NCBI GenBank assembly: GCA_030615625.1
Contig: JAUWYX010000002.1
Coordinates: 11,995-75,994, forward strand
Length of the DNA: 64,000 nt
Source of the DNA: Dehalococcoidia bacterium
Lineage (GTDB): Bacteria > Chloroflexota > Dehalococcoidia > GIF9 > AB-539-J10
Direction of reading: 5' to 3'
The translations under genes and the position numbers were made by a program. A model generated the notes under the pieces. That model did no database searches, was not told the origin of the DNA, and saw only the letters and a program-made list of their open reading frames with translations. The first letter of the stretch is position 1. Each line of letters opens with the position of its first letter. This document shows, piece after piece, positions 1 through 64,000 of this stretch.

Positions 1-2093
1 GCCTGGCTACAGGTCTAAGCTCGTGGTACAAATCCTCCAACAGCATCTGGATAGGATGGGCGGGGATAGGCCGGAAAAAAATAAAAAAAGAAAAAGATAT
101 CATGGCGAGATTGCTATCTGAAAACTGCCACCCGGTTTCTCTCTCACAGCAGGATGTCGAAGCCTACTACCACGGGTTCTGCAATCGAACTATCTGGCCT
201 CTTTTCCACTACTTCCCCCTCTATGCGGAATATAGCGAAGATTTCTGGCAGGCTTATGAACGAGTCAACACAGCTTTCGCCAACGTAGTTGCTGGAATTG
301 CCAGGCCTAATGATATTATCTGGATACACGATTATCACTTAATGCTCCTCCCCAAGCTCTTAAGAGAAAGGTTGCCAAAGGCAACAATGGGTTTCTTCCT
401 CCACATCCCTTTTCCGTCTTTTGAAATATTTCGCTTGTTACCATGGCGTAAACAAATTCTGGAAGGACTTTTAGGCGCAGACCTCGCAGGTTTTCACACC
501 TATGACTACACCGGGCACTTCCTGGACAGCGTGCATCGTCTATTAGGCTACGAAGTGGCTATGGGGCAAATCACCGCGGCCGATCGGGTAGTGAGGGCGG
601 ATGCATTTCCCATGGGAATAAACTATGAACAATTCTCCAGCGTTGCCCAGGACCCAAAAGCGCAAGCAGAGAGAAAAAAGTTTCGCAAAAAACTAGGAGA
701 TTGCCAGGTAATTCTTTCAGTGGACCGTCTGGATTACACCAAGGGCATCCCTGAGCGGTTGGAAGCTTTCAGTGTGTTTCTGGACAGGAACCCGAAGTTC
801 AAGAGGAAAGTAATTCTTGTTTTGCTGGTAGTCCCTTCACGCACAAGAGTGGACCACTATATACAGTTGAAGAAACAGCTAGATGGACTTGTGGGCGAAA
901 TCAACGGAAAACATGGGACTATAGGCTGGATGCCAGTCTGGTATCTATACCGCTTTTTACCCTTCCACTCCCTCGCCGCCCTTTACAGCCTGGCTGATGT
1001 TGCCCTTGTTACCCCTCTCAGAGACGGGATGAATCTTGTAGCAAAAGAATACACGACAACTAAGACGGACGGGAAAGGGGTTTTAATACTTAGTGAGACT
1101 GCCGGAGCTGCTCAAGAGCTGGGAGAGGCGATTATAATAAATGCCAATAACCAGGAAGAGATTGCCCAGGCATTGGCAAAAGCCCTGGAAATGCCAGAAC
1201 AAGAGCAAATAGAGCGCAACCGCACAATGCAGAAACGCCTGCGTCGTTACGACGTGGTGCAATGGGCAAATGAATTTATGGATAAACTGCTTTACACCAA
1301 GAAACTTCAACGGGAGATGGAAGAAAAGGCATTGACCTATGAGATGCAGAAGAAATTAGCCAGCGATTTCCAAGAGAGCGATAAAGCATTACTCCTATTG
1401 GATTATGATGGCACACTTGTCCCTTTTTCACCCAAACCAGCGGAAGCAATGCCGGGAGCCAACCTCTTAAGATTGCTTGAAAGGTTTACCAAGAATCCTC
1501 GAAACGAAGTAGTGCTCATAAGTGGACGCGATAAAGATACCTTGGAGAGCTGGTTTGGCGGTCTCGATGTGGGATTGGTGGCTGAACATGGCGTGTGGAT
1601 TAAAGAAAAGGGTGGAGGATGGGAGACGATAGAGACCCTGACAAGTGAGTGGAAGGAAGAGGTGTATCCGATACTTGAGTCATGGGTGGATAGAACCCCG
1701 GGCTCCTTCATTGAAGAAAAAGAGTTCTCCCTTGTCTGGCATTACAGAAAAGCTAACCCCAAGCTAGGTGAGCTTCGAGCCCGGGAGTTGATAAACAATC
1801 TCTCAAATATAACTGCCAATTTAAACCTTCAGGTGTTGGAAGGAAGCAAGGTAGTGGAAGTGATAAACACCGGCATAAACAAGGGGCGCACGGCTTCAAT
1901 ATGGATTTCGAGAGAGAAATGGGACTTTATATTGGCACTGGGCGATGATTGGACCGATGAGGATACTTTCAAGGTTCTCCCTTCCACAGCGTGGTCTATA
2001 AAGGTGGGGTTTGGGGCTTCGGCAGCTAGATTCAGCCTTAGTTCCCCAAGCAACGCGACTTCTCTGTTAAGAAAAATGGTAGGGGGTCGGTGA
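1..2093 (+). CDS. otsA: Bifunctional trehalose-6-phosphate synthase/phosphatase (OtsA-OtsB fusion); 5' end lies beyond the window start
   Basis: GT20 OtsA motifs (IWIGWAG in frame upstream of the listed ORF start, [35 protein letters not shown]) followed by a HAD trehalose-phosphatase module ([13 protein letters not shown]). The reading frame is open from nt 3, so the gene is 5'-truncated by the window edge. Confidence 0.8.
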
Positions 2094-2137
2094 CAGTTAG
2101 AACAAAATGTAGGGCTTATACCTGATAAATCAGGCAA

Positions 2138-3425
2138 CTACAAGGATTGGTTTCTCTTCCGCTTGCTCAGCTTGAACCAGGGAGAAAAGCTGATTATGAT
2201 GTCAGCATTGGCTTCCTTATTGATAGCCCCACTGACAACCATATTTATAGCCATAAGATAATCAGCAATTCTATCGGGAAGGAGAAAGCGCTGCCCCACA
2301 TACTCTCTGCCCCTTTTGCCCATCGCCTCAGCAGCCTTGGGTTTTTCCAGTAAATAGATTATCCTTTTTGCAGTTTTGCGTGATGTCTGGTAAAAGTATC
2401 CGGTATCGCCGTCCCGAATCTGAAGGGGTATGGCCCCCGCGTCAGCACCTATCACCGGTTTGCCCTTCCACAATGCCTCAGTAATTACCAACCCGAAGCC
2501 TTCTTTGGTAGATGGCTGCATTATAACTCTGGCGGCCCGCTGGAGCGCATTCACTTCCCTCGAATTCTCCAGACGGTCGTCCAGAGACAGATTTAGTACG
2601 TGGATGTCCTCGTCATTCTTTGTGTCTTCATAAACTCGGGCTAGAATTCTCTCTCCTTCCGGGTCATCGCCAGCCAATCCACCCGCTAATATAAGCTGGC
2701 ATTCCTTTTCCTTCCTCACCCGGCGGTAGGTGGCAATAGTCCTGTCTATTCCCTTCCAGGGGTCAAACCTACTAATCTGGGCAATGATTGGGACCTTGGG
2801 GTCTATACGGTATTTGGTGAGAACCCTGTCTATCTCTCCCTGGCTCAATTCCTTATTCTTCTCAGAAAGAGGGTCAATGAAAGGAGGGATTATAAACTTA
2901 GGCAGCGGCCACCGTGGGAGAATGTATTGAGCCGCTGAAAATATGACGGCATCATAGTGCTCAGCCCAGTCGGTCAGGAGATCCCATAAATCAGGGTTAG
3001 CCTCTATAGTCTCTCTATCCATATCTATGTGGCATCTCCACAGCCAGGTTGCCCCCGGTCTTCTAAGATAGTGACTCAAGCCCAGTGGCTGTGGGTCTTG
3101 TACATCTATCACGTCAGGTTCGTAGTCAATAAGATTCTGCTTGGCACACTCCTCGAGGGTAGATAGGTAAGTATGTTGCCGCTCTGGACTGAAGGAGCCT
3201 GTCTTGCCCTGTAGTAAGTTGTGTAGCTCCTTCGTGGACTCGAAATATTCCTTGGAACCACAAATAACCTTCCACTCAGTTTCTACACCCACCATATTCA
3301 AGAACGGGACAGCGCTGTAAAGCATCTCAGCGACACCACCACCCTGGGCGCTAGCATTCAGGGTCAGCATTTTTAAGCCTTTCACTCGCTGAGCTATCTT
3401 CTGCAGTCTCTCCATCCTCTCCTCC
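2138..3425 (-). CDS. treT: TreT-like trehalose glycosyltransferring synthase (GT4 family)
   Basis: Motifs typical of TreT-type GT4 enzymes: GGGVAEML, WLWRCHID, PPFIDPLSEKN, SRFDPWKG, TKEGFGLVITEALWKGKPVIG. The six-frame ORF extends to 3538, but ATG at 3425 (MERLQKIAQ) is preceded by a GGAGGAGAGG SD and matches the family N-terminus. Convergent with otsAB. Confidence 0.6.
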
Positions 3426-3850
3426 CCCAAGATAGGAACATAAGCCTCCGGAGGAGACGTGGAGAAAGGACAAAAGTTCTTTCTCTTACTGTAGACGGTC
3501 CCGTCTGCCAGGATGGAAGAGATGCCTGCTTTCGTCATTCAAAATCCTCGCTTTACAAGTTACACCAAACCAAAGCTACCTTACGCCACATAATTGACTG
3601 ATTTTACACCTGACAGCACACATTGGCAAGTCCTCGATTTAAATCATCTAAACCTAATCGAGATATCGGACGAGGTAGCCTTGAAATTGAAGGTGGTGCG
3701 CCCGGCTACATTAATAAGTCCCACTATTCCGCCTGGAGCCTTAACTTCCCTTTTAAACAGGTGCAGTGAGCTCTTGTAGTGGAGGGCTTGCCCCCTCCCA
3801 GGCTTTTCTCAAGGGGGGAGGGTAACAATCGACCTGCGATTTTCCCTAAT

Positions 3851-4108
3851 TCAGTGAACTTTATAGGTACTGTCTCTGCTCGGGTTGAACTCTGCAAAGA
3901 AGCGAGCGATGTCCTCGCGCTTGAATCTGCGGTCACCACGGGGGGTAATGCGGTATGCCTTTATTCTTCCGCTATTACTCCACCGCCTCAGGGTGTTGGG
4001 ATGGATATGGAGCAGCCTGGCTACCTCCCTCACCGTCAGCATATCATCCATTTGGCCATTATTATCCATACTATCCATATCTTTTCCCATCTCCTCTTTA
4101 GTTAACAT
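3851..4108 (-). CDS. Excisionase/AlpA-family helix-turn-helix DNA-binding protein
   Basis: 85 aa; LTVREVARLLHIHPNTLRRWSNSGRIKAYRI matches the excisionase-family (MerR-superfamily) HTH consensus. Acidic N-terminus. Confidence 0.5.
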   Translation of the reverse strand: MLTKEEMGKDMDSMDNNGQMDDMLTVREVARLLHIHPNTLRRWSNSGRIKAYRITPRGDRRFKREDIARFFAEFNPSRDSTYKVH

Positions 4109-4484
4109 ATCTTAAGGGTAACTCACTTCAATCAACTGCACAATCACCCAAAAGTATCAATTTGATTAGAAAATGGTACTGGGAAAAAAGTCCTGGATTG
4201 GTAAAATTGGTAAGAAAGGTTAAGTTAGGTATATTGACTTCCTTTTGAAAAAGTGCTACTCTTATACATATTATTCCCATAAGTATTATGAATAATCTAC
4301 GCAAAGGAACACTAAGAGAGCGATTGCGTAAGTTCGCGGGAGTGCGAGTTGTGTGGTCGGGGAAAGCTGATGGCGGGCAAATGCATGTGTAAGGGAGGAT
4401 AGGCCGAAAGTTCTGTTGCCGTTTTATGTGTGAGGAGGCAGTGAAGCTGAGCCTGTAGCTGGTCGCTTGGGCTCGGTGGAGCTA

Positions 4485-4527
4485 ATAGCGAAACCGACCT
4501 TAAAGGTTAGTTTCGCTTTTGTGTTTA
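4485..4527 (+). terminator. Hairpin plus U-tract in the leader immediately upstream of the regulator gene (possible attenuator)
   Basis: AGCGAAAC..ACCTT-AAGGT..GTTTCGCT extended stem followed by TTTTGTGTTT, ending about 10 nt before the ATG at 4537. About 400 bp of untranslated leader precedes it. Confidence 0.3.
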
Positions 4528-4536
4528 GTGAAAGGG

Positions 4537-5247
4537 ATGAAAGTTCTGGTTGTTAGCCATTCGCAAGACTTATCGCAAGCTATTTCCCCTATCCTGAGAG
4601 TAAGATGGCCAGACTTAAGTTTAGTCCATGTCAACCAAGCCACGGAAAGCCTGGAGCTGATACATAGAGAACAGCCAGACATCGTTATGTTTTACCTCCC
4701 TGAGCGAAGCGAAGGAGCACCACCCCTGAACTGCTTTGACCTCATAAGCCGGATTCGCAGCTTCTCCGGTGTGCCCCTCATTGTTATTAGCCAGAGCGAT
4801 GATATCATGGACAAGGTAAAAGCTCTGGAGATGGGTGCCGATGACTGGGTGTCCCCATCTTTCAGCCCCATGGAGTTTATTGCCAAGGTCAATGCTATTC
4901 TCCGCCGCCGCTCCCCCCATAAGCCTGGTGTTTCCTTTTTCCTGAATGGCAAGCTATCTATAAATTACGACGCTCGCCAAGTACGCATCTCGGGAAAGCC
5001 AGTGAAGCTAACCCCTATTCAATATAAACTCCTTTGTCATTTAATCAAGAACCAGGGAAGGGTATGCAGCGCCGCCGAGTTGCTCCAGCATATCTGGGGG
5101 CCGAACTATAGTGATGAGAGAGAACTCCTGAAGCTGAGTGTTTATCGTTTGAGGTCTAAAATCGAGGAAAACCCCTCGGCCCCAGAAATCATTTTCAATG
5201 AAAGAGGCATAGGCTACGTCATTAGGGCCTCCAGTTCGAGTGGGTAG
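4537..5247 (+). CDS. OmpR/PhoB-family winged-helix regulator with aspartate-less (pseudo-)receiver domain
   Basis: C-terminal trans_reg_C domain (LTPIQYKLLCHLIKNQGRVCSAAELL...YRLRSKIE). The receiver fold is present but the acidic pocket is degenerate: VVSHSQD instead of DD, DIVMFYLPE puts Tyr at the phospho-Asp position, and DWVSPSF has Ser at the conserved Lys. Start chosen at MKVLVV with an AAGGGA SD; the ORF track starts 18 nt earlier. Confidence 0.7.
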   Translation: MKVLVVSHSQDLSQAISPILRVRWPDLSLVHVNQATESLELIHREQPDIVMFYLPERSEGAPPLNCFDLISRIRSFSGVPLIVISQSDDIMDKVKALEMGADDWVSPSFSPMEFIAKVNAILRRRSPHKPGVSFFLNGKLSINYDARQVRISGKPVKLTPIQYKLLCHLIKNQGRVCSAAELLQHIWGPNYSDERELLKLSVYRLRSKIEENPSAPEIIFNERGIGYVIRASSSSG

Positions 5248-5250
5248 AGA

Positions 5251-5475
5251 CACTCCCCTTGTCATTGTGAAGCTCCTCCCCCTGAGTCCTAAACAAATCC
5301 AAATGTCAAAATCCCAATGACAACCGAAATCTAAATACTGAAATGCCAAAACTACTTCGTTTTGTCATTTAGATTTTGAGCTTGCTTTGATATTTATGCC
5401 TTGTCATTTGTCATTGCTTAGCATTCAGGATTTGGTGTCCGAGATTGCTTCACTTCGTTCGCAATGACATAGAGA
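5251..5475. repeat. Cluster of MITE-like elements/fragments (TTGTCATTGC...GCAATGACA terminal inverted repeats) in the intergenic region
   Basis: CTTGTCATTGTGAAG (5251) ... CCAATGACAAC (5296); TTTGTCATTT (5361); TTGTCATTTGTCATTGCTTAG (5401) ... GAGATTGCTTCACTTCGTTCGCAATGACATAGAG (5440-5475). Same family as 17586-17689 and the array inside mfd. Confidence 0.5.
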
Positions 5476-5590
5476 GTGTGCTGAAACCAAAAAGAAACCT
5501 TTTGTAACCCAAAAACAACCTCTGGTAACTGAGTAGCTACTGACTTCTCTGACGTTCCCCATTACACTGGACTTAAGCACTGGTAGATAA

Positions 5591-5995
5591 GTGTTGGCAT
5601 TTAAGGCCGGGTTGACCGTGGAGAAGATTTTGCTTGTGTGTCCCGACTTAGCGATGATAGATAACTTAACCTTTGTATTACAGCATTCCGGTTTTCAAAT
5701 TGTAAACGCTGCCGAGAGCAAGCAAGCTTTGGCGGAGATGGGTAGAAGCTCTCCTGACCTCGTAGTTTTGCGTGAGAACAGCTGCAGACTGAATGGAGAC
5801 GAGCTTTGTATCCGCATTCGGGAGATATCTGATGTTCCCATCATCGTTCTCGGGCAGGAGCAGGAAGAGGCGGCGGGAATCGAGTTTCTGGAAATGGGCG
5901 CTGATGCCTACCTGACCTCTCCCTTAAGTTTGAGGGAATTGCTTGCCAGGGTTCGCTCCTTGCTGCGCCGCACCCGGGCCTCTCAAGGAACATGA
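5591..5995 (+). CDS. Stand-alone receiver-domain protein lacking the phospho-acceptor Asp (pseudo-receiver)
   Basis: CheY-like fold (KILLVCPD..., PIIVLGQ, LEMGADAYLTSP), but DLVVLRENS has Arg at the D57 position and the conserved Lys is Ser. GTG start at 5591 is uncertain. Confidence 0.55.
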   Translation: MLAFKAGLTVEKILLVCPDLAMIDNLTFVLQHSGFQIVNAAESKQALAEMGRSSPDLVVLRENSCRLNGDELCIRIREISDVPIIVLGQEQEEAAGIEFLEMGADAYLTSPLSLRELLARVRSLLRRTRASQGT

Positions 5996-6040
5996 AAGAG
6001 GATAACTAAGATGGAAACTGGTTACAGGGCCAACAAGAAT

Positions 6041-6265
6041 TTAAAGAAGCTGTGTAAACTCAGCGACCGTGAGGTCAGCCTTGCGGATGAGGGTTCGCAA
6101 TGTGCCTGGCTTGAGTTCTTTTCTTCCCCCGGGAACGCTGAGGTGGCGTCCATCGGGATGATAAAGGATGGCATGCCTTCCTTTCCAGTGGTCAAGAGAG
6201 AAGCCAGTCCTTCCGAAGGCTTTGATAGCATCTTCTCCTCTTACCACCGGGAGCTTTGCCATCAA
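6041..6265 (-). CDS. hicA: HicA-family mRNA interferase toxin
   Basis: 74 aa; KLPVVRGEDAIKAFGRTGFSLDHWKGRHAILYHPDGRHLSVPGGRKELKPGTLRTLIRKADLT is the YcfA/HicA fold consensus. ATGA overlap with upstream hicB. Confidence 0.75.
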   Translation of the reverse strand: MMAKLPVVRGEDAIKAFGRTGFSLDHWKGRHAILYHPDGRHLSVPGGRKELKPGTLRTLIRKADLTVAEFTQLL

Positions 6266-6555
6266 ACTGGCACCTTAGGAGCTACCTCTACCTCGTCGGT
6301 CTCAATCCTGAGGGGAAGTCCATCTGCTTTCCGCTCGCTCAGACACCAGCGTATCTCCTGTGACACAAGTTCCGGTGTCTCTTCTGGGAGGGGCATATTG
6401 TGTTTCTCTCGCAGGGCTAGAATTCCCTCGATAGCCTCCCGAATATTAGCCATGGCTTCCTCTCGAGTGTCGCCCTGGCTGACGCACCCTGGTAGAGCTG
6501 GGCAGTGGATGGAATATCCGATTTTCTCAGGCTCAAGAATAACAGTGAATTTCAT
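6262..6555 (-). CDS. hicB: HicB-family antitoxin
   Basis: MKFTVILEPEKIGYSIHCPALPGCVSQGDTREEAMANIREAIEG is the UPF0150/HicB N-terminal domain. Start taken at MKFTV; the ORF track extends 16 codons further 5'. Confidence 0.65.
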   Translation of the reverse strand: MKFTVILEPEKIGYSIHCPALPGCVSQGDTREEAMANIREAIEGILALREKHNMPLPEETPELVSQEIRWCLSERKADGLPLRIETDEVEVAPKVPV

Positions 6556-6851
6556 AAATAACCTCCACCTAAATAGCATAGCAACAGGAGTTTGAAAATG
6601 CAAAATAGTCTGTGTCTAAGAACCTTTTTGATAATAACGACTGCCGACGCCCTGGATCCATTTCCAGGCAGGTCGATCAGGGCGACCGGGCTTCCTTATC
6701 AAGTCTCCTCTCCCTCGATAGGAGTTCCCTCTCCACTTGCTGGAGAGGGTTAGGGTGAGGTCAAGGTGAGGCTGAGTCCAATAAGGCACGCCTTAAATCA
6801 AAGATGAGGTGGGATGATTAATGAGAAACTCCAAAAAAGGAGGACCATAAA

Positions 6852-7499
6852 ATGAAAAGAATAGGACTTTTATGTCTGGCGCTGGTCCTGGCGCTGGGCG
6901 CGCTCGGCGTGGGCTACGCCATGTGGTCCGATACGCTCCAGATTGAGGGCGAAGTGAACACCGGCGAACTGAGTGTGATTTTTGACAGCCAGTATGACAA
7001 CGACCCCAGTGACAATGACCCCAAGGAAGCGGGCTCGTGGAATCTGACCACACTCGAATGGGAGGGGGCAAGATGGGACAAGAACGTAGCTTCCACTACG
7101 TCGACCTTCGATGACAAGTCTGCTAGGATCGTTGTGACCCTCGGCTATCCTTGCTACTGGGGTAGCGTACTCTGGGACGTGCACAACGTTGGCACCATCC
7201 CGGCAAAACTCCATTCGATAACGCTGACGAAGCTGAGCAAGCAATTGGACGAGTGGCCGATGAATAAGGCCCTCGACATCGACACCCGGTACTACGTTGA
7301 CGTCGAGCAGCTGAGAGTAAACAAAGTGCTCCAGGCCGACGATGATTTCAGCTTCATACTAAGTGCGTTCAACTGCACCCAGATTGATGCGTGTCAGGTG
7401 GGCTACCTGGACGTCACGGTGCACGTGGAGCAGGACGCTGAGCAGAAGAAAACGTACGACTTCGTCATTGACTATGTCTTTGCTAACTGGAATGAATGA
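6852..7499 (+). CDS. Secreted protein with SipW-cognate class signal peptide (TasA/camelysin-like), paralog 1
   Basis: N-terminus MKRIGLLCLALVLALGALGVGYAMWSDTLQIEGEV: hydrophobic core followed by G-x-G-Y-A-x-W-S-D, the hallmark of SipW-cognate signals (cf. TasA GGGTWAAFND). About 190-aa mature domain; the three paralogs share a cysteine pair (GYPCYW here, AYPCYY in the third). Confidence 0.6.
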   Translation: MKRIGLLCLALVLALGALGVGYAMWSDTLQIEGEVNTGELSVIFDSQYDNDPSDNDPKEAGSWNLTTLEWEGARWDKNVASTTSTFDDKSARIVVTLGYPCYWGSVLWDVHNVGTIPAKLHSITLTKLSKQLDEWPMNKALDIDTRYYVDVEQLRVNKVLQADDDFSFILSAFNCTQIDACQVGYLDVTVHVEQDAEQKKTYDFVIDYVFANWNE

Positions 7500-7723
7500 T
7501 GAGTGAAGACTGAGAGGAAGAGTTTTTCGGGGAGGGGGCTCTGTCCCCTCCCCAAAGGAGCCCGCCCTTCGGGGGAAACGTGAATAAAAAGGTCTCGGGA
7601 AAGCCCCACCCCCTCTTCTTGGCAGGGGAAGAGGCAAAGGATTATAATGGTCTTTACCCCTTCCCCTGGAAAGGAGAAAGGAATAGTGAAGCTGCCTTTC
7701 CGGCATAAAGATAAGGTGAGGGC

Positions 7724-8314
7724 TTGAGTATAATGAAAAAGAGAAGAAACAGGTTTTCCCGACTGGGACTGCTGCCCATAGTGCTGCTTTTGGCCCTGTG
7801 TCTCACCGGCGTGGGCTACGGCATGTGGTCGGACGAGGTTTACATCGAGGGCACAATCACCACAGGCACGTGGGATGTGGGCGGCACCATCGGCTTCTGG
7901 AAGAACTGGGACAATCACTATAACGAAGCGGAAATCGTGCCGTGGCTGGTGGCCATTAATTCTAGCTCAGAGTGGCTAGGCCCAACCACGGTGGAGGGAC
8001 TAGATGAACTGTTTGCCGCTGCCACGGGACAGTGTCCCCCTATGAAGAGCAAATTCCTGGTCCACTACATGGCTACCCGCCTGGATATCGCCTCTGGCCG
8101 GCTTGATGTGGGCAATACTCATGACGTTACCGGATGGGATGAAGATAACTATCTCGGTCTCCCCAACCCAGCATTGGCAACGCTGTCCGAGATAATTATT
8201 GCCATTGAAGGTAAGTACCCGGCTGAACCTGAAGACCCCGCAGCCTGGCCCACAACGGAGCAGTACGAGACAATGAAGGATATCTGTGACGCTTTGAACA
8301 ATTTGTGGATCTAG
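7724..8314 (+). CDS. Secreted protein with SipW-cognate class signal peptide, paralog 2
   Basis: LLLALCLTGVGYGMWSDEVYIEGTITTG has the same signal architecture. Divergent mature region. Confidence 0.55.
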   Translation: MSIMKKRRNRFSRLGLLPIVLLLALCLTGVGYGMWSDEVYIEGTITTGTWDVGGTIGFWKNWDNHYNEAEIVPWLVAINSSSEWLGPTTVEGLDELFAAATGQCPPMKSKFLVHYMATRLDIASGRLDVGNTHDVTGWDEDNYLGLPNPALATLSEIIIAIEGKYPAEPEDPAAWPTTEQYETMKDICDALNNLWI

Positions 8315-8375
8315 TTCGTCCTTGGTAGGGCGGGGAGAGGCTTCGCCCCTACGGAGGTTCTGGAAGGTTTAAGGA

Positions 8376-9023
8376 ATGACAAGAAAAAGAGTGATAGCGA
8401 AAGGCAACCTGGGCAGGCTGGGCATGTTGTCTCTGGCGCTGGTGGTGGCGCTGGCGGGGATGGGTGTGGGCTATGCCCAAATGCAGGGCGGCCTGCAGAG
8501 CAATGGCCAGGTGCTGACCGACTGCGCCTTCACCTGGGTGGTCTCCAACGACGATGGCGAGGTGACTAACATATCTCCTTATGGAGACATTGACCCCGGC
8601 GATGATAGCGGCGGCACCAGCTATGACAGGTGGGATGCCCAGAGCAGCGACGACCCCTCGAAAGCGCAGGAAATGGGAATTCCCTGCGCCAGGTATGATA
8701 AAGACGTGGCGCGAACCACCGTCCAGATGTCGGATGGCCAGCGGATAATCACCGTGCTGGTAGAAAACGCCTACCCGTGCTATTACCCGACGGTATTCTT
8801 CGGGCTGAAAAATACGCAGAGTTTTTCTGTCAAAATTAAGAGTATTGATATTAGTTACGACATGCCAGAGCTCACCGTCACGTTTGACGGGATAACTGAA
8901 AATCAGGTGCTCTCCACTGGCGAGGAGGTCATCGGTAGACTGGGAATTCACACTGAGCAGTCTGCTCATCAGAACTCAACCTATAATGTTGAGGTGAAGG
9001 TAGTGCTGGTTCAGAAAGAATGA
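8376..9023 (+). CDS. Secreted protein with SipW-cognate-like signal peptide, paralog 3
   Basis: LALVVALAGMGVGYAQMQGGLQSNGQV: same positional pattern, with WSD degenerated to MQG. Conserved ENAYPCYYPTVFFGL block aligned to paralog 1 LGYPCYWGSVLWDV. Confidence 0.55.
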   Translation: MTRKRVIAKGNLGRLGMLSLALVVALAGMGVGYAQMQGGLQSNGQVLTDCAFTWVVSNDDGEVTNISPYGDIDPGDDSGGTSYDRWDAQSSDDPSKAQEMGIPCARYDKDVARTTVQMSDGQRIITVLVENAYPCYYPTVFFGLKNTQSFSVKIKSIDISYDMPELTVTFDGITENQVLSTGEEVIGRLGIHTEQSAHQNSTYNVEVKVVLVQKE

Positions 9024-9126
9024 GTCGGGCTGCTGTTGGGGGCAGTGGGGACATTGGGGCCATTGGAAGTGGTGGTGGTGAGGGGAGGAACGCCCTGAAT
9101 AACCTTCAGATTTAACTGGCTCCCAC

Positions 9127-10341
9127 TTGACGCGCTGGGAGTTTGTCCCTTATAGTGGCGTTACGGTGGATATAAGCCTTAGAGACAACCCGCGGTATAA
9201 CTGGTTGCTTGTTCTCGGTCTGCTGGCTGCCATATACTTGCTGATAAACCTGGGACTGCCTCGTCTGCCCATCGACCCATTCGCCAAGGCTTATGTCGTC
9301 CAGCCCATACTCTGGGGACTCCTGGCCTGGGCAATTCTGGTCCTGCCCAAGTACAGGACGGCCGGCGGATTGAGGCTCAAGACTGCCATTATCCAACTGG
9401 CGTTGATGATTGGCTTTTTCCAGGTGGTGCTCTATGTCATTGGCGGGCTCTTCTCCAGCTTTGGCAGAAGCCCTAATTCTTTCACCCCGACGGGCATCCT
9501 GACCAACCTGGTCTTTGTCGGCGCAATGCTGGTGGGCATGGAACTCAGCCGCGCCTGGCTCATCAATCGCCTGGGAAAGAAACATACTTTCCTGGCGCTC
9601 GCCTTCGTGGCTGTGCTGTATACTGTGCTGGCTCTCCCCTTAGGCCGCATCACCGGTCTCAGGCCGGAGCTTGCATCCATCACTTATGTGAACTCGACTC
9701 TCCTGCCGACACTGGCCGAGAGCATGCTGGCCTCATTCCTGGCTCTGCTGGGCGGGCCGTTGGCTGCCATTGCCTACCGCGGGATACTCCAGGCGTTCTG
9801 GTGGTTCTGTCCCATCCTCCCCGACCTGGCCTGGGTGTTCAAGGGGCTTATCGGTGTGGTGGTACCCATCGTGGGGCTGGCGGTGGCAAATAGCCTTCGC
9901 GTTTCGCGACGCCGGCCCGGGCAGGCAAGACGAGAGAGGGAGGGCTCTCTGGCCGGCTGGATTGTTACCACAGTTATCGCCGTGGCCATAATCTGGTTCG
10001 CTGTCGGGTTGTTCCCGATGCAGCCGACGACAATAATCAGCGGCAGTATGAGGCCGACCCTGGACGTTGGCGATGTGGTCATCATCGCCAAGGTGTCGGC
10101 GGATACTGTCAAGCCAGGTGATATTATCCAGTTCCGGGAATCGGAAGGGGTTACCACAGTACATAGGGTGGTCGAGATTCAGGAAAGTGAAGGGATAAGA
10201 GTTTTTATAACCCAGGGGGATGCCAACAGTGAGCCAGATGCCAACCCCGTCCTCTTTGCGAATGTGGTCGGCAAAGCGGTTTTTGACATCCCCAAGATAG
10301 GCTGGGCAGCCATAGCGGTTAAGGAATTCTTTATGGGATAG
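9127..10341 (+). CDS. sipW: Archaeal/ER-type signal peptidase I (SipW-like) fused to an N-terminal polytopic membrane domain
   Basis: C-terminal 130 aa: TM anchor then GSMRPTLDVGDVVIIAK...HRVVEI...TQGDAN, the S26B/SipW catalytic core (cf. SGSMEPTxxxGD). N-terminal 270 aa has about 7 predicted TM helices with no recognisable family. A TTGACG-17-TATAGT promoter-like motif at 9124-9155 suggests the true start may be an in-frame GTG near 9166. Confidence 0.65.
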   Translation: MTRWEFVPYSGVTVDISLRDNPRYNWLLVLGLLAAIYLLINLGLPRLPIDPFAKAYVVQPILWGLLAWAILVLPKYRTAGGLRLKTAIIQLALMIGFFQVVLYVIGGLFSSFGRSPNSFTPTGILTNLVFVGAMLVGMELSRAWLINRLGKKHTFLALAFVAVLYTVLALPLGRITGLRPELASITYVNSTLLPTLAESMLASFLALLGGPLAAIAYRGILQAFWWFCPILPDLAWVFKGLIGVVVPIVGLAVANSLRVSRRRPGQARREREGSLAGWIVTTVIAVAIIWFAVGLFPMQPTTIISGSMRPTLDVGDVVIIAKVSADTVKPGDIIQFRESEGVTTVHRVVEIQESEGIRVFITQGDANSEPDANPVLFANVVGKAVFDIPKIGWAAIAVKEFFMG

Positions 10342-10642
10342 GTATGAAAGAGCAAAAGACAAATCCCAACTACAAAATCCCAATGCCCAAAACAGTTTTG
10401 AATAACGTCATCGCCAGGGGCGAAACTCCGATGCAATCTTGGGGGAGGGACAATGAAATTACCAAGCATCGACGAGTCAGAACTCAGAATGACAAAAAAT
10501 GCTTCACAAGTTTAGTGCGCGGGCTTAGCCTCGTGCGGCACGACCCTGAAGGGTCGCACTACAGAAATCTGGCGCGGAGGCTAAAGCAGAAACGAAGATT
10601 GACACCTTGGTTTTTACTCTTTAGAATAGGGAGATAAAGCTG

Positions 10643-12247
10643 ATGAAAGTCTGGAAGGCGTTTGCCGGGTCACGAAGGCTAAGAATAACTTGCTTCGCCC
10701 TGGCTGGTGCTCTGCTGGCGGCTTCAGTGGTTGGGCTCGGGTATTCTGTGGCGGCGCCGACCGAGGAAATACCGGCGAAATACGAGCATAGGGGACAGTT
10801 CGACTACACGGTTTACCTCAAGCCCAGTATCCTTTACGGTGATTTCATACCGACCGAGGAAGAAGAAGAGGAGGAGGTCCCTATGGTTTTCTTCCGAAAT
10901 ATCATTCAAGAGGTGCAACTGTCCTTCAACTACAACTTTAATTCCAGCCAGCCGCTGGCTAATGTTACCAATAAGGTGGTGGTGTCAGTAATTGCCAAGA
11001 ACCCTGGGGTGTGGCAGAAGGAAATGACGCAGTTGGAGGAGATTCATGCGGGAACAGAGTTCAAGGTGGATTTTCCTTTATCCCTTGCCTCACTAGAACA
11101 GGTGGTGGCTGATATCGAGCAAGAGATAGGGATTAGCACTACCCAGAGAAACTTCATCATCAGAGCTGTGGTTCATACCACGGCCGAGACTGCTCTGGGC
11201 AAGACCATCGAGGACGAATTCAGCTATGAGTTTACAGCCATAACCACAGCTAAGAAATTAGAACTGAAAGGCGACCTTGAGGGTAGTGAAGAGGGTTCCA
11301 AGGAGGGAATAAGGTATGAAGGGGAAGGCCGGTTTGACTACGAGGTATATCTCAAGCCGAATCAGCTTTATGAAACAGATGTGCTCAGGTCGGAGGCACC
11401 TCCTGTGGCAGAGCCTCCGGCAGAACCTCCGGCATCTCCCCAAACCCTGGGCCCAGGGCTGTTGTACTTTCCCAGGATAATTAGCAACATCAAAGCAAGT
11501 TTTTCTTATCAGTTTCTCTGCGATAGACCGATAAGCGAGCAGTCACAAGAGGTTGAGATCACCGCCACAATAGAGAACCCAGGACAGTGGAGCAAGAGCC
11601 TTGTCGTGGTGCCCGAAACAAACAAAGCAGGCAGCTTTACTATATCCTTTCCCATAGACATACAATATTTCACAATGGTGATTGATGCCATCGGGCAGGA
11701 GATAGGTGTGCGCGGGAGTTCCCACAAAATAGTGATTAAAGCTGATGTCCGCACCGTTGCCCGCACCGATCTGGGCATGGTAAACGAGGTCTATACTCAG
11801 ACATTAAGCGGTAAGCTGGAGGCAAATACTCTCACCTTTGATAAAGAGCTATCTGGGTCTCAATCGGGTTCCATTGGTGGAGCTGCGATACCTGGGGCTT
11901 CCGGGGAAGGTGGCTCGAGGGCACCCTGGATTATTGGTCTGGTGATAGCCTTGCTGGCTCTGGGCTATTTTGGCTGGAGCCAAACCCAACTTAGATTGGC
12001 GCCGGTTAGTGCTGGTGAAGCTGAAGCTGCTCGGGCTAGAAAGAAATATAGGCAGATGATGGTGGATGTTGAGGAGTTGCCGGGGGTAAAACCAACTGAG
12101 ACAGTTATACCCCTGAATTCACTGGACGATTTGGTAAGAATCGCCGATGACCTGGTCAAGCCCGTACTCCATCAAGCGGAGGAGGGGCGGCATAGTTATT
12201 GCATTATTGATAGCGGCGTAAGATACCTGTACGTCATTGAGACCTGA
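10643..12247 (+). CDS. Bitopic membrane protein with two about 190-aa tandem repeats, Glu/Pro-rich linkers and a cytoplasmic C-terminal tail (operon partner of sipW)
   Basis: N-terminal signal anchor (AGALLAASVVGLGYSVAAP). Repeat 1 YEHRGQFDYTVYLKPSILY...FRNIIQEVQLSFNYNF; repeat 2 YEGEGRFDYEVYLKPNQLY...FPRIISNIKASFSYQF. Then a Gly/Ser-rich stretch, TM (WIIGLVIALLALGYFGW) and a roughly 80-aa tail. Confidence 0.55.
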   Translation: MKVWKAFAGSRRLRITCFALAGALLAASVVGLGYSVAAPTEEIPAKYEHRGQFDYTVYLKPSILYGDFIPTEEEEEEEVPMVFFRNIIQEVQLSFNYNFNSSQPLANVTNKVVVSVIAKNPGVWQKEMTQLEEIHAGTEFKVDFPLSLASLEQVVADIEQEIGISTTQRNFIIRAVVHTTAETALGKTIEDEFSYEFTAITTAKKLELKGDLEGSEEGSKEGIRYEGEGRFDYEVYLKPNQLYETDVLRSEAPPVAEPPAEPPASPQTLGPGLLYFPRIISNIKASFSYQFLCDRPISEQSQEVEITATIENPGQWSKSLVVVPETNKAGSFTISFPIDIQYFTMVIDAIGQEIGVRGSSHKIVIKADVRTVARTDLGMVNEVYTQTLSGKLEANTLTFDKELSGSQSGSIGGAAIPGASGEGGSRAPWIIGLVIALLALGYFGWSQTQLRLAPVSAGEAEAARARKKYRQMMVDVEELPGVKPTETVIPLNSLDDLVRIADDLVKPVLHQAEEGRHSYCIIDSGVRYLYVIET

Positions 12248-12419
12248 AAATAGTGCTAACCCGCGATGTAGACTAGAAGCTACATTGCCCAGTGTATAGC
12301 GACCAAGCAACGCCCAAGGTAACCATGAGATTGCTTCGTCTCGATAAATCGGGACTCGCAAAGACAGAGGGGAATTACCAACTCTATGCAGAGTCAGCTT
12401 TCAGGCAGGTTCAGGCACA

Positions 12420-12540
12420 ATTAGAGCTTAGTATCTCTTCCAGCACCTCTGTCCATCTGTCCCCGAGGAGCCTAGTGTCTAACTTGATTTGCGTGGCGCC
12501 TATTTTAACTGCACCATCAATAGGGTTGTCAGTGGTCAAC
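12420..12540 (-). pseudogene. Orphan diverged duplicate of the mfd 3' end (last ~40 codons plus stop region)
   Basis: About 115 nt at about 90% identity to 13715-13830 (AATTAGA..CAGCACCTCTG.CCATCTGTCCCC.AGGAGCCT.GTGTCTAACTTGAT.TGCGTGGC.CCTATTTTAACTGC.CCATCAA.AGGG). It lies on the far side of the DUF362 gene. Confidence 0.6.
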
Positions 12541-12673
12541 GGAAACTGGGAGAGATGGCACGCTTACGCTTGCTTCGGCTGCCGAATGGTTGTCGAGCCC
12601 CCGCTCCTATGGCAGCCCCATCAGTGATGAGTTTCAGGATTTCTTGCCCGGCTTTCTGCCACTCCTCAACAGT

Positions 12674-13615
12674 TCATTCAACTACAATGTAGCGGTCCTC
12701 CCCTGTCCCCAAGCCATGCCTCAAAGCTGTCCTGACCTGGGGTAACTGCCAGGGGTCCGCCACGAGCTTGTTATTGGCCTCATAAGCCAAGAGCACTTTA
12801 ATCGCTTCGACATCAATAGCCACAAGGTCCCCGGAAGCAAGCACCACTTCAGGCTCCGCCAACTGGCCCTTGGCAGGACCACCTGAAACGAAGGCCTTTC
12901 TGCCATCCATGATTATGAGATTTGGTTGCCAGCACAGGCTGATTTCCGCAATCTTTTGCTCCAAGTGGCGAGCGTGAAGAGCACGCCGTTCGCCAGGGTG
13001 CACAAAGCCTACCGCAAGCTTCAGCGCCCCCGAAAATCGTGCCAAAATATGGGTTTTCAGGCAGGGCAGGTATACTATCTTGTCAGCTTCATAGGCTGAG
13101 CGTGGCATGGAAACAGAGCTCAGATAGTCCCCATTAACCTTGACCCTTACCCAATCATCAGGTTTATCATCGAAAGCAATGAGCTCCACCCCCAGATCAC
13201 GCGCTAACTCAAAAATACCCAGTTTCCTGAACACTTTGCTGGTGGGTCTCCATATCCCACCGGAGCTTTCGCCTATTGTAACTTTTGCTCCCGCTTCCAG
13301 GAGGAGTTCGACTACGGCGCGCAGAAACACCAGGTCGGTAGAGCCAGGATACGGGTCCTGGCTGTTAAAATTTGGCTTAAGCAGAACCCTGTCGCCCTTG
13401 TCTATAACCGGCTCCAGGGAACCCAGCAGTGCGATGGCCCTATCAATAGCAGCCTTGATGTCTCCACCTGCCTTCACCTTAGCCACCAGAGCCTGGCCAT
13501 TTCTGAGCCAGGGGTTGGCAGGGCGAGGCCTGGGGTCAACAAGCGGAATATCCCTGGGCGCCCTATCAGTGAGGAAGTGATAAACCCCGGCAATCTTATC
13601 TCCAAAATCCGTCAT
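12674..13615 (-). CDS. DUF362-family protein (inserted between mfd and an orphan mfd 3' copy)
   Basis: LLKPNFNSQDPYPGSTDLVFLRAVVE and the C-terminal block resemble the DUF362 fold. Start set at ATG 13615 with an AAGGAGG SD; the ORF track extends to 13657. Confidence 0.55.
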   Translation of the reverse strand: MTDFGDKIAGVYHFLTDRAPRDIPLVDPRPRPANPWLRNGQALVAKVKAGGDIKAAIDRAIALLGSLEPVIDKGDRVLLKPNFNSQDPYPGSTDLVFLRAVVELLLEAGAKVTIGESSGGIWRPTSKVFRKLGIFELARDLGVELIAFDDKPDDWVRVKVNGDYLSSVSMPRSAYEADKIVYLPCLKTHILARFSGALKLAVGFVHPGERRALHARHLEQKIAEISLCWQPNLIIMDGRKAFVSGGPAKGQLAEPEVVLASGDLVAIDVEAIKVLLAYEANNKLVADPWQLPQVRTALRHGLGTGEDRYIVVE

Positions 13616-13706
13616 TTGTGTTCCTCCTTGCGAACGGCAACTCTTAAGTCCTGCCATGCTCGTAACAAGTTTTTGGTTTTCAAATATTTGTGCATTTCAG
13701 CAACCT

Positions 13707-16700
13707 CTAATTAGACCTCAGTATCTCCACCAGCACCTCTGACCATCTGTCCCCCAGGAGCCTGGTGTCTAACTTGATCTGCGTGGCACCTATTTTAACT
13801 GCGCCATCAACAGGGCTGGTAACTATCAGCCGGCGGCCATCGGTTTGGGGCTTTATCACAATTTGCCTTCCCTGTGTGGAAATAGAGCTTACCTCGGCCC
13901 ACGTAGCCAGAACCTTGATTTTCACCACGTAAAGAAGATTTTCCACAGGCTTAGGCAAAGGACCAAATCTATCTTTGAATTCTCGAGCCATGTCCTCTAC
14001 TTCCTCGATATGCTCCACCCTGGCCAGTCTGTGGTAAAGGCTTAATCGAGTATTTAGATTGGAAACATACTCTTCCGGTATGTGGGCGGCTAAAGGCAGG
14101 GATATGCTGGGCAATTCCTTCGCTTCGCTCGTAATGACACTCTTCCTCACTTCGCCAGCTTGCTTTGCTTTCAACTCCTCCACTGCCTCAGCCAGTAACT
14201 GGCAATAAAGGTCAAAGCCCAGGGCGGCGATATGCCCGCTTTGCTTGACCCCTAAAAGATTGCCCGCTCCCCGAATTTCCAGGTCCTTCATAGCAATACC
14301 AAATCCCGAACCCAGTTCGGTAGCCTCGAAGATAGTCCTGAGCCTCTTATAAGCCTGGGGGGTTAGCTGCCTCCCCTCGTCAAAGAAGAAATAAGCATAA
14401 GCCTGGTTGATACCGCGGCCCACCCTGCCCCTCAACTGATAAAGCTGAGCCAGGCCGAACCTGTCAGCCCGGTCAATAATCAGCGTATTAACATTAGGCA
14501 TATCCAGACCTAATTGGATAATAGTGGTGGTCACCAGAATATCATACTTGCCAGCGATAAAATCCGTCATGACTTTTTCCAATTGCTCTTCAGGCATTCG
14601 CCCATGAGCTATAGCTATTCGAGCTTCGGGCACTAAATCCTGTAATTTGCTGGCAGCTAAAGCAATGCTCTGAACGCGGTTATGGACAAGGAAGACTTGA
14701 CCATTCCTCTCCAGTTCACGCAATACCACCTGCCTGACCAGAGTGCCATCGTAAACCCCGACATAGGTCTGGACAGACAGGCGTTCTTCAGGAGGCGTTT
14801 CCACAATGCTCATATCCCTGATTCCGGTTAAAGACATGTGAAGGGTGCGCGGGATGGGAGTAGCGCTAAGAGCCAGGGTATCCACTTCCTTCCTTATCTG
14901 CTTGAGTTTCTCCTTCTGCACCACGCCAAACTGTTGTTCTTCATCGATTATTACCACTCCCAGGTCTTTGAATTTGATGTCTTTTTGCAACAGGCGATGA
15001 GTGCCGATACATATATCCACAGTGCCATTGGCTAAGCCTTCAAGGACTTCCCTTTCTTTTTCCGGGGGACAGAAGCGGCTCAGCATTTCTACTCTTAAAG
15101 GAAAGGTTTGCAACCTCTCGGTAAAGGTAATGAAATGCTGTTGAGCCAGCACGGTGGTCGGGACCAGAATAGCTACTTGTTTGTTATCCATAACCGCCTT
15201 AAAAGCAGCACGCAATGCTATTTCGGTTTTGCCATAGCCCACGTCGCCACAGATAAGCCGGTCCATGGGCTTGGCTTTCTCCATGTCCTCTTTAACCGTC
15301 ATGATTGCCTCAATCTGGTCCGGCGTTTCCATATAAGGAAATGATGCCTCTAGCTCCTGTTGCCATAGTGAATCTTCACAGAAGGCGAAGCCGGGAGCTA
15401 CCTCCCGAGCAGCATAAAGGTCAAGTAGTTCCTGAGCAATTTCCGCCACCGATTCTTTAACCCTTTTCTTGGTCCTTTGCCATTCCGGGGTTCTCAAACG
15501 GCTCAAGTGTGGTGCCTGGTCGCCAGCACCGATATAGCGGCTGACGCGGCCTATCCGTTCAGTAGGCACATAGAGCCTGTCACCAGCGGCATACTCTAAA
15601 ACAAGGTATTCTCTCTCTACTCCATCGGAGGACATCCTGGCCAGACCGTGGAACTTGGCGATGCCATGGTCAACGTGGACGACATAATCGCCGGGGGCTA
15701 ACTGAGGAAGAAACCATTGGTGAGGTATTGGCCTCTTCTTGCCCGCTCGCGGCTGCTTCACAAAGCCAAAGAGCTCGGCATCAGTGATAAGGGTCAGCCT
15801 GTCATCCATTACCCAGCCTCCGTCCAGCGAGCCCTGGAGTACGGTGATTGAACCGGGCGGAGGTATCTGTACTATCTCTGATGCCGGCGAAGTATGAATG
15901 TCCTCTTTCTGGAGAAGTTCAGCCAACCGATTTGCTTGATGGCTAATTACGACCACGCGCTGTCTTTGTTCCACCATTTGCTTGGCTGTTTTGAGGAACC
16001 TTTCCAACTGACTGCCATAACTCTGAGCTCTGATGAAGGGCAAAGCCTGTCCATAACTCTGGGCGGCATCCCATGTTGCCAGCGCCAAAAAAAGAGCACC
16101 TTTCCTTCCTCTATCCCCTTCTTTCATCTGAGACTCTAATTCCTCCCAGGTGAGGTAAGGAGAGGGAAAGTCCTCAGGCAACTCGCCTCTTTCCATCTTT
16201 GTGGCTCTTAATTCTTGAGTTTCTTCGTTTAGCCTGGTGACGACAAGTTCAATTCCTTCAGGGTCATCGAGAACGAGCAAGGCCTCACCGCCAAGGTAGT
16301 CAAGGACGCTTCCAGCCACCACCTCAGAGCTATCAGCCATTGGCATAAATTCTCTAGCCGGGGTGACAATCAACGAGGATACGGGGCTGGCTGAGCGTTG
16401 GCTTTCCGGGTCGAAGCATCTCATGCTCTCTATCTGGTCGCCGAAGAACTCTATGCGAACTGGCAACTGGCTGCAAGGGGGAAAGACATCAATAATGCCA
16501 CCCCGTTTGCTTATCTGCCCGGGCAACTCGACAACGTCCTCCATTTCGTAGCCCATGCTTTGCCATCGGCGCAGTAGCTCCAGTGGCTCAGCAGCCACGC
16601 CTGGCTCCAAAATATGACAGGCAGCCACAAAATCCCTTTGCGGGATGGTTTTACTCATGATTGCCAGGGCCGAGGTTACTACCAAGGGAGGTTTTGTCAC

Positions 16701-17201
16701 CCTTTCTTTTCCATCATTGCAAGACTCACCTCCCCCTCCGTCATTGCGAGGCACGCCTTCTTTTTCGTCATTGAAAGCCACCGTTTCCCCTGTCATTGCG
16801 AGTCCCGATTTATCGGGACGAAGCAATCTCGGTGGGGCATGGAGGGGCTGGTAAAGGGCCAAGGTGGCTAATGCCCTCAACCTCTCCAGCATCTGATAGC
16901 TGATAGCTGAGAGCTGAGAGCTATCATAAGGCAGGAAGTCGAGCTCAGGGAGACGATGCAACTCGGCCGAAGGGGAACACCAGGCTCGAAGCTGCTCATG
17001 AAGCTTTCGGGCAGTCTCAGGCTGACCAGTCACCACCATGAGGGGCAAATCGAGCTCTTCGTAAAGAGCGGCAATCAAATAGGGCTTGGCAGCATCGAGT
17101 ATGATTGCCTTATGCTCACCTTTGGCTGTGGACAGCTCCCCCACCAGTTGCCTGTAGGCAGGCATTTCTTTGAGCAAAGAAAGCAAACAAGAGAGATTCA
17201 T
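13707..17201 (-). CDS. mfd: Transcription-repair coupling factor Mfd, carrying an in-frame about 50-aa insertion encoded by a MITE-like repeat array
   Basis: 1164 aa; UvrB-homology N-terminus, RNAP-interaction domain, DEAD/helicase motifs (GDVGYGKTEIALRAAF, DEEQQFGV), TRG motif and C-terminal D7. Residues about 108-160 (RLLRPDKSGLAMTGETVAFNDEKEGVPRNDGGGGESCNDGKERVTKPP) are translated from GTCATTGCGAG repeats. Confidence 0.85.
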   Translation of the reverse strand: MNLSCLLSLLKEMPAYRQLVGELSTAKGEHKAIILDAAKPYLIAALYEELDLPLMVVTGQPETARKLHEQLRAWCSPSAELHRLPELDFLPYDSSQLSAISYQMLERLRALATLALYQPLHAPPRLLRPDKSGLAMTGETVAFNDEKEGVPRNDGGGGESCNDGKERVTKPPLVVTSALAIMSKTIPQRDFVAACHILEPGVAAEPLELLRRWQSMGYEMEDVVELPGQISKRGGIIDVFPPCSQLPVRIEFFGDQIESMRCFDPESQRSASPVSSLIVTPAREFMPMADSSEVVAGSVLDYLGGEALLVLDDPEGIELVVTRLNEETQELRATKMERGELPEDFPSPYLTWEELESQMKEGDRGRKGALFLALATWDAAQSYGQALPFIRAQSYGSQLERFLKTAKQMVEQRQRVVVISHQANRLAELLQKEDIHTSPASEIVQIPPPGSITVLQGSLDGGWVMDDRLTLITDAELFGFVKQPRAGKKRPIPHQWFLPQLAPGDYVVHVDHGIAKFHGLARMSSDGVEREYLVLEYAAGDRLYVPTERIGRVSRYIGAGDQAPHLSRLRTPEWQRTKKRVKESVAEIAQELLDLYAAREVAPGFAFCEDSLWQQELEASFPYMETPDQIEAIMTVKEDMEKAKPMDRLICGDVGYGKTEIALRAAFKAVMDNKQVAILVPTTVLAQQHFITFTERLQTFPLRVEMLSRFCPPEKEREVLEGLANGTVDICIGTHRLLQKDIKFKDLGVVIIDEEQQFGVVQKEKLKQIRKEVDTLALSATPIPRTLHMSLTGIRDMSIVETPPEERLSVQTYVGVYDGTLVRQVVLRELERNGQVFLVHNRVQSIALAASKLQDLVPEARIAIAHGRMPEEQLEKVMTDFIAGKYDILVTTTIIQLGLDMPNVNTLIIDRADRFGLAQLYQLRGRVGRGINQAYAYFFFDEGRQLTPQAYKRLRTIFEATELGSGFGIAMKDLEIRGAGNLLGVKQSGHIAALGFDLYCQLLAEAVEELKAKQAGEVRKSVITSEAKELPSISLPLAAHIPEEYVSNLNTRLSLYHRLARVEHIEEVEDMAREFKDRFGPLPKPVENLLYVVKIKVLATWAEVSSISTQGRQIVIKPQTDGRRLIVTSPVDGAVKIGATQIKLDTRLLGDRWSEVLVEILRSN
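16690..16860. repeat. Array of four GTCATTGCGAG-type repeat units plus a TCCCGATAAATCGGGA hairpin, in frame inside mfd
   Basis: CCATCATTGCAAG / CCGTCATTGCGAG / TCGTCATTGAAAG / TGTCATTGCGAGTCCCGATTTATCGGGACGAAGCAATCTC. A related copy at 12325-12375 (CTTCGTCTCGATAAATCGGGACTCGCAAAGACAGAGGGG). Confidence 0.55.
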
Positions 17202-17233
17202 ACGAAAATACCAATGTCCTCGTTAAGTTAATC

Positions 17234-17533
17234 CTATAACTTCTTCTTGAGCGAATCCACCTTCTCCTTCATGCCCTGGGCCTTGTCTCGCCGGTCGTCA
17301 ATTTTAATCGTAGTCAACACCCTGGCCACCCCTTCCCCAAAAGTCCCTTCGTGCATCTTCTTTACCACTGCTAAAATCCTGTCCAAGTCACCTTCTATAA
17401 TCGTCCCCATTGCGGTCATCTCGTACCTTATGTCCTTTTCCTGCTCCAGGACCTTGACCGCCCGTGCCACGTATTGGCTGAGTGAAGAAGTCTTTGTTCC
17501 TAACGGGACAACGCTTACCTCGGCTATTGCCAT
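17234..17533 (-). CDS. MTH1187/YkoF-family (DUF77) thiamine-binding protein
   Basis: 99 aa; VSVVPLGT...YEMTAMGTIIEGDLDRIL matches the MTH1187 family. Confidence 0.6.
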   Translation of the reverse strand: MAIAEVSVVPLGTKTSSLSQYVARAVKVLEQEKDIRYEMTAMGTIIEGDLDRILAVVKKMHEGTFGEGVARVLTTIKIDDRRDKAQGMKEKVDSLKKKL

Positions 17534-17585
17534 TCTATCACCTCCTTACACATCCAGATTTTTTGTATTTGCCTGATTTATCAGG

Positions 17586-17689
17586 CCCTCCGCTTTTTGT
17601 CATTGCGAGCCCCGACTTGTCGGGGCGTGGCAATCTCATTGCCTTCCCACCCAGATTGCTTCGTCACTTCGCTCCTCGCAATGACAAAG
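17586..17689. repeat. MITE-like element with 14-bp perfect terminal inverted repeats
   Basis: TTTGTCATTGCGAG at the left end and CTCGCAATGACAAA at the right end. Internal hairpin CCCCGAC-TTGT-CGGGGC and a GATTGCTTCGTCACTTCG motif shared with the copy at 5440. Confidence 0.6.
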
Positions 17690-17833
17690 GGGAAGCCCAA
17701 CGAATTGGGCAACTACATTTTTAGACTGCCAATATATTATGTCAACTAAACAGGGGTTCTTTCGCCCCCACTCATCGGAGAACCTCTGTGTTTAGTTCTA
17801 TTTTACCAGCAATGATAAAATAACTAGAAATAT

Positions 17834-18598
17834 ATGAAGGAATTAATTGAAAGCCTGGCCAGAAAGGCTGGCGATACCCTGATGAAGTATTTTCGCCAGG
17901 ACTGGGCTTTGCTTAAAGAGCGAAGCACGGCTAAGGAAGCAGCCACCAAATATGATAAAGAGGTGGACAGGTTAATTGTTGAAGAGATTAAGAGACGTTA
18001 TCCTCACCACAGCCTGCTCACTGAGGAAAGCGGCTTTCTCCAGGATGACCCCGATTGGCTTTGGATTGTAGATTCTTTGGATGGCACAGGCGATTTTGCC
18101 AATTTCAACCCTTTCTTTTCCGTGTGCATAGCTTTAATGCATAAAAATGAGCTTGTTTTAGGGGCAATCTGCGCCCCGGCGATTGATGAGTTTTACTTTG
18201 CTGAAAAGGGCAAGGGTGCTTACTTAAACGGGGTAAAGATTCAAGTATCCGATGTATCAGACCTCAGCCAGAGCTACATTTTCTACTGTGAAGGTGGAGA
18301 GAAAAACCGGGGAAGAACAGGCGAGCTCCTGTATAAGGTTTACCCCCGGGTTATGGACATACGCAAGCTAGGTTCGGCTGGGCTGGAAACAGCCTGGGTT
18401 GCCGCCGGCAAAGGAGAGGCTTACTTCTCCACCAGGATTGAGCCCTGGGATGTTGCCCCCGGTGTCTTATTAGTGCAAGAAGCTGGTGGAAAGGTTAGCG
18501 ACTTTCAGGGCAATTCCTGGAAGCCCCAAACAAGCGACCTTTTATTCTCTAACAAAAAGCTTCACGAGAAGATATTGAGCTTGATTTCTTCCCAGTGA
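17834..18598 (+). CDS. Inositol monophosphatase family protein (SuhB/ImpA-like)
   Basis: EESG, WIVDSLDGTGDF (metal-binding motif), WDVAPG. Confidence 0.7.
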   Translation: MKELIESLARKAGDTLMKYFRQDWALLKERSTAKEAATKYDKEVDRLIVEEIKRRYPHHSLLTEESGFLQDDPDWLWIVDSLDGTGDFANFNPFFSVCIALMHKNELVLGAICAPAIDEFYFAEKGKGAYLNGVKIQVSDVSDLSQSYIFYCEGGEKNRGRTGELLYKVYPRVMDIRKLGSAGLETAWVAAGKGEAYFSTRIEPWDVAPGVLLVQEAGGKVSDFQGNSWKPQTSDLLFSNKKLHEKILSLISSQ

Positions 18599-18613
18599 TA
18601 TAAAGGAGGATGA

Positions 18614-18829
18614 ATGAGCGAGGCGAGAGTTTTCACCGTTGCCCGGTCCCGGGAAAAGGGCTATGCTAAGCTGGCATTCAAACCCGGAATCACGCCTGAC
18701 GAGCTTGAGCCAGAGGGGGCAAGGTTTGGACAGTGGCTATTGGAGAATGGCTCGACTTCGTTCCTCAAAGGTCTGCACCACTTATTCGACGAAGCCGAGA
18801 TAACCAAAAAGATAGGCCTGGGCTATTAA
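18614..18829 (+). CDS. Hypothetical small protein
   Basis: 71 aa; strong SD (AAAGGAGGATGAATG). No recognisable family. Confidence 0.35.
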   Translation: MSEARVFTVARSREKGYAKLAFKPGITPDELEPEGARFGQWLLENGSTSFLKGLHHLFDEAEITKKIGLGY

Positions 18830-18879
18830 GGAAAGGAAGGTTACAGGTAATCCTGGTTAGAAGCCTTCTTGAATCTGCT

Positions 18880-19350
18880 ATGTCAACAGAGAAAGCAATT
18901 ATAAAGACACTGGGAGGAAAAGAAATTACCATAACGGAGCAAACTCCCATCCCCTGTTTTCGCTGTGGCATCTGCTGCGCCTGCTTCCAGGCTCCACTTA
19001 CCCGCAAAGACATAGACAACATTGCTTCAGCCCTGGGAATATCAAGCTCGAAGTGCATCTCCAGATATGCTCTGAAGGTGCCGATAAAGGAAGGTTACCT
19101 GCTCAAGAAAACCAAGAAAGGCTGCATCTTCCTGGCCTGGGATGCGGATGGGAAAGCCCGCTGCGCCATATATCCTTCGCGTCCTAAAGCCTGTCGGGAA
19201 TGGATACCCAGCCTTGCCAAGCCCGAATGCCGCGAAGGATTAGCTAAACTCAAGTCCGAAGGACAAATAATGCTACTGGAGGAACTCTTCAGTTCCCAAA
19301 AAGACAAGCAGGGCCTTTACTCATCTCTGGAAAAAGAACCTCTGCTTTAG
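18880..19350 (+). CDS. YkgJ-family cysteine-cluster (CxxCxxCC) protein
   Basis: CFRCGICCACFQ ... KKGCIFL ... CAIYPSRPKACREW is the UPF0153/YkgJ pattern. Start placed at MSTEK; the ORF track starts earlier, overlapping the upstream ORF. Confidence 0.55.
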   Translation: MSTEKAIIKTLGGKEITITEQTPIPCFRCGICCACFQAPLTRKDIDNIASALGISSSKCISRYALKVPIKEGYLLKKTKKGCIFLAWDADGKARCAIYPSRPKACREWIPSLAKPECREGLAKLKSEGQIMLLEELFSSQKDKQGLYSSLEKEPLL

Positions 19351-19415
19351 CTTCCAAGGCAACATTTTTGAAGAGCACAGACTCTTTCTCAAAATAGATG
19401 ATACCTTTCGACAAC

Positions 19416-19652
19416 CTACAACTTCCGCCCTATAGCTTGCAAAAACTCGTCTTCGCTAATCTCAAGTTGCTTAAGAATGTCCGAGAGTAAATATGGGCTA
19501 ATACTCTTAGCAGGATGGAGAGGGACAGGAGCTCGGCGGCAATCTGAGTGATGAAATATTGCGTGACTCCCCTTTTGCCGAACCTTCTCAAACCCTAATG
19601 CCTGGAGTCCCTTCACCACCTCTCTAGCTTTGAGCGGAGGCAGCTTTGTCAT
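19416..19652 (-). CDS. hicA: HicA-family toxin
   Basis: KLPPLKAREVVKGLQALGFEKVRQKGSHAIFHHSDCRRAPVPLHPAKSISPYLLSDILKQL is the HicA consensus. ATGA overlap with hicB. Confidence 0.75.
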   Translation of the reverse strand: MTKLPPLKAREVVKGLQALGFEKVRQKGSHAIFHHSDCRRAPVPLHPAKSISPYLLSDILKQLEISEDEFLQAIGRKL

Positions 19653-19861
19653 ACCGCTACTGCAACCCAGTTGGTGCCAATTTCGTCAGGGATCTCCTCA
19701 CCACGCTCCTTGCGATATTCAAGGCAAAGCTCAAGCACCTCTTTAATGTTAGCCAAGCATTCCTCGTAAGTCTCACCCTGAGCGTGAGCTTCCGGAATTA
19801 AAGGACAGTTGGCAATATAAAACCCATCAGGTGCTTTCCTAACAATAACGGTATATTGCAT
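19649..19861 (-). CDS. hicB: HicB-family antitoxin
   Basis: MQYTVIVRKAPDGFYIANCPLIPEAHAQGETYEECLANIKEVLELCLE is the UPF0150 domain. Start at MQYTV. Confidence 0.65.
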   Translation of the reverse strand: MQYTVIVRKAPDGFYIANCPLIPEAHAQGETYEECLANIKEVLELCLEYRKERGEEIPDEIGTNWVAVAV

Positions 19862-20013
19862 TTTCTCCCTATCTCCCCAATTATAGCACAATTGCATTAA
19901 AACCACTCTCCAGACTAGAGTGGTCGCTCGCTTGCCGGCGGCTTGGTCGGTTTCTACCCGATATAGCGCCGTGGATTGAGTTTCATGGCCCCATATTGCT
20001 ACACTAACTCGAC

Positions 20014-20376
20014 ATGCCTGAACTGCCTGAGGTGGAGACGATTAAGAACGAGCTTTCGCCCTGGGTCGTGGGGCAAAGCTTCAAACAAGTTACCATCTTT
20101 GATACCGAACTGGTATGCGGTGGTTCTGCTGAAGAAGTCCGCCGCGGATTAATCGGGCAGAAGGTAGAAAGCCTGGAACGCCGGGGGAAGTATCTCATCT
20201 TTCACCTATCAAATGGCAAGTCACTGATTATGCATCTCAGGATGACCGGCGTCCTGCTGTTAAATCCCAAAGAGGTTGACCACTACGCCCGGGCGGTTTT
20301 TCACCTCTCCAACGGGCGCCGCCCATATTGCGGTTGTGCACTCGTCGGTGATAAAGTTGTCCGAAATCAACACTAA
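20014..20376 (+). pseudogene. mutM: Truncated fpg/mutM (formamidopyrimidine-DNA glycosylase N-terminal domain only)
   Basis: MPELPEVETIKNEL (catalytic P2/E3 N-terminus) and the roughly 110-aa N-terminal beta-sandwich. The H2TH and zinc-finger domains are absent; the ORF stops 50 nt before the next gene. Confidence 0.5.
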
Positions 20377-20425
20377 GATGAAACAGAGTCTGACATTAAT
20401 TTAGTTAGCAAAAAGGAGGCCAAAG

Positions 20426-21178
20426 ATGAACACGTTTGCGGGAAAAGTAGCACTGGTAACCGGCGGGAGTTCCGGCATCGGCCGCGCCACGGCAATCAAA
20501 TTTGGAGAACGGGGTGCCAAGGTGATGGTGGCCGCCCGCAGGGAAAAGGAAGGGAAAGAAACGGTGGAGATGATAAAAAAGGCCGGCGGCGAAGCGACGT
20601 TTATTCAAACTGATGTACGGATTGCCTCACAGGTTGAAAACATGGTGCAACAAACCGTAAAAAAATACGGCCGTTTGGATATCGCCTTTAACAACGCCGG
20701 AGTAGGAGGCATAATGGCCCGACTGATACGGACGACCGAGGAAATCTTTGACGAACTGGTGGATACCAACTTCAAGGGCGTCTGGTTGTCCATGAAATAC
20801 GAAATACCGGTGATGCTGGAACAAGGTGGCGGAGTCATTATAAATAATGCCTCCATCGCCGGAGTGTCCACCGCGGAAAGATTGGCCGTCTACAGCGGAA
20901 GCAAACACGCTGTCGTGGCCATTTCCAACGCAGCAGCTAGCGAGTATGGCAGGGACAACATCCGGGTAGTCTCCATCTGCCCCGGGTGGATCAAAACCCA
21001 CATGACTGAAGACCTGCGTGCCCGAAAAGACGCCGATACCATAATGCAGGGCAACATACCTCTGAAGAGATGGGGTGAACCTGAAGAAGTGGCTGAAATG
21101 GTAATCTGGTTGGCCTCGGACGCTGCCTCCTTCGTTAGCGGCGGCGCCTTCATCATCAGCGGAGGGATGAACGCCTAG
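20426..21178 (+). CDS. SDR-family oxidoreductase
   Basis: TGGSSGIGRA (Rossmann), NNAG, YSGSKHAV (catalytic YxxxK). Confidence 0.75.
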   Translation: MNTFAGKVALVTGGSSGIGRATAIKFGERGAKVMVAARREKEGKETVEMIKKAGGEATFIQTDVRIASQVENMVQQTVKKYGRLDIAFNNAGVGGIMARLIRTTEEIFDELVDTNFKGVWLSMKYEIPVMLEQGGGVIINNASIAGVSTAERLAVYSGSKHAVVAISNAAASEYGRDNIRVVSICPGWIKTHMTEDLRARKDADTIMQGNIPLKRWGEPEEVAEMVIWLASDAASFVSGGAFIISGGMNA

Positions 21179-21301
21179 CGCCCTGCCAAAATTATTCTGG
21201 CAAATGTCATCCCCGCTGATACTTTCCCAACAAGGTCAGACTGTCCAACAAAACCCGAATTACCTTGCTGGATAAGAAGGGTTGAGAACTCACACATCCG
21301 C

Positions 21302-22225
21302 TTATTCTGTTAGTCCTAAGATTTTAGCGGCGTTGCCGCCCATTATTCCTTCGATTTCCTCATCTTTAAACTCGATTCCTTGCTCCTTCACCGAGTCGGG
21401 AATTTTGGTAAAGGCTTTGACCCACCTTTCTTGATTAATTAGCAACTTCAGAAAGGGGTAGTCACTGCCGAACAGCACTCTCTGCCAGGGGACCGAGTCT
21501 AACAATGTCCTCAGAGCTCTGTAAAATTCCAGAGGGCTGAGAAGCCGTGGCTGCCATAGAGATAAATCGAGGTAAACATTTGTTGCGTTGTTACAGATTG
21601 CCACTGCTTCCGAGTACCAGCATCCACCGGTATGTGCCAGAATGATGGGCAGGTCAGGAAAGTCCATGGCTACCTCCTGCACATAAATAGGCTGGCAATA
21701 TTTAAAATAAAGTGGTTTCAGCACCTCCCCTGTATGGAGCAGAACAGGGACCCCATATTCCAATGCCTTTTCATAAATAGGATAACATGCCTTATCGTTG
21801 GGATAGAAACCGGCAGCCGAATGCAATTTAATCCCCTTCATACCCCATTCCTTGAGAAATCTTCCAACCATTTCGGCAGCTTTATTTCTTCTAGGGTCTA
21901 TGCCGGCAAAAGCAATTAATCGCTGGGGATATTTTCCCGCCGCATCAGCATAAACCTTGTTTATCTCCTCAATGCTTAGCTTGGGTTCACCAAGGTGGCG
22001 AGCCAGACCCCAATCAATCGCCAACAGCACACTTTTATCAATCCCGGCAGCATCCATATCCTTGACCATCATGTCACCTGAAATATCCAAAAACTCCGGC
22101 AATCGTCTTTGCACTTTTTCCAATGGCCTGTTAATCCTCAGCGCCCCAACCTCTGCCCAACCATCCCAAAAAGGTTGGGCCACACTATCATAATCACAAA
22201 GGTGAGTATGAATATCGATTATCAT
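21302..22225 (-). CDS. Amidohydrolase-2 family (TIM-barrel metal-dependent hydrolase)
   Basis: MIIDIHTHL N-terminal metal-binding motif, HTGG, GSDYPF. Confidence 0.65.
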   Translation of the reverse strand: MIIDIHTHLCDYDSVAQPFWDGWAEVGALRINRPLEKVQRRLPEFLDISGDMMVKDMDAAGIDKSVLLAIDWGLARHLGEPKLSIEEINKVYADAAGKYPQRLIAFAGIDPRRNKAAEMVGRFLKEWGMKGIKLHSAAGFYPNDKACYPIYEKALEYGVPVLLHTGEVLKPLYFKYCQPIYVQEVAMDFPDLPIILAHTGGCWYSEAVAICNNATNVYLDLSLWQPRLLSPLEFYRALRTLLDSVPWQRVLFGSDYPFLKLLINQERWVKAFTKIPDSVKEQGIEFKDEEIEGIMGGNAAKILGLTE

Positions 22226-22318
22226 ATCGTCCCTCTCAAGGTGTGTTGTGTTTTCCTGATTATATCATCACCCATCCGGCAACCTTAATCGGAAAGACTC
22301 CGTCACTCCACCGCTGCC

Positions 22319-22543
22319 TTAACTCCCCTCCTCAGCGGTTTTTCGGTATTCATCCAAGGCTTTCATCATGGCCAGGAAATCCTTCTGCCCTGAGCCTTTC
22401 TTTCCTTCAAGCCACCGCTCCAGTGCCTCGATAACAATTTCTCGAATTGGTTTACCTTGCTCAATAGAGGCAAATTTTATCGCCTTGAGAAGTTCTTTAC
22501 TTCCCAAATCTACAGTTATTCTCGTTCCTTTAGCCATGCTCAC
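22319..22543 (-). CDS. Ribbon-helix-helix (CopG/ParD-like) small DNA-binding protein
   Basis: TRITVDLGSKELLKAIKFASIEQGKPIREIVIEALERWLE fits a beta-strand/helix/helix RHH pattern. No cognate toxin is adjacent. Confidence 0.35.
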   Translation of the reverse strand: MSMAKGTRITVDLGSKELLKAIKFASIEQGKPIREIVIEALERWLEGKKGSGQKDFLAMMKALDEYRKTAEEGS

Positions 22544-22690
22544 CTCCTCTATCCGATTTTATAACATAAAATCACAAAAACATATAACCTTCCCCAATAT
22601 GGTTGATTTTGAGTATGACAAGAGCTATACTCATCATGCCGAATTCAAGATAGTCAGGGATGTGGGGTAGCGAAGTGTTGGCTGATATCT

Positions 22691-24325
22691 ATGCGAGTAT
22701 TACTCCTGAGCACGCCACACCCTCTGGAGGAGAGCCCGCTCCCTCCACTCTCCCTAAGTTATTTAGCCAGTGTCCTTATTAGAGAGGGTATTGAGGTTAA
22801 GATTCTGGATTTCCTGGTGACCCAGTACCATCCCAAGAAACTGAGGCGAGCACTGGAGGAGTACCGACCTCAGCTTGTCGGCGCCACTTGCGTTACCCTG
22901 AACTATCCCATTGCCAGGAGGATGCTCAAGGCATGTAAAACTTTCGACCCCTATATCTTCACCGTTATCGGCGGTCCTCATGTTACCTTTGCCTCAGAAG
23001 AGACACTGCTCCAGTCACCATGGATTGATGCCGTAGTCATCGGTGAGGGGGAGAGAACTCTGGTCGAATTGGTCAGGGCAGTGGAAGAAGACAAAGACAT
23101 CCACCAGGTGCCCGGGATTGCCTTTGCAGATGGAGGCATGGTGGTAAAGACACCCCCCCAAGCTCGCATTGAGAACCTCGACCAGCTACCTTTACCAGCA
23201 CGCGAGTTGTTGCCCATGGCGAGATACCGCGCCCTGGGTACCCCGTGCACGGTAATAACCAGCCGTGGCTGCCCTTATAGCTGCATCTTCTGCTCAGGAC
23301 ATCGGATGTTTGGCCCCAAAGTCCGTTTTCGCAGCCCCGGGCTTGTGGTGGATGAGATTGAGAAACTCCAGCGTGATTTCGGGCTTGCGAAAATCAACAT
23401 TGTTGATGACACCTTTACCCTCAACCATCACCACACCCGAGCAGTGTGCGAAGAAATGCTCAGGCGTAACCTGCAGATAAAATGGAGCGTTTTTGCCCGG
23501 GTGGATAGGATTAGCGAGGACCTCGCTCAGCTAATGAACCAGGCCGGCTGCGAATGGGTACTATTTGGCGTTGAGTCAGCGGATGAGGGAATCCTGAAGA
23601 CCATAAGGAAGGGAATTACCCTCGACGGGGTGCGGCGCGGTGTAAAGATAGCCGCCGAGGCCGGCATCAACGTCTTTAATTCCTTCATTCTCGGACTTCC
23701 CGGGGAAAACCGGGATACAGCCCTCAAGTCTATGGCCTTCGGCGACGAGCTTTATCAGCAATATGGCGCCAAGTATGGCTTCCATATCCTGTCCCCCCTC
23801 CCCGGAACCGAAGTGTACGAGAAAGCTAAGGACTATGGCATTCGCATCCTCAGCCGAAACTGGGCCCGCTATAACGCCAACGAGCCCATCACCGAGACAG
23901 CGACCATGAGCAAAGAGATGATAAAAGAAGCCATGGCTATCTATAATCGGGGGATAGAAGTTGCCTGGGACGATATAAAGCGCCGGGCTAAAGGCGGAGA
24001 TGCCCAGTGCGCTGAGATAATCGAAGGAAAGGAAAGAGAGGAATTCGTGTGGACTCTGCTTCAGGGAGATGTCATCGAGGGGCTCGGGGGGATGGCGTCA
24101 GCCACCGTCCTGAATCCCAGTAACGCCGAGGCCGAACTAGCCCGCCGTGTTTCCCGGAAGTTAGGCCTCGACATCGAGGTAGCCCAGCGGTGGATGGGCG
24201 AATTGATAGGAAAGGGAGTTTTGCGGCTGGAGCCGAGAAGAAATAGCCTGCGGTGGCAGTGGAGCGATACTCAAAAGCTCAAGCTGGCTGGCGAGATTAC
24301 ACCTGCTACATCTTGCCAAGCTTGA
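22691..24325 (+). CDS. B12-binding-domain radical SAM protein with about 150-aa C-terminal extension
   Basis: N-terminal cobalamin-binding-like domain, then GCPYSCIFCS (CxxxCxxC) and a radical SAM core. Confidence 0.7.
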   Translation: MRVLLLSTPHPLEESPLPPLSLSYLASVLIREGIEVKILDFLVTQYHPKKLRRALEEYRPQLVGATCVTLNYPIARRMLKACKTFDPYIFTVIGGPHVTFASEETLLQSPWIDAVVIGEGERTLVELVRAVEEDKDIHQVPGIAFADGGMVVKTPPQARIENLDQLPLPARELLPMARYRALGTPCTVITSRGCPYSCIFCSGHRMFGPKVRFRSPGLVVDEIEKLQRDFGLAKINIVDDTFTLNHHHTRAVCEEMLRRNLQIKWSVFARVDRISEDLAQLMNQAGCEWVLFGVESADEGILKTIRKGITLDGVRRGVKIAAEAGINVFNSFILGLPGENRDTALKSMAFGDELYQQYGAKYGFHILSPLPGTEVYEKAKDYGIRILSRNWARYNANEPITETATMSKEMIKEAMAIYNRGIEVAWDDIKRRAKGGDAQCAEIIEGKEREEFVWTLLQGDVIEGLGGMASATVLNPSNAEAELARRVSRKLGLDIEVAQRWMGELIGKGVLRLEPRRNSLRWQWSDTQKLKLAGEITPATSCQA

Positions 24326-24386
24326 TGTAGCAATTCTTCTTTAAGAGCACTTATGCGCTTGGTTTTGCTGCAAAGACCAAGGAAAT

Positions 24387-25082
24387 TTAAGAAGATATCT
24401 CGTTAACGAAGCCCTCTATGGCTTTATTGACCACTTCCGGCTTCTCAGCGAGGACAAAGTGAGTAGCTTGGGGGATAATCATCACCCTGGAGTTAGCAAG
24501 CTTGGTTCCTAAGTAATTAGCGTATTTCACAGGGGTCATTACGTCCAATTCACCGCAGATAATAAGGACAGGTAGCTTTATCTCTTGAACTTTGTCCATG
24601 AGGTCAAACTTATCACAGCAAAGGAAGTCGCTGAGCATGACGGCAGGACCAATAGCCTTCTGTTTTTCTACGACTTCCATTTTGTAATCCTCCGGGGTTA
24701 AGCGATAGATTTCTGCTATTAGTTGATACCACTCCCGGGGATTGCCCTTAATAGCTTCTTCAATTGGGGCTAAAAACATAGGGTGAACTCTGAGCCGGGC
24801 TCCACTGCCGATGATGATAATCCCTTTCAGTTCCTGGGGGTATCTTAGGGCATACATCAGAGCTATAGCCCCACCAAAGGAGTGTCCAGCCAAGACCACA
24901 TCTTTATATCCCCTCCCTTTGATGTACTTCCTGAGCCAGTCAGCACATTCCTCTACGCTATTAAGGGTTTGACCATTGGGGTGTCCGGGTAAGTTGACAG
25001 CATGGCTATTAGGGAAGTAGTCGGTTTGATAGCGCCAGATGTCTCCATAAGCGCCTGAACCGTGGACAAAAATGATTCTCAT
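24387..25082 (-). CDS. Alpha/beta hydrolase
   Basis: GHSFGG nucleophile elbow; MRIIFVHGSGA. Confidence 0.65.
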   Translation of the reverse strand: MRIIFVHGSGAYGDIWRYQTDYFPNSHAVNLPGHPNGQTLNSVEECADWLRKYIKGRGYKDVVLAGHSFGGAIALMYALRYPQELKGIIIIGSGARLRVHPMFLAPIEEAIKGNPREWYQLIAEIYRLTPEDYKMEVVEKQKAIGPAVMLSDFLCCDKFDLMDKVQEIKLPVLIICGELDVMTPVKYANYLGTKLANSRVMIIPQATHFVLAEKPEVVNKAIEGFVNEISS

Positions 25083-25135
25083 TCCCTTATTTGGTAAGAT
25101 AGTATAACTAAAAAAATGGAGGTGTCAATTCCAAG

Positions 25136-25699
25136 ATGACGGAAATTCAAAGTGTCTATTTTCCTGAATCAGGCAGTGAAAACACTGAGAAAACCTTTGA
25201 GGTAGCTAAGAGGAGAGCCGAGGAGTTAGGGATAAAAACCATAGTGGTAGCCTCTACCAGCGGGGAAACTGGGTTGAAGGCAGTGAAGGCGTTTGCCAGC
25301 TATAAGGTAGTGGTAGTTACTCATACTACAGGGCTTCAAGTCTCCGATGTTCAGGAATTAACCCCGCAAAACAGGGCTAAGATATTGGAGAAGGGAGGAG
25401 TAATTCTGACTGCCACCCATGCCTTTGGCGGAGTGGGCAGGGCAGTTCGCCGTAGATTCAATACCTATCAGGTGGATGAGATTATAGCTCAAACCTTAAG
25501 GGTCTTTGGGCAGGGCACCAAAGTAGGCTGTGAGATAGCCCTTATGGCTGCCGATGCTGGTCTCATAAGGACAGACGAGGAGGTAATCTCTATCGGCGGC
25601 ACAGCGAGGGGAGCAGATACAGCACTGGTCGTTAAGCCAGCTCATACCCACGACTTTTTTGAGTTGAGGGTCAAGGAAGTCCTGTGCAAGCCAAGATGA
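25136..25699 (+). CDS. Pyruvate kinase C-terminal (alpha/beta) domain-like protein
   Basis: IVVASTSGETG...VTHTTG...GTKVGCEIALMAADAGLI pattern. Confidence 0.45.
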   Translation: MTEIQSVYFPESGSENTEKTFEVAKRRAEELGIKTIVVASTSGETGLKAVKAFASYKVVVVTHTTGLQVSDVQELTPQNRAKILEKGGVILTATHAFGGVGRAVRRRFNTYQVDEIIAQTLRVFGQGTKVGCEIALMAADAGLIRTDEEVISIGGTARGADTALVVKPAHTHDFFELRVKEVLCKPR

Positions 25700-25821
25700 T
25701 AGACTGTTTTATTTGCTTTAGTGAATAAATCAAACCACAAACCTGCTAGAGAAAAAATGAATAACGGGTTACAATAAAGGGCTAATTTTAGAATAATCAC
25801 ACTGATGGAGGGAGATAATCA

Positions 25822-26484
25822 ATGATAAAGAGCCAAAATTTGTTAAACGAGGTCGAATCCAAGGAGCTTCTTAAGAAAGCAGGGATACCTGTTGTTGAAG
25901 CGAAGCTCGCCCAAAGCAAAAAGGAGGCTATTTCCATAAGCAAGGAAATGGGCTTTCCTGTAGTATTGAAAATAAGCTCCCCCGATGTGATTCACAAAAG
26001 CGATTCCGGCGGTGTTGAATTAAGACTAGCCAACGCTACTCAGGTAGGCAAGGCTTATAATGAGATTATATCCTCCGTTAAACAGGCATACCCTGAAGCC
26101 CAAATTGAGGGTGTGTCGGTACAACCAATGGCTCCGTCAGGAGTGGAAGTGATTGTGGGCATGAGCAAGGATCCTCAATTCGGTCCTGTACTCATGTTTG
26201 GTCTCGGCGGCATACTGGTAGAGGTGTTAAAGGACGTCTCTTTCAGAATAGTCCCGGTTACCGCAAGGGATGCCAGAGAAATGATTAGAGAAATAAAAGG
26301 ATATCCCATACTGGAGGGGTACAGAGGACAAAAGCCAGCCAGCATCCCGGCATTGGAAAAACTAATAGTCAAGGTGTCTCAGTTTATCGAGAAGAATCCT
26401 CAAATAAAAGAGCTCGACCTTAATCCCATATTCGCCTATCCTGATAAGGCTATAGCTGTTGATGCTCGAATAATCCTGGAATGA
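25822..26484 (+). CDS. Acetate--CoA ligase (ADP-forming) beta/ATP-grasp subunit
   Basis: ATP-grasp pattern: KELLKKAGIPV, GFPVVLKI, SDSGGVEL. Paired with the CoA-binding subunit downstream. Confidence 0.65.
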   Translation: MIKSQNLLNEVESKELLKKAGIPVVEAKLAQSKKEAISISKEMGFPVVLKISSPDVIHKSDSGGVELRLANATQVGKAYNEIISSVKQAYPEAQIEGVSVQPMAPSGVEVIVGMSKDPQFGPVLMFGLGGILVEVLKDVSFRIVPVTARDAREMIREIKGYPILEGYRGQKPASIPALEKLIVKVSQFIEKNPQIKELDLNPIFAYPDKAIAVDARIILE

Positions 26485-26568
26485 TAATCGAAAGGCCACT
26501 GTCCCGATAATCAGAAGTTTGCTAAATTTGGATTTCACCAGACATATTGAGATTTCCGAGGCCTAACT

Positions 26569-27999
26569 TTGTTTGAGGAAAAGCTTAAGGAATTTGAGCC
26601 TATCTTTTACCCCAAATCTGTTGCCATTGTCGGGGCCTCGGCTACCTCGATAAAAGCCGGCTCTTTATGGGTCTGGGCCTTGAGTTCCGCTGGTTTTCCA
26701 GGACTCATTTATCCCGTTGGTTCCAGCGGCGGCCGAATCGCCAACCTCGAGATTTTTCCTAACCTCAGGCTAGTCCCCGGAGAGGTAGATTACGTTATTG
26801 TAGCCATTCCTCGACAATCTGTGTTGGAGATCTTAGATGATTGCGTGACCAAACATGCCAAAGCTGTCCAATTCTTCACCGCTGGATTCAGCGAGATGGA
26901 TGCGCAACAGGGACACAAGCTAGAGGAACAAATGCTCGAGAAAGCACGACAGGGAAATGTTCGCATCATCGGCCCAAATTGCATAGGTGTATATTGCCCG
27001 GAACACAAAATCCCGTTCCTCATGGGGATACTCGGTGAAAGCGGTTCCGTGGGCTTCGTCTCTCAGAGTGGCGGCATTGCTACCAAACTAGTGACAACCG
27101 GGATAGCCCGCCATATCAACTACAGCAAAGGAGTCAGCTTTGGCAACGGTATTGATTTGGATGCCAGCGATTTTTTGCAATACCTGGCTGCCGACTCCAA
27201 AACCAAGGTCATTGGTGCATACCTTGAGGGAACAAGAGACGGAGCTCGTCTTTTCAACACTATGAAAGAAGTAGCCAAGGTCAAGCCTTTAGTTGTCTGG
27301 AAAGGAGGGAGAACAGAGGCTGGCGCTCAGGCTGCCATGTCCCACACTGGCTCCTTAGCTAGTTCAGCAGCCATCTGGTCAGCAATGTTGAAGCAAGCTG
27401 GCGCTATAGAAGTGCATAGTCTAGAGGAATTGACCGACACCCTACTTATCTTCCAACAGCTTAACCACTGGCAAGGTACCAGCACAGCCATTATTGGCGG
27501 TCTGGCTGATGGGGGCGGCGGCAACTCGGTATCCGCTGGCGATGCCTGCATGGAGAATGGGCTCAGAGTCCCACCTCTCTCCCTTGAGACAAAGCAAGAA
27601 CTGAGCGAGCTCCTGGGAGAAGTAGGTAGCATCTTGCGTAATCCGGTAGATGTAAGCCAGGCGCAATTCCGAGGCTTAGCAACTCTATTTCAAGCCATAG
27701 ATTTAGTAGCAAGGGATACCGTTATCGACATCGTCTTAATTCAAGAGGATATGGACATCCTCTTACCAATTTACTCCCAGAAAGGACTGGAAGAAATAAA
27801 TGAATTCTTTATAGAGCTTGGAAGCAGGCAAAATAAGCCCATAATAGTCATTTTACCGCCTGGCTCCGCTGAGCCAGAACGATTGCAGATAGAGCAAAAG
27901 CTCCTTGCCGCTTCCATCCCAGTCTTTTGTTCCATGGAACGTGCAGCTAAAGCTATTTATAAACTTAACCAATATTCTTGCTGGCAGGAGGCTAAATAA
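26569..27999 (+). CDS. Acetate--CoA ligase (ADP-forming) alpha subunit (CoA-binding + succinyl-CoA-synthetase-like flavodoxin domain)
   Basis: SVAIVGASAT, RIIGPNCIG, SQSGG. TTG start. Confidence 0.7.
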   Translation: MFEEKLKEFEPIFYPKSVAIVGASATSIKAGSLWVWALSSAGFPGLIYPVGSSGGRIANLEIFPNLRLVPGEVDYVIVAIPRQSVLEILDDCVTKHAKAVQFFTAGFSEMDAQQGHKLEEQMLEKARQGNVRIIGPNCIGVYCPEHKIPFLMGILGESGSVGFVSQSGGIATKLVTTGIARHINYSKGVSFGNGIDLDASDFLQYLAADSKTKVIGAYLEGTRDGARLFNTMKEVAKVKPLVVWKGGRTEAGAQAAMSHTGSLASSAAIWSAMLKQAGAIEVHSLEELTDTLLIFQQLNHWQGTSTAIIGGLADGGGGNSVSAGDACMENGLRVPPLSLETKQELSELLGEVGSILRNPVDVSQAQFRGLATLFQAIDLVARDTVIDIVLIQEDMDILLPIYSQKGLEEINEFFIELGSRQNKPIIVILPPGSAEPERLQIEQKLLAASIPVFCSMERAAKAIYKLNQYSCWQEAK

Positions 28000-28069
28000 A
28001 GCCAGCCGCAAAAAACTGCGACTCTGTGCAAACTTGATAACCCCGAAATAAGAATCTCTAATCTGAATC

Positions 28070-28867
28070 ATGATACAAAGTCACAATACGGAAAAAATCG
28101 ACTTGAAATGGAGTGACGACGATGTAGTGCCCCCCATAGTCTACCCTAACCTAGAATTCTTATTCCAGCAAATGCTCCATCTAACGCTGGAAGAGGTAGC
28201 CCCCAGCCATGGTGAGCTAATACTGGACGTCGGCTGCGGCAAGGCTATTGATGGTGCACGACTATGGGAAAAGGGAGCGAAGGTTATCGGGCTTGAACCT
28301 TCCCATGTAATGATAGCCCGAGCTAAAGAGTACCTCAGTGAAAGCAATGCCCAAATAATTTTAGCACAAGGCATAGGGGAGAATTTACCTTTTAAGCCAC
28401 ACTCGTTTGGCAAAGTTATGTGTAAGGGGGCATTAGACCATTTTTTCTCCCCCAGCAAAACAATGGAGGAGATTGCCCGCGTGCTTAAACCTGGAGGAGA
28501 GATGATAATCTCCATAGCTAACTTTGACAGTCTAGGTTTCCGCTTGGGGAAGAAGCTATATCCAGTGACAAAATTTCTTTCCCCATCCCTGGCTAAGGAA
28601 AGGAAACCCTGGGAGCCACCACCAGACCACACATATGAATTTGATTACCCATTCCTAACCAGCTTGGTGAAGCAGCATTTTGAAATTAAGAAAACAAAGG
28701 GAATATCCCTCCTTTTTGGACTCCCCCTGTGGGGTAGTTTTCTTTCCAAACTTCCCCATTCTGTTTCCTATGCTATTCTGAAGATATTAGATAAATTAGC
28801 CCGACCTTTTCCCTCTCTGGCAGACGTTATCCTGATGAAATGCACTCCAATTTATAAGCAAAAATAA
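28070..28867 (+). CDS. Class I SAM-dependent methyltransferase
   Basis: LDVGCGKAIDG (motif I), VIGLEPS, LKPGG. Confidence 0.6.
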   Translation: MIQSHNTEKIDLKWSDDDVVPPIVYPNLEFLFQQMLHLTLEEVAPSHGELILDVGCGKAIDGARLWEKGAKVIGLEPSHVMIARAKEYLSESNAQIILAQGIGENLPFKPHSFGKVMCKGALDHFFSPSKTMEEIARVLKPGGEMIISIANFDSLGFRLGKKLYPVTKFLSPSLAKERKPWEPPPDHTYEFDYPFLTSLVKQHFEIKKTKGISLLFGLPLWGSFLSKLPHSVSYAILKILDKLARPFPSLADVILMKCTPIYKQK

Positions 28868-28931
28868 CACTACTTCAGGAAAGTCAATAGACCTTTACAA
28901 TTCCTGCTGCCACAAACTATAATTCGTTGTC

Positions 28932-30575
28932 ATGTCCTCCATAAAAAGCGGCAAGTTGCCTGCCACCCTGGCCAAGATATCCCACCTGTTAGATATCCAG
29001 AAAAAGCAAGGCTATATCGTTGGTGGCTTCATCCGTGATTGGCTTTTGGGGAGGGATACAAATGACATAGATATTGCCGTAAGCGGCGCAGCCATAACCA
29101 TAGCTCGGGAAGTAGCTGGAGAGATAGGAGGCAAATTTGTGCTCCTTGATGATGTCAACGACGTAGCTAGAGTAGTGGTGATTGAAGATGAGCAGCCCGG
29201 AGGGACTTCACAGAACCAAGAATCGCATGGTGCAGAGTGGCATTTTGATTTCTCCCCTTTTACCGGAGACATTGAATCTGATCTTGCCCGCCGCGATTTT
29301 ACCATCAATGCCATGGCTCTGAAACTCAGCCAATTTGTCACCGTCAGTACGGCCCCCGATATGAGTCCCCGAAAATCGGCAAATCTTCTGGCTGAAAAGC
29401 GATCCCCCTTGAAGCTTATCGACCCTTTTTCCGGTAAAGAGGATTTGAGGGATAAAATAGTGCGGGGGGTAAGCGAGCAAATATTTGAAGCCGATGCCGC
29501 AAGACTCTTGCGGGCAGTGAGGTTGGCTGCCGAGCTCGACTTCACCATAGAGCCAGACACAGAATCTTTAATTCGCCGCTATTCTCAGGCTATCACTGAA
29601 GTCCCGGGAGAGAGAGTCAGAGAAGAGTTACTTCGTTTGCTTGCTCTGCCACGGGCTGCTTACTACTTGAGATACTTGGATACACTTGGCCTACTTCTCG
29701 CCCTAATCCCCGAGCTAGCAGAGAGCAAGGGAGTAGAGCAACCAACAGTGCACTTCTGGGATGTCTTCGACCATTCCTTACAGACCGTAGCTGCCATAGA
29801 ATTCCTCATTAGAGAAAGTGATTGGGAGTACAGCAACGACGCTATGCTGTCTACTGTTCCCTGGTCGGACATGATAGACAGGCACTTGTCCCAGGAGGTT
29901 TCCAGCGGAAGTAACCACAAGGTTCTACTCAAGTTAGCTGGGCTATTCCATGATATTGCTAAACCAATGACAAAGTCTATTGATGATACAGGTAGAGCCA
30001 GGTTTTTAGGGCATACCAAGCAAGGAGCAGCTATGACTGCGAACATTTTGGAACGGTTGCGATTTAGCAATCGGGAAATAAGACTGGTGGAAAGCCTTGT
30101 CTATCATCACCTCCGCCCAGTTCAGATGGCAAATGAGGGATTTCCTACCCAACGGGCAATTTATCGCTACTTTCGAGATACCGGCGACGCCGGCATTGAT
30201 ATTCTATTCCTGGCTTTAGCCGATTGTCTGGCCAGCCGCGGTCCCCTGGTATCTATGGAGGATTGGGAAAAACATTGTCAATTAATAAACTACATACTGG
30301 CAGAGCATGACAAGCAGCAAGCCAAAATCTTGCCGGTGAAGCTTATCGATGGCCATGATATAATGGATACCTTTGGCTTAGCACCAGGACCACTGGTTGG
30401 CAAACTCCTCGCTATGGTCAACGAGGCTCATGCCAGCGGTGAGTTAAGCACCAAAGAAGAAGCATTAACCTTGGTTCGAAGGGAACTCCCATCTGTGAGC
30501 AAACAGCAAACAAGAGTTTCTCAAAATTCCCAGAATTCTGGAGTAAAAACAATCCCTAACACAAAGGTAGATTAA
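28932..30575 (+). CDS. cca: CCA tRNA nucleotidyltransferase with HD domain
   Basis: GGFIRDWLLGRDTNDIDIAVSG (PolyA-pol head), RRDFTINAMA, HD domain (LFHDIAKP). Confidence 0.7.
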   Translation: MSSIKSGKLPATLAKISHLLDIQKKQGYIVGGFIRDWLLGRDTNDIDIAVSGAAITIAREVAGEIGGKFVLLDDVNDVARVVVIEDEQPGGTSQNQESHGAEWHFDFSPFTGDIESDLARRDFTINAMALKLSQFVTVSTAPDMSPRKSANLLAEKRSPLKLIDPFSGKEDLRDKIVRGVSEQIFEADAARLLRAVRLAAELDFTIEPDTESLIRRYSQAITEVPGERVREELLRLLALPRAAYYLRYLDTLGLLLALIPELAESKGVEQPTVHFWDVFDHSLQTVAAIEFLIRESDWEYSNDAMLSTVPWSDMIDRHLSQEVSSGSNHKVLLKLAGLFHDIAKPMTKSIDDTGRARFLGHTKQGAAMTANILERLRFSNREIRLVESLVYHHLRPVQMANEGFPTQRAIYRYFRDTGDAGIDILFLALADCLASRGPLVSMEDWEKHCQLINYILAEHDKQQAKILPVKLIDGHDIMDTFGLAPGPLVGKLLAMVNEAHASGELSTKEEALTLVRRELPSVSKQQTRVSQNSQNSGVKTIPNTKVD

Positions 30576-30576
30576 A

Positions 30577-31953
30577 TTGAGAAGGGGAAGCGTTTATTTA
30601 TTAATTTTCATCCTTGCTCTGGTCGGATTCGCCTTATGGTCCATAGTCCCGCTGGATAGGAATGTTTTCGGCAGGGAAGGACTAAGGCTGGGGCTTGACC
30701 TCGCCGGCGGCAGCTACATGGTTTACCAGGCCGATGTCAGCGATATTGAGGCTGGCAACAGGGATGAAATTATGAAGGGTGTGAAGGAAGTTATAGAAAA
30801 GCGTATTAATGCTCTGGGCATAACCGAGTCCACCGTCCAAATCCAGAAACAAGGGGGGGAATATAACATTGTCATCCAAATACCTGGCATTGCTGACATT
30901 GAGAAGGCTAAGGAGATGGTTGGACTCTTCACCGTGCTCGAATTCAGGGAACAGGATGAGGAGGGAATTTGGGTTCCTGCTACCGGGATAGTCACAGTCA
31001 ATGGCGAGGAAAAGGAGTTAGTTCTCAGCAGTAGATATTTTAAGGAAAACACTTACGTTACTGTAGACCAATTAGGCAGTGCGTTCTTAATGTTTGAGTT
31101 AGACGAAACGGGAGCGCAGCTTTTCAAACAAATAAGCACCCGCCTTATCGGAAAACCGCTAGCTATCTACCTTGGTGATGAGCCACTTCGGGATGAAGAT
31201 GGTCATATCATCGCCCCGACAGTCAGGTCGGTGATAGAAGACAAGGGACAAATTGAAGGGCTGCACCTTGTTGATGCTCAAGAACTATCACGGGTGCTCA
31301 ACGCTGGACGGATCAACGTTCCACTGGGAAGGTGGGTAGAAGGAGAATTTGAACCCAGTGTTCCACTCTATGAAAGGACTGTGAAGGCTACCTTGGGGCA
31401 GGATTCCATCCAGAAGAGCATACGGGCGGCAGGAATTGGGATAGTGTTATTGTTGCTATTTATGCTTGTTTACTACCGTCTACCAGGCTTAGTGGCCTGC
31501 CTTAGCTTAGGGATTTACGGTGTCGTGCTTTTAGCCATTTTCAAGCTCGTGCCTATAACCCTGACTTTGCCTGGTGTGGCCGGCTTCATCCTATCGCTGG
31601 GCATGGCCGTAGATGCCAACGTACTTATCTTCGAGCGCATCAAGGAGGAATTACGGGGGGGGCGCAGCCTGGCGGCTGCCGTTGAGGCTGGATTCAACCG
31701 TGCCTGGACCGCTATCAGAGATAGCAACATCACCACCTTTATCGCCTGCCTCGTCCTTTTCTGGCTTGGCGGCGAGCTTGGTGCTCTTATGGTCAGAGGT
31801 TTTGCCTTGACCTTGTTTATCGGCGTTGCTTTATCCATGTTAACAGCCATTGTTGTCACCAGAACCTTCCTCCGCTTGATTATAGGCAGCCGGGCGGTCA
31901 CTAATCTAGCAGCTTACGGAGTAACGCCATTTCCAGCGAAGCGAGGAACCTGA
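30577..31953 (+). CDS. secD: Protein translocase subunit SecD
   Basis: N-terminal TM, GLDLAGGSY, 6-TM SSD C-terminus. Adjacent to secF. Confidence 0.8.
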   Translation: MRRGSVYLLIFILALVGFALWSIVPLDRNVFGREGLRLGLDLAGGSYMVYQADVSDIEAGNRDEIMKGVKEVIEKRINALGITESTVQIQKQGGEYNIVIQIPGIADIEKAKEMVGLFTVLEFREQDEEGIWVPATGIVTVNGEEKELVLSSRYFKENTYVTVDQLGSAFLMFELDETGAQLFKQISTRLIGKPLAIYLGDEPLRDEDGHIIAPTVRSVIEDKGQIEGLHLVDAQELSRVLNAGRINVPLGRWVEGEFEPSVPLYERTVKATLGQDSIQKSIRAAGIGIVLLLLFMLVYYRLPGLVACLSLGIYGVVLLAIFKLVPITLTLPGVAGFILSLGMAVDANVLIFERIKEELRGGRSLAAAVEAGFNRAWTAIRDSNITTFIACLVLFWLGGELGALMVRGFALTLFIGVALSMLTAIVVTRTFLRLIIGSRAVTNLAAYGVTPFPAKRGT

Positions 31954-31954
31954 G

Positions 31955-32908
31955 ATGATAGACTTTGTCGGTAAGAGGCAGTGGTTTTTCCTTATCTCGT
32001 GGATACTCGTAGTTATAGGAATCATTTCCCTGGTCATTTCTCAAATACAGATCAAATCCCCACTGCAGCTTGGAATCGATTTTACTGGTGGCACTTCTAT
32101 GATTCTTCAATTTAGCCCTATAGATAGCCATGAAGTACCCTGGAGCGATTTCCAAAGCCAGTTGCGGCAGGAGATGGCTGAGCTGGGATACGACAAGGCA
32201 CGCATTCAAGACGCTGGCGAAGGCGATTTCATCATCTCCACCAGGGAAATAACCTCAGATGAGGCAAGTGAATTGGCCGAGAAACTCGGGACAGAATTGG
32301 ATTCCCAGGTTGAAATAATCGATTACTACTTTGTTTCGGGAACAGTGGCGGCGAAAACAGCACGCAATGCCGTCATCGCCGTAATAATAGCTGCTGTGGC
32401 TATGATGTTTTACATTGTCTGGGCGTTTCGCCGCATGCCCAGTCCCTTTCGCTGGGGTACCTGCGCCATCATTGCTCTCATCCATGATGTGTTCATAATA
32501 GTGGGCATCTTCTCCATCTTGGGTTGGCTTGGCGGGGTGGCGATTGATGCCCTGTTTATCACCGGACTGCTTGCCGTTGTCGGCTACAGCATCAATAATA
32601 CTGTGGTTGTCTTTGACCGCATTCGGGAAAATGTATCAAGGCACATCAGAGCCGACTTCGCCGAGACTGTAAACGATAGCCTCATAGAAACGCTGGGGAG
32701 GTGTTTAAATACTGCCCTGACCACCATTTTTGTGCTCTTAGCCTTGTTCCTTTTTGGCGGAGCCACCATACACTATTTCGTCCTGGTGTTGATCCTCGGC
32801 GTTATCATCGGCACCTACAGCTCTGTCTGCATCTCCAGCCAGCTTCTGGTGGTGTGGGAAAAGCGAGAGTGGAGGGCACTCTTGCCTTTCGCTAAGAGAC
32901 CAGCCTAG
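31955..32908 (+). CDS. secF: Protein translocase subunit SecF
   Basis: GIDFTGGT, C-terminal 6 TM. 1-nt spacing from secD. Confidence 0.8.
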   Translation: MIDFVGKRQWFFLISWILVVIGIISLVISQIQIKSPLQLGIDFTGGTSMILQFSPIDSHEVPWSDFQSQLRQEMAELGYDKARIQDAGEGDFIISTREITSDEASELAEKLGTELDSQVEIIDYYFVSGTVAAKTARNAVIAVIIAAVAMMFYIVWAFRRMPSPFRWGTCAIIALIHDVFIIVGIFSILGWLGGVAIDALFITGLLAVVGYSINNTVVVFDRIRENVSRHIRADFAETVNDSLIETLGRCLNTALTTIFVLLALFLFGGATIHYFVLVLILGVIIGTYSSVCISSQLLVVWEKREWRALLPFAKRPA

Positions 32909-33081
32909 TCGGAAATATCAAACCGATTTCTAATACCTAAGCTCTAAATCCTAAACAACCTCAAAATTCTAGACTTAAATACCAAAACTCAGATTGCTAC
33001 CCCAGTCTCTGCCAACTCTTCGATATCAGGTACATAACAATGGCATTGCATGAAATAGCGAGCTGTTCGCCGCGTGGGTAG

Positions 33082-33777
33082 TTGACCTGGATGGTACCTG
33101 TTCCGTATCATATTTGGCAACAGGCCTCGGAGACAGACAAAATAGACGGCCATATGATGAACAGTAGTGAGGACGACATAGTGCGATTGAACAGGTCTCA
33201 CGTTAAGCGTGCTACTGAGGCACTAACCAGGGCATTCTGGAATCACCCACCTCTCCAATATTACTTCCCCGACGAGGCGGAGCGGGAAAAGATAGCGCCC
33301 TACTTCTTCTCTTTATCTGTCTTCAATGGCATCCGATATGGTGAAGTGCATGCCACATCTCAAGATTTGGAGGGAATCGCCGTTTGGCTGCCATCCGACA
33401 ACTACCCCGTTACACTGTGGCGACTGTTGCGTTCCGTTCCACCCTCCGAGATTCTTGGCGTTGCGAGATACGGAGGGTCCAGAATGAGGGGTCTTGGCCA
33501 ATATATAGATGCCATGCACGGTCGATTGGCCCCATTTAAGCATTGGTTCCTGCAGGCCATCGGTGTAGACCCTCAGTTTCAGGAAAGAGGCTATGCTAGT
33601 AAGTTGCTCAGGCCAATGCTGGCAAGAATAGATGAAGAGGGTCTGCCATGCTATCTTGAGACGCTCGAAGGACAAAACGTCCGGCTCTACGAGCACTTCG
33701 GCTTCAAAGTGATAGAAGAATCTAATGTTCCTGACACTAGCCTGACTAACTGGGCAATGTTGAGAGACGCTCGGTAG
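33082..33777 (+). CDS. GNAT-family N-acetyltransferase
   Basis: QFQERGYASKLL (acetyl-CoA-binding Q/RxxGxG/A). Start may be the internal MMNSS at 33151. Confidence 0.6.
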   Translation: MTWMVPVPYHIWQQASETDKIDGHMMNSSEDDIVRLNRSHVKRATEALTRAFWNHPPLQYYFPDEAEREKIAPYFFSLSVFNGIRYGEVHATSQDLEGIAVWLPSDNYPVTLWRLLRSVPPSEILGVARYGGSRMRGLGQYIDAMHGRLAPFKHWFLQAIGVDPQFQERGYASKLLRPMLARIDEEGLPCYLETLEGQNVRLYEHFGFKVIEESNVPDTSLTNWAMLRDAR

Positions 33778-33991
33778 TCAAGGCAACTCATTACCGGAAC
33801 GGGGTTCTCATCTGTAGGGCAAGCACAATGGTCATCACCCGATTGCACGATTACTCATTTCGTTTTGAATTTTGGTCATTAGATGAGAGGAACTAAATTT
33901 TTCCTTTCTTTTGTTTAGGATTTCAAATTTTGTGCTTAGAATTTGTCGTATTTTGCCTTGTCATTTTGCATTTTTATTGTTGAATTTTGGT

Positions 33992-35032
33992 TTAGTATCC
34001 CTCTAGGTGGTGTATTCTCTTTATTGCCTCGATATGCTCATCAAATCCCTCGGGCTTTCTTGCCATTGATGCTTTCCCCACGGGGTCATCTATCTCCGAA
34101 TTACCTAGAAGTACATCAAAGACAGCTTTTATGGAAGAAGCGACTACCTGAAGATTATAGCCACCTTCTAGAGTAAAAACGAGACGTCCCTGGCATAGTT
34201 CGGCTGCCAGTTCCTTCAATATCATCGCCATTTGAGTAAAACCTGTGACAGTTGCCTGCATCATAGCCAGGTGGTCAGCCCAATGAGCATCGAAGCCAGC
34301 AGAAACCAGGATGAGCTGTGGCTGAAATTTCCGGGCTACTGGAACCAAGACCTCGTTGAAGGCTCTCAAGTATTCCTCATCGTCCCAACCGGCAGCCATA
34401 GGAAAGTTGGCCGTAGTGCCCTCTCCTTCACCCGTTCCAGTTTCATCCATCCACCCTGTCCCGGGATAAAAGGGATACTGGTGGGTAGAGAAGTAAAGGA
34501 CTCTGGGGTCGGCATAAAAAGCATCCTGAGTCCCATTGCCATGATGGACATCAAAATCAGCGATAAGAACACGGTTGATACTGAACTTGCTTAGGGCAAA
34601 TTTAGCGGCGATTGCCACATTATTGAAAATGCAGAAGCCCATTGCTCGATTATGAATGGCATGGTGTCCTGGTGGTCTAACCAGAGCAAAGGCGTTATCC
34701 ACCTCCCCCTTCATCACCTCTTCTACAGCCACCAGGAGCCCACCGGCAGCATATAAGGCTGCTTCGTAAGACTTCGGAGACATTACGGTATCAGGGTCAA
34801 GCCAGCCACCACCCTTTTCCGCTTTGCTCTTAACGTAGGAGATGTACTCTGTCGTATGTATCATCTCTAGCTCTTCTAGCAAGGCGGGGCGTGGAGGCAG
34901 ACAGGTGAGTTTTTCCTTAATTCCAGTTTCTTTCAAATAAGACACCGCAGCTACCAGCCTGTGAGAATTCTCCACGTGGTCACCGGTATCGTGTTCCAAA
35001 TAGATTGGGTCATAAACCAGGCCGGCTTTCAT
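33992..35032 (-). CDS. Histone-deacetylase-family amidohydrolase (AcuC/acetylpolyamine amidohydrolase-like)
   Basis: YDPIYLEHDTGDHVEN, HHGNG, DFDVHHGNGTQ, FDAHWAD. Confidence 0.7.
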   Translation of the reverse strand: MKAGLVYDPIYLEHDTGDHVENSHRLVAAVSYLKETGIKEKLTCLPPRPALLEELEMIHTTEYISYVKSKAEKGGGWLDPDTVMSPKSYEAALYAAGGLLVAVEEVMKGEVDNAFALVRPPGHHAIHNRAMGFCIFNNVAIAAKFALSKFSINRVLIADFDVHHGNGTQDAFYADPRVLYFSTHQYPFYPGTGWMDETGTGEGEGTTANFPMAAGWDDEEYLRAFNEVLVPVARKFQPQLILVSAGFDAHWADHLAMMQATVTGFTQMAMILKELAAELCQGRLVFTLEGGYNLQVVASSIKAVFDVLLGNSEIDDPVGKASMARKPEGFDEHIEAIKRIHHLEGY

Positions 35033-35121
35033 ACTCGCATCATATCAAAGGTGCTCAAGCAAAAACAATTATGGGCGAGGCTTTCCAGAGCAAGTATTGA
35101 TTTTTATCACGGAAAACATCT

Positions 35122-35955
35122 ATGCTGTGGGATGCACAATTCCGTGAAGGAAAGCTTTGTCCTGTGACCAGAGAAGAGATAAAAGAGTTGCTCAACGAGG
35201 CGGAGAAGAGGTTTGCCTCGGAGGCAAAGTTGATACAGTTGGAGTCAGGCGGAGTCATTTTCGTCGGCGATACTCATGGTGACCTCGAAGCCACGGAGAA
35301 AATTATCCACAGGTATTTCAAATCGGAGAATAAGCTGGTTTTCCTGGGGGACTATGTTGACCGGGGACCAGCTTCCCTGGAGAACATTAACTTTTTGCTT
35401 GGACAAAAAATTGAGCACCCCGATTCTCTTTATCTGCTTATGGGAAATCACGAAGGCCATGCTGTAGTCAGCTTCCACCCCGCCGATTTCTGGGAAGGAC
35501 TGGATGCCGAACTTCGCCAGCGATATAGTGAGGTCCTTTCCATGTTGCCACTGGCCGTGTCCACGCCAAATGGAATCATTGCTCTGCATGGAGCACTCCC
35601 CGACGTATCAGGTTTAGAAGATATAAGTAGGATAAAGCTAGGTAGTGCCGAATGGCACCAAATAACCTGGGGGGACTGGCAGGAAACGGACGGGAAGTTC
35701 CTGGGAATCGATCCCTATACCGGGAGGCCTCAATTCGGGCGAGGCTGGTTCGAGGAAATCATGTCCCGCTTGGGCAAAAATGTCTTGATAAGGTCTCACC
35801 AGCCAGATGCCCCACCCACAATGTATGGCAGAAGATGCCTTACTATATTCACCTCTTCAGCTTATAGACATTATATTTCTGAGCGCACCATAGCCTTGGT
35901 TGATTCGAGAAAAGTGGTTAAGAGCGTGGATGATATAGAGATAGAGATTGTCTAA
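35122..35955 (+). CDS. PPP-family Ser/Thr metallophosphatase
   Basis: GDTHGD, GDYVDRG, GNHE. Confidence 0.7.
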   Translation: MLWDAQFREGKLCPVTREEIKELLNEAEKRFASEAKLIQLESGGVIFVGDTHGDLEATEKIIHRYFKSENKLVFLGDYVDRGPASLENINFLLGQKIEHPDSLYLLMGNHEGHAVVSFHPADFWEGLDAELRQRYSEVLSMLPLAVSTPNGIIALHGALPDVSGLEDISRIKLGSAEWHQITWGDWQETDGKFLGIDPYTGRPQFGRGWFEEIMSRLGKNVLIRSHQPDAPPTMYGRRCLTIFTSSAYRHYISERTIALVDSRKVVKSVDDIEIEIV

Positions 35956-36305
35956 TGTGCTCATCTGGCTTGGCATTTTCTGCTGGGCCTGGGTGCCGCC
36001 TTTGGTAATCTGGCTCAGAAGACGCCGAAGGGCGAAGAGCTAATTCTCAATGCCTTCCTGCTAGGGCTTAGCAATTGCCTGCCCACCCCCACGGGGTTTG
36101 AGGAAGTCAACCAAACAACACGGCTTACTGTGCAATAGTACAAAATTATGTTGCCTTAGATAAATACCCAACGAGTTAGTTATCATTCTCCGTTGTTAGT
36201 TTCGTAATTTACCTCATTGGTATTATCTGAAGATTATGCAACAATCTTGACATGACTTCTTCAGGCATCTACACTATTAAAACCACCTGATGAGGTCTGA
36301 AAGTA

Positions 36306-36725
36306 ATGATATGCCCTGTTTGTAAATACGATATGATAGTCGTTGAGTATCATAATATTGAGCTCGATTATTGTAATAGTTGTAAGGGAGTGTGGTTTGA
36401 CTCTGGAGAGCTTGAGCTTTTGCTTGAGTCGCATGGTCTTGAAGAGACAAAGGTGTTCCTTGATGGCATCCTCAACTCGCAGGAAGCCGTTTCATCAGAA
36501 AAGAAACGGAATTGCCCCATCTGTGGCCATAAGATGAAAAAAACAGCTATAGGCGGACAGCCTAAAATCCTCATTGATATATGCCGTGATGAACATGGAT
36601 TGTGGTTTGACGGGGGTGAGGTTACTCAACTGATAAGACATCTGGCTGGGGAACATCCGCCAAAACATGATTCCAGGGAACAGGTTATCAGTTTCCTGGA
36701 AGAAGTATTCGAAGCCCCGCAGTAA
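36306..36725 (+). CDS. Double TFIIB-type zinc-ribbon protein
   Basis: Two CPxC...(D/N)xCxxCxGxWFDxGE modules. Confidence 0.5.
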   Translation: MICPVCKYDMIVVEYHNIELDYCNSCKGVWFDSGELELLLESHGLEETKVFLDGILNSQEAVSSEKKRNCPICGHKMKKTAIGGQPKILIDICRDEHGLWFDGGEVTQLIRHLAGEHPPKHDSREQVISFLEEVFEAPQ

Positions 36726-36779
36726 GGCAGCGATGACAATTAAGTAACACCCGGAGAATATTAGCTAAGGAGGTTTAAT

Positions 36780-37346
36780 ATGAATGTAGCAGTTTATATC
36801 ATTATCGGTGTTGTTGTGGTTCTTCTTATCATATTCCTAGCTATCTACAACGGCCTGGTCAGGCGGCGTAATCAAGTAAAGAACTCCTGGGCGCAGATTG
36901 ACGTTCAGCTAAAACGACGCTATGACCTCATTCCCAACCTGGTGGAAACTGCCAAGGGCTATATGAAACACGAGCGAGAAACCTTGGAGGCAGTAACCAA
37001 CGCCCGTAATCTTGCCCAGCAACTGTCGTCTGCTGGAGCTGGTGAGCGAGCCAAGGCCGAAGGTGAGCTGAGTTCGGTCCTATCCCGCTTACTGGCTGTA
37101 GTGGAAAACTACCCCGATCTTAAAGCCAATCAGAACTTTCTGGCACTTCAGGAGGAGCTTGCCTCAACCGAGAACAAGATAAGTTTTTCTCGCCAGTTTT
37201 ACAATGATTCAGTCCTGAAATATAACAACCAGACGCAGATGTTTCCGTCTAACATTGTAGCCAGCATGACCGGGTTTAAGGCTAGTGAATTCTTCGAGGT
37301 TACTCTAGCCGCCGAAAGAGAAGCGCCCAAGGTTAGTTTCACTTAG
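36780..37346 (+). CDS. LemA-family protein
   Basis: N-terminal TM and the conserved LemA core (NGLVRRRNQVKNSWAQIDVQLKRRYDLIPNLVETAKGY). Confidence 0.75.
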   Translation: MNVAVYIIIGVVVVLLIIFLAIYNGLVRRRNQVKNSWAQIDVQLKRRYDLIPNLVETAKGYMKHERETLEAVTNARNLAQQLSSAGAGERAKAEGELSSVLSRLLAVVENYPDLKANQNFLALQEELASTENKISFSRQFYNDSVLKYNNQTQMFPSNIVASMTGFKASEFFEVTLAAEREAPKVSFT

Positions 37347-37364
37347 TAAGAAGACACTTCAGCT

Positions 37365-38567
37365 GTGTGGGAACAGATTAGGTCTAATCAAATAAGGTCG
37401 GTAGTGCTGACAATAGGCATGGGAGCATTACTGATCCTTATCGGCTATTTCCTGGGCCTGTACTTCTTTGATAGTGCTATTGTGGGTTTGGTCATTGCCA
37501 TATTAGTATGGGCAGTCCTGAGTTTAATCGGCTATTTCCAGAGTGATAGTATCCTGCTTAGGATGTCGAGGGCGAAGAAAATTAAGCGTGATGACCACCC
37601 TCGCCTATACAATGTGGTTGAGGAAATGAAGATTGCCTCCGGCCTGGAGAAAATGCCCGACATATACATCATTGATGACCCGGCACTAAATGCCTTCGCC
37701 ACTGGTCGTGACCCCAAGCGGGCATCCGTAGCTATCACATCGGGACTGCTACAAAAATTAAACCGCGATGAGTTACAAGGGGTCATCGCCCACGAAATAT
37801 CACACGTCAAGAACCGGGATGTGCTGCTTATGTCAATGTGTAGTATCCTGCTCGGTACTATCGTTATCCTGGCCTGGTATGGGTCACGCATTATGATTTT
37901 TGGCAGCATGACCGGGTCAAGAAGAAGCTCCTCATCAGGTGGGGGTGGGCAGGCTCAGATAATAATTCTGGTCGTGTCACTCGTATTTATGATACTGGCG
38001 CCGATTATGGCGCAGCTCATTTACTTTGCCATCTCTCGGAAGAGAGAGTACCTGGCAGATGCCTCGGCAGCCCTCTACACCAGGTACCCTGAAGGACTGG
38101 CATCAGCCCTGAAAAAGCTGGGTACCTCAACCGGGCAGCTAAAATCAGCCAATAAGGCCACAGCCCCTATGTATATCGTCAATCCCTTCCGCAAGAAAGG
38201 CATGAAAGCCAGTGACCTCTCCAGCACCCACCCCCCTATATCAGAGAGGATACGCATTCTACGTGCCATGGCTGGCGCCTCTTTTAACGATTATGACCAG
38301 GCTTACAGCAAGGTTCACGGAGGTAAGGGAGTTATGCCCGCTGCCAGCATTGCCGCCGGAACAGTCCCATTAGCAACGGTAAAGCTAGAGGGTGGAGCGG
38401 GTGAACCAAACGAGATACAGCGGGCTCGTGAGACCTCAGATGTAATGTGGCGGCTGAGTAACTATAACACCATTACATGTGACTGCGGTGCCAAGTTACG
38501 AGTGCCACCTAAGTTCAAAGAGCCAGTAATCAAGTGCCCGCATTGTGGTAGAACGCATCAGGTTTGA
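37365..38567 (+). CDS. M48-family zinc metalloprotease (HtpX-like) with C-terminal zinc-ribbon extension
   Basis: AHEISHV (HExxH), multiple TMs, C-terminal CDCGAKLR...CPHCG. GTG start. LemA plus M48 is a recurrent gene pair. Confidence 0.7.
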   Translation: MWEQIRSNQIRSVVLTIGMGALLILIGYFLGLYFFDSAIVGLVIAILVWAVLSLIGYFQSDSILLRMSRAKKIKRDDHPRLYNVVEEMKIASGLEKMPDIYIIDDPALNAFATGRDPKRASVAITSGLLQKLNRDELQGVIAHEISHVKNRDVLLMSMCSILLGTIVILAWYGSRIMIFGSMTGSRRSSSSGGGGQAQIIILVVSLVFMILAPIMAQLIYFAISRKREYLADASAALYTRYPEGLASALKKLGTSTGQLKSANKATAPMYIVNPFRKKGMKASDLSSTHPPISERIRILRAMAGASFNDYDQAYSKVHGGKGVMPAASIAAGTVPLATVKLEGGAGEPNEIQRARETSDVMWRLSNYNTITCDCGAKLRVPPKFKEPVIKCPHCGRTHQV

Positions 38568-38689
38568 GAAGATTGATTATTGTTACCCAAATCTCTTCCT
38601 GTACCATCGGTAACTTCAGCACCTATGGTGATGCCGGTTGGGACTTCTTCCAGAATCCTTTGTTAAGCTATCTCAGCTACACAAAATGA

Positions 38690-38915
38690 CGAACTGTTGA
38701 GGCAGGACATAGTGCTTAAAAGGACTCTTAATTTGGTTTTGGGGTTCGCACTTTTACAAGCCCGCTTCTTTTCTCAGGATTTTGGCCTTGTCCGTTCTCT
38801 CCCAGGGCAGGTCGAGGTCTTCCCTGCCAAAATGCCCATAAGTGGCGGTTTGGCGGTAAATGGGGCGTCGCAGGTCCAAAGTCTTTATGATAGCCTCAGG
38901 GCGAAAGTCGCCCTC
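38690..38915 (-). pseudogene. Orphan diverged duplicate of the metK 3' end (last ~55 codons plus ~60 nt downstream)
   Basis: About 220 nt at about 85% identity to 41535-41755 (TGTT.AGGCAGGACATA.TGCT.A.AGGACTCTT.A.TTGGTTTTGG...CCTCAGGGCGAAAGTCG). Confidence 0.6.
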
Positions 38916-38917
38916 TA

Positions 38918-39610
38918 TCAGAAGGTGCTCTTTTTAACTTTTCTCAAGATTAACCATGGAATGGCTAGCGCAATGCCTATGGGGATGAGCAATCGGGCTG
39001 CGACGATAACCCTCTCTTTCGCTACCACCGATGCTATTTCCCTTATCGCCATATTGACTTCCACCACACTAGAGGATGGGTTGGCAATTACGGCCATGAT
39101 GTCAAGGGCATCCGCTGGAAACAACTCGTGGGAAAACGTGCTGCTCGGAGGCGGGTCCCACAAGATAATCTCGGGGTGTGCTTGCAGGCCCTTGTCTAAA
39201 ACGACCACGTTCCACAGCATACTCTGAGTTTGGGGATCGTCTAAATTAGGAAGTGTCTGTTCAGGATACGCCTCGTGGAAAAAAATCAGCGGCATGGCGT
39301 AGAACTCAATAAATATCTCATCTAAATCAGGATATGTCTCCTTAAGCAATGTTCTCCAGTTATCGAGTTCAACTGGGCTTACTCCGAGGAGATAAACATG
39401 GACGTTATCGGTAGACTCCACCGAGATTTGCAATCCAGTTTGAGGCGAGTAAACCCTTAACTCCCTAATCATATATTGTTCAGGCTCGATAGGCTGAATC
39501 CACCCAGATTGGGATCCAGCACCTGAGGGAATGAGAGAGAAGACAAGGAGAGCTAAGCCGATCATCAAAATTACCGCGCCTATTCTTCCGAGAAGAGTTA
39601 TCCACCTCAT
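38918..39610 (-). CDS. Membrane protein of unknown function (third gene of the ABC operon)
   Basis: Start [24 protein letters not shown] with a GGAGAT SD and ATGA overlap with the permease stop. C-terminal TM. Confidence 0.5.
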
Positions 39611-40416
39611 ATCTCCAACCTCCTCTCGAAATAGACGTACCCAACGACGAAAAGCGCAGCCACAATCAGGTATCCAGCCCCCAGGTAAAGGAGGACCTCG
39701 GAAAAGCTTGGAACCCAAGTTTCAGAGGCAAAACCTACTGCGCCCATATGGTAATAATATGTCTGGAGAGCTGAATTAGGGTTGATTACAGCCCAAATTT
39801 TTAGTAGCACATCGGAGCCTGTTCCGTAAGCGGTGAAGGTCACCAATCCAGAGACTACCAACCCCGCAAAGAAAAGAACGACTCCGATGATGAGGGCGAG
39901 TCCCCCTCGTTTCAGCCGTAAAGTCAAAAGCAGCACGAGACCAGCCAGCAAAAGTGCTGGGCTACAGAGCTGAGCAGCATAGGTCAAGAAAACCGTGCTG
40001 GGATAGGTGAGAATGACATCCGGGGCTAACAGAAAGAGACCAAAAATCTGGATTCCCAAGAATAAGAGCAACGCTATGCCTAAACCTGAGAGAAGTTTTG
40101 CCGTGAGAATGTATCGCCTCTTCAAAGGATATGAGAACAGGGTTTGCATCACACCTTTCTCCAAATCGCCACCCAGACCGTAAGCCACATTCTTTAGAAT
40201 TAAGATCACAAAGATGAACAAAAGCGGAAATCCACATAAAGTGCTAACCAAGTTGTACGCGAGGGCTTCTTTAATCTGGCCGCTATATGCTCCTAAATTC
40301 GCGAAGACAAATGTCCCCAGTGCGAAAAGGAAAGCAAAAATCTCCAGGATCGGGAACCTGTAATCTTCATCGAGGGCATAAGTGAAGATTTCTAAGAATG
40401 GTCGGCCTTTTCCCAT
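39607..40416 (-). CDS. ABC-2 family transporter permease
   Basis: 269 aa, about 6 TM. Translationally coupled to both flanking genes. Confidence 0.65.
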   Translation of the reverse strand: MGKGRPFLEIFTYALDEDYRFPILEIFAFLFALGTFVFANLGAYSGQIKEALAYNLVSTLCGFPLLFIFVILILKNVAYGLGGDLEKGVMQTLFSYPLKRRYILTAKLLSGLGIALLLFLGIQIFGLFLLAPDVILTYPSTVFLTYAAQLCSPALLLAGLVLLLTLRLKRGGLALIIGVVLFFAGLVVSGLVTFTAYGTGSDVLLKIWAVINPNSALQTYYYHMGAVGFASETWVPSFSEVLLYLGAGYLIVAALFVVGYVYFERRLEI

Positions 40417-41345
40417 CTACGATCTTCTCCTTGTCCGGACTTGACAGCGAGCCTGAAAAGCTCTTCAAGGGAAGCGGTTCCGGTCTCTATTCCCACAATT
40501 TTAGCCTCTGCTTCCTTAGCAAGTCTGGGAGCATCTTCGAAAAGCCTTGCATCTTCGCCGGCAGGCACGCCTACAGAAACTCCCCTGCTATCTACCTCCA
40601 CCCGGTTAACATATTCCAGTTTTCTTATCGATTCTCCAAGCGCCTCAGGATTATCAGTAGATATCCTCGTAGTTCTGGCTCCAAGCTTCTCCGAAAGTTC
40701 CGTCAAACCTCCCGCGGCCCAAACTTTCCCCTGATTGATTATCGCCACGGATTCACAAACCCTGCTCAGCTCAGGAAGTACATGCGAGGAGATGAGAAAA
40801 GTTACATTTTTGTCGCGACGAAGCTGCAGGATTAAATCTAACAACTCTCTCCTGGCCTCAGGGTCAAGGTTTGATGTAGGTTCATCAGCGATGATGAGAC
40901 GTGGCTCTTTGATCAGGGCATGGGCTACGGCGAATTTTTGGAGCATCCCGGCCGACAATGCCTTTATGGTTCTGTCATGGGCATCCTCAAGCCTCGTCAA
41001 AGCTAAAACTTCACGGGCTCGGGATTCAGGTTTGCCAAAGATCCTGCACACTCTCTTCAGGTAGTCGAATACCTTATGATGGGATGGGAAGTAGGCTCTT
41101 TCATAGATTACTCCTATCTTCGGCTTGATATCCGGGTTGTCCCATGGTTCCTCGTCAAAAACCCTCACAAACCCTCTATTCGGCTTAAGCAAGCCTAAGA
41201 TTATCTTTATTGTGGTGGTTTTTCCAGCGCCGTTGGGACCTATAAGTCCCATAATGCTGCCCTCCTCCACCCTCAGAGAGAGCCCATCCACAGCAACCAC
41301 CCTCCCATAACTCTTGGCTAAATCATCCACCTGTATCAAACTCAT
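40392..41345 (-). CDS. ABC transporter ATP-binding protein
   Basis: Walker A GPNGAGKTT, signature LSAGMLQK, Walker B LIIADEPTSNLD. Start at MSLIQVDDL (AAGGTGA SD) rather than ORF-track 41366. Confidence 0.75.
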   Translation of the reverse strand: MSLIQVDDLAKSYGRVVAVDGLSLRVEEGSIMGLIGPNGAGKTTTIKIILGLLKPNRGFVRVFDEEPWDNPDIKPKIGVIYERAYFPSHHKVFDYLKRVCRIFGKPESRAREVLALTRLEDAHDRTIKALSAGMLQKFAVAHALIKEPRLIIADEPTSNLDPEARRELLDLILQLRRDKNVTFLISSHVLPELSRVCESVAIINQGKVWAAGGLTELSEKLGARTTRISTDNPEALGESIRKLEYVNRVEVDSRGVSVGVPAGEDARLFEDAPRLAKEAEAKIVGIETGTASLEELFRLAVKSGQGEDRRWEKADHS

Positions 41346-41598
41346 GCGACTCACCTTGCCAAACACAAAAACACAAAGTCCGCCTACGAGCAGTTAAGAT
41401 AGGGGCACACTATAACAGCTTTGTTCACACTGGTTCACCCCTTGATTATTCAGGTGCCCACTGAGGTTCTAAGTTAACTTCTTAATTATAGCACAATATG
41501 CTGAAATATAGGTAAGCCTGGAAATGCACAAGTAATGAATTGTTAAGGCAGGACATAATGCTAAGAGGACTCTTGACTTGGTTTTGGAATTCGGCCTT

Positions 41599-42810
41599 TT
41601 ACAAGCCGGCTTCTTTTCTTAGAATTTCGGCCTTATCCGTCCTCTCCCAGGACAGGTTGAGGTCTTCCCTGCCAAAGTGCCCGTAAGTAGCAGTTTGGCG
41701 GTAAATGGGGCGGCGCAGGTCCAAAGTCCTTATGATAGCCTCAGGGCGAAAGTCGAAATGCTTGTTTATGAGATTTAATATGATTTCATCAGAGACTTTT
41801 CCCGTGCTGGATGTCTCGATGGATAATGACAGGGGATGGGCTTTCCCGATAGCATAGGCAACCTGAAGCTCAAGGTAATCAGCAAGTCCGGCAGCCACTA
41901 TATTCTTGACGACATATCTGGCCATATAAGAGGCGGAGCGGTCTACCTTGGTGGGGTCCTTGCCTGAAAAGCAGCCCCCACCATGCCCACAGGCACTGCC
42001 ATAAGTATCAGCAATGATTTTGCGCCCGGTAAAACCGGTGTCGCTCACCGGCCCGCCAATGACAAACTGACCGGCGCTGTTAATGTAGTATTCAGTCTCA
42101 CTATCCAGCAAATTGGCGGGAATGACCTTCTTAATCACTTGCTCTATAAGGTCGTGCTCGATGATTTTACGTTCCACCCCCGGGTCGTGATGAGCACCAA
42201 GAACAACACAGACCACCCTCTTGGGTATGCCATGACTATACTCTATGGTTACCTGAGCTTTGCCATCGGGCCTGAGATAAGGCACGACCCCCTCTTTTCT
42301 TACCTGAGCCAGGCTCCGGCATAGCTTGTGTGCCAGTGTAATAGGCAAAGGCATGAGCTCAGGAGTTTCTCTACAGGCAAAGCCAACCATCATTCCCTGG
42401 TCACCAGCACCAGTTTTGTCTAAAACTTCGTCAGTTGCCTCTCCTATTCTTGTTTCTAAAGATTGACCAACCCCGGCAGCAATGTCGCTTGACTGCTCCT
42501 TCACTGAGACGAGGACTCCACAGGTCCGATAATCAAAGCCATATTCGGGTTTGGTATAGCCTGCCTCTTTGATTACCTGGCGTACCAGGTTGGGAATTTC
42601 CACATAGCAATCACAGGTAATCTCACCGAGAACCATCACCATGCCCATGGCCACAGAGACTTCGCAGGCTACCCGAGCGAAGGGGTCCTGTGCCAGCATG
42701 GCATCAAGGACAGCGTCTGAAATCTGGTCGCATAGCTTATCAGGATGTCCCTCGGTGACGCACTCCGCAGTGGCTAAATAAGAATCCGACTGATTGAAGC
42801 TATTCGGCAT
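41599..42810 (-). CDS. metK: S-adenosylmethionine synthetase
   Basis: [35 protein letters not shown]. Confidence 0.9.
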
Positions 42811-42822
42811 TTTTACTCCTTT

Positions 42823-44097
<1,275 letters not shown>

Positions 44098-44147
44098 CTA
44101 CTTTCTAGTTCTCTCCATTGTATTTTCAGGTTCGACTCCATTGTTTA

Positions 44148-44837
44148 CTAATCGGTCAGTGGCTTCGCCACCACAATTCTCCATGCGGCTATTTTGAGAA
44201 GTATAAACTCCTCAGTTTTGGTTATCTGGTATCCCGCGTCTTCTATCAATTTCTCCACATAAATCGGCCGGCAATTGGCATACTTGGGAACCTTCTGGTG
44301 TAGCCACTCATAGGATCTTATAAACAGCGAACCTTCTCTGCCTTCTTTTGTAAGACTGGCAACACCAAGCCTTCCGCTAGGCTTCAAGACCTTTTTGACT
44401 TCGTTGAGAACTACAGGAATATCCGGTGTATCAAACAGCTCCAAAGTGCTAGCCATGTAAACGGCATCGAATTTGCCATTTTGGTAAGGCATCCTTCTAG
44501 CATCCCCTTCATATAGCTCCACCCTGTCCATAAACCCTGCCTTCTTAAGCCTTTTCCTGGTTAACTCCAACATCTGAGGCGTTACATCAATGCCGTGGGC
44601 TTTGCCATTTTCTCCAACGAAGTTAGCGATTTCCTTTAACGAATATCCTGTTCCTACACCTACCTCAAGAACGACTTCACCCGGCGTGACAGATAGAAGG
44701 TGCAGGCCTTTCCGTCTAAGTCCCTTCTCAAATATTCCCTCTGCGAGAGCATAAAACCGGCTCATTACGCCATAGCTCTTCTTTATATCCTCTAATCTTA
44801 CCGGTACTCCTAACATTTCCCCTTGGTTGTTAATCAT
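44148..44837 (-). CDS. Class I SAM-dependent methyltransferase
   Basis: LEVGVGTGYS, LKPSGRL. Confidence 0.6.
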   Translation of the reverse strand: MINNQGEMLGVPVRLEDIKKSYGVMSRFYALAEGIFEKGLRRKGLHLLSVTPGEVVLEVGVGTGYSLKEIANFVGENGKAHGIDVTPQMLELTRKRLKKAGFMDRVELYEGDARRMPYQNGKFDAVYMASTLELFDTPDIPVVLNEVKKVLKPSGRLGVASLTKEGREGSLFIRSYEWLHQKVPKYANCRPIYVEKLIEDAGYQITKTEEFILLKIAAWRIVVAKPLTD

Positions 44838-44843
44838 GTTCTT

Positions 44844-45743
44844 CTATCGCCTGAACTGCTCAGCAACCCAATCAGGTATGTCCAATGTGCCCATAAGGAG
44901 CGGTTTTTGATGACAATCGCTGCCTCCGGTCATGAGCATATTGTGCTTCCTGGCAAACTCAATATAGTGTGCCGTGGTTTTCTCGTCATGTCTGGGATGC
45001 CAGCACTCGACACCATCGATGTATTGTAGCATATATTTTTCCATGACCTTCGTTTGTTCGTCCAAATCGCGCTTTATGCTTACCAGGGATGTTCCGTGGG
45101 GGTCATTGGGGTGGGCATGTACCAGTACACCCCCGGCATTCCTGATCAGCTTTGATGCCTCAGCCAGAGAGAGCGGGTACTTGGGGACATCGCACTTGAC
45201 CAGATATTTATCGAAGGCCTCTTGCTTATCCTTTACAATCCCCTTTTCCTCCAAGTAGTTCGCTATATGGGGTCGCCCGAACACGCCGTCTACACTATCC
45301 TCTATTTTCCTGAGGTCTTCCTCGGTAAATCTTTCAATACCCTCTTTATCGAACTCAACGTTCAGGTTTTCTAAAATCTGACGCGCCCTTCTTTCCCTAT
45401 GTTCCTTCATCAATTGAATCTTGCTCTTTAGCTCTTGATTACCGATGTCATACCCGTATCCCAGGAAATCCAGGGAGACGGTTTTATCTTCAGTGGGATA
45501 ATGGAAAGTCACGTTTAATTCTACCCCCGTGATGTAAGACATGCCATGCTTTCTCGCCAGGACGATAGCTCTTTCCTGACAATCTATGGAATCGTGGTCA
45601 GTTATCGAGATTAAATCAATGTTTCTATTTTTGGCTTCTTGGAAAACCTCTTCAATAGGGAGATTGCCATCCGAGCCGGTCCTGGTATGGATGTGCAAAT
45701 CGATTTTCACTTCTACTTCTTTTCCATGCCAATGATATACCAA
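44844..45743 (-). CDS. PHP-domain metal-dependent phosphoesterase
   Basis: DLHIHTRTGSDG, ITDHDS. Confidence 0.65.
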   Translation of the reverse strand: MVYHWHGKEVEVKIDLHIHTRTGSDGNLPIEEVFQEAKNRNIDLISITDHDSIDCQERAIVLARKHGMSYITGVELNVTFHYPTEDKTVSLDFLGYGYDIGNQELKSKIQLMKEHRERRARQILENLNVEFDKEGIERFTEEDLRKIEDSVDGVFGRPHIANYLEEKGIVKDKQEAFDKYLVKCDVPKYPLSLAEASKLIRNAGGVLVHAHPNDPHGTSLVSIKRDLDEQTKVMEKYMLQYIDGVECWHPRHDEKTTAHYIEFARKHNMLMTGGSDCHQKPLLMGTLDIPDWVAEQFRR

Positions 45744-46315
45744 TCCTCGGGCGGGTCATATTGGGTATCAACTGTCAGGTGGATGATATTGAGTCTGGGA
45801 TACAATCGCTTCAGGTCATCCATGTCCACTTCTTCAAACTTCTTTTTATTGTTGAGGTAGGCCTGCTCGGTGAGGGCATTCGATTCGTAATCCTCTTGGG
45901 TACGTCTTAGTATCCGGGCGATGGCTACCTCTTGCGGGCAATGGGTCTGAAGGATGACGAATGTCTTATTATGTTTGGCTGCTATCTCAGCAGCCCGTCT
46001 TCTCAACAATTGGCTGACGAAGGTGGCATCGAGTATTACACTATCGCCCTTCTCCAGGGTCTCATCTGCCCGCCGGAATGTCTCATCGTAGACCGCCATT
46101 CGTTTGGTCATATCCGAAGCGACCTTCTCATCGAATATATCCTCATCTTTCAGCACTTCCAGTCTAATCAGGTCGGACCGAAGGATAGGGTAGCCCTTAA
46201 TCCTGGAAATCTCCTCGCTGGTCTCGGTTTTCCAGGTGCCGGGAAGGCCACAGGTAATAAGCAAAACACCAGCGCCCAACTCGCTTTCCACAAATTTGGC
46301 AAACGGCTCTCTCAA
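45713..46315 (-). CDS. P-loop kinase-like (AAA_33) protein
   Basis: CGLPGTWKT Walker A. Confidence 0.55.
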   Translation of the reverse strand: MREPFAKFVESELGAGVLLITCGLPGTWKTETSEEISRIKGYPILRSDLIRLEVLKDEDIFDEKVASDMTKRMAVYDETFRRADETLEKGDSVILDATFVSQLLRRRAAEIAAKHNKTFVILQTHCPQEVAIARILRRTQEDYESNALTEQAYLNNKKKFEEVDMDDLKRLYPRLNIIHLTVDTQYDPPEDWYIIGMEKK

Positions 46316-46336
46316 TCTACGCCTCCTGTACAGCTC

Positions 46337-46469
46337 GACATCGTCGCATTAGATTATAACTGCTCAAATTCTCCTTGTCATTGCGTCCCCTAATTTGACC
46401 GTCTCCCCTAGCTAATGCTAAACTATTTTCGGGCAGCGTAGCTCAGGGGTAGAGCAGAGGACTCATAAT
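46337..46469 (+). repeat. Direct repeat DR1: copy of the tRNA(CAU) upstream region plus tRNA 5' half (through the anticodon)
   Basis: 133 bp, about 98% identical to 53638-53771. 46433-46469 = GGCAGCGTAGCTCAGGGGTAGAGCAGAGGACTCATAA. Identity ends exactly after CATAA in the anticodon loop. Confidence 0.8.
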
Positions 46470-46748
46470 TCTAAGCTAGATGTCCCAAATGGTCCCTTTA
46501 CCTATAAAATAGAGCCTTTGTGTCAATTACCAAAACCCCGTTTTGCTCGTGAAGTCCCGTTATGTCCCAACCCATCCCAAACAATTTAACGCCAAAATAA
46601 CGCCAATTTTTCAGGTATGGCCTGAAGCTAACGGAACGACAATAGCGATAATACCATAGCAATAAAAACAACAATGATGATAACAACGATAATATCTAAA
46701 TGTGATATGAAATTTTCGGCTAGGGATTGACGTAGCGCTAAGTTTTAC

Positions 46749-49700
46749 CTATTTCTTTCTTGAAAGGCCCTTCAGTTCTTTCTCAGCTTTTTCCACCCAC
46801 CCGGCGGCTCCGCATTCTTTGAAGATTTCTATTGCTTGTTTGAGGTTTTCTTTTGCTTTTGGTGTATTGCCTTTGCGTTTGAACAACCCGGCATATGCAG
46901 TATAGTCCTTTCCCAGATGAAACATCATGCCATTTCTCTTGTCCGCTTCGATGGCCTTCTTGACCCAATCCTCCGCCTCGGATATGTGCTTTTCATCGAT
47001 ATTCAACAGAATCTCCCCTATATATCTTGGCATCCAACCATCATAAATTCTCCAATTGTTCTCGGCCTCGTAGCGATACAACGCCTCTAAATCAACGTCC
47101 ATCTCATTGTTTATTACCCTTGTCCGTGCCGAAGCTATTTTGCACATATTCAAGGAAGAGGGAAAAAGTCTATTTTGTTCGAGCCGCGAAATTGCTTTTT
47201 TATAACAATCCTGGGATCTCTCATATTCGCCCATATCAAAGTAGGTATCGCCCAACCATAAATATCCCAGAGAGAACACTGAAGGTAAATCGATACCCTC
47301 AGCAAAATCAATTCCCTTCAAGAGATGCTCTTCAGCCCGTTCCAGAAATCCCTTGCAATAGCAAGAGTAACCATGGAAAGTGTACCCACATGCTCTTGAA
47401 TAGATATCACCACTCTCTTCGGCTAGCCGCAGGGCCTCATCGCTGGTCTGATAACCTAGGCCAATCCTTCCCTGAAAATCATAGACAAAAGCACTTAGCA
47501 TGCTTTTCTGCACTGATATGCCCCAAAGGCTGTTTCCCGCCACATTAATCTGCAGTGTTTTTTCCATATGGTAAAGGGCTCTTTCATATTTGCAACTCCA
47601 AGACAGCGCAAGTCCCAGCCAGAAGTTTGCCTGTGCTAACGAAAGTATATCGCTTAGCTCCTCTGCCATCTTTAGAGCATCCTCCAGATATTTGAAGGCC
47701 TTGGGAAAATCCTCCTCCGCGTGATACCAGTAGGAGCCCATTATGGTGTATATCTGAGATACCCTCCTCTTGTAGCCAAGCTCCAGAGCTAAATCAACTA
47801 TCGGGTCAACAGCCTCTTTTGCCTCAAAAGGATGACCCATTTGAATGTGATAGAGTCCAACAGCCGTCCGGGCAGCTACTATCTTCCGCTGTACATCCTC
47901 CGTCTGAGGTAACTTGTCAAGGCAGTCTATCCTTTTCTCACTGTATGCAATCGCATCGTTAAATGCCCCTGCCCTCTCAGCTTTCCTTCCCACCAGCCGG
48001 CAGTACTCAGCCCCCTTCTCGTAGCTCTCACCTGCGATATAGTGCTCAGCCAGTACTGCATAATGCTGATCTAGATTATCTTTATAGACCTCCTCAATGG
48101 CATCGCCTATGTCCAGGTGAAGCTTCTTCCTCCTTTTGGTCATTATCGAATCATAGACCACCTCGCGGGTCAGGGCATGCTTGAAGATATAGGTCGATTG
48201 GGGATATATCCCTCTTTCATAGAGAAGCTCTGCATCCCTTAAGGCTGACAGGTGGGACAGCAACTCCTGTTCTGATATGCCAGTCACCCGCTTCATCAAC
48301 TCGTAGCTGAACTCTCTCTCAATCGCAGAGCCCGTCTTAAGCACGCCCTTGGCCGCTTCGGGCAACGAATCAACCCTGGCCATGATGACATCTTGAATCG
48401 TACCCGGTATGGTTACATCATTAACATCTCTGGTTAGAAAATATCCACTATCCTTCCTCTCGATTATCTCAAGGTCTTTGAGGGACTTCATAAACTCCTC
48501 GATGAAAAAGGGGATCCCCTCCGTCTTCTGCAAGATCAACTCCTCAAGGTCCCCCGCTATTTCCTCCGTACCCAGGAGATGAGCTACCATCGCCAGGCTC
48601 TCGCGGTTGGAAAGCCGGTTCAAGGTTACCTGGCTGTGATAGGACCTGCCGCCCCAGGTGTGCACGAACTCAGGACGGTAAGTAAATATCAAGAAAACCC
48701 GTGACCCCGATATGGTATCCAGCCAATACTTCAAGGTATCCTCGGTGCTCCTATCAGTCCAGTGGAGGTCCTCAATAGCCATTATCAAGGGCCGTAGCTC
48801 TGCACCCTTCAGGATAACTCGCTTTACTGCCTCGAGAATCCGATCTTTCCTGGCTTCCGGGCTCATGGATATGTTGTCTATTCCGCTGTCCTTGACCGAT
48901 AGCAGCTCCAGAAGATAGGGCAGGGTGTTGGCCTCGTCTGCACCTAATAGCTTCAATCCCTCTTTCACCCTATCCCTGACCCGGTAGTCCTCGTCACTTT
49001 CCCTGATATCAAAGTTTGACTTCAAGAGGTCTATGACTGGATGATAGGCCACGCCCCTGCTGTATGAGAGGCACCTGCCCTCCAAAAAAGTAGCATCCTC
49101 GTTGGCTATGGCCTTTCTGAACTCATACAGCAGCCTGGACTTGCCCACGCCGGCCTCGCCCATGATGGAGAAGGCCTGGCCCCTGCCTGCCTTAGCCCGT
49201 TCGAAGCCATCCAGCAACAGCTCGAGCTCCCTCTCCCGGCCCACAAAGGGGGTCAGGCCCCACTCAGCGCTTACGTCAAACCTCGCCCTTCTGGTGCTGG
49301 TGGCGATCACCCGGTAGGCCTTGACCGGCGCCTCCTTCCCCTTGACCTGCCTCTCCCCCAAGGCCTCAAAGCGGAAAAGGCCCTCGGTGACCTTGAAGGT
49401 CTCCTCGGTAACATAGGTGGTGCCCGGCTCCGCTAGATCTTCCATCCTGGATGCCAGGTTCACCGTATCCCCCATTGCTGTGAACTCCACCCGCAGATCA
49501 TTTCCCAGGCTGCCGACCACAACGGGGCCGGTGTTAATGCCAATCCGTATCTTTATCGGGTCTATCCCGCTTTCGCTCTTTAGACGATTACTAAACCTGG
49601 TCATCTCCCGCTGGATGGCCAGAGCGGAGCGAATGGCCCGCTGGGGGGCATGCTCGAGGGCTCTGGGGGCCCCAAACAGGGCCATGACGCCGTCGCCGGT

Positions 49701-50126
49701 CATTTTGTTGATAGTGCCACCATAGTCGAGAACTTTATGGATTAGGATCTCAAAGACCTCATCCATGATGGAGTAGATTTTCTCGTGGCCGAGTTTCTCG
49801 GAAAGTGGGGTAAATCCCTTCATGTCACAGAACATAACAGTAACCTGCTTGCGCTCACCTTCGATTTTGTCTCTTTGAGCTAGGATCTTCTCGGTGAGCC
49901 CTCTAGGCAGGTAACGCTGGATCTTCTCCAGTTTCTCGTCAAAAGAGAGGCCTCTGGGAGTCTGTTCGAAGGGAACTGTCAGATCGTGGCCGCACTCACC
50001 ACAAAATCTATCCCTGGGAAGGTTTTCAGAGCCACACTGAGGGCATATCTGCAAAAGCTTTGCACCGCACTCGTGGCAAAACTTCCTCGTCTCAGGATTT
50101 TCCGCTTGGCAATTAGGGCATTTCAT
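46749..50126 (-). CDS. Multidomain STAND-type protein: double zinc ribbon + class III adenylyl/guanylyl cyclase + AAA/NB-ARC-like NTPase + TPR array
   Basis: N-terminus CPNCQ..CHECG..CPQCG..CGECG; cyclase core VTVMFCDMKGFT...GDGVMALFGAP; P-loop GEAGVGKSRL; about 500 aa of TPR-like helical repeats. Confidence 0.8.
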   Translation of the reverse strand: MKCPNCQAENPETRKFCHECGAKLLQICPQCGSENLPRDRFCGECGHDLTVPFEQTPRGLSFDEKLEKIQRYLPRGLTEKILAQRDKIEGERKQVTVMFCDMKGFTPLSEKLGHEKIYSIMDEVFEILIHKVLDYGGTINKMTGDGVMALFGAPRALEHAPQRAIRSALAIQREMTRFSNRLKSESGIDPIKIRIGINTGPVVVGSLGNDLRVEFTAMGDTVNLASRMEDLAEPGTTYVTEETFKVTEGLFRFEALGERQVKGKEAPVKAYRVIATSTRRARFDVSAEWGLTPFVGRERELELLLDGFERAKAGRGQAFSIMGEAGVGKSRLLYEFRKAIANEDATFLEGRCLSYSRGVAYHPVIDLLKSNFDIRESDEDYRVRDRVKEGLKLLGADEANTLPYLLELLSVKDSGIDNISMSPEARKDRILEAVKRVILKGAELRPLIMAIEDLHWTDRSTEDTLKYWLDTISGSRVFLIFTYRPEFVHTWGGRSYHSQVTLNRLSNRESLAMVAHLLGTEEIAGDLEELILQKTEGIPFFIEEFMKSLKDLEIIERKDSGYFLTRDVNDVTIPGTIQDVIMARVDSLPEAAKGVLKTGSAIEREFSYELMKRVTGISEQELLSHLSALRDAELLYERGIYPQSTYIFKHALTREVVYDSIMTKRRKKLHLDIGDAIEEVYKDNLDQHYAVLAEHYIAGESYEKGAEYCRLVGRKAERAGAFNDAIAYSEKRIDCLDKLPQTEDVQRKIVAARTAVGLYHIQMGHPFEAKEAVDPIVDLALELGYKRRVSQIYTIMGSYWYHAEEDFPKAFKYLEDALKMAEELSDILSLAQANFWLGLALSWSCKYERALYHMEKTLQINVAGNSLWGISVQKSMLSAFVYDFQGRIGLGYQTSDEALRLAEESGDIYSRACGYTFHGYSCYCKGFLERAEEHLLKGIDFAEGIDLPSVFSLGYLWLGDTYFDMGEYERSQDCYKKAISRLEQNRLFPSSLNMCKIASARTRVINNEMDVDLEALYRYEAENNWRIYDGWMPRYIGEILLNIDEKHISEAEDWVKKAIEADKRNGMMFHLGKDYTAYAGLFKRKGNTPKAKENLKQAIEIFKECGAAGWVEKAEKELKGLSRKK

Positions 50127-50447
50127 TGTTTATCTCCATAAATCAAAAAGGATTCTTTTAATTGGCTTTCCAATAATTTGATTATACTCCCAAGAAACCT
50201 CAAATAGAATACATCACAAGAGAACAAGATGAGAATAGAAGCAATACATCAAAGATAGAATAGACCACCCATACCAATAAAAACAGCAATGACCGATAAT
50301 GGCAAAAGTTGCTCTCTCAGCGACAACCCTAAAAGAATGAAGGGTTTCCAAAATACCTAAAATTGAATGGAAAATCAAAATTAACAGCCTATGGCGGACG
50401 AAGGGGGGGTGAGGTGAATCACTGGATATACCATTACTAATGGGTGA

Positions 50448-50475
50448 TTGACAGCAAAGAAAACGACGCTATACT
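50448..50475 (+). promoter_or_regulatory. Sigma70-like promoter (TTGACA-16-TATACT) upstream of the DUF4382 gene
   Basis: TTGACAGCAAAGAAAACGACGCTATACT. Confidence 0.35.
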
Positions 50476-50576
50476 GTAATCTGGGAGGGAAGTTCAAATA
50501 CCAATATCTGGATTCCAAGTAATCTCCTACGACCAAAATCCACAAGACTAGACAGTTTTGAATTTCAAAAAAGAGC

Positions 50577-51149
50577 ATGCAAATCAAACCATTCCCTTTA
50601 GTGTTGATTATTCTGGCGGTGCTGACTGTAATAGGATTAGTTTATAAGATTCCGGAACAAGCACTGGGAACAGGAACCTTGAAGCTATACCTTTCCGATG
50701 CGCCGCTAGACGCTGAAGATGTTACAGGTGTTTATATCACTATCAATGAAATTCAATACCACCTAGATAGTCAATGGATAACGTGCGAAGAATTTAAAGG
50801 CCCTCAAATATATAACTTATTGGAATTAACCGACGGAAATTCCGCTTTGTTGGGTGAGTTGACATTACCTGCCGGGAATTACAATCAAATTCGCTTTATA
50901 CTGGATATTCCAGAAAAGGGCTCATATCCGGCAAATCCAGGCTGCTATATTGAATTTGCTGATAACTTCACTGCGCCTCTCTTCGTACCGAGTGGTGGAG
51001 ACACAGGGTATAAAGCGATAGGCTACTTCGAAGTACCTGTTAATGGAACTGTGGAGGTTACTGCAGATTTTGATGTTCGTAAAGCTGTGGTTGTAGCTGG
51101 TTCTTCGTACATCCTAAAGCCAACAATCAAGCTGATAGTCAACTACTAA
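50577..51149 (+). CDS. DUF4382-like secreted/lipoprotein
   Basis: Signal/TM then GTGTLKLYLSDAP...NYNQIRFIL pattern resembling DUF4382. Confidence 0.45.
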   Translation: MQIKPFPLVLIILAVLTVIGLVYKIPEQALGTGTLKLYLSDAPLDAEDVTGVYITINEIQYHLDSQWITCEEFKGPQIYNLLELTDGNSALLGELTLPAGNYNQIRFILDIPEKGSYPANPGCYIEFADNFTAPLFVPSGGDTGYKAIGYFEVPVNGTVEVTADFDVRKAVVVAGSSYILKPTIKLIVNY

Positions 51150-51524
51150 GCTGGAAGCATCCGTGGCTTACTCAACTGTAACCTAAAGTTTGGATTTTGT
51201 CTGATTTGGTTTCAGGTATTTTAGCGTGTTTTTAAGTGCTTTTATTCCCTTTAACTGAAGCTAATAAATCTTTTTCTTAAAGTTAAAATGAGGAGTAAAT
51301 TGTGCGGGCCTGGTGATAAGAGCGGGCACCATCGCCCAAACCAAAGGGCACACCCCTTCTTGATATTAGGATACCTGTCTCTGACTTATTTGAATTTTCA
51401 GAGTAATCAAAGGGGTTATCAGGTTCCTGAAGGCTTTCGGAATCCTGAGAAAACACACTTCTACATCTGTGTTAATAGAGTTTAATATGTGAATAGCTGG
51501 CTAGCAAAGATGGTTCTGCTTATT

Positions 51525-51959
51525 TCATTCATACCCGAGCTTCGGTGAAAGTGGGACGGCACTTCGCATGTAGGTTCCACTTCCCCAGGCAATTTCTCGA
51601 CTATCTGAATCAACCAACTTTGATTGTGCGATAAATAGGCGCTGTGAACGGTGAATAACCTGCCCAATCGCCTTTATCTTCCCCTGTGAAATAGGACGAG
51701 TAAGATATATGTTGAAGGAGACGGTTAAGACGAAGACGTCATTCACCAGCGAGTTCACTGCAAAAAAGGCAGCGTCATCGAGAGCCTTAAAATATACCGA
51801 CCCATGCACAGTACCGGCTGAGTGAAAAAAATCTTGGCGCACAACGATAATCACCTCCGCATACCCTTCATCCACGCAAATTGTCGGCATATAATACCTA
51901 TTTGTTGGCGCAAATGCATACATGTGCTCTAGCCTTCGGTAATGTTCTTCTTTGTTCAT
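51525..51959 (-). CDS. PaaI/4HBT-family hotdog thioesterase
   Basis: FFHSAGTVHGSVYFKALDDAA core. Confidence 0.6.
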   Translation of the reverse strand: MNKEEHYRRLEHMYAFAPTNRYYMPTICVDEGYAEVIIVVRQDFFHSAGTVHGSVYFKALDDAAFFAVNSLVNDVFVLTVSFNIYLTRPISQGKIKAIGQVIHRSQRLFIAQSKLVDSDSREIAWGSGTYMRSAVPLSPKLGYE

Positions 51960-52549
51960 CTTCCAGCTATCTTCCCTATCTCATTATCATTATATGGCCT
52001 TTTTGCCTCATATGGAAGAGTTACAAAGCTAGAAGTCGCTTTGATGGATTTATTCCATTTATTCAGTCCTAAAAAAAAGGGGATTTATCGAGTTTCTCAA
52101 GTCTATAAAAAAGGGGAAACAAAGCTGAAATGTCCAAAAAGTTTAATTCCTTGAGTCCATAAAAAAGGGCCTATGGCGATGCAACTGCAGACACTAAAGA
52201 TAAGATAGACCACCATAGCAATAGAATCAAGGCGCTAATAGCAACGACAATATCCTTCCAGAAGTGAAAAACGAAAATCTAACCTAGCTTTGGAATATAT
52301 CGTTTTTATTGGTGAAATATGATGCTTTTATTATGGTCTTATGGGTAAAGATGGCTTGCACCCCAAAGCTAAATAAAAGGATATGTTGTGATAATTGAAG
52401 CTAAAATGAGGGGGGAAATTGTGTTGAGGGAAATTGTTAGACGATTATTCCCCGGTGTCAAGCAAATCTTTGAGTAGAGTTTAGTTTATAGCGATTCGTT
52501 AGTGTCTCTTCAGGGGGCGTGTTTAATGTGGCATGGTCACAATACAACA

Positions 52550-53158
52550 TTACCAGTTTGCGTAGCAGACCACGGGAATCTCCCGAAAGTGTGCGCAGAT
52601 GTAGTAATCACCGTTCATGGTGATGGTGGTTGAGGCAGCATTGACATTGGCAATGGTATCCACATCGCCAGTCCACCTGGCAAACTTATAACCACTATCT
52701 GGTTTTGCCACGAGGTTGACCACTGTTCCCTCTTCATATATGAAGAATCTCCCTTCTCCAGGGGTGGTTACTGAACCATGAGCTGGTCCGATGATGTTCA
52801 GGCTGTACTGGACAGGCGGAAGTACCTCAAAGTCAGCCATTATGGAATAGTCGCCATTCACGGTAATGATGGTCTCGGAGGCACGAACATTGTCAACAGT
52901 GTACACATCTCCAGTCCAGCGTACAAATTGATAGCCACTGTCTGGGGTAACATTCAAGCTTACCACTGTGCCAGCGTCATAGGTAAGAATCGATTTTCCA
53001 GGGATGGTTACATTATTAACGGTAACTACGCCTCCGGCCGTACTGTCGATAGTGAGGGTAAGAGATTCGCCACCATTGCCATCATCACCACTGCCGCCAC
53101 AGCCTACCATCCCGACAATAAAGACTACCGTAATCAAAAAGACGCTAACTCTTTTCAT
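52550..53158 (-). CDS. Lipoprotein with two divergent InlB B-repeat-like domains
   Basis: Lipobox MVGCGG. Two roughly 85-aa repeats each ending ..PDSGYxFxRWTGDV..V.....T.IT.NGDY. Confidence 0.6.
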   Translation of the reverse strand: MKRVSVFLITVVFIVGMVGCGGSGDDGNGGESLTLTIDSTAGGVVTVNNVTIPGKSILTYDAGTVVSLNVTPDSGYQFVRWTGDVYTVDNVRASETIITVNGDYSIMADFEVLPPVQYSLNIIGPAHGSVTTPGEGRFFIYEEGTVVNLVAKPDSGYKFARWTGDVDTIANVNAASTTITMNGDYYICAHFREIPVVCYANW

Positions 53159-53393
53159 CTATATATCCTTCAAGTTTTATTGTATCACTAGCGAAGGAAG
53201 TGTCAATACGCCTCTCCACTCTGCTACCTCATATATGCCGTCTTCACCCGAAATAGAAGAATTCCAAAGCTAGAAGTCGTTTTTGATGGATTTATTCAGT
53301 TTTTTCAGTCCTAAAAAAAGGAAAACAGGGCTAATACCAACGATGATATAATCGTACTTCTACCCATAAGGGTGGAGATATGGGGAAAGTTCA

Positions 53394-53637
53394 ATTCAGG
53401 TCCCAGCCGCCGACATTACACTTCCCGTAATCGTTCCATCCCACGGCGACCACGGTGCCGTCGGACTTAAGCCCCACTGTGTGCTCAATGCTTGCGGCGA
53501 CCTGGATGATGTCTGACCAGCTACCGACATCGCACTGCCCGTAGAGATTGTCTCCCACGGCGACCACCGTGCCGTCGGACCTAAGCCCTACCGTGTGATA
53601 CCCTCCTGCGGCGACCTCGGTAATGTCTGTCCAGCCG

Positions 53638-53650
<13 letters not shown>
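53394..53650 (-). pseudogene. 5'-truncated fragment of an RCC1-like repeat protein gene
   Basis: Minus-strand translation ..DVGGWTDITEVAAGGYHTVGLRSDGTVVAVGDNLYGQCDVGSWSDIIQVAASIEHTVGLKSDGTVVAVGWNDYGKCNVGGWDLN*. There is no start codon; an in-frame stop sits immediately 5' within DR2. Confidence 0.5.
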
Positions 53651-53806
<156 letters not shown>

Positions 53807-54029
53807 CTTATTGTTTCACTCATAGCGATACTGGTAGGGTGAACGCCACAAACCTAAGTCGCTTATTTTATTTGGTTATTAATATTAATGAGATAGACAT
53901 CACTCTCTGTTTTCTAATGCCCCTTTTCATGTCATGGAAAAATTCAAACATTCTAAATGAATTTACAAAACCCCTAATGCTTGCTATAAACTAGTTTTGA
54001 TGATAATGTTGGTTGCTTAAACTTAAATA

Positions 54030-55784
54030 TTGATGAGTAAGAAAATGCTAAAGAAAAGAGTAGCTAATATAATTTTGATTACAATATGTTTCTCTGTATT
54101 ACTCTTTTCTGCCTGTAATGGTGAGATCAAGAATCCTAATACCTTTATCATAGCGGTAACTGCCGATATTGCCAGTTTAGATCCCGCCTATGCCTATGAT
54201 ACTTCAAGTTCTGGGCAACTAGAAAACATTTATGAAACACTAATTAAATTTCATGGCAATAGTACAAGCGAGTTTATTCCATTGCTGGCGACAGATTGGA
54301 CGATTTCTGAAGACGGAAAAACCTATAGATTTAAGATTCGTGATGGAGTAAGTTTTCATAATGGAAATCCATTAACCCCTGAAGATGTGGAATATTCATT
54401 TGAAAGGGGGATGGTTCAAGATTACGCCCTTGGACCACAATGGATGTTTTTTGAACCCCTTTTTGGTTTGGGGAATTACACCTCTCGAACCGACAGTGGT
54501 CTGATCCCGCTTGAAGAGATCAAGAATAAAGTAGAGGTCGATGGCCAATGGGTACAATTCAATCTGGCTACCTCATACGAACCGTTCTTACAGATTCTTG
54601 CCTCTTCTTGGGGTTCTATAGTTGATATGGATTGGTGTATAGAAAATGATGATTGGAATGGAACTGAGGAATCATATGAAGCTTTGAATAACCCTGTCCC
54701 TGGTGGCTCTCCAATCCATTCGATATCCTGCGGTACTGGCCCGTTCATGTTAGAGCTTTGGGAACCAGGAGTTCAAATAATGTTAGTAAGAAATGATAAC
54801 TATTGGGGTGCGCCAGCCAGTTTTGAAAGAGTTATCACCCAAATAATTGACGAATGGGGCACCAGAAGATTGATGCTAGAATTAGGTGACGTTGATTGTG
54901 CTATTGTTCCAAGTGAACAAATCCAACAAATAAAAGAAATGCCAGGAATCTTAGTTTATGAAAATGTATCTACGTTACTCAATCAAGCATTTTTCTTCCA
55001 ATTTGATATTGATTCTACCAGCACATTAATCGGTAGTGGCCAGTTAGATGGCAATGGTATACCCATGAATTTTTTCAGCGATATTGATGTACGCAAGGGC
55101 TTTGCTTTTGCTTTCGATTGGGATACTTATATTGATGATGCAATGGCAGGTTATGGGGAGCAAATATCTTCACCGATGGTCAAAGGCATACCTTACTATA
55201 AACCCGACTGGCCAAGTTATGAACTGGATCTGGTAGAAGCAGAGGAGCACTTGAAAGCGGCTTGGGATGGAGTACTATGGGAAAATGGTTTTGAAATGAC
55301 ACTTGTATATGCATCAGGAGACATCACGGGAAAGATTGCTTGTGAAATATTGCAAAATAATCTATTTGAGATCAATCCACTATTTAAAATAAATATTCAG
55401 TTAATGGGGTGGCCAACCATACTTAGTGAGATGGTGTTAGGACGTTTACCTATGTATGTAAATGGTTGGCAAGCTGACTATCCTGATCCCCACAATTTCG
55501 TCTTTCCTTATATGCATAGTAAAGGTACATTCGCACAAGCACAGCGATATAGTAATGAAGTAGTAGATGATCTTATTGAACAAGCAATCTCCTCAAGTAG
55601 CCATTCAGAAAGGCAAATACTTTATAATCAGATAGCAGAATTATATTATAACGAAGTTCCTAGTATCATGATATCTCAAGTATTGGGTGTCTTTTTCTTT
55701 CGAGACTGGATACAGGGTTTTGTTTACAACCCAATAAGACCAGGATATGAAATGTATGCATATTATTTAAGTAAAGGATACTAG
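54030..55784 (+). CDS. ABC transporter substrate-binding lipoprotein, family 5 (peptide/nickel type)
   Basis: Lipobox LLFSAC. SBP_bac_5-like sequence. Strongly AT-rich relative to the rest of the window. Confidence 0.65.
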   Translation: MMSKKMLKKRVANIILITICFSVLLFSACNGEIKNPNTFIIAVTADIASLDPAYAYDTSSSGQLENIYETLIKFHGNSTSEFIPLLATDWTISEDGKTYRFKIRDGVSFHNGNPLTPEDVEYSFERGMVQDYALGPQWMFFEPLFGLGNYTSRTDSGLIPLEEIKNKVEVDGQWVQFNLATSYEPFLQILASSWGSIVDMDWCIENDDWNGTEESYEALNNPVPGGSPIHSISCGTGPFMLELWEPGVQIMLVRNDNYWGAPASFERVITQIIDEWGTRRLMLELGDVDCAIVPSEQIQQIKEMPGILVYENVSTLLNQAFFFQFDIDSTSTLIGSGQLDGNGIPMNFFSDIDVRKGFAFAFDWDTYIDDAMAGYGEQISSPMVKGIPYYKPDWPSYELDLVEAEEHLKAAWDGVLWENGFEMTLVYASGDITGKIACEILQNNLFEINPLFKINIQLMGWPTILSEMVLGRLPMYVNGWQADYPDPHNFVFPYMHSKGTFAQAQRYSNEVVDDLIEQAISSSSHSERQILYNQIAELYYNEVPSIMISQVLGVFFFRDWIQGFVYNPIRPGYEMYAYYLSKGY

Positions 55785-55977
55785 TAATTTAATAATAGTA
55801 TACAGAAAATTAGTAAACAACCTGATACTTTCCGAATCCACGATAGTTTAGTTTGACACTTCTTCCTTTATAAAATCCGCTCGCTGTCATTTATTTCTTT
55901 AGTGGTTTCCACTCAACAGATTGTGAGTGTTCAGTTAATTGTGTTATTGTTTGGAATAGCATTGTTTCGGAGGGCAA

Positions 55978-56145
55978 GTGAAGTTAGCTAGAATCATTGC
56001 ACCATTTAGTCTTAGCGCATTTCTTTTTATCCTGTCATATGTGTCCCTCAAAGATATTGGAAGTGGCTTTTACTCAATACTGCTAATGGTAATCGGGGTA
56101 GTACTCGTAGTTGTTGGCATTGCAGCTATTTTCTCAAATAAGTGA
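55978..56145 (+). CDS. Small membrane protein (55 aa)
   Basis: GTG start with a GGAGGG SD; two hydrophobic helices. Confidence 0.3.
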   Translation: MKLARIIAPFSLSAFLFILSYVSLKDIGSGFYSILLMVIGVVLVVVGIAAIFSNK

Positions 56146-56175
56146 ACCCTTTTCGAGACTGATCCTCTATCCCCT

Positions 56176-56199
56176 CTGGTTCAAATCCAGCCACTACCA
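56176..56199 (+). repeat. tRNA 3'-end remnant (att-like) a
   Basis: CTGGTTCAAATCCAGCCACTACCA versus tRNA CTGGTTCAAATCCAGCCGCTGCCA (2 mismatches). Confidence 0.65.
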
Positions 56200-56259
56200 G
56201 AAATTCAGTCCACTTGACAACCTGGGGAGATGAAACGTAGTATGCTGGAAAAACAATAA

Positions 56260-56574
56260 TTGGAGGTGTTGAAGATGGTCAATATTATACCGATTACGAT
56301 TGTTGTTATTGGTGTTGCATTGGTAGTTGTAGCATTATTAGTTTGGAGGAGGCAAAAAGAGGAGAAGCTAGAAAGAATAAGCAATGAACAGAAGAAAGCA
56401 TTCTTCGCACAATGGATAATAGGGATTGTTTTAGCATTAACAGCTGCTATTTTTATGTTTGATGGCGATATCCTGGGAGAAAATACCACAGGTATTTCCA
56501 CAGCCCTAGGGATTATTGGAATTTGCCTGATAGCAACTTCCAATGTTAACCTGCTATCTCTCAAGCGTAAATAA
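56260..56574 (+). CDS. Small membrane protein (104 aa, 3 TM)
   Basis: Hydrophobic helices; AGGTG SD. Confidence 0.4.
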   Translation: MEVLKMVNIIPITIVVIGVALVVVALLVWRRQKEEKLERISNEQKKAFFAQWIIGIVLALTAAIFMFDGDILGENTTGISTALGIIGICLIATSNVNLLSLKRK

Positions 56575-56822
56575 AGCAGATTAGCGAACCAAACAAGAAT
56601 CATCCCACAGAACAGCGTCTAAACAACTATTTAAAGTAAAAATCTTGCCCCATTTACTCGTGCCAATTGATATAACTTATAGATAGGGTAAAGATACGGC
56701 TAGATGAACCAAGGGCTTAGCAGACCGTTGGCTAGTTTACCTCCAAAATGCTTAGTATTGATTTTGGTTGTATAATGAAGTAACAACTTTAGAGTAAATA
56801 CTGTAATCTAAGAGAGGGAGCA

Positions 56823-57431
56823 GTGGTTCACAGTACACTTTGCGTAACGGTAGAAAGGGCCGTATCCCAGGTAGTATCTGATTTTCAGAAGTATCCAAAA
56901 CGTTTCTGGAACGAAAGAGACATACACTGGAGTCTCTTTTACTATCTAAAACATCAACGAGTCTCTGAAGAAGCCTATCCGACCGAGTTAATACGTGCTG
57001 AATTACCCACACGTAAGGTATTTCCCGGCAAGAAACCAGCCAGAGGCCATTATGATTTAGTGATATTGGATGCCGAGTCTTACTACAAGCCAGAAGTACA
57101 GAATATGAAAGCCCAGACTCCATGGAAAGAATTCCTTGAATTAGTTGAAATTGCTGTGGCCATAGAGGTCAAATTATGGTTGAACCGACTAAGCCCGGAG
57201 AACATGGCAAAACGAGTAGACTGGGATATAACAAAACTGACTGATAAACCAAACAACGTACAAAATGCATATTTTCTAAACTTCGTTCAGTTAAACTTCA
57301 AATCTGACTATATGATGCAATACTACCAAGAGCTACGTGACTATCTAACCACGAAAAAGCAACCAGGCTTGAGTATTTTGTGTATCCCGAGTGACCCTCA
57401 AATACAATCTGTGTCAGACAACTGGCTCTAG
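56823..57431 (+). CDS. Hypothetical protein, possible PD-(D/E)xK nuclease fold
   Basis: GHYDLVILD ... AIEVK spacing resembles a D..(D/E)xK motif. Confidence 0.35.
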   Translation: MVHSTLCVTVERAVSQVVSDFQKYPKRFWNERDIHWSLFYYLKHQRVSEEAYPTELIRAELPTRKVFPGKKPARGHYDLVILDAESYYKPEVQNMKAQTPWKEFLELVEIAVAIEVKLWLNRLSPENMAKRVDWDITKLTDKPNNVQNAYFLNFVQLNFKSDYMMQYYQELRDYLTTKKQPGLSILCIPSDPQIQSVSDNWL

Positions 57432-57540
57432 TCTCGGCTCGCTCAGTGTTTCCAAAACGAGTGTGGAGATCGATTTAATCCACACTTTTCCTCTGAATAA
57501 ATGCCTTTTTATAGGTGGTCAATTTGACAAAACTGATTAG

Positions 57541-58590
57541 TTAAATATGCTCCTGGTAATTAGCAGTTCCCCCGACTACATTAACAATTAACTTTATCAC
57601 CTTAACCAGTATTGCGATTCCTACCCCAACTGAAATACAAATCAAGAATATCCTGACGCCTAAATAAGTGGCATCAGCTGCAGTAGTGCTAGGTATTACA
57701 CTGAAGTCGAAAGGAAAGACAAATAGAAGGGTTAAAATCGTCCAAAGTGAAAATGCATTTATAACGATATGAATCATTTCACGCAGTATATACCTATCAA
57801 GGATAATCAAAATAATATGACCGATCACAGTTATAATTAGAGTTGTTGTAAGAATCGGTAGCCATAGATTGATGTCTTCTGTAAAGAACGGATATCTTAT
57901 CCATGTAGTAATGCCGCCTACTGTTTCCGAATGATAATAGGCTACGTATTGATTAAAAAAGTTGAAGAATATTAATAAAGCGATACTCCAGGCGATGGCA
58001 AAAGCGGAAGCTGTTATTCTTCCACTTCTACTTTTAAAATGAGCGTCTATTTTATCTCCGATTCGTTTACCTGAATCTGCAGCGGGGGGTGGTGTAGGTG
58101 CCACTGCCTCTGACTCTGCTGTTGGTTCTGAGGGTGGAGGTTCAGAGTATTCACCTGTTACCCCTGATGAAGCGACCATCTTCTCAGCAACATCACCAGC
58201 CCATGGTAGTTTATACCACTCACCACTAGAAGCTTTGACTATCATTATTATCCAAACAATGAACCCTATAATTCCTATAATTGAAGAGAAAGCAACACCG
58301 ACCACCGGTATCAAACCAAGTATAATCCCTGCAGCTGTGAGGGTGCCAAACGCAACAATTGACTGTGCCGCGTGGAAACGAACAAATTTGTTTCTCTGCT
58401 CTAAAACGAGAAAGATGATGCCGCTTATCCATACGCCAACATAGCACAATAATCCGGCAATATTTGGCGATAACCCTGTACTTGTGCCTGCTGGCGCTGT
58501 CAGTTTCTCTCGTTCTATCTTTTCCCGTGCCTCAATCCGCGCCTTCTCTTCCTCATAGATTCTCTTCTTCTCTTCTGGTGTTAATTCCAT
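57541..58590 (-). CDS. DUF4870-like membrane protein with N-terminal coiled-coil and long C-terminal polytopic domain
   Basis: GLLCYVGVWISGIIFLVLEQRNKFVRFHAAQS matches the DUF4870 signature. Pro/Glu-rich linker. Confidence 0.5.
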   Translation of the reverse strand: MELTPEEKKRIYEEEKARIEAREKIEREKLTAPAGTSTGLSPNIAGLLCYVGVWISGIIFLVLEQRNKFVRFHAAQSIVAFGTLTAAGIILGLIPVVGVAFSSIIGIIGFIVWIIMIVKASSGEWYKLPWAGDVAEKMVASSGVTGEYSEPPPSEPTAESEAVAPTPPPAADSGKRIGDKIDAHFKSRSGRITASAFAIAWSIALLIFFNFFNQYVAYYHSETVGGITTWIRYPFFTEDINLWLPILTTTLIITVIGHIILIILDRYILREMIHIVINAFSLWTILTLLFVFPFDFSVIPSTTAADATYLGVRIFLICISVGVGIAILVKVIKLIVNVVGGTANYQEHI

Positions 58591-58781
58591 ATCAACCCCC
58601 TTGATATTGGCGTCGTAGGTTCAGAATAGCCATCCATGCTTTTGTTGTCAATACCACCGTTTAATTCAACATTTCTCATATCAAGAAGATGATATCTTAC
58701 ACCTCTGCAAATGCTACCACATAATTATGGCCATAAATCTTGGCGCACTTGGGGCAGGTTGTGTAATAGAAATAATACCTT

Positions 58782-59189
58782 TTAACTGTTTTTGCCTTTT
58801 TGGTTTACATATTGATCAATTTCTTTAATCCATTTTGGAACGGCGTTATACGAACCATCGAAAACTTTAGTGATATATGTTCCTGATAGTTTGACATTTT
58901 CGGCATTCGGGATTTCTTTTGTCACATTGATATATAGTTCACCTTTCCAGGGTGATGATTCGGTAGCAAGCATGATAAAGTCCTTGATATCTGGATTTGC
59001 TCCTGCGTCTTCAATTTTCTTCCACATCCTTCCGACTGTTTTACCGAATGCTCCGGGTAGCGGCATATGCATGAATTGCATCATAGTGTCTTTGACAAAG
59101 AGCTTGTCTTCCCACGTTATTTCTTTATCATGCCATGGTTCAGGATCAAACTTAGGACAGCATTGCGTTTCACTATCATTCTTTATCAT
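58782..59189 (-). CDS. Hypothetical protein (135 aa)
   Basis: ORF with no confident family assignment. Confidence 0.4.
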   Translation of the reverse strand: MIKNDSETQCCPKFDPEPWHDKEITWEDKLFVKDTMMQFMHMPLPGAFGKTVGRMWKKIEDAGANPDIKDFIMLATESSPWKGELYINVTKEIPNAENVKLSGTYITKVFDGSYNAVPKWIKEIDQYVNQKGKNS

Positions 59190-59210
59190 ATTTCAAGCCC
59201 TCCTTTTATT

Positions 59211-59233
59211 TGGTTCAAATCCAGCCGCTGCCA
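59211..59233 (+). repeat. tRNA 3'-end remnant (att-like) b
   Basis: TGGTTCAAATCCAGCCGCTGCCA, a perfect match to the tRNA T-arm/acceptor 3' strand. Confidence 0.7.
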
Positions 59234-59270
59234 TATTCTGCAATTGGGACAGGATGGATCCCCCCTGTGC

Positions 59271-59693
59271 TCACTGCCCATTGGTCAACCTGGCCTGTAC
59301 TTCTGCAATCAGGTCTTGAACTGTGATACGTAATACTGTTTGGCCTTGCTTTAAGGTGTCAACGAGAACATCATAGTCCTCGTAGAAATAGACTGTCTTC
59401 CCATCCGTGAGCACCACGAAGGATGCTAAAGCCTTGGATTGACCTCGTATAAAGCGGAAGCTCGACCGTATCCGCTGTAGAGGCAGCGAACTATCCAACA
59501 ATTTCATCAGTATCTTTAATTCGAAAATGTCTTCTACGGAATAGAGACGGCGCGAACCTCTTCCGGATGCTGCTCTCAGACTCGGGCTCACCAGGCCTGT
59601 CTTATCCCAATACACAAGCTGGCTATAGGTAGCGCCGACCACATGTGATACCTCTGAAGTACGGAAGGATATAGGTTTTTTTCTACGCGGCAT
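59271..59693 (-). CDS. MerR-family HTH protein
   Basis: FRTSEVSHVVGATYSQLVYWDKTGLVSP is the MerR HTH. About 90-aa C-terminal domain. Confidence 0.65.
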   Translation of the reverse strand: MPRRKKPISFRTSEVSHVVGATYSQLVYWDKTGLVSPSLRAASGRGSRRLYSVEDIFELKILMKLLDSSLPLQRIRSSFRFIRGQSKALASFVVLTDGKTVYFYEDYDVLVDTLKQGQTVLRITVQDLIAEVQARLTNGQ

Positions 59694-59751
59694 TGCGAAT
59701 TCCAGCCAATATAATATGAGTCATATCATTATATCACTTGCAGCTTAGACA

Positions 59752-59775
59752 CTGGTTCAAATCCAGCCGCTGCCA
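59752..59775 (+). repeat. tRNA 3'-end remnant (att-like) c
   Basis: CTGGTTCAAATCCAGCCGCTGCCA, then CTACC as in remnant a. Confidence 0.7.
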
Positions 59776-59792
59776 CTACCGCATTTCTTCTT

Positions 59793-59820
59793 GATAGCTG
59801 GAATTAGAGTCGGAAGGAAG
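59793..59820 (+). repeat. 28-bp perfect repeat (copy 1; copy 2 at 63253-63280)
   Basis: GATAGCTGGAATTAGAGTCGGAAGGAAG at both places, 17 bp after att remnant c and upstream of the flavodoxin gene. Confidence 0.6.
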
Positions 59821-59943
59821 CAGGCGATGATTTCGGTGTCGTGGCCTGCTTCGACGGCATTGATTTGGCACTACTAACAGGCCAAGGCTATGAGGCACTG
59901 CAGAGAGTCGGAGCACGAAATTAGAGTACGCTCTCTTAACTGG

Positions 59944-60114
59944 TCAGCCCAGTGCCCGGCCTAGAAAGTACGGCCAGACTACTATGGCAAGTATAATCTG
60001 CCACCAAACCAGACCGACATAACCGATTGTAAATAGCCAGCCGACGAACCAAATAGTGAATGCCAAAGCCGGGGAGCCGCGGTTTCTCCAATGTTTTCTC
60101 TTTTCCTCTGCCAT
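59944..60114 (-). CDS. Small two-TM membrane protein (56 aa)
   Basis: AAGGAG SD 7 nt upstream of the ATG. Preferred over the overlapping ORF-track 59936..60172. Confidence 0.4.
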   Translation of the reverse strand: MAEEKRKHWRNRGSPALAFTIWFVGWLFTIGYVGLVWWQIILAIVVWPYFLGRALG

Positions 60115-60196
60115 GTTTTTCTCCTTTTCTAAGATAATCTATTCTTGATTTGATGACTTTACTTAATAGCAAAATGGGTTTTTCACGGCCATAACT

Positions 60197-60991
60197 TCAC
60201 GGAGATGATATTTCAGGCTCAGTCGTAGCTGCCCTTTTTCTCCAGCGGAGCCACAGGGCCCAAGCCGTTACCAGCACGGCTAGCACGGCAATATAGATTT
60301 CCACATGAAGGATTGTAAAGCGCCCTGCGTAAAACAAAATTACGCTATAGTTTAGTAAGCCGTGCAGGACAGAGGCTATGAGATAGAACTGCCATCCCCA
60401 GCCCTTAGCCAGGCCGTACCCGGCCAGGGCGGAAAAAGCAATATGAGCGGCTACCGTAAAGAACCTCTCCCAAAATCCACCATAGATCAGTGCCATGAAG
60501 CCGCCACTTTGCACTGCTTCCCAGGTCACCCCTGAGGCGAAGATGTCATTGAGTGCCCACTGCGCTTCGAAGATGCCAAATCCAGCTCCGGCCACAGCGC
60601 CGATAGCGAGTCCCAGCTTGGGGTCAATGTTCTTGCCGCTCCGCCGCCACCAGACGACCACCGGCACCAACTTCGACCCTTCTTGGACCAGTCCGCTAAG
60701 GAGTATTGATGGTATCGCCGCCAGAAGAATCCAGCGCGTCAGGACTTCCTGGCTCCAGAAATGGCTCAGCGCTTGTCCAGCCCAAACCTGGAGGGGAATT
60801 TGAATAAAGCTAGCAGCGGCCAGGGTTAGAAAGGCACTGCTTACGAGGACCGCCCAGAGCCAGGGTTTCTTAAAGAGCGGCGGCCGGTAACCGGCCAGCC
60901 AGACCGCACCGAAGGCTATAGCCAGACCAATCCCCAGGGCGCTGGGGTTTTGAAAGAAAGATTTGAAAAATATGACCATGTAATCTATCAT
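60197..60991 (-). CDS. CPBP-family intramembrane metalloprotease (CAAX protease-like)
   Basis: Polytopic, with a VQEGSKLVP...W block and FxxxH/LHGLLN motifs resembling the CPBP motifs. Confidence 0.5.
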   Translation of the reverse strand: MIDYMVIFFKSFFQNPSALGIGLAIAFGAVWLAGYRPPLFKKPWLWAVLVSSAFLTLAAASFIQIPLQVWAGQALSHFWSQEVLTRWILLAAIPSILLSGLVQEGSKLVPVVVWWRRSGKNIDPKLGLAIGAVAGAGFGIFEAQWALNDIFASGVTWEAVQSGGFMALIYGGFWERFFTVAAHIAFSALAGYGLAKGWGWQFYLIASVLHGLLNYSVILFYAGRFTILHVEIYIAVLAVLVTAWALWLRWRKRAATTEPEISSP

Positions 60992-61141
60992 GGACTTCTC
61001 CTACACTTTAAACTGGTTCTTATCCAATTCATCGTAAGTGTATCCTTCGACGCCATTTAGCATCCACAACATTATACCTGCATGTGAAATAAAAAAATAT
61101 ACCCTTGAGCAGGAACGTCCAGGGGCACATTGCAGGTTCTG

Positions 61142-61179
61142 ATAAGGCTTTGGTCGGTGGTTCAAACCCAGCCGCGGCC
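61142..61179 (+). repeat. tRNA 3'-half remnant (att-like) d, extending from the anticodon loop
   Basis: ATAAGGCTTTGGTCGGTGGTTCAAACCCAGCCGCGGCC versus tRNA ATAAGCCTTTGGTCGCTGGTTCAAATCCAGCCGCTGCC. Confidence 0.65.
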
Positions 61180-61256
61180 GCTTTTATTTTTCACAGTTGA
61201 ATCCTTAACCAAAACAACAAATGCTATTTACAGGCAATTGAACCTTCTTTACCGAT

Positions 61257-62669
61257 TTAAACGAGCTCCACAGTATCTTTGTATTGGGGGACTTTTGTGG
61301 TCCACCCGGTCCTCTCGTTCAGGACATTCGCAAAGCTATTGGCTGCTTTTCCTTCCCCGTGAGTGACAAATACACAGCGCGGCGGGACACGAATGTCAGC
61401 CAGCCAGGTTAGTAATCCATCACGGTCGGTGTGGGCAGAAAAACCATCGATTTTTTCAATGTGTACTTTCACCGGATGTATTTGCCCTAAGAGACGGATT
61501 TTCTTGGCACCATTCAGCAATATTCTGCCCGGCGTTCCCTTCGCTTGATAGCCGACGAATAATATTGTGCTTTCTGCCCTCGTGATGTTGTTGACAATAT
61601 GGTGCTTTACACGGCCGCCGGTTACCATACCGCTACCAGCTATGATGATACTGCTTTCCTTTATGTTGTTAATGGCTTTAGACTCTTCCACACTCTGTAC
61701 CATTTTGAGGTTTTCAAAACTAAAACAGGAATTACCCTGGCGCAGACGTTGCATCATCTCTTTATCAAAGAGTTCAGCGTTGTGTTTAAATACTTTTGTA
61801 ATCCGTATTGCCATAGGGCTATCCAGAAAGACAGTTAAAGGTGGAATTTCTTTACGTAAAAATAATTCGTTCAGGTGATACAGTAGTTCCTGGGACCGCT
61901 CCAAAGCGAAACTGGGAATAATGATGTTGCCCCTGGCGCTTACCGTCCTGTTGATACAATCGCGTAACTGTTTTTGAATGTCAATGTTCTTGTGTTCTTC
62001 GTGAGTACGGTCGCCATAAGTTGACTCTATAACTATATATTCGGCCTCATCGAAAAGAGTCGGGTCGTTTATTATGGGGCGGTCAGGCTCGCCGATATCA
62101 CCGGAAAAAATTACTCTGTGGTTCTTTCCATCCTGCTGGATATTTACACTTATGGCTGCCGCCCCAAGTACATGGCCCGCTTCATAATAACAACCTTCGA
62201 CATTGCTGTTAATTCCGACACAACTCAGATATTCTGTGGCAGAAAAATGCGGCTGGACTGCTTCGGCATCTTCTACGGTATAAAGAGGTATTTCAGGAAA
62301 AGGACCACGGCGACCTTCCCTTTTATGGCGTTTTGCCTTAAATATAGCGTCTTCTTCCTGCAGCTTTGCGGCATCAAGAAGGATAATCTGGGCTATCTCA
62401 GCCGTCGCCTCAGTGCAGTATATCTTGCCTTTGTAACCGTCACGTATCAGTTTAGGTAAAAGCCCACAATGGTCAAGATGGGCATGAGTCAAAAAAACAG
62501 CATCAATTGACTGAGGGTCAAATGGAAATGGCTGCCAGTTTCTCTCCTGGTACTTCCGCTCCTGGTACAGCCCACAATCTATAAGCACACGGGTATCCTG
62601 ACTCTCTAAAAGGTAGCAGGAACCTGTGACATTCCGCGCTGCACCCAGAAATGTCAGCTTAGCCAGCAT
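61257..62669 (-). CDS. MBL-fold beta-CASP RNA-metabolising hydrolase (RNase J/CPSF-like)
   Basis: LTHAHLDHCGLLP (HxHxDH), beta-CASP motifs. Confidence 0.7.
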   Translation of the reverse strand: MLAKLTFLGAARNVTGSCYLLESQDTRVLIDCGLYQERKYQERNWQPFPFDPQSIDAVFLTHAHLDHCGLLPKLIRDGYKGKIYCTEATAEIAQIILLDAAKLQEEDAIFKAKRHKREGRRGPFPEIPLYTVEDAEAVQPHFSATEYLSCVGINSNVEGCYYEAGHVLGAAAISVNIQQDGKNHRVIFSGDIGEPDRPIINDPTLFDEAEYIVIESTYGDRTHEEHKNIDIQKQLRDCINRTVSARGNIIIPSFALERSQELLYHLNELFLRKEIPPLTVFLDSPMAIRITKVFKHNAELFDKEMMQRLRQGNSCFSFENLKMVQSVEESKAINNIKESSIIIAGSGMVTGGRVKHHIVNNITRAESTILFVGYQAKGTPGRILLNGAKKIRLLGQIHPVKVHIEKIDGFSAHTDRDGLLTWLADIRVPPRCVFVTHGEGKAANSFANVLNERTGWTTKVPQYKDTVELV

Positions 62670-62752
62670 AGATGATGCGACTCCTTAATAATTTATTTGA
62701 CCTGCAAATTCCGCACGGCATATTCCCAGCTATTATACCTTAAAGTTTCATT

Positions 62753-62781
62753 ATAAGCCGGTTCGAATCCAGCCGCTGCCA
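62753..62781 (+). repeat. tRNA 3'-half remnant (att-like) e
   Basis: ATAAGCCGGTTCGAATCCAGCCGCTGCCA (anticodon-loop ATAAGCC retained, variable loop deleted). Confidence 0.6.
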
Positions 62782-62794
62782 GTTAGCTTTACTT

Positions 62795-63181
62795 CTAAAT
62801 ATCTTCAACTTTTCTTTTTCTGATTAGAACAATATGTACTGTAACCCCAATAGCAATACAAATTAGCACTATCCTGATAACTATGTTCTGTACTCCAAAA
62901 GTTATACTGAGTCCGATAGTTAGCCAAAGTAGAAGGATGGTAAATACCTTTATTTTTATGGGTATTCCTCTGCCTTCAATGTAGTTCCTGACATAGGCTC
63001 CAAATATTCTGTTGTTTATAAGCCATTGATAAAACCGTTCAGAGCTCCGCATGTAACAAGCAGCGGCGAGTAAGAGAAATGGGGTTGTAGGTAGAATCGG
63101 GATAAAAATACCGATAATCCCTAATCCTGTGCATAAAGTTCCTGCTCCGATTAGAAGCCTTCTCTTTGCTGTTGTCCGCAT
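62795..63181 (-). CDS. YbaN/DUF454-family inner-membrane protein
   Basis: GIIGIFIPILPTTPFLLLAAACY signature. Confidence 0.6.
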   Translation of the reverse strand: MRTTAKRRLLIGAGTLCTGLGIIGIFIPILPTTPFLLLAAACYMRSSERFYQWLINNRIFGAYVRNYIEGRGIPIKIKVFTILLLWLTIGLSITFGVQNIVIRIVLICIAIGVTVHIVLIRKRKVEDI

Positions 63182-63312
63182 CTATATTTATAATACAGCC
63201 CCTTTTGATTTTATGATATCCTCAAACATTCATTTTAGCTATACAATATGTATCACAAGTAGATAGCTGGAATTAGAGTCGGAAGGAAGTAGCATCGTTG
63301 AATGAATCGGGG

Positions 63313-63792
63313 CTAGCTTGAATACTCTTTTATAGCCTCCTTAGCCCTGGCTATGATTTCCTCGTCAGGCACTCTGTACGATGTTATTGCAAAAGAGCCT
63401 ACTACCTTGCCCTGGCTTTTCTCTATTTTAGCCGTTATGTTCTCCAGAGCTTTCTCTGCATTGTTGCCACCCATGGTAAAGAATGGAATAATACTCCGGC
63501 CTTCGAAATTTGTCTTGTATATAAATGAGTTAATAGCCGGTGCCGGTCTTGAAGCCCAGATTGGAGAGCCAATAAATATCCTTTCATATTGTTTTAAATC
63601 GACATCTACGGGATTTATCTTACTCCCCCTGTTCATGAAAGCTGCGAAGCTGCCACTCAAATAGACGAACGGCATGGGTATGGGCCTTCTCTCCTCAATT
63701 TCCAATAGCGTGGCATTCAGGGCTTCGGCGATTACCTGAGATACCAGCCTCGTTTTACCTGTCAAAGAATAATAGACTACCAGCGATTTCAT
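63313..63792 (-). CDS. Flavodoxin-family protein
   Basis: MKSLVVYYSLTGKTR (FMN-phosphate-binding T/SxTGxT). Confidence 0.65.
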   Translation of the reverse strand: MKSLVVYYSLTGKTRLVSQVIAEALNATLLEIEERRPIPMPFVYLSGSFAAFMNRGSKINPVDVDLKQYERIFIGSPIWASRPAPAINSFIYKTNFEGRSIIPFFTMGGNNAEKALENITAKIEKSQGKVVGSFAITSYRVPDEEIIARAKEAIKEYSS

Positions 63793-64000
63793 GCACTCTC
63801 CAAAGTATCTGTTTCTTAATTATACCTCACCGGTGGATAGGCTGATACATTAGGGAGGATATTACTGGGTCGGTCAGTTTTAGGATAGCTTGGGGCTTTA
63901 TCGGGGGATTGAGTGGAAATAGCCAGGAAGGCAGCACAGGCTAGGTGGGGTAAGTAGGTATATCCAAGTAACTGTGATTATGGGTGAGGGGTAATCGCAA

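Follow-up and report, generated by a model that had tools for sequence, protein, structure and literature searches.

How did a three-gene transporter operon come to lie between an intact metK gene and a displaced copy of that gene's own 3' end, and what has become of the repeat since? This question is raised by a stretch of 64,000 nucleotides from a Dehalococcoidia bacterium (GCA_030615625.1, JAUWYX010000002.1:11995-75994), referred to here as the window, whose relevant features are collected in Table 1. The displaced copy is called the orphan.

Table 1. Features of the metK locus, in window coordinates.
Feature	Position	Strand	Basis or remark
htpX-like M48 peptidase, conserved convergent downstream neighbour	37365..38567	+	PF01435
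Intergenic stretch, orphan to convergent htpX	38568..38683	.	
Orphan repeat copy (O), non-coding metK relic	38684..38910	-	repeat finder, alignment, BLAST
Orphan, trailer part	38684-38753	-	
Orphan, stop codon	38754-38756	-	
Orphan, metK codons 352-403	38757-38910	-	
Operon/orphan junction, TAGAGGG/CGACTTT	38911..38917	-	same in all short-form loci
Third operon gene, 230-aa membrane protein, fast-evolving	38918..39610	-	no assigned family
Polytopic membrane protein, 269 aa, probably ABC-2-type permease	39607..40416	-	weak ABC2_membrane_2 match
ABC transporter ATPase, 317 aa from conserved Met	40392..41345	-	PF00005, E 3e-27
ABC ATPase ORF from alternative start GTG 41366	40392..41366	-	
Operon promoter and 5' leader	41346..41529	-	conservation across operon-bearing loci
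Small hairpin and U-tract directly before the Shine-Dalgarno sequence	41380-41393	-	
Extended -10 element TGCTATAAT	41485-41493	-	
Gene-proximal repeat copy (M): last 52 metK codons, stop codon, ~70-nt trailer	41530..41755	-	repeat finder, alignment, BLAST
metK trailer (flank70)	41530-41598	-	within copy M
metK (S-adenosylmethionine synthetase), intact, 403 aa	41599..42810	-	all three S-AdoMet synthetase Pfam domains

The repeat pair and the genes between its copies

A BLAST search with the orphan region against the whole window paired 38684-38910 with 41530-41755 at 88.6% identity (E 5e-78; 220 nt aligned, 24 mismatches, one gap), and chance matches of the same region elsewhere in the window did not exceed 14 nt. 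The repeat finder resolved the pair into a main block of 194 nt (38717-38910 against 41562-41755, 89%) and an adjoining block (38684-38716 against 41530-41562, 82%), so that what is repeated comprises the last 52 metK codons, the stop codon and a trailer of about 70 nt. The duplication of the metK 3' end reported in the first-pass annotation is real, with coordinates that were off by about 5 nt and an identity of 88-89% rather than about 85%. The metK protein shares 80-91% amino acid identity with its orthologues in Dehalococcoidia MAGs. Its trailer is also kept 3' of metK in four operon-less relatives (L001, L004, L006, L007); it is not a dispersed repeat, and folding reveals no significant structure in it.

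Three genes lie between the copies, all in metK orientation and served by a promoter of their own. Every operon-bearing locus, with or without metK next to it, retains the promoter and leader, for which Rfam gave no match at E<=10. The distal end of the gene-proximal repeat copy coincides with the start of this promoter (TTGTGCAT...). The ATPase, which retains 90-95% amino acid identity across related loci, has its best NCBIfam match in the DrrA subfamily (TIGR01188), at 193 bits and below the 312-bit cut-off. The product of the second gene covers most of the ABC2_membrane_2 profile with an E value of 0.0055, likewise below the cut-off, and has no Pfam match at E<=1e-3; its identity as an ABC-2 permease is plausible from sequence rather than established. 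Measured against a DrrAB-like ABC-2 exporter, the ATPase domain is clear, but both subfamily matches fall short of their cut-offs. For the third gene, the true start is Met37 of the ORF, from which point the homologue P0001 is 100% identical. None of 175 homologues carries a Pfam domain, and the AF2 model is poor (pLDDT 61), with one helix at each terminus as in a two-helix membrane protein. Its identity is 0.838 at codon positions 1 and 2 versus 0.808 at position 3, which amounts to nearly equal divergence. The ATPase and permease genes overlap by 25 nt and the permease and third genes by 4 nt, overlaps consistent with translational coupling.

A non-coding copy in the allele pool of metK

The orphan could have been exapted from the metK 3' end and kept by selection wherever the operon goes, either as a small protein of about 39-41 aa (the MetK C-terminus, read from a TTG start) or as a regulatory or terminator RNA. 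An intact 41-aa ORF is present in the window (38754..38879), the distal part of the orphan is strongly constrained at codon positions 1 and 2, and the orphan accompanies the operon in four loci where metK is not adjacent (L090, L122, L125, L145). However, its frame has been disrupted independently at least five times among about 25 lineages, by +1 shifts in L083/L125 and L101/L107, a -1 shift in L090/L122, an insertion in L098 and a TAG codon in L109, and in four loci with the operon intact (L106, L146, L142, L143) the orphan is truncated or absent. Diversity in its first 45 nt, at 0.144/0.121/0.199 by codon position, is essentially neutral, and whole-orphan pairwise identity (about 0.88) is at the neutral level, for which the four-fold sites of the ATPase served as the yardstick (0.846). 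Its predicted folding energy is no better than that of shuffled sequence (z -0.55 and +0.31), and it has neither an Rfam match nor a terminator-like site. The orphan is non-coding, and we regard a function of its own as very improbable.

The coding-like pattern of the distal part is explained instead by its relationship with metK. Over codons 16-52, diversity by codon position is 0.028/0.039/0.243 in the orphan versus 0.039/0.018/0.230 in metK, the divergence between the two classes is 0.036/0.028/0.234, and no fixed difference separates them. Nearest neighbours are intermixed between orphan and metK, often across genomes: the window orphan is nearest to the metK of L098, and the L098 orphan to the metK of L084. 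Because the alleles are intermixed and lack fixed differences, the constraint is best read as borrowed from metK. Polymorphism distributed over codon positions as in metK, together with nearest relatives in the metK genes of other genomes, further indicates that the orphan keeps exchanging sequence with metK alleles and belongs to the same allele pool. Between the two window copies, dN/dS is 0.15. The trailer is nearer to the copy in the same genome than to others (0.757 vs 0.688, p 0.004); the coding part of the orphan is no closer to its own metK than to those of other genomes (0.906 vs 0.900, n.s.), and this calls for the additional assumption of frequent allele exchange between lineages.

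Loci differ in the state of the orphan's 5' part, which has decayed in some and resembles metK in others; the contrast is seen even between the sister lineages L095 and L109. In the alignment, the first ~60 nt of the window orphan are metK-like, and the 26 nt next to the junction match perfectly. In 26 other loci, this stretch differs by a 2-nt deletion and about 10 substitutions. The perfect block is specific to the window genome; in those 26 loci, no part of the orphan is more decayed than its counterpart. The window orphan was probably converted recently right up to the junction, which would explain why it looks fresh.

A single junction origin and a polymorphic operon

Orphans are present in 43 of 47 distinct related loci, where the operon and the orphan are joined at the same junction; short-form loci do not differ at all in the sequence joined 3' of the third gene. 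A long form, in L092, L096, L138 and L145, has in its place a ~60-nt spacer and ~75 further nt of metK. The comparison sequences are MAG or metagenome contigs throughout, and assembly artefacts could lie behind part of the mosaicism, yet more than 40 independent contigs agree. Neighbour-joining trees of metK and of the ahcY 3' region with metK nt 1-1050, computed without bootstrap from genes that themselves recombine, place all operon-bearing loci in one clade. All outgroups (L002, L004, L006, L007, L009-L014) are operon-less. At the empty sites of L003 and L012, metK is followed by 86 nt and then by convergent htpX, and the ~50 htpX-proximal nt of the window's intergenic stretch align with these sites; in L081, L088 and L113, htpX instead lies 3' of the orphan. 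The empty sites and the lack of the operon in every outgroup bear out the view that the operon is an insertion relative to its relatives. A recent or independent insertion in the window genome is contradicted by the identical junction, which implies a single origin before the clade radiated. The first-pass annotation had also named, together with the lack of a shared junction motif, an ancient, fixed arrangement with both copies under selection as the finding that would overturn it; the arrangement is indeed ancient, but it is not fixed, and the orphan is under no selection of its own.

Presence and absence of the operon alternate in matching contexts. Three operon-less loci, L001, L003 and L005, are nested in the operon clade beside L086/L133, L081/L117 and L116, respectively. 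Directly 3' of metK they carry the sequence that follows the orphan in their operon-bearing neighbours, and along the repeat they switch from the pattern of the proximal copy to that of the orphan copy. Furthermore, orphans precede at least three native downstream contexts, two of which, a short intergenic stretch (L012) and the trailer (L004, L006, L007), also occur directly 3' of metK in outgroups. One insertion that was afterwards inherited only vertically is therefore insufficient to account for them.

These contexts also bear on an origin in situ, by tandem duplication of metK or of metK and the operon, partial deletion of the second copy, and then vertical descent with gene conversion. 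Such an origin would fit the coincidence of the repeat's distal end with the promoter start, as for a unit reaching from inside metK to behind the operon, and the uniform divergence of metK, operon and orphan (position-3 identity 0.81-0.87). Additionally, the same three ORFs occur elsewhere in some genomes without leader or orphan (L142/L143), so the operon could have arrived without carrying a repeat. However, at least two to three events would be needed where insertion-duplication requires one. An in-situ origin alone leaves unexplained both the several native contexts shared with outgroup metK and the orphans nearest to another genome's metK, and recombination between genomes must be added anyway. 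We consider it distinctly unlikely.

The explanation we favour, and judge reasonably probable, is that of a single ancient insertion-duplication. Its repeats would now give rise to gene conversion and precise loss, and probably also to lateral installation, through general recombination. An ABC-2-type exporter operon of three genes, complete with promoter and leader, would have been placed between intact metK and a displaced copy of the metK 3' end, once, in the ancestor of one clade of uncultured Dehalococcoidia. The segment originally duplicated would have measured at least 310 nt (about 80 codons and the 70-nt trailer), and a later deletion of ~115 nt would have trimmed the duplicate to the junction seen in the window. 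The orphan, without a function of its own, would remain a recombination partner of metK because it is still homologous to an essential, conserved gene. Its distal two thirds would be repeatedly overwritten by, or exchanged with, metK 3' ends of the same or related genomes, leaving an orphan that looks coding and is contiguous with the genome's native downstream context. Recombination between the copies would delete the operon precisely, as in at least three lineages if the direction of these events is loss. In the reverse process, a naive genome may acquire the operon on DNA from an operon-bearing relative, metK serving as the left homology arm and the orphan as the right one. Homologous recombination of the general, RecA type would be sufficient for these steps, so no site-specific recombinase is required. 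Against this explanation count the operon loci without metK upstream (L090, L094, L106, L119, L122, L125, L128, L145), which need further rearrangements.

Site-specific integration and related inserts

The same footprint would be left by site-specific integration with an integrase since lost. The locus would then be a decayed integrative element, a CIME or "cis-mobilizable" island. An island with an integrase would have entered the 3' end of metK and, by bringing in a duplicate of the gene end, kept metK intact; the integrase would since have disappeared or would act in trans, with the repeats as attL and attR. The architecture fits, with direct repeats derived from the target 3' end, an intact target, cargo and empty sites (L003 and L012, with L001 and L005 also operon-less), and the longest perfect block in the window, of 26 nt, lies at the gene-internal repeat boundary. 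Dehalococcoides ssrA islands follow the same logic, some of them without integration genes (PMC3146451), and the neighbouring tRNA-Met island resembles classic tRNA integration. However, in agreement with the first-pass annotation's proposal that no recombinase is left behind, none was found in the window or in some 150 related loci. All island genes and selected neighbours were negative in Pfam scans; among 3395 ORFs from 156 loci and the window, phmmer with one tyrosine-integrase seed gave a single weak match, in the unrelated L018, and a crude scan for the serine-recombinase catalytic motif gave none. The sensitivity of this search is limited by the use of Pfam on selected neighbours and of one seed and a crude motif on the rest, within the fetched loci, and another part of the genome may encode an integrase that acts in trans. 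In none of the fetched loci was a cognate ICE or IME found. The cargo is always the same operon, although varied cargo would be expected at a shared att site; the repeat, originally at least 310 nt, is far above the 20-bp ssrA repeat; and crossover points differ among loci instead of marking a fixed position or short conserved core. The 26-nt block is confined to one genome and corresponds to the most decayed part of the orphan elsewhere. The idea that the junctions might share a motif was not borne out, as none is common to the metK, mfd and tRNA-Met repeat pairs. Taken together, we consider a decayed element unlikely.

Two other origins do not fit. A transposon or insertion sequence is at odds with the lack of inverted repeats at the ends and of a transposase domain in the Pfam scans, and with a duplication of 227 nt where a short target-site duplication is expected. 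An integron gene cassette, which would end in an attC site, is at odds with a trailer that shows no significant structure, with the negative integrase searches in the window and related loci, and with three genes under their own promoter.

Similar repeat-bracketed inserts occur in the window at mfd and at tRNA-Met, the latter an island at 46336-53793 with an apparent crossover at the anticodon loop, and repeat-bracketed inserts of a single gene lie 3' of metK in distant Dehalococcoidales (L022, L027, L055). The proposed recurrence of such inserts is in this sense upheld. The mfd case, put forward as the other example of the same pattern, differs in kind: in the relatives L156/L157, mfd is followed by DUF362, without an orphan.

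A bolder reading, possible but doubtful in our view, treats the operon as a recombinase-free, self-targeting cassette with two homology arms, of which the inserts at mfd and tRNA-Met and in L022, L027 and L055 would be further examples. The cassette would carry a copy of a conserved essential gene's 3' end at its far end, so that its left arm is metK and its right arm the orphan. General recombination could then install or remove it in any related genome, whatever lies 3' of metK, and each entry would turn the gene end of the recipient into the new orphan. If true, this mode of gene flow would be common in Dehalococcoidia, a group with few mobile-element enzymes.

Comparison with known systems

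The nearest counterparts within the class are the ssrA-GIs of Dehalococcoides (McMurdie et al. 2011, PMC3146451). Their repeat measures 20 bp, and insertion takes place at one fixed point in the T-loop of the tmRNA; a conserved integration module encodes the serine recombinase DsiB, and the cargo varies and is arranged in tandem arrays. Some of these islands are devoid of integration genes and have been regarded as cis-mobilizable. Like them, the metK locus lies behind a single-copy essential gene, with that gene's 3' end on one side and a direct repeat of this end on the other. Unlike them, it has a repeat of 227 nt (at least 310 nt originally), variable crossovers, no recombinase and one invariant operon. 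Elements of the ICESt1/ICESt3 family integrate at the 3' end of fda in Streptococcus thermophilus, and to count as a CIME, an element must have att sites recognised by the integrase of a cognate ICE or IME. CIMEs and IMEs at protein-gene 3' ends share with the metK locus a cargo held between direct repeats of a housekeeping 3' end, an intact target, and the lack of recombination or transfer genes inside. At the metK locus, however, neither a cognate element nor an integrase was found, and the repeats act as ordinary homology, with gene conversion and variable crossovers.

Campbell-type insertion-duplication, a single-crossover homologous recombination used with non-replicating circular DNA in insertion-duplication mutagenesis, is familiar chiefly from laboratory use or as a route of plasmid integration. 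It produces the same order of target, insert and duplicated target segment without a site-specific enzyme; the repeat is as long as the homology carried, repeats are hybrids of donor and recipient, and the reverse reaction excises the insert precisely. The metK repeats, at 227 nt or at least 310 nt in the long form, agree with this, as do orphans with a cassette-linked 5' part but a 3' part and trailer that correspond to the native context of the locus. The pattern in L001, L003 and L005 is that of the reversal, although whether individual events were losses or gains is inferred. The difference is that a natural chromosomal operon is involved, apparently redistributed across a clade, and that the circular intermediate is hypothetical; we know of no description of a natural chromosomal operon maintained and apparently redistributed in this manner. 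Finally, concerted evolution by gene conversion between a gene and a partial pseudogene copy is a general phenomenon, and the metK orphan likewise is a relic in the allele pool of a functional gene, with conversion tracts that end where homology has decayed, here at the 2-nt deletion and substitutions within the first 45 nt. Unlike in plain concerted evolution, many orphans are nearest to another genome's metK, which argues for exchange between genomes and not just for intrachromosomal conversion.

Repeat pair and cargo operon behind metK

The first-pass annotation had described an ABC-transporter operon behind metK that was flanked by a duplicated metK 3' end, and this duplication was confirmed by a repeat finder, pairwise alignment, and BLAST. 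The displaced copy, hereafter the orphan, consists of the last 52 metK codons, the stop codon, and the trailer that follows it. Homology between the orphan and the proximal copy begins at CGACTTTCG and stops approximately 70 nt past the stop codon. Searched against the whole window, the orphan aligned at 88.6% identity over 220 nt (E 5e-78), with the best chance matches not exceeding 14 nt. Three same-strand genes, overlapping by 25 and 4 nt, separate the two copies. The structure model of the third product was poor (pLDDT 61), a PADLOC search of the cargo returned nothing but generic P-loop matches, and an exact-sequence look-up of the window metK and ATPase found no record.

The operon has a promoter with a conserved extended -10 element, TGCTATAAT, and a leader of approximately 140 nt, at the end of which a small hairpin and a U-tract stand directly before the Shine-Dalgarno sequence. 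All operon-bearing loci keep the promoter and leader, even where the operon is not near metK; neither gave an Rfam match. There may also be a second promoter-like element, and the hairpin may act as an attenuator.

Features of the window and of related loci (window positions unless a locus is named)
Feature	Coordinates	Strand	Remarks
metK	41599..42810	-	all three S-AdoMet synthetase domains
metK repeat, orphan / proximal copy	38717-38910 / 41562-41755	-	194 nt, 89% (repeat finder)
Adjoining repeat segment	38684-38716 / 41530-41562	-	
Operon leader region	41346-41529	-	
Extended -10 element	41485-41493	-	
Leader hairpin and U-tract	41380-41393	-	
First operon gene, ABC ATPase			PF00005; DrrA-like, score below cut-off
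Second operon gene, polytopic membrane protein			weak ABC2_membrane_2 match, E 0.0055
Third operon gene, membrane protein	38918-39610	-	230 aa, no family
mfd repeat pair	12419-12528 / 13709-13818		89%; mfd 3' end, last ~35 codons to stop
DUF362 gene	12674..13657		
Shared 10-mer / its reverse complement	41508-41517 / 13680-13689		distal boundary of metK repeat / just past mfd stop
tRNA-Met repeat pair	46336-46490 / 53639-53793		155-nt direct repeat, ~98% over 135 nt
tRNA-Met	53735-53807	+	
Two tandem 114-nt units	53403-53630		76% identical
Cyclic-di-GMP-II riboswitch	4425-4508	+	RF01786, 61.5 bits
ORF downstream of riboswitch	4519..5247		
51-nt segment, three occurrences	6870-6920, 7772-7822, 8427-8477		
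ORFs with 51-nt segment	6852..7499, 7724..8314, 8376..9023		neighbouring
Repeats behind metK, L022	2178-2359 / 3056-3235		
Repeats behind metK, L027	11208-11287 / 11998-12075		
Repeats behind metK, L055	11136-11210 / 12603-12677		
Three operon ORFs, L142	4250-6684		
Y1 transposase match, L088	2019-2576		weak, IS200-like

Elsewhere in the window, the cyclic-di-GMP-II riboswitch scored above its gathering score, and the three ORFs of ~200-215 aa sharing the 51-nt segment are apparently tandem paralogues.

Operon distribution and orphan forms among relatives

The relatives of metK are uncultured Dehalococcoidia MAGs, the nearest of which is 91% identical at the amino acid level, and the region 3' of metK is highly variable among them. 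In two related loci, L003 and L012, 86 nt separate metK from convergent htpX-lemA-zinc-ribbon genes, which in the window lie on the far side of the orphan. Empty sites, for which the first-pass annotation had proposed a search, therefore exist. The third protein has 175 homologues, and the gene order ahcY-metK-ATPase-permease-third gene is common to the homologue contigs L081, L084, L086/87, and L088, each with a metK-like fragment approximately 10 nt past the third gene.

A metagenome scan yielded 64 further loci. Counting the distinct loci in which the sequence continues for at least 60 nt past the third gene, 43 of 47 carried an orphan. Short forms had a decayed 5' part in 26 loci and a metK-like 5' part in five, the window among them. 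Four loci showed a long form with a ~60-nt spacer and ~75 more nt of metK, eight had truncated or other orphans, and four had none. The junction between operon and orphan, TGATAGAGGG/CGACTTT, is identical across all short forms and hence has a single origin. The long form is probably the ancestral one, with the short form derived from it by a deletion of ~115 nt.

In neighbor-joining trees of metK and of the ahcY 3' end with metK nt 1-1050 (the repeat being left out), the operon-bearing loci formed one clade, and every outgroup was without the operon. Three operon-less loci nest within this clade, and the metK flank of each is exactly the sequence behind the orphan in adjoining operon-bearing loci: L001 shares the RRM-DEAD-BipA-NYN context with L086, L005 the VTT-YkoP-GT2 context with L084/L116, and L003 the direct htpX context with L081. 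Along the repeat, operon-less genomes change from the proximal-copy to the orphan-copy pattern, which would be the product expected of recombination between the copies or of its reverse. The trees and flanks point to one operon gain followed by several losses or gains. At least three downstream contexts are joined to orphans. Outgroups that have never had the operon show two of them immediately 3' of metK, namely the short intergenic region (L012) and the 70-nt trailer (L004, L006, and L007). Had the operon been inserted once and then been inherited vertically, only one context would be expected; at least some events must therefore have paired an orphan with a foreign metK end.

Operon and orphan occur without an upstream metK in eight loci (L090, L094, L106, L119, L122, L125, L128, and L145), half of which have a divergent radical-SAM gene upstream of the operon. 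Their left breakpoints fall at differing distances upstream of the operon promoter, a spacing that suggests ordinary rearrangements sparing the promoter. In L142/L143, the three operon ORFs reside at a different locus, downstream of a SpoIID/InlB-repeat/CAP protein, where the conserved promoter/leader and the metK orphan are both missing. Compared with L138, these ORFs are mostly 70-97% identical in nucleotide sequence per 100-nt block and ~61-65% in places; this locus could be the source or a secondary copy.

Nature and turnover of the orphan

A role for the orphan as a small ORF or RNA element was rejected in view of independent frame disruptions (L083/L125, L090/L122, L098, L101/L107, and L109), a folding energy no better than that of shuffled sequence, and the lack of a match to any Rfam family; a search for a terminator-like site in it also found none. 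The orphan is non-coding. Orphans are 84-90% identical between loci where the third-gene product is only 57-70% identical, which would suggest purifying selection, but this reading did not survive calibration. Identity was 0.846 at ATPase 4-fold sites and 0.81-0.87 at codon position 3 across the locus, compared with ~0.88 for the orphan; the ATPase and position-3 values imply that the lineages are close and that the third gene merely evolves fast. The third gene shows identities of 0.838 (codon positions 1+2) and 0.808 (position 3), and its protein is 57-90% identical between loci (homologues P0001-P0120), beside an ATPase that is 90-95% identical. The gene thus evolves almost neutrally, for which the cause could be selection that is relaxed or diversifying, acting on a protein that has terminal helices and an exposed middle domain.

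The orphan is heterogeneous along its length. Its first 45 nt vary almost equally at the three codon positions (diversity at positions 1/2/3, 0.144/0.121/0.199), which is neutral behavior. Codons 16-52 share the pattern of functional metK (0.028/0.039/0.243 in the orphan and 0.039/0.018/0.230 in metK), and divergence between metK and the orphan over these codons (0.036/0.028/0.234) does not exceed the diversity within either class, with no fixed differences. Nearest neighbors of metK ends and orphans are intermixed, frequently across genomes; that of the window orphan is the L098 metK, at 4.4% divergence. Both window copies are 91-92% identical to L001, and the native copy is not distinguishable by identity to relatives. 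The trailer is closer to the copy in its own genome than to those in others (0.757 vs 0.688, p 0.004); the coding part of the repeat is not (0.906 vs 0.900).

Neutral decay after one duplication cannot yield this pattern, and the distal orphan must therefore have been repeatedly replaced by functional metK ends, including foreign alleles. Such replacement accounts for the dN/dS of 0.15 between the window copies (10 synonymous vs 4 non-synonymous codon differences). It also accounts for a 26-nt perfect block at the window junction, which the conversion tract reached, erasing the decayed 5' part kept in most relatives. An in-situ duplication decaying neutrally is disfavored by this dN/dS and by the alleles shared with foreign metK. 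Tandem duplication followed by deletion, as an account of the founding event, is quite improbable.

Recurrence, mechanism, and known systems

The earlier view that no recombinase had been left behind agrees with our searches, which were partial and covered the window and the related loci. None turned up in Pfam scans, which took in the cargo, the other two repeat-bracketed inserts of the window (at mfd and tRNA-Met), and neighbors in many contexts. A phmmer search with one tyrosine-integrase seed over 3395 ORFs gave only a weak match in the unrelated L018, and a scan for the serine-recombinase catalytic motif found nothing. Among the relatives, the only transposase-like gene found near the locus is the weak Y1 match in L088, between KTI12-like and PHP genes. 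The junction motif for which the first-pass annotation had suggested a search did not emerge: no convincing motif unites the metK, mfd, and tRNA-Met repeat pairs at their twelve junctions. Only one 10-mer, TGTGCATTTC, is shared, in reverse complement, between the metK and mfd junctions, with a roughly estimated chance probability of ~0.1 over all junction pairs. The trailer was also considered as a dispersed repeat or att-like element and rejected, since it occurs solely behind metK and behind the orphan, in at most two copies per locus over 1.5 Mb of sequence.

The mfd orphan lies ~145 nt behind the DUF362 gene; in L156/L157, DUF362 follows mfd and the orphan is absent. Its alignment to the L156 mfd allele extends further upstream than that to the mfd of the window itself, and it therefore seems to derive from a different mfd allele. 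The mfd case is different in kind from the metK case. The tRNA-Met repeat comprises 96 nt of upstream sequence and the 5' half of the tRNA to the anticodon loop. The element thus supplies the 5' half and promoter, the mirror image of usual tRNA integration. Its 7.1-kb insert encodes a 1125-aa adenylate cyclase-AAA-TPR protein, a DUF4382 protein, a thioesterase, and an InlB-repeat protein, with no integrase domain found; in L086 and L088, an intact tRNA-Met adjoins the KTI12-like gene, giving an empty site. The two 114-nt units stand immediately before one copy of this repeat, and their first ~15 nt (CCAGCnnCCGACAT) resemble its beginning. In three distant Dehalococcoidales loci (L022, L027, and L055; metK 67-70% identical in amino acids), a single gene directly behind metK lies between direct repeats (75-182 nt) whose sequence comes from the metK end or its trailer, and no recombinase was found near these inserts.

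Recombinase-less, repeat-bracketed inserts are therefore frequent in this group. This leaves room for the general proposal of recurrent insertion, but nothing points to a dedicated mechanism. The original interpretation is partly supported, for a structure of an ordinary kind with instructive evolutionary behavior.

In its behavior, the locus resembles a naturally occurring Campbell-type insertion-duplication, together with concerted evolution of a gene and its partial copy. Insertion-duplication with general recombination, Campbell-type integration included, is the explanation that we favor as reasonably probable. The operon would enter a naive genome by way of two homology arms, metK on the left and the orphan on the right; alternatively, the region downstream would be replaced rather than the operon installed. 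Both descriptions amount to homologous recombination with variable crossover points. That a self-targeting cassette spreads through general recombination, possibly as a common mode in Dehalococcoidia, is a tentative extension and somewhat doubtful.

An apparently fresh insertion scar from a duplicated gene end can be old and clade-wide. Continuing recombination with the parent gene can keep such repeats looking young, and the identity between them is therefore a poor clock. The locus offers a concrete, testable case in which streamlined, recombinase-poor bacteria could gain or lose an operon at a fixed site by homologous recombination alone. If lateral installation holds, such gene flow could be recognized in metagenomes by the orphan 3' ends that housekeeping genes leave. 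In practical terms, the locus is of modest importance; the processes are already known and the cargo is an uncharacterized exporter.

Within this bacterial class, the closest described counterpart is the family of Dehalococcoides ssrA islands, which have 20-bp repeats, a fixed insertion point in the T-loop, and the DsiB serine integrase (PMC3146451). Site-specific integration at the founding event, with later loss of the enzyme, is an unlikely alternative for metK, where neither an integrase nor a fixed core was found in the loci searched, unlike in the ssrA islands. The metK locus resembles these islands in its target gene, cargo, and gene-end repeat, and some of the islands are themselves integrase-less and described as 'cis-mobilizable' (PMC3146451).

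Follow-up and report, generated by a model that had tools for sequence, protein, structure and literature searches.

A tRNA-Met gene of uncultured Dehalococcoidia as the anchor of an array of small, integrase-less gene units

The window analysed here, a contiguous stretch of 64 kb from an uncultured Dehalococcoidia bacterium, contains a single tRNA gene, tRNA-Met(CAT), at 53735-53807 on the + strand (ARAGORN, Rfam). This gene, the anchoring attB of the locus, is of the elongator type (G1-C72); a CAT tRNA could be Met or Ile2. A search of the window with the 22-mer GGTTCAAATCCAGCCGCTGCCA, allowing up to three mismatches, gave six matches, all on the + strand, one of them the tRNA itself. The others lie at 56178, 59212, 59754, 61159 and 62760, with 2, 0, 0, 3 and 1 mismatches, respectively. 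There were no matches in 100 dinucleotide-preserving shuffles of the window, and beyond the tRNA and these five remnants nothing in the 64 kb resembles the 22-mer. The five direct-orientation copies of the tRNA 3' end reported in a first-pass annotation are thus confirmed. Of the two copies said to extend to the anticodon loop, one does so clearly (61139-61181, 43 nt with substitutions), and for the other (62753-62782) this is only plausible: there, ATAAGCC is joined directly to GGTTCGAATCC with 10 nt missing, an arrangement shared with the orthologue in L012. The outward decay proposed for the copies is not borne out, as the number of mismatches shows no steady rise with distance from the tRNA. 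From 58521 to 64000 the window is matched at 100% identity by an independent Logan contig (L001), which indicates that the array is not an artefact of a single assembly.

The five remnants delimit five units of 0.5-3 kb each (coordinates on the + strand), with GC contents from 0.33 to 0.585, compared with a window mean of 0.478. Unit 1 (53808-56199, family U10/F6) carries a low-GC SBP_bac_5 gene (54030-55784, +) and a 55-aa membrane ORF, and ends in the remnant 56176-56199; its family is also found in L006, L013+L046, L060, L156 and L160. Unit 2 (56200-59233, U2/F5, 35 family members) has four ORFs, encoding proteins of 132 aa (56205-56603, -) and 202 aa (56823-57431, +), a DUF4870 membrane protein (57541-58590, -; Pfam) and a PF20603 hydrolase (58782-59189, -; Pfam), whose ribosome-binding site abuts the terminal remnant 59210-59233. 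Unit 3 (59234-59775, U1/F1) holds a lone MerR-family regulator (59271-59693, -) and the terminal remnant 59752-59775; among the 54 members of its family, the left neighbours are of at least 11 kinds and the right neighbours of at least 13. Unit 4 (59776-61181, U6/F4) includes a conserved left-end motif (59793-59823), a 78-aa membrane protein (59936-60172, -), a PrsW-like protease (60197-60991, -; Pfam) and, as its terminal remnant, the long copy that reaches the anticodon loop. Unit 5 (61182-62782, U8/F9) carries a beta-CASP/MBL RNase (61257-62669, -; Pfam) and ends in the remnant 62753-62782. Pfam thus upholds the initial cargo calls for the SBP_bac_5 gene, the membrane/DUF4870/PF20603 unit, MerR, the 78-aa membrane protein and the RNase, and corrects one of them, the protease being PrsW-like and not of the CPBP type. 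The MerR protein, which had been hinted to be an excisionase, has 140 aa, is 88-97% conserved like a normal MerR regulator, and nothing ties it to excisionases; we regard it as an ordinary regulator. All five units are bounded on both sides by att-type sites and are without recombinase or transfer genes (Pfam), and none encodes a primase or helicase.

Distal to unit 5 is a DUF454 segment (62783-63261, +; gene at 62795-63181, -) that lacks a terminal remnant here. Its left end (GTTAGCTTTACTTCTAAAT) matches that of a one-gene DUF454 cassette (U5) in other arrays. It is followed at 63262-63292 (+) by a second copy of the unit left-end motif, GATAGCTGGAATTAGAGTCGGAAGGAAG, which marks a former unit boundary whose remnant is lost. 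Next come a flavodoxin-like gene (63313-63792, -), which is a recurrent distal member of related arrays, and, at 63827-63912 (+), a trace of the 3' end of an array-type tyrosine integrase gene with its downstream sequence, 79-100% identical to the sequence that follows the integrase stubs of L106, L026 and L014.

The 5' side of the tRNA also bears an insertion. A 143-bp direct repeat has its left copy at 46326-46468 (+), composed of about 106 nt of the tRNA upstream flank and tRNA positions 1-37 (the 5'-half remnant, 46432-46468); identity stops right after the anticodon loop CTCATAA. The window has exactly two occurrences of a 35-mer from the tRNA 5' half, against 0 expected from shuffles. 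The 7.2-kb insertion (46469-53626) is absent from relatives whose AAA_33 gene abuts the tRNA. Its cargo comprises a STAND-type adenylate cyclase/AAA/TPR protein, DUF4382, a 4HBT thioesterase and a Flg_new_2 repeat protein (Pfam), as well as an RCC1-repeat pseudogene fragment (RCC1-like translation), and it has no integrase. The right copy of the duplicated flank (53627-53734, +) is presumably the promoter region supplied with a replacement 5' half. Relatives of this footprint were found in L113 and L117, the latter with the same left end. In L098 the position immediately upstream of the tRNA is taken by a different integrase, of which L052 has a fragment. This insertion and its bracketing repeat, a mirror image of the 3' side, had been overlooked in the earlier annotation.

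No intact recombinase is present in the 64-kb window or in the 1.2 kb beyond it, which counts against a locus that is still active, as does the fact that neither excised circles nor empty sites were seen. The earlier statement that no integrase is present therefore holds for intact genes but not for their traces: besides the one at 63827-63912, the search beyond coordinate 64000 gave only an integrase C-terminal pseudogene, at about 64756-64887, some 0.76 kb past the window end (read in L001). In relatives, intact integrase homologues lie directly 3' of the tRNA (L022, L023 and L027), an intact cognate integrase occupies the same tRNA site in L010+L056, and a probably intact copy heads a seven-remnant array (L172). 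In a prophage fragment (L002), a PF00589 integrase abuts the same tRNA end. In L014, L026, L099, L139 and L146, the tRNA or a remnant is followed by an integrase C-terminal stub. The recombinases found at related loci are all of the tyrosine type, and those at the array site score as XerA/XerC/XerD-like. Among 38 recurrent cargo clusters there were no site-specific recombinases, including none of the serine type, and no conjugation or mobilisation genes were found anywhere in the related arrays.

The same structure recurs in about 110 related arrays, with up to nine remnants. Almost all occurrences of the 22-mer are in Dehalococcoidia MAGs, and many of these have 2-7 copies following tRNA-Met; this distribution, together with its absence elsewhere in the 64 kb, is not that of the generic dispersed repeat which the first-pass annotation had named as the result that would speak against it. 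In the loci from reference genomes (612 kb), remnants with up to five mismatches number 182 on the tRNA strand vs 0 on the opposite strand, and in the metagenome loci (709 kb) 282 vs 1. The units have a median length of 965 bp, 48% of 298 units consist of one ORF (≥90 aa), and 88% of the array genes are on one strand, pointing towards the tRNA. At least 97 unit families occur among the arrays, many of 0.2-1 kb, and all five window units belong to discrete families present in other species with different neighbours.

The unit boundaries coincide with the remnants. In an alignment of the MerR unit from 11 species, homology begins at the preceding remnant and ends at the unit's own remnant, past which the sequences split into distinct neighbour classes. 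Where two members of one family differ in their right neighbour (1,141 pairs), the commonest endpoint of homology is offset 0 from the end of the remnant; 62% of the endpoints fall within -3 to +6, and on the left side the offset seen most often is -23. The co-orientation of the copies, the synteny breaks at remnants and the cognate tyrosine integrases at the same site bear out the view that the copies are footprints of site-specific integration. Variable numbers of units at this tRNA, as had been anticipated, are indeed seen: arrays that are 98.5-99.5% identical distally differ in their tRNA-proximal units. L139 matches L146 apart from an additional unit of 933 bp, which sits at a remnant, and the proximal unit is only 91-93% identical. 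From these comparisons turnover is judged to be mostly at the tRNA end of the array.

Unit order conflicts as well: U1 precedes U2 in L050/L135/L136 and follows it in more than 15 arrays, and U1 precedes U3 in L107/L111 and U10 in L060/L160. Metagenome assemblies may be chimeric at shared units; these conflicts are replicated in independent assemblies. Small units without an integrase had been suggested to be either eroded elements or cassette-like and mobilised in trans, and the latter option gains support from the recurrence of precise-ended units in conflicting orders. In contrast, a strain-specific series of recent integrations does not fit, as most units are common to other species at core-gene divergence, which indicates that the array is old and largely inherited.

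We therefore consider it probable that the locus is an old accretion island at a tRNA attB that is still turning over, in which units without an integrase remain competent for recombination. In the proposed mechanism, tRNA-Met(CAT) would long have served, in this Dehalococcoidia chromosome, as the attB of two or more kinds of tyrosine-recombinase element. Elements of the 3' side would carry a small Xer-like integrase (about 300-330 aa) without an arm-binding domain and would recombine in the block from the T-stem to the discriminator base (TGGTTCAAATCCAGCCGCTGCCA), some of them further back, in the anticodon loop; each insertion would restore the tRNA from the element's own copy and displace the previous 3' end outward. 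Elements of the 5' side would recombine in the anticodon loop, bringing a replacement promoter flank and 5' half. Repeated insertion would build up a series of units with a co-oriented tRNA 3' remnant between each and the next, after which the integrase genes would be lost, leaving C-terminal stubs, while the cargo would be retained as ordinary accessory genes. Since an att-like site is kept at both ends of each unit, single units or blocks could continue to leave the array by excision or deletion and to re-enter it at the tRNA or a different remnant, and shuffling with breakpoints at remnants, with the fastest turnover beside the tRNA, would follow. An incoming element or prophage could provide the integrase in trans; homologous recombination could also do the work, with lower efficiency. 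Both the order conflicts and the proximal turnover suggest that units may be mobilised, in cis or in trans, by a recombinase that a neighbouring element encodes. Recombination at the remnants would be enzyme-mediated and may be continuing in this genome.

An unlikely, though the best surviving, alternative is that the units integrated once in a common ancestor and were then inherited vertically with differential loss, nothing being mobile now and trans-mobilisation never having occurred. Losses would then be due to deletion between direct repeats or to ordinary deletions, and some relatives, such as L021, have indeed lost remnants by ordinary deletion with gene order kept. The cassette proteins are about 70-96% identical to the window copies, compared with 86-97% for core genes, so that vertical descent could account for a large part of the array, which would then be fixed in effect. 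Conservation of the remnants is even (76-98% per position), without favouring the T-arm, as in neutral DNA, and their columns in the MerR-unit alignment are barely more conserved than the neighbouring intergenic DNA; there is therefore no sign of selection keeping the sites. These three observations count against continuing use of the sites, order is partly conserved (F3-F1-F4, U2-U1), and nearly all arrays retain integrase stubs only. However, deletion alone cannot invert relative order, and the conflicts of U1 with U2, U3 and U10, as well as that in the position of p41, are therefore opposed to this explanation. The same applies to near-identical arrays that differ by whole proximal units, one case combining a distal block of 99.4% identity with a proximal unit of 91-93%, and to the intact integrases of the same superfamily still at the tRNA in some relatives and in a prophage.

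Slightly less probable is shuffling by RecA homologous recombination, with the remnants acting as mere short patches of homology. Intact integrases are absent from most arrays, and within the evenly conserved identity block no core stands out. Over evolutionary time, direct repeats of 23-45 nt are long enough for occasional deletion and re-insertion, but 23 nt is near or under the usual minimum for efficient RecA recombination. Furthermore, making each remnant first requires an attP that carries the tRNA 3' end, hence a site-specific system, and the breakpoints are sharp at the block edges, with new units preferentially at the tRNA end, as expected of integrase-mediated use of attB. That the 22-24-mers are a dispersed functional repeat (regulatory, terminator or RNA-processing) resembling the tRNA end by chance, with ordinary chromosomal genes between, is largely refuted and highly improbable: the genes between remnants are indeed ordinary accessory genes conserved across species, and the remnants lie mostly just upstream of minus-strand gene starts (median about 100 nt), but the repeats are restricted to the DNA downstream of tRNA-Met and to its strand, and the rest of the window is free of them. 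On the mRNA strand they would be antisense to the tRNA; they coincide with synteny breaks, adjoin integrases and their stubs, and form a block that stops exactly at the discriminator base and in many cases reaches the anticodon loop, and therefore copy the tRNA and not a motif.

The probable accretion island at this tRNA can be compared with several known systems. Integron arrays are alike in their mostly single-gene, co-oriented modules with one recombination site each at one anchor, in a tyrosine recombinase that is not cassette-encoded, and in the same cassettes occurring in different orders across hosts. Integrons, however, have an adjacent intI with attI and Pc, whereas the window array has no integrase gene beside the tRNA; attC sites are imperfect inverted-repeat hairpins, whereas the sites here are 23-45-nt direct copies of the tRNA 3' part with sharp edges; and integron genes point away from Pc, whereas the array genes point towards the anchor. 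The array-related integrases fall far short of the cut-offs of the integron-integrase models, with 35 bits (cut-off 265) and 22 bits (cut-off 435), and match the Xer models much better. With no intI, no attC and these scores, we reject an identity with integrons.

In the same bacterial class, the ssrA-specific genomic islands of Dehalococcoides lie in tandem downstream of a small structured RNA gene and are bounded by ~20-bp direct repeats of its 3' end (McMurdie et al. 2011, PMC3146451). They insert in the T-loop region, about half carry an integration module and the rest are suggested to be cis-mobilizable, and the system is old and adds to strain diversity (PMC3146451). The present array is distinct from them: the target is tRNA-Met and not ssrA, the integrase is Xer-like and of the tyrosine type instead of a large serine recombinase module (DsiB/DsiA), and the units have a median of about 1 kb, usually with one gene, whereas ssrA islands are ~10 kb with rdhA genes. 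Insertion also on the 5' side, and unit shuffling with order conflicts, which is not described for ssrA islands (PMC3146451), are further differences.

The tycheposon islands of Prochlorococcus are tRNA-anchored adjacent elements separated only by partial tRNAs, in a streamlined, plasmid-poor lineage, with fragmented integrases and partial tRNAs from older events and plug-in cargo modules (Hackl et al., bioRxiv 10.1101/2020.12.28.424599). They share with our locus the tRNA anchor, the partial tRNAs between elements and the integrase fragments. Tycheposons, however, bring a tyrosine or large serine recombinase of their own, often together with a replication module (primase, helicase), and the units here have neither. 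In the part of the preprint drawn on here, there are no units like those of this locus, which recur without an integrase, hold a single gene and are precisely bounded at either end. CIMEs share one attB with other elements, next to which they sit in tandem, and could be mobilised by the recombinase of a neighbouring or incoming element (PMC5704250; PMC3146451). Window units 1-5 are likewise recombinase-less units between att sites, but CIMEs are defined for decayed ICEs/IMEs of Firmicutes and usually span several kb, compared with the numerous, often sub-kilobase families of these arrays. With an intact tRNA at one end, co-oriented repeats of its 3' end and segment variation that breaks at these repeats, the locus is best read as an accretion island of the kind to which ssrA islands, tycheposon islands and CIMEs belong, in which integrase-less gene modules appear to be added, lost and shuffled at one tRNA. 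The same units are found in different orders in more than 100 related genomes, and the tRNA would therefore be a long-lived docking site for such modules.

The only tRNA gene in the window is a tRNA-Met(CAT) at 53735-53807 on the + strand (ARAGORN; Rfam 68 bits). Its final 22 nt, GGTTCAAATCCAGCCGCTGCCA, recur in five further copies downstream, all on the + strand, starting at 56178 (2 mismatches), 59212 (0), 59754 (0), 61159 (3) and 62760 (1). The 22-mer matched nothing at other places in the 64 kb and nothing in 100 dinucleotide-preserving shuffles, which bears out the tandem, co-oriented copies of the tRNA 3' end described in the first-pass annotation. We refer to these copies as remnants, and to the segments between them, each with its own remnant at the right, as units. 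The copy at 61139-61181 (43 nt) is diverged and extends to the anticodon loop, while in the copy at 62753-62782 the sequence ATAAGCC is joined straight to the T-arm, a layout shared by the orthologue of another genome. Positions 58521-64000 are matched at 100% identity by an independent contig from public data (L001), so the array is not restricted to one assembly.

The five units follow the order U10-U2-U1-U6-U8, carrying an SBP_bac_5 gene, four ORFs, a MerR gene, a PrsW-like gene and a beta-CASP gene, with GC contents between about 0.33 for the SBP gene and 0.585 for the PrsW-like gene, around a window mean of 0.478. This is the cargo listed previously, except that the 264-aa membrane protein is, by Pfam, a PrsW-type and not a CPBP-type protease. 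About 40 arrays carry the beta-CASP/MBL protein (61257-62669) as a conserved cassette. Its score is 412 bits with the NCBIfam model for type VII CRISPR-associated Cas14, far under the 800-bit cut-off of that model, and 317 bits with aCPSF1. The remainder of the window is ordinary chromosome, with mfd, metK, ahcY and the gene for the CCA-adding enzyme. It also holds a c-di-GMP-II riboswitch (4425-4508; 61.5 bits, above the gathering score) upstream of an ORF at 4519-5247, and a SAM-dependent methyltransferase gene (44148-44837) between ahcY and a PHP gene; its counterpart is missing in the related contig L156, which is otherwise collinear with the window in this region (flanks 90-93% identical).

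An exact-match scan using one genome per species located the 22-mer in 89 stretches, nearly all from Dehalococcoidia MAGs, many of them with 2-7 copies within a few kb. We merged adjacent blocks, oriented them and counted remnants on each strand, which gave 182 on the tRNA strand and 0 on the opposite strand in the reference genomes (<=5 mismatches, 612 kb), and 282 against 1 in 80 metagenome contigs (709 kb) picked solely for encoding the MerR protein. The largest arrays among the latter have nine remnants, and the MerR gene lies downstream of tRNA-Met in every contig with sufficient context. The motif is thus not a generic dispersed repeat, the possibility that would have undone the earlier interpretation. 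In some arrays a second, different tRNA(CAT) gene is found about 4 kb downstream of tRNA-Met, at a unit end (L092:13843-13914 and L100:8747-8818).

Splitting all arrays at the remnants yielded 298 units in 97 families, and all five window units belong to families also present in other species. Units have a median length of 965 bp (interquartile range 542-2,274 bp), and 48% contain exactly one ORF of >=90 aa. As 88% of the genes are opposite to the tRNA strand, the 5' end of a gene faces the remnant of its own unit. The alignment of the MerR unit from 11 species shows similarity that starts at the preceding remnant and stops at the final base of the unit's own remnant, beyond which the sequences split into classes matching different right-hand neighbours. 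One class starts with GATAGCTGGAATTAGAG, a conserved unit left end, which explains the 28-31-nt repeat at 59793 and 63262; another opens with the sequence that follows the last remnant of the window (62782), corresponding to the left end of the DUF454 cassette. Across 1,141 pairs of same-family units with different right neighbours, right-end homology most commonly stops at offset 0 from the remnant end (62% within -3 to +6), and left-end homology most commonly starts at -23, i.e., at the start of the preceding remnant. Across the set, 185 dereplicated remnants share a block of 23 nt, TGGTTCAAATCCAGCCGCTGCCA, in which 76-98% of remnants match the tRNA at each position, compared with 38-60% just outside; beyond this short class, some remnants extend to the variable loop or the anticodon loop. 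Selective upkeep of the remnants was considered and found unsupported: conservation is uniform per position across the block, and in the MerR-unit alignment the remnant columns are only slightly more conserved than the adjacent intergenic DNA.

The order of the units conflicts between arrays. U2 precedes U1 (the MerR unit) in more than 15 arrays but follows it in three (L050, L135, L136), U3 precedes U1 in more than eight but follows it in two (L107, L111), and U10 precedes U1 in the window and L156 but follows it in L060 and L160. Similarly, the DUF454 gene lies after U2 in some arrays, after U1 in another and after U8 in the window, and at least 11 different neighbours (the tRNA itself included) are seen to the left of U1 and at least 13 to its right. 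Deletion between repeats is unable to yield these conflicts. In four arrays (L129, L133, L139, L146) the distal U2-U5-U4 segment is 98.5-99.5% identical and the proximal units differ. L139 corresponds to L146 with one additional 933-bp unit, placed exactly at a remnant, and their proximal unit is 91-93% identical versus 99.4% over the 4.8 kb distal to it. Turnover is fastest adjacent to the tRNA. Relative to the window copies, cassette proteins are about 70-96% identical and the core genes upstream of the tRNA 86-97%; this roughly equal divergence indicates that much of the array is old and inherited. The same gene order without remnants, which would speak against integration, does occur in one relative (L021), where ordinary deletions have removed the remnants; this is the erosion of a single lineage, and its relatives keep them.

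The recurrent cargo is mixed, with adenine deaminase, a chagasin-type inhibitor, GNAT acetyltransferases, Fpg, dCTP deaminase, FMN reductase, GyrI-like, HNH and NYN proteins, and several DUF membrane proteins. None of the 38 recurrent cargo clusters (those with >=2 members, which leaves out about 160 singleton ORF clusters) matched a site-specific recombinase in a Pfam scan, and IS1 transposase was found twice. One IS1-family transposase lies inside the first, 4.4-kb unit of an array (L043:2124-2987, oriented coordinates) and is, among the ORFs tested, the sole mobile-DNA gene within units besides integrases. The integrase-sized single ORFs in 1.3-1.5-kb units of other arrays, judged by eye, are not recombinases; they encode a peptidase, a multihaem cytochrome, an ion exchanger, NifS and similar proteins. 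The suggestion that the MerR protein might be an excisionase is rejected, as this 140-aa protein has a standard MerR_1 N-terminal domain and matched no excisionase family. Its nearest solved relative is the MerR-like Alr3614, the NCBIfam FtsR and HspR matches are weak, and its gene never adjoins an integrase. It looks like an ordinary regulator, and we assign it no role in recombination.

A candidate enzyme is found at the 3' side of the tRNA in other genomes. L002, a viral contig with tape-measure and tail genes and the only match when viral contigs were scanned for the 22-mer, ends in this tRNA, with a PF00589 integrase of 303 aa adjoining the tRNA 3' end. With this protein as the seed of an iterated profile, we retrieved intact homologues of 326 aa from three species (L022, L023, L027), in each case immediately 3' of the tRNA, and one further homologue abutting a long remnant (L010+L056); the window gave no match to the profile. 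The intact integrase scores best against the XerA, XerC and XerD models, below their cut-offs, and has no arm-binding domain. All remaining matches are C-terminal pieces of 40-60 residues, here called stubs, which form a separate subfamily (NGGDSLMLQRLLGHTTLMMTNRYCQAVGCYDAIE) and start 16-20 nt after the tRNA or a remnant in L026, L099, L139 and L146, and about 90 nt after in L014.

The stub has 116 homologues in the database, none longer than 105 aa; with stubs starting so close to att sites, this raised the possibility of a split (SSV-type) integrase with attP inside its gene. We rejected this, since no integrase N-terminal half adjoins any remnant in the reference and metagenome arrays, and one short match (L172, at the head of another 7-remnant array) is cut by the contig end and keeps the HxxR motif. 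The stub junctions also fall into two different classes. We therefore read the stubs as eroded integrases. One such stub, a pseudogene with an in-frame TGA, lies just past the window (~64756-64887; L001:290-450), and positions 63827-63912 match its last codons and downstream sequence. The previous statement that no integrase is present in 10 kb thus holds for intact genes: the window has no intact integrase, but it does carry a 3'-end trace of one, with the stub just beyond. The 1.2 kb recovered past 64000 contain no intact integrase; a ParE/RelE-like toxin-antitoxin pair accompanies the stub. This pair, two small co-oriented genes of 93 and 98 aa at L001:638-1224 (~63978-64564), the second with a weak ParE-toxin match (E 0.034), is also found distal to a flavodoxin gene in L020. 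A stub of the array-type subfamily occurs as well at L173:10001-10249. The 20-kb stretch around it has numerous tiny ORFs and neither a tRNA nor, at <=6 mismatches, a remnant of tRNA-Met; it may be an island that uses another site, or belong to a lineage whose tRNA sequence differs.

The 5' side of the tRNA has been used too. A 143-bp direct repeat (46326-46468 and 53627-53771, 96% identical) is made up of about 106 nt from the upstream flank and positions 1-37 of the tRNA, stopping right after the anticodon loop, and brackets a 7.2-kb insertion (46469-53626) that is absent from relatives, in which the AAA_33 gene abuts the tRNA. The insertion carries a STAND-type adenylate cyclase, DUF4382, a thioesterase, a Flg_new_2 protein and an RCC1-repeat pseudogene. 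Its left end is common to L117, and a comparable structure occurs in L113. In L098 the tRNA is directly preceded by an intact tyrosine integrase of another kind (382 aa), and L052 has a 42-residue fragment of it at that position. The tRNA thus serves two integrase types, which use it from opposite sides. The GC-rich segment at 53391-53630 (- strand) contains two tandem 114-nt copies (76-78% identical). They translate into RCC1-like repeats (GxxHTVGLxSDGTVVAVG), and the segment looks like part of a gene for a repeat protein. Self-comparison of the window gave three more direct-repeat pairs of 88-220 nt, 82-89% identical (38691-38910/41537-41755, 12419-12528/13709-13818 and 51991-52077/53232-53319), one of which flanks the Flg_new_2 gene.

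Serial site-specific integration at tRNA-Met is the most likely origin of the array. The first-pass annotation was largely right in proposing it, with corrections needed for the role of MerR, the age of the array and the 5' insertion, which it missed. Xer-like integrases would swap strands within the T-arm block or, for the long remnants, in the anticodon loop, after which the integrase gene is lost and the cargo kept. The att-like remnants would then stay in use, perhaps to the present day in this genome, for excision, deletion and re-insertion of integrase-less units, through an integrase presumably supplied in trans or, more rarely, homologous recombination. In this account the make-up of the array, its distribution, the breakpoints, the conflicting orders and the decay of the integrases are observed; where the crossover lies, its dependence on an enzyme and activity in this genome today are inferred.

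A further step, which we put forward tentatively and hold to be somewhat doubtful, is that the locus is a working integron-like cassette system built on a tRNA, with integrase-less modules moved in trans. The modules, often single-gene and down to 0.2-0.6 kb, would have as sole recombination site 23 nt that mimic the T-arm and acceptor end of tRNA-Met, and Xer-like integrases from transient elements or prophages would cut them out, swap them and put them back, either at the tRNA or at any of the remnants. Dehalococcoidia, which abound in sediments and aquifers, have small genomes and few known plasmids. Little has been described of how they exchange accessory genes beyond the ssrA islands of cultured organohalide respirers. 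Here, tRNA-Met is a two-sided docking site across a whole uncultured clade, at which short precise-ended modules recurring in different orders accumulate, rather than a few large islands. Should a simple Xer-like integrase move the modules in trans, with a 23-nt site as its substrate, these plasmid-poor bacteria would share a pool of at least 97 cassette families through a compact natural cassette system. Such a system would be of interest for microbial evolution, in parallel with integrons and tycheposons, and for the minimal site-specific recombination parts that it could supply. If the modules do not move, the locus is still a well-resolved case of integrated elements stripped and domesticated into chromosomal genes.

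Full-text literature searches, which were not exhaustive, yielded no account of tRNA-Met as a hotspot in Dehalococcoidia; nor is one mentioned in a recent paper on the comparative genomics of Dehalogenimonas. The integron is alike in outline, but its defining features fail here (no intI, attI or Pc, and no attC hairpins). The closest described system is that of the Dehalococcoides ssrA islands, which are arranged in tandem with 20-bp copies of the ssrA end at their borders; the serine-recombinase module is missing from about half of them, and these were proposed to be cis-mobilizable (PMC3146451). The Prochlorococcus tycheposon islands have adjacent elements with partial tRNAs between them, together with fragmented integrases (bioRxiv 10.1101/2020.12.28.424599). 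The window locus works like both, but its target is tRNA-Met and its recombinase is of the Xer-like tyrosine type. In contrast to those islands, its units are much smaller, usually with one gene, precise-ended integrase-less units recur in conflicting orders, and the tRNA is used from both sides.
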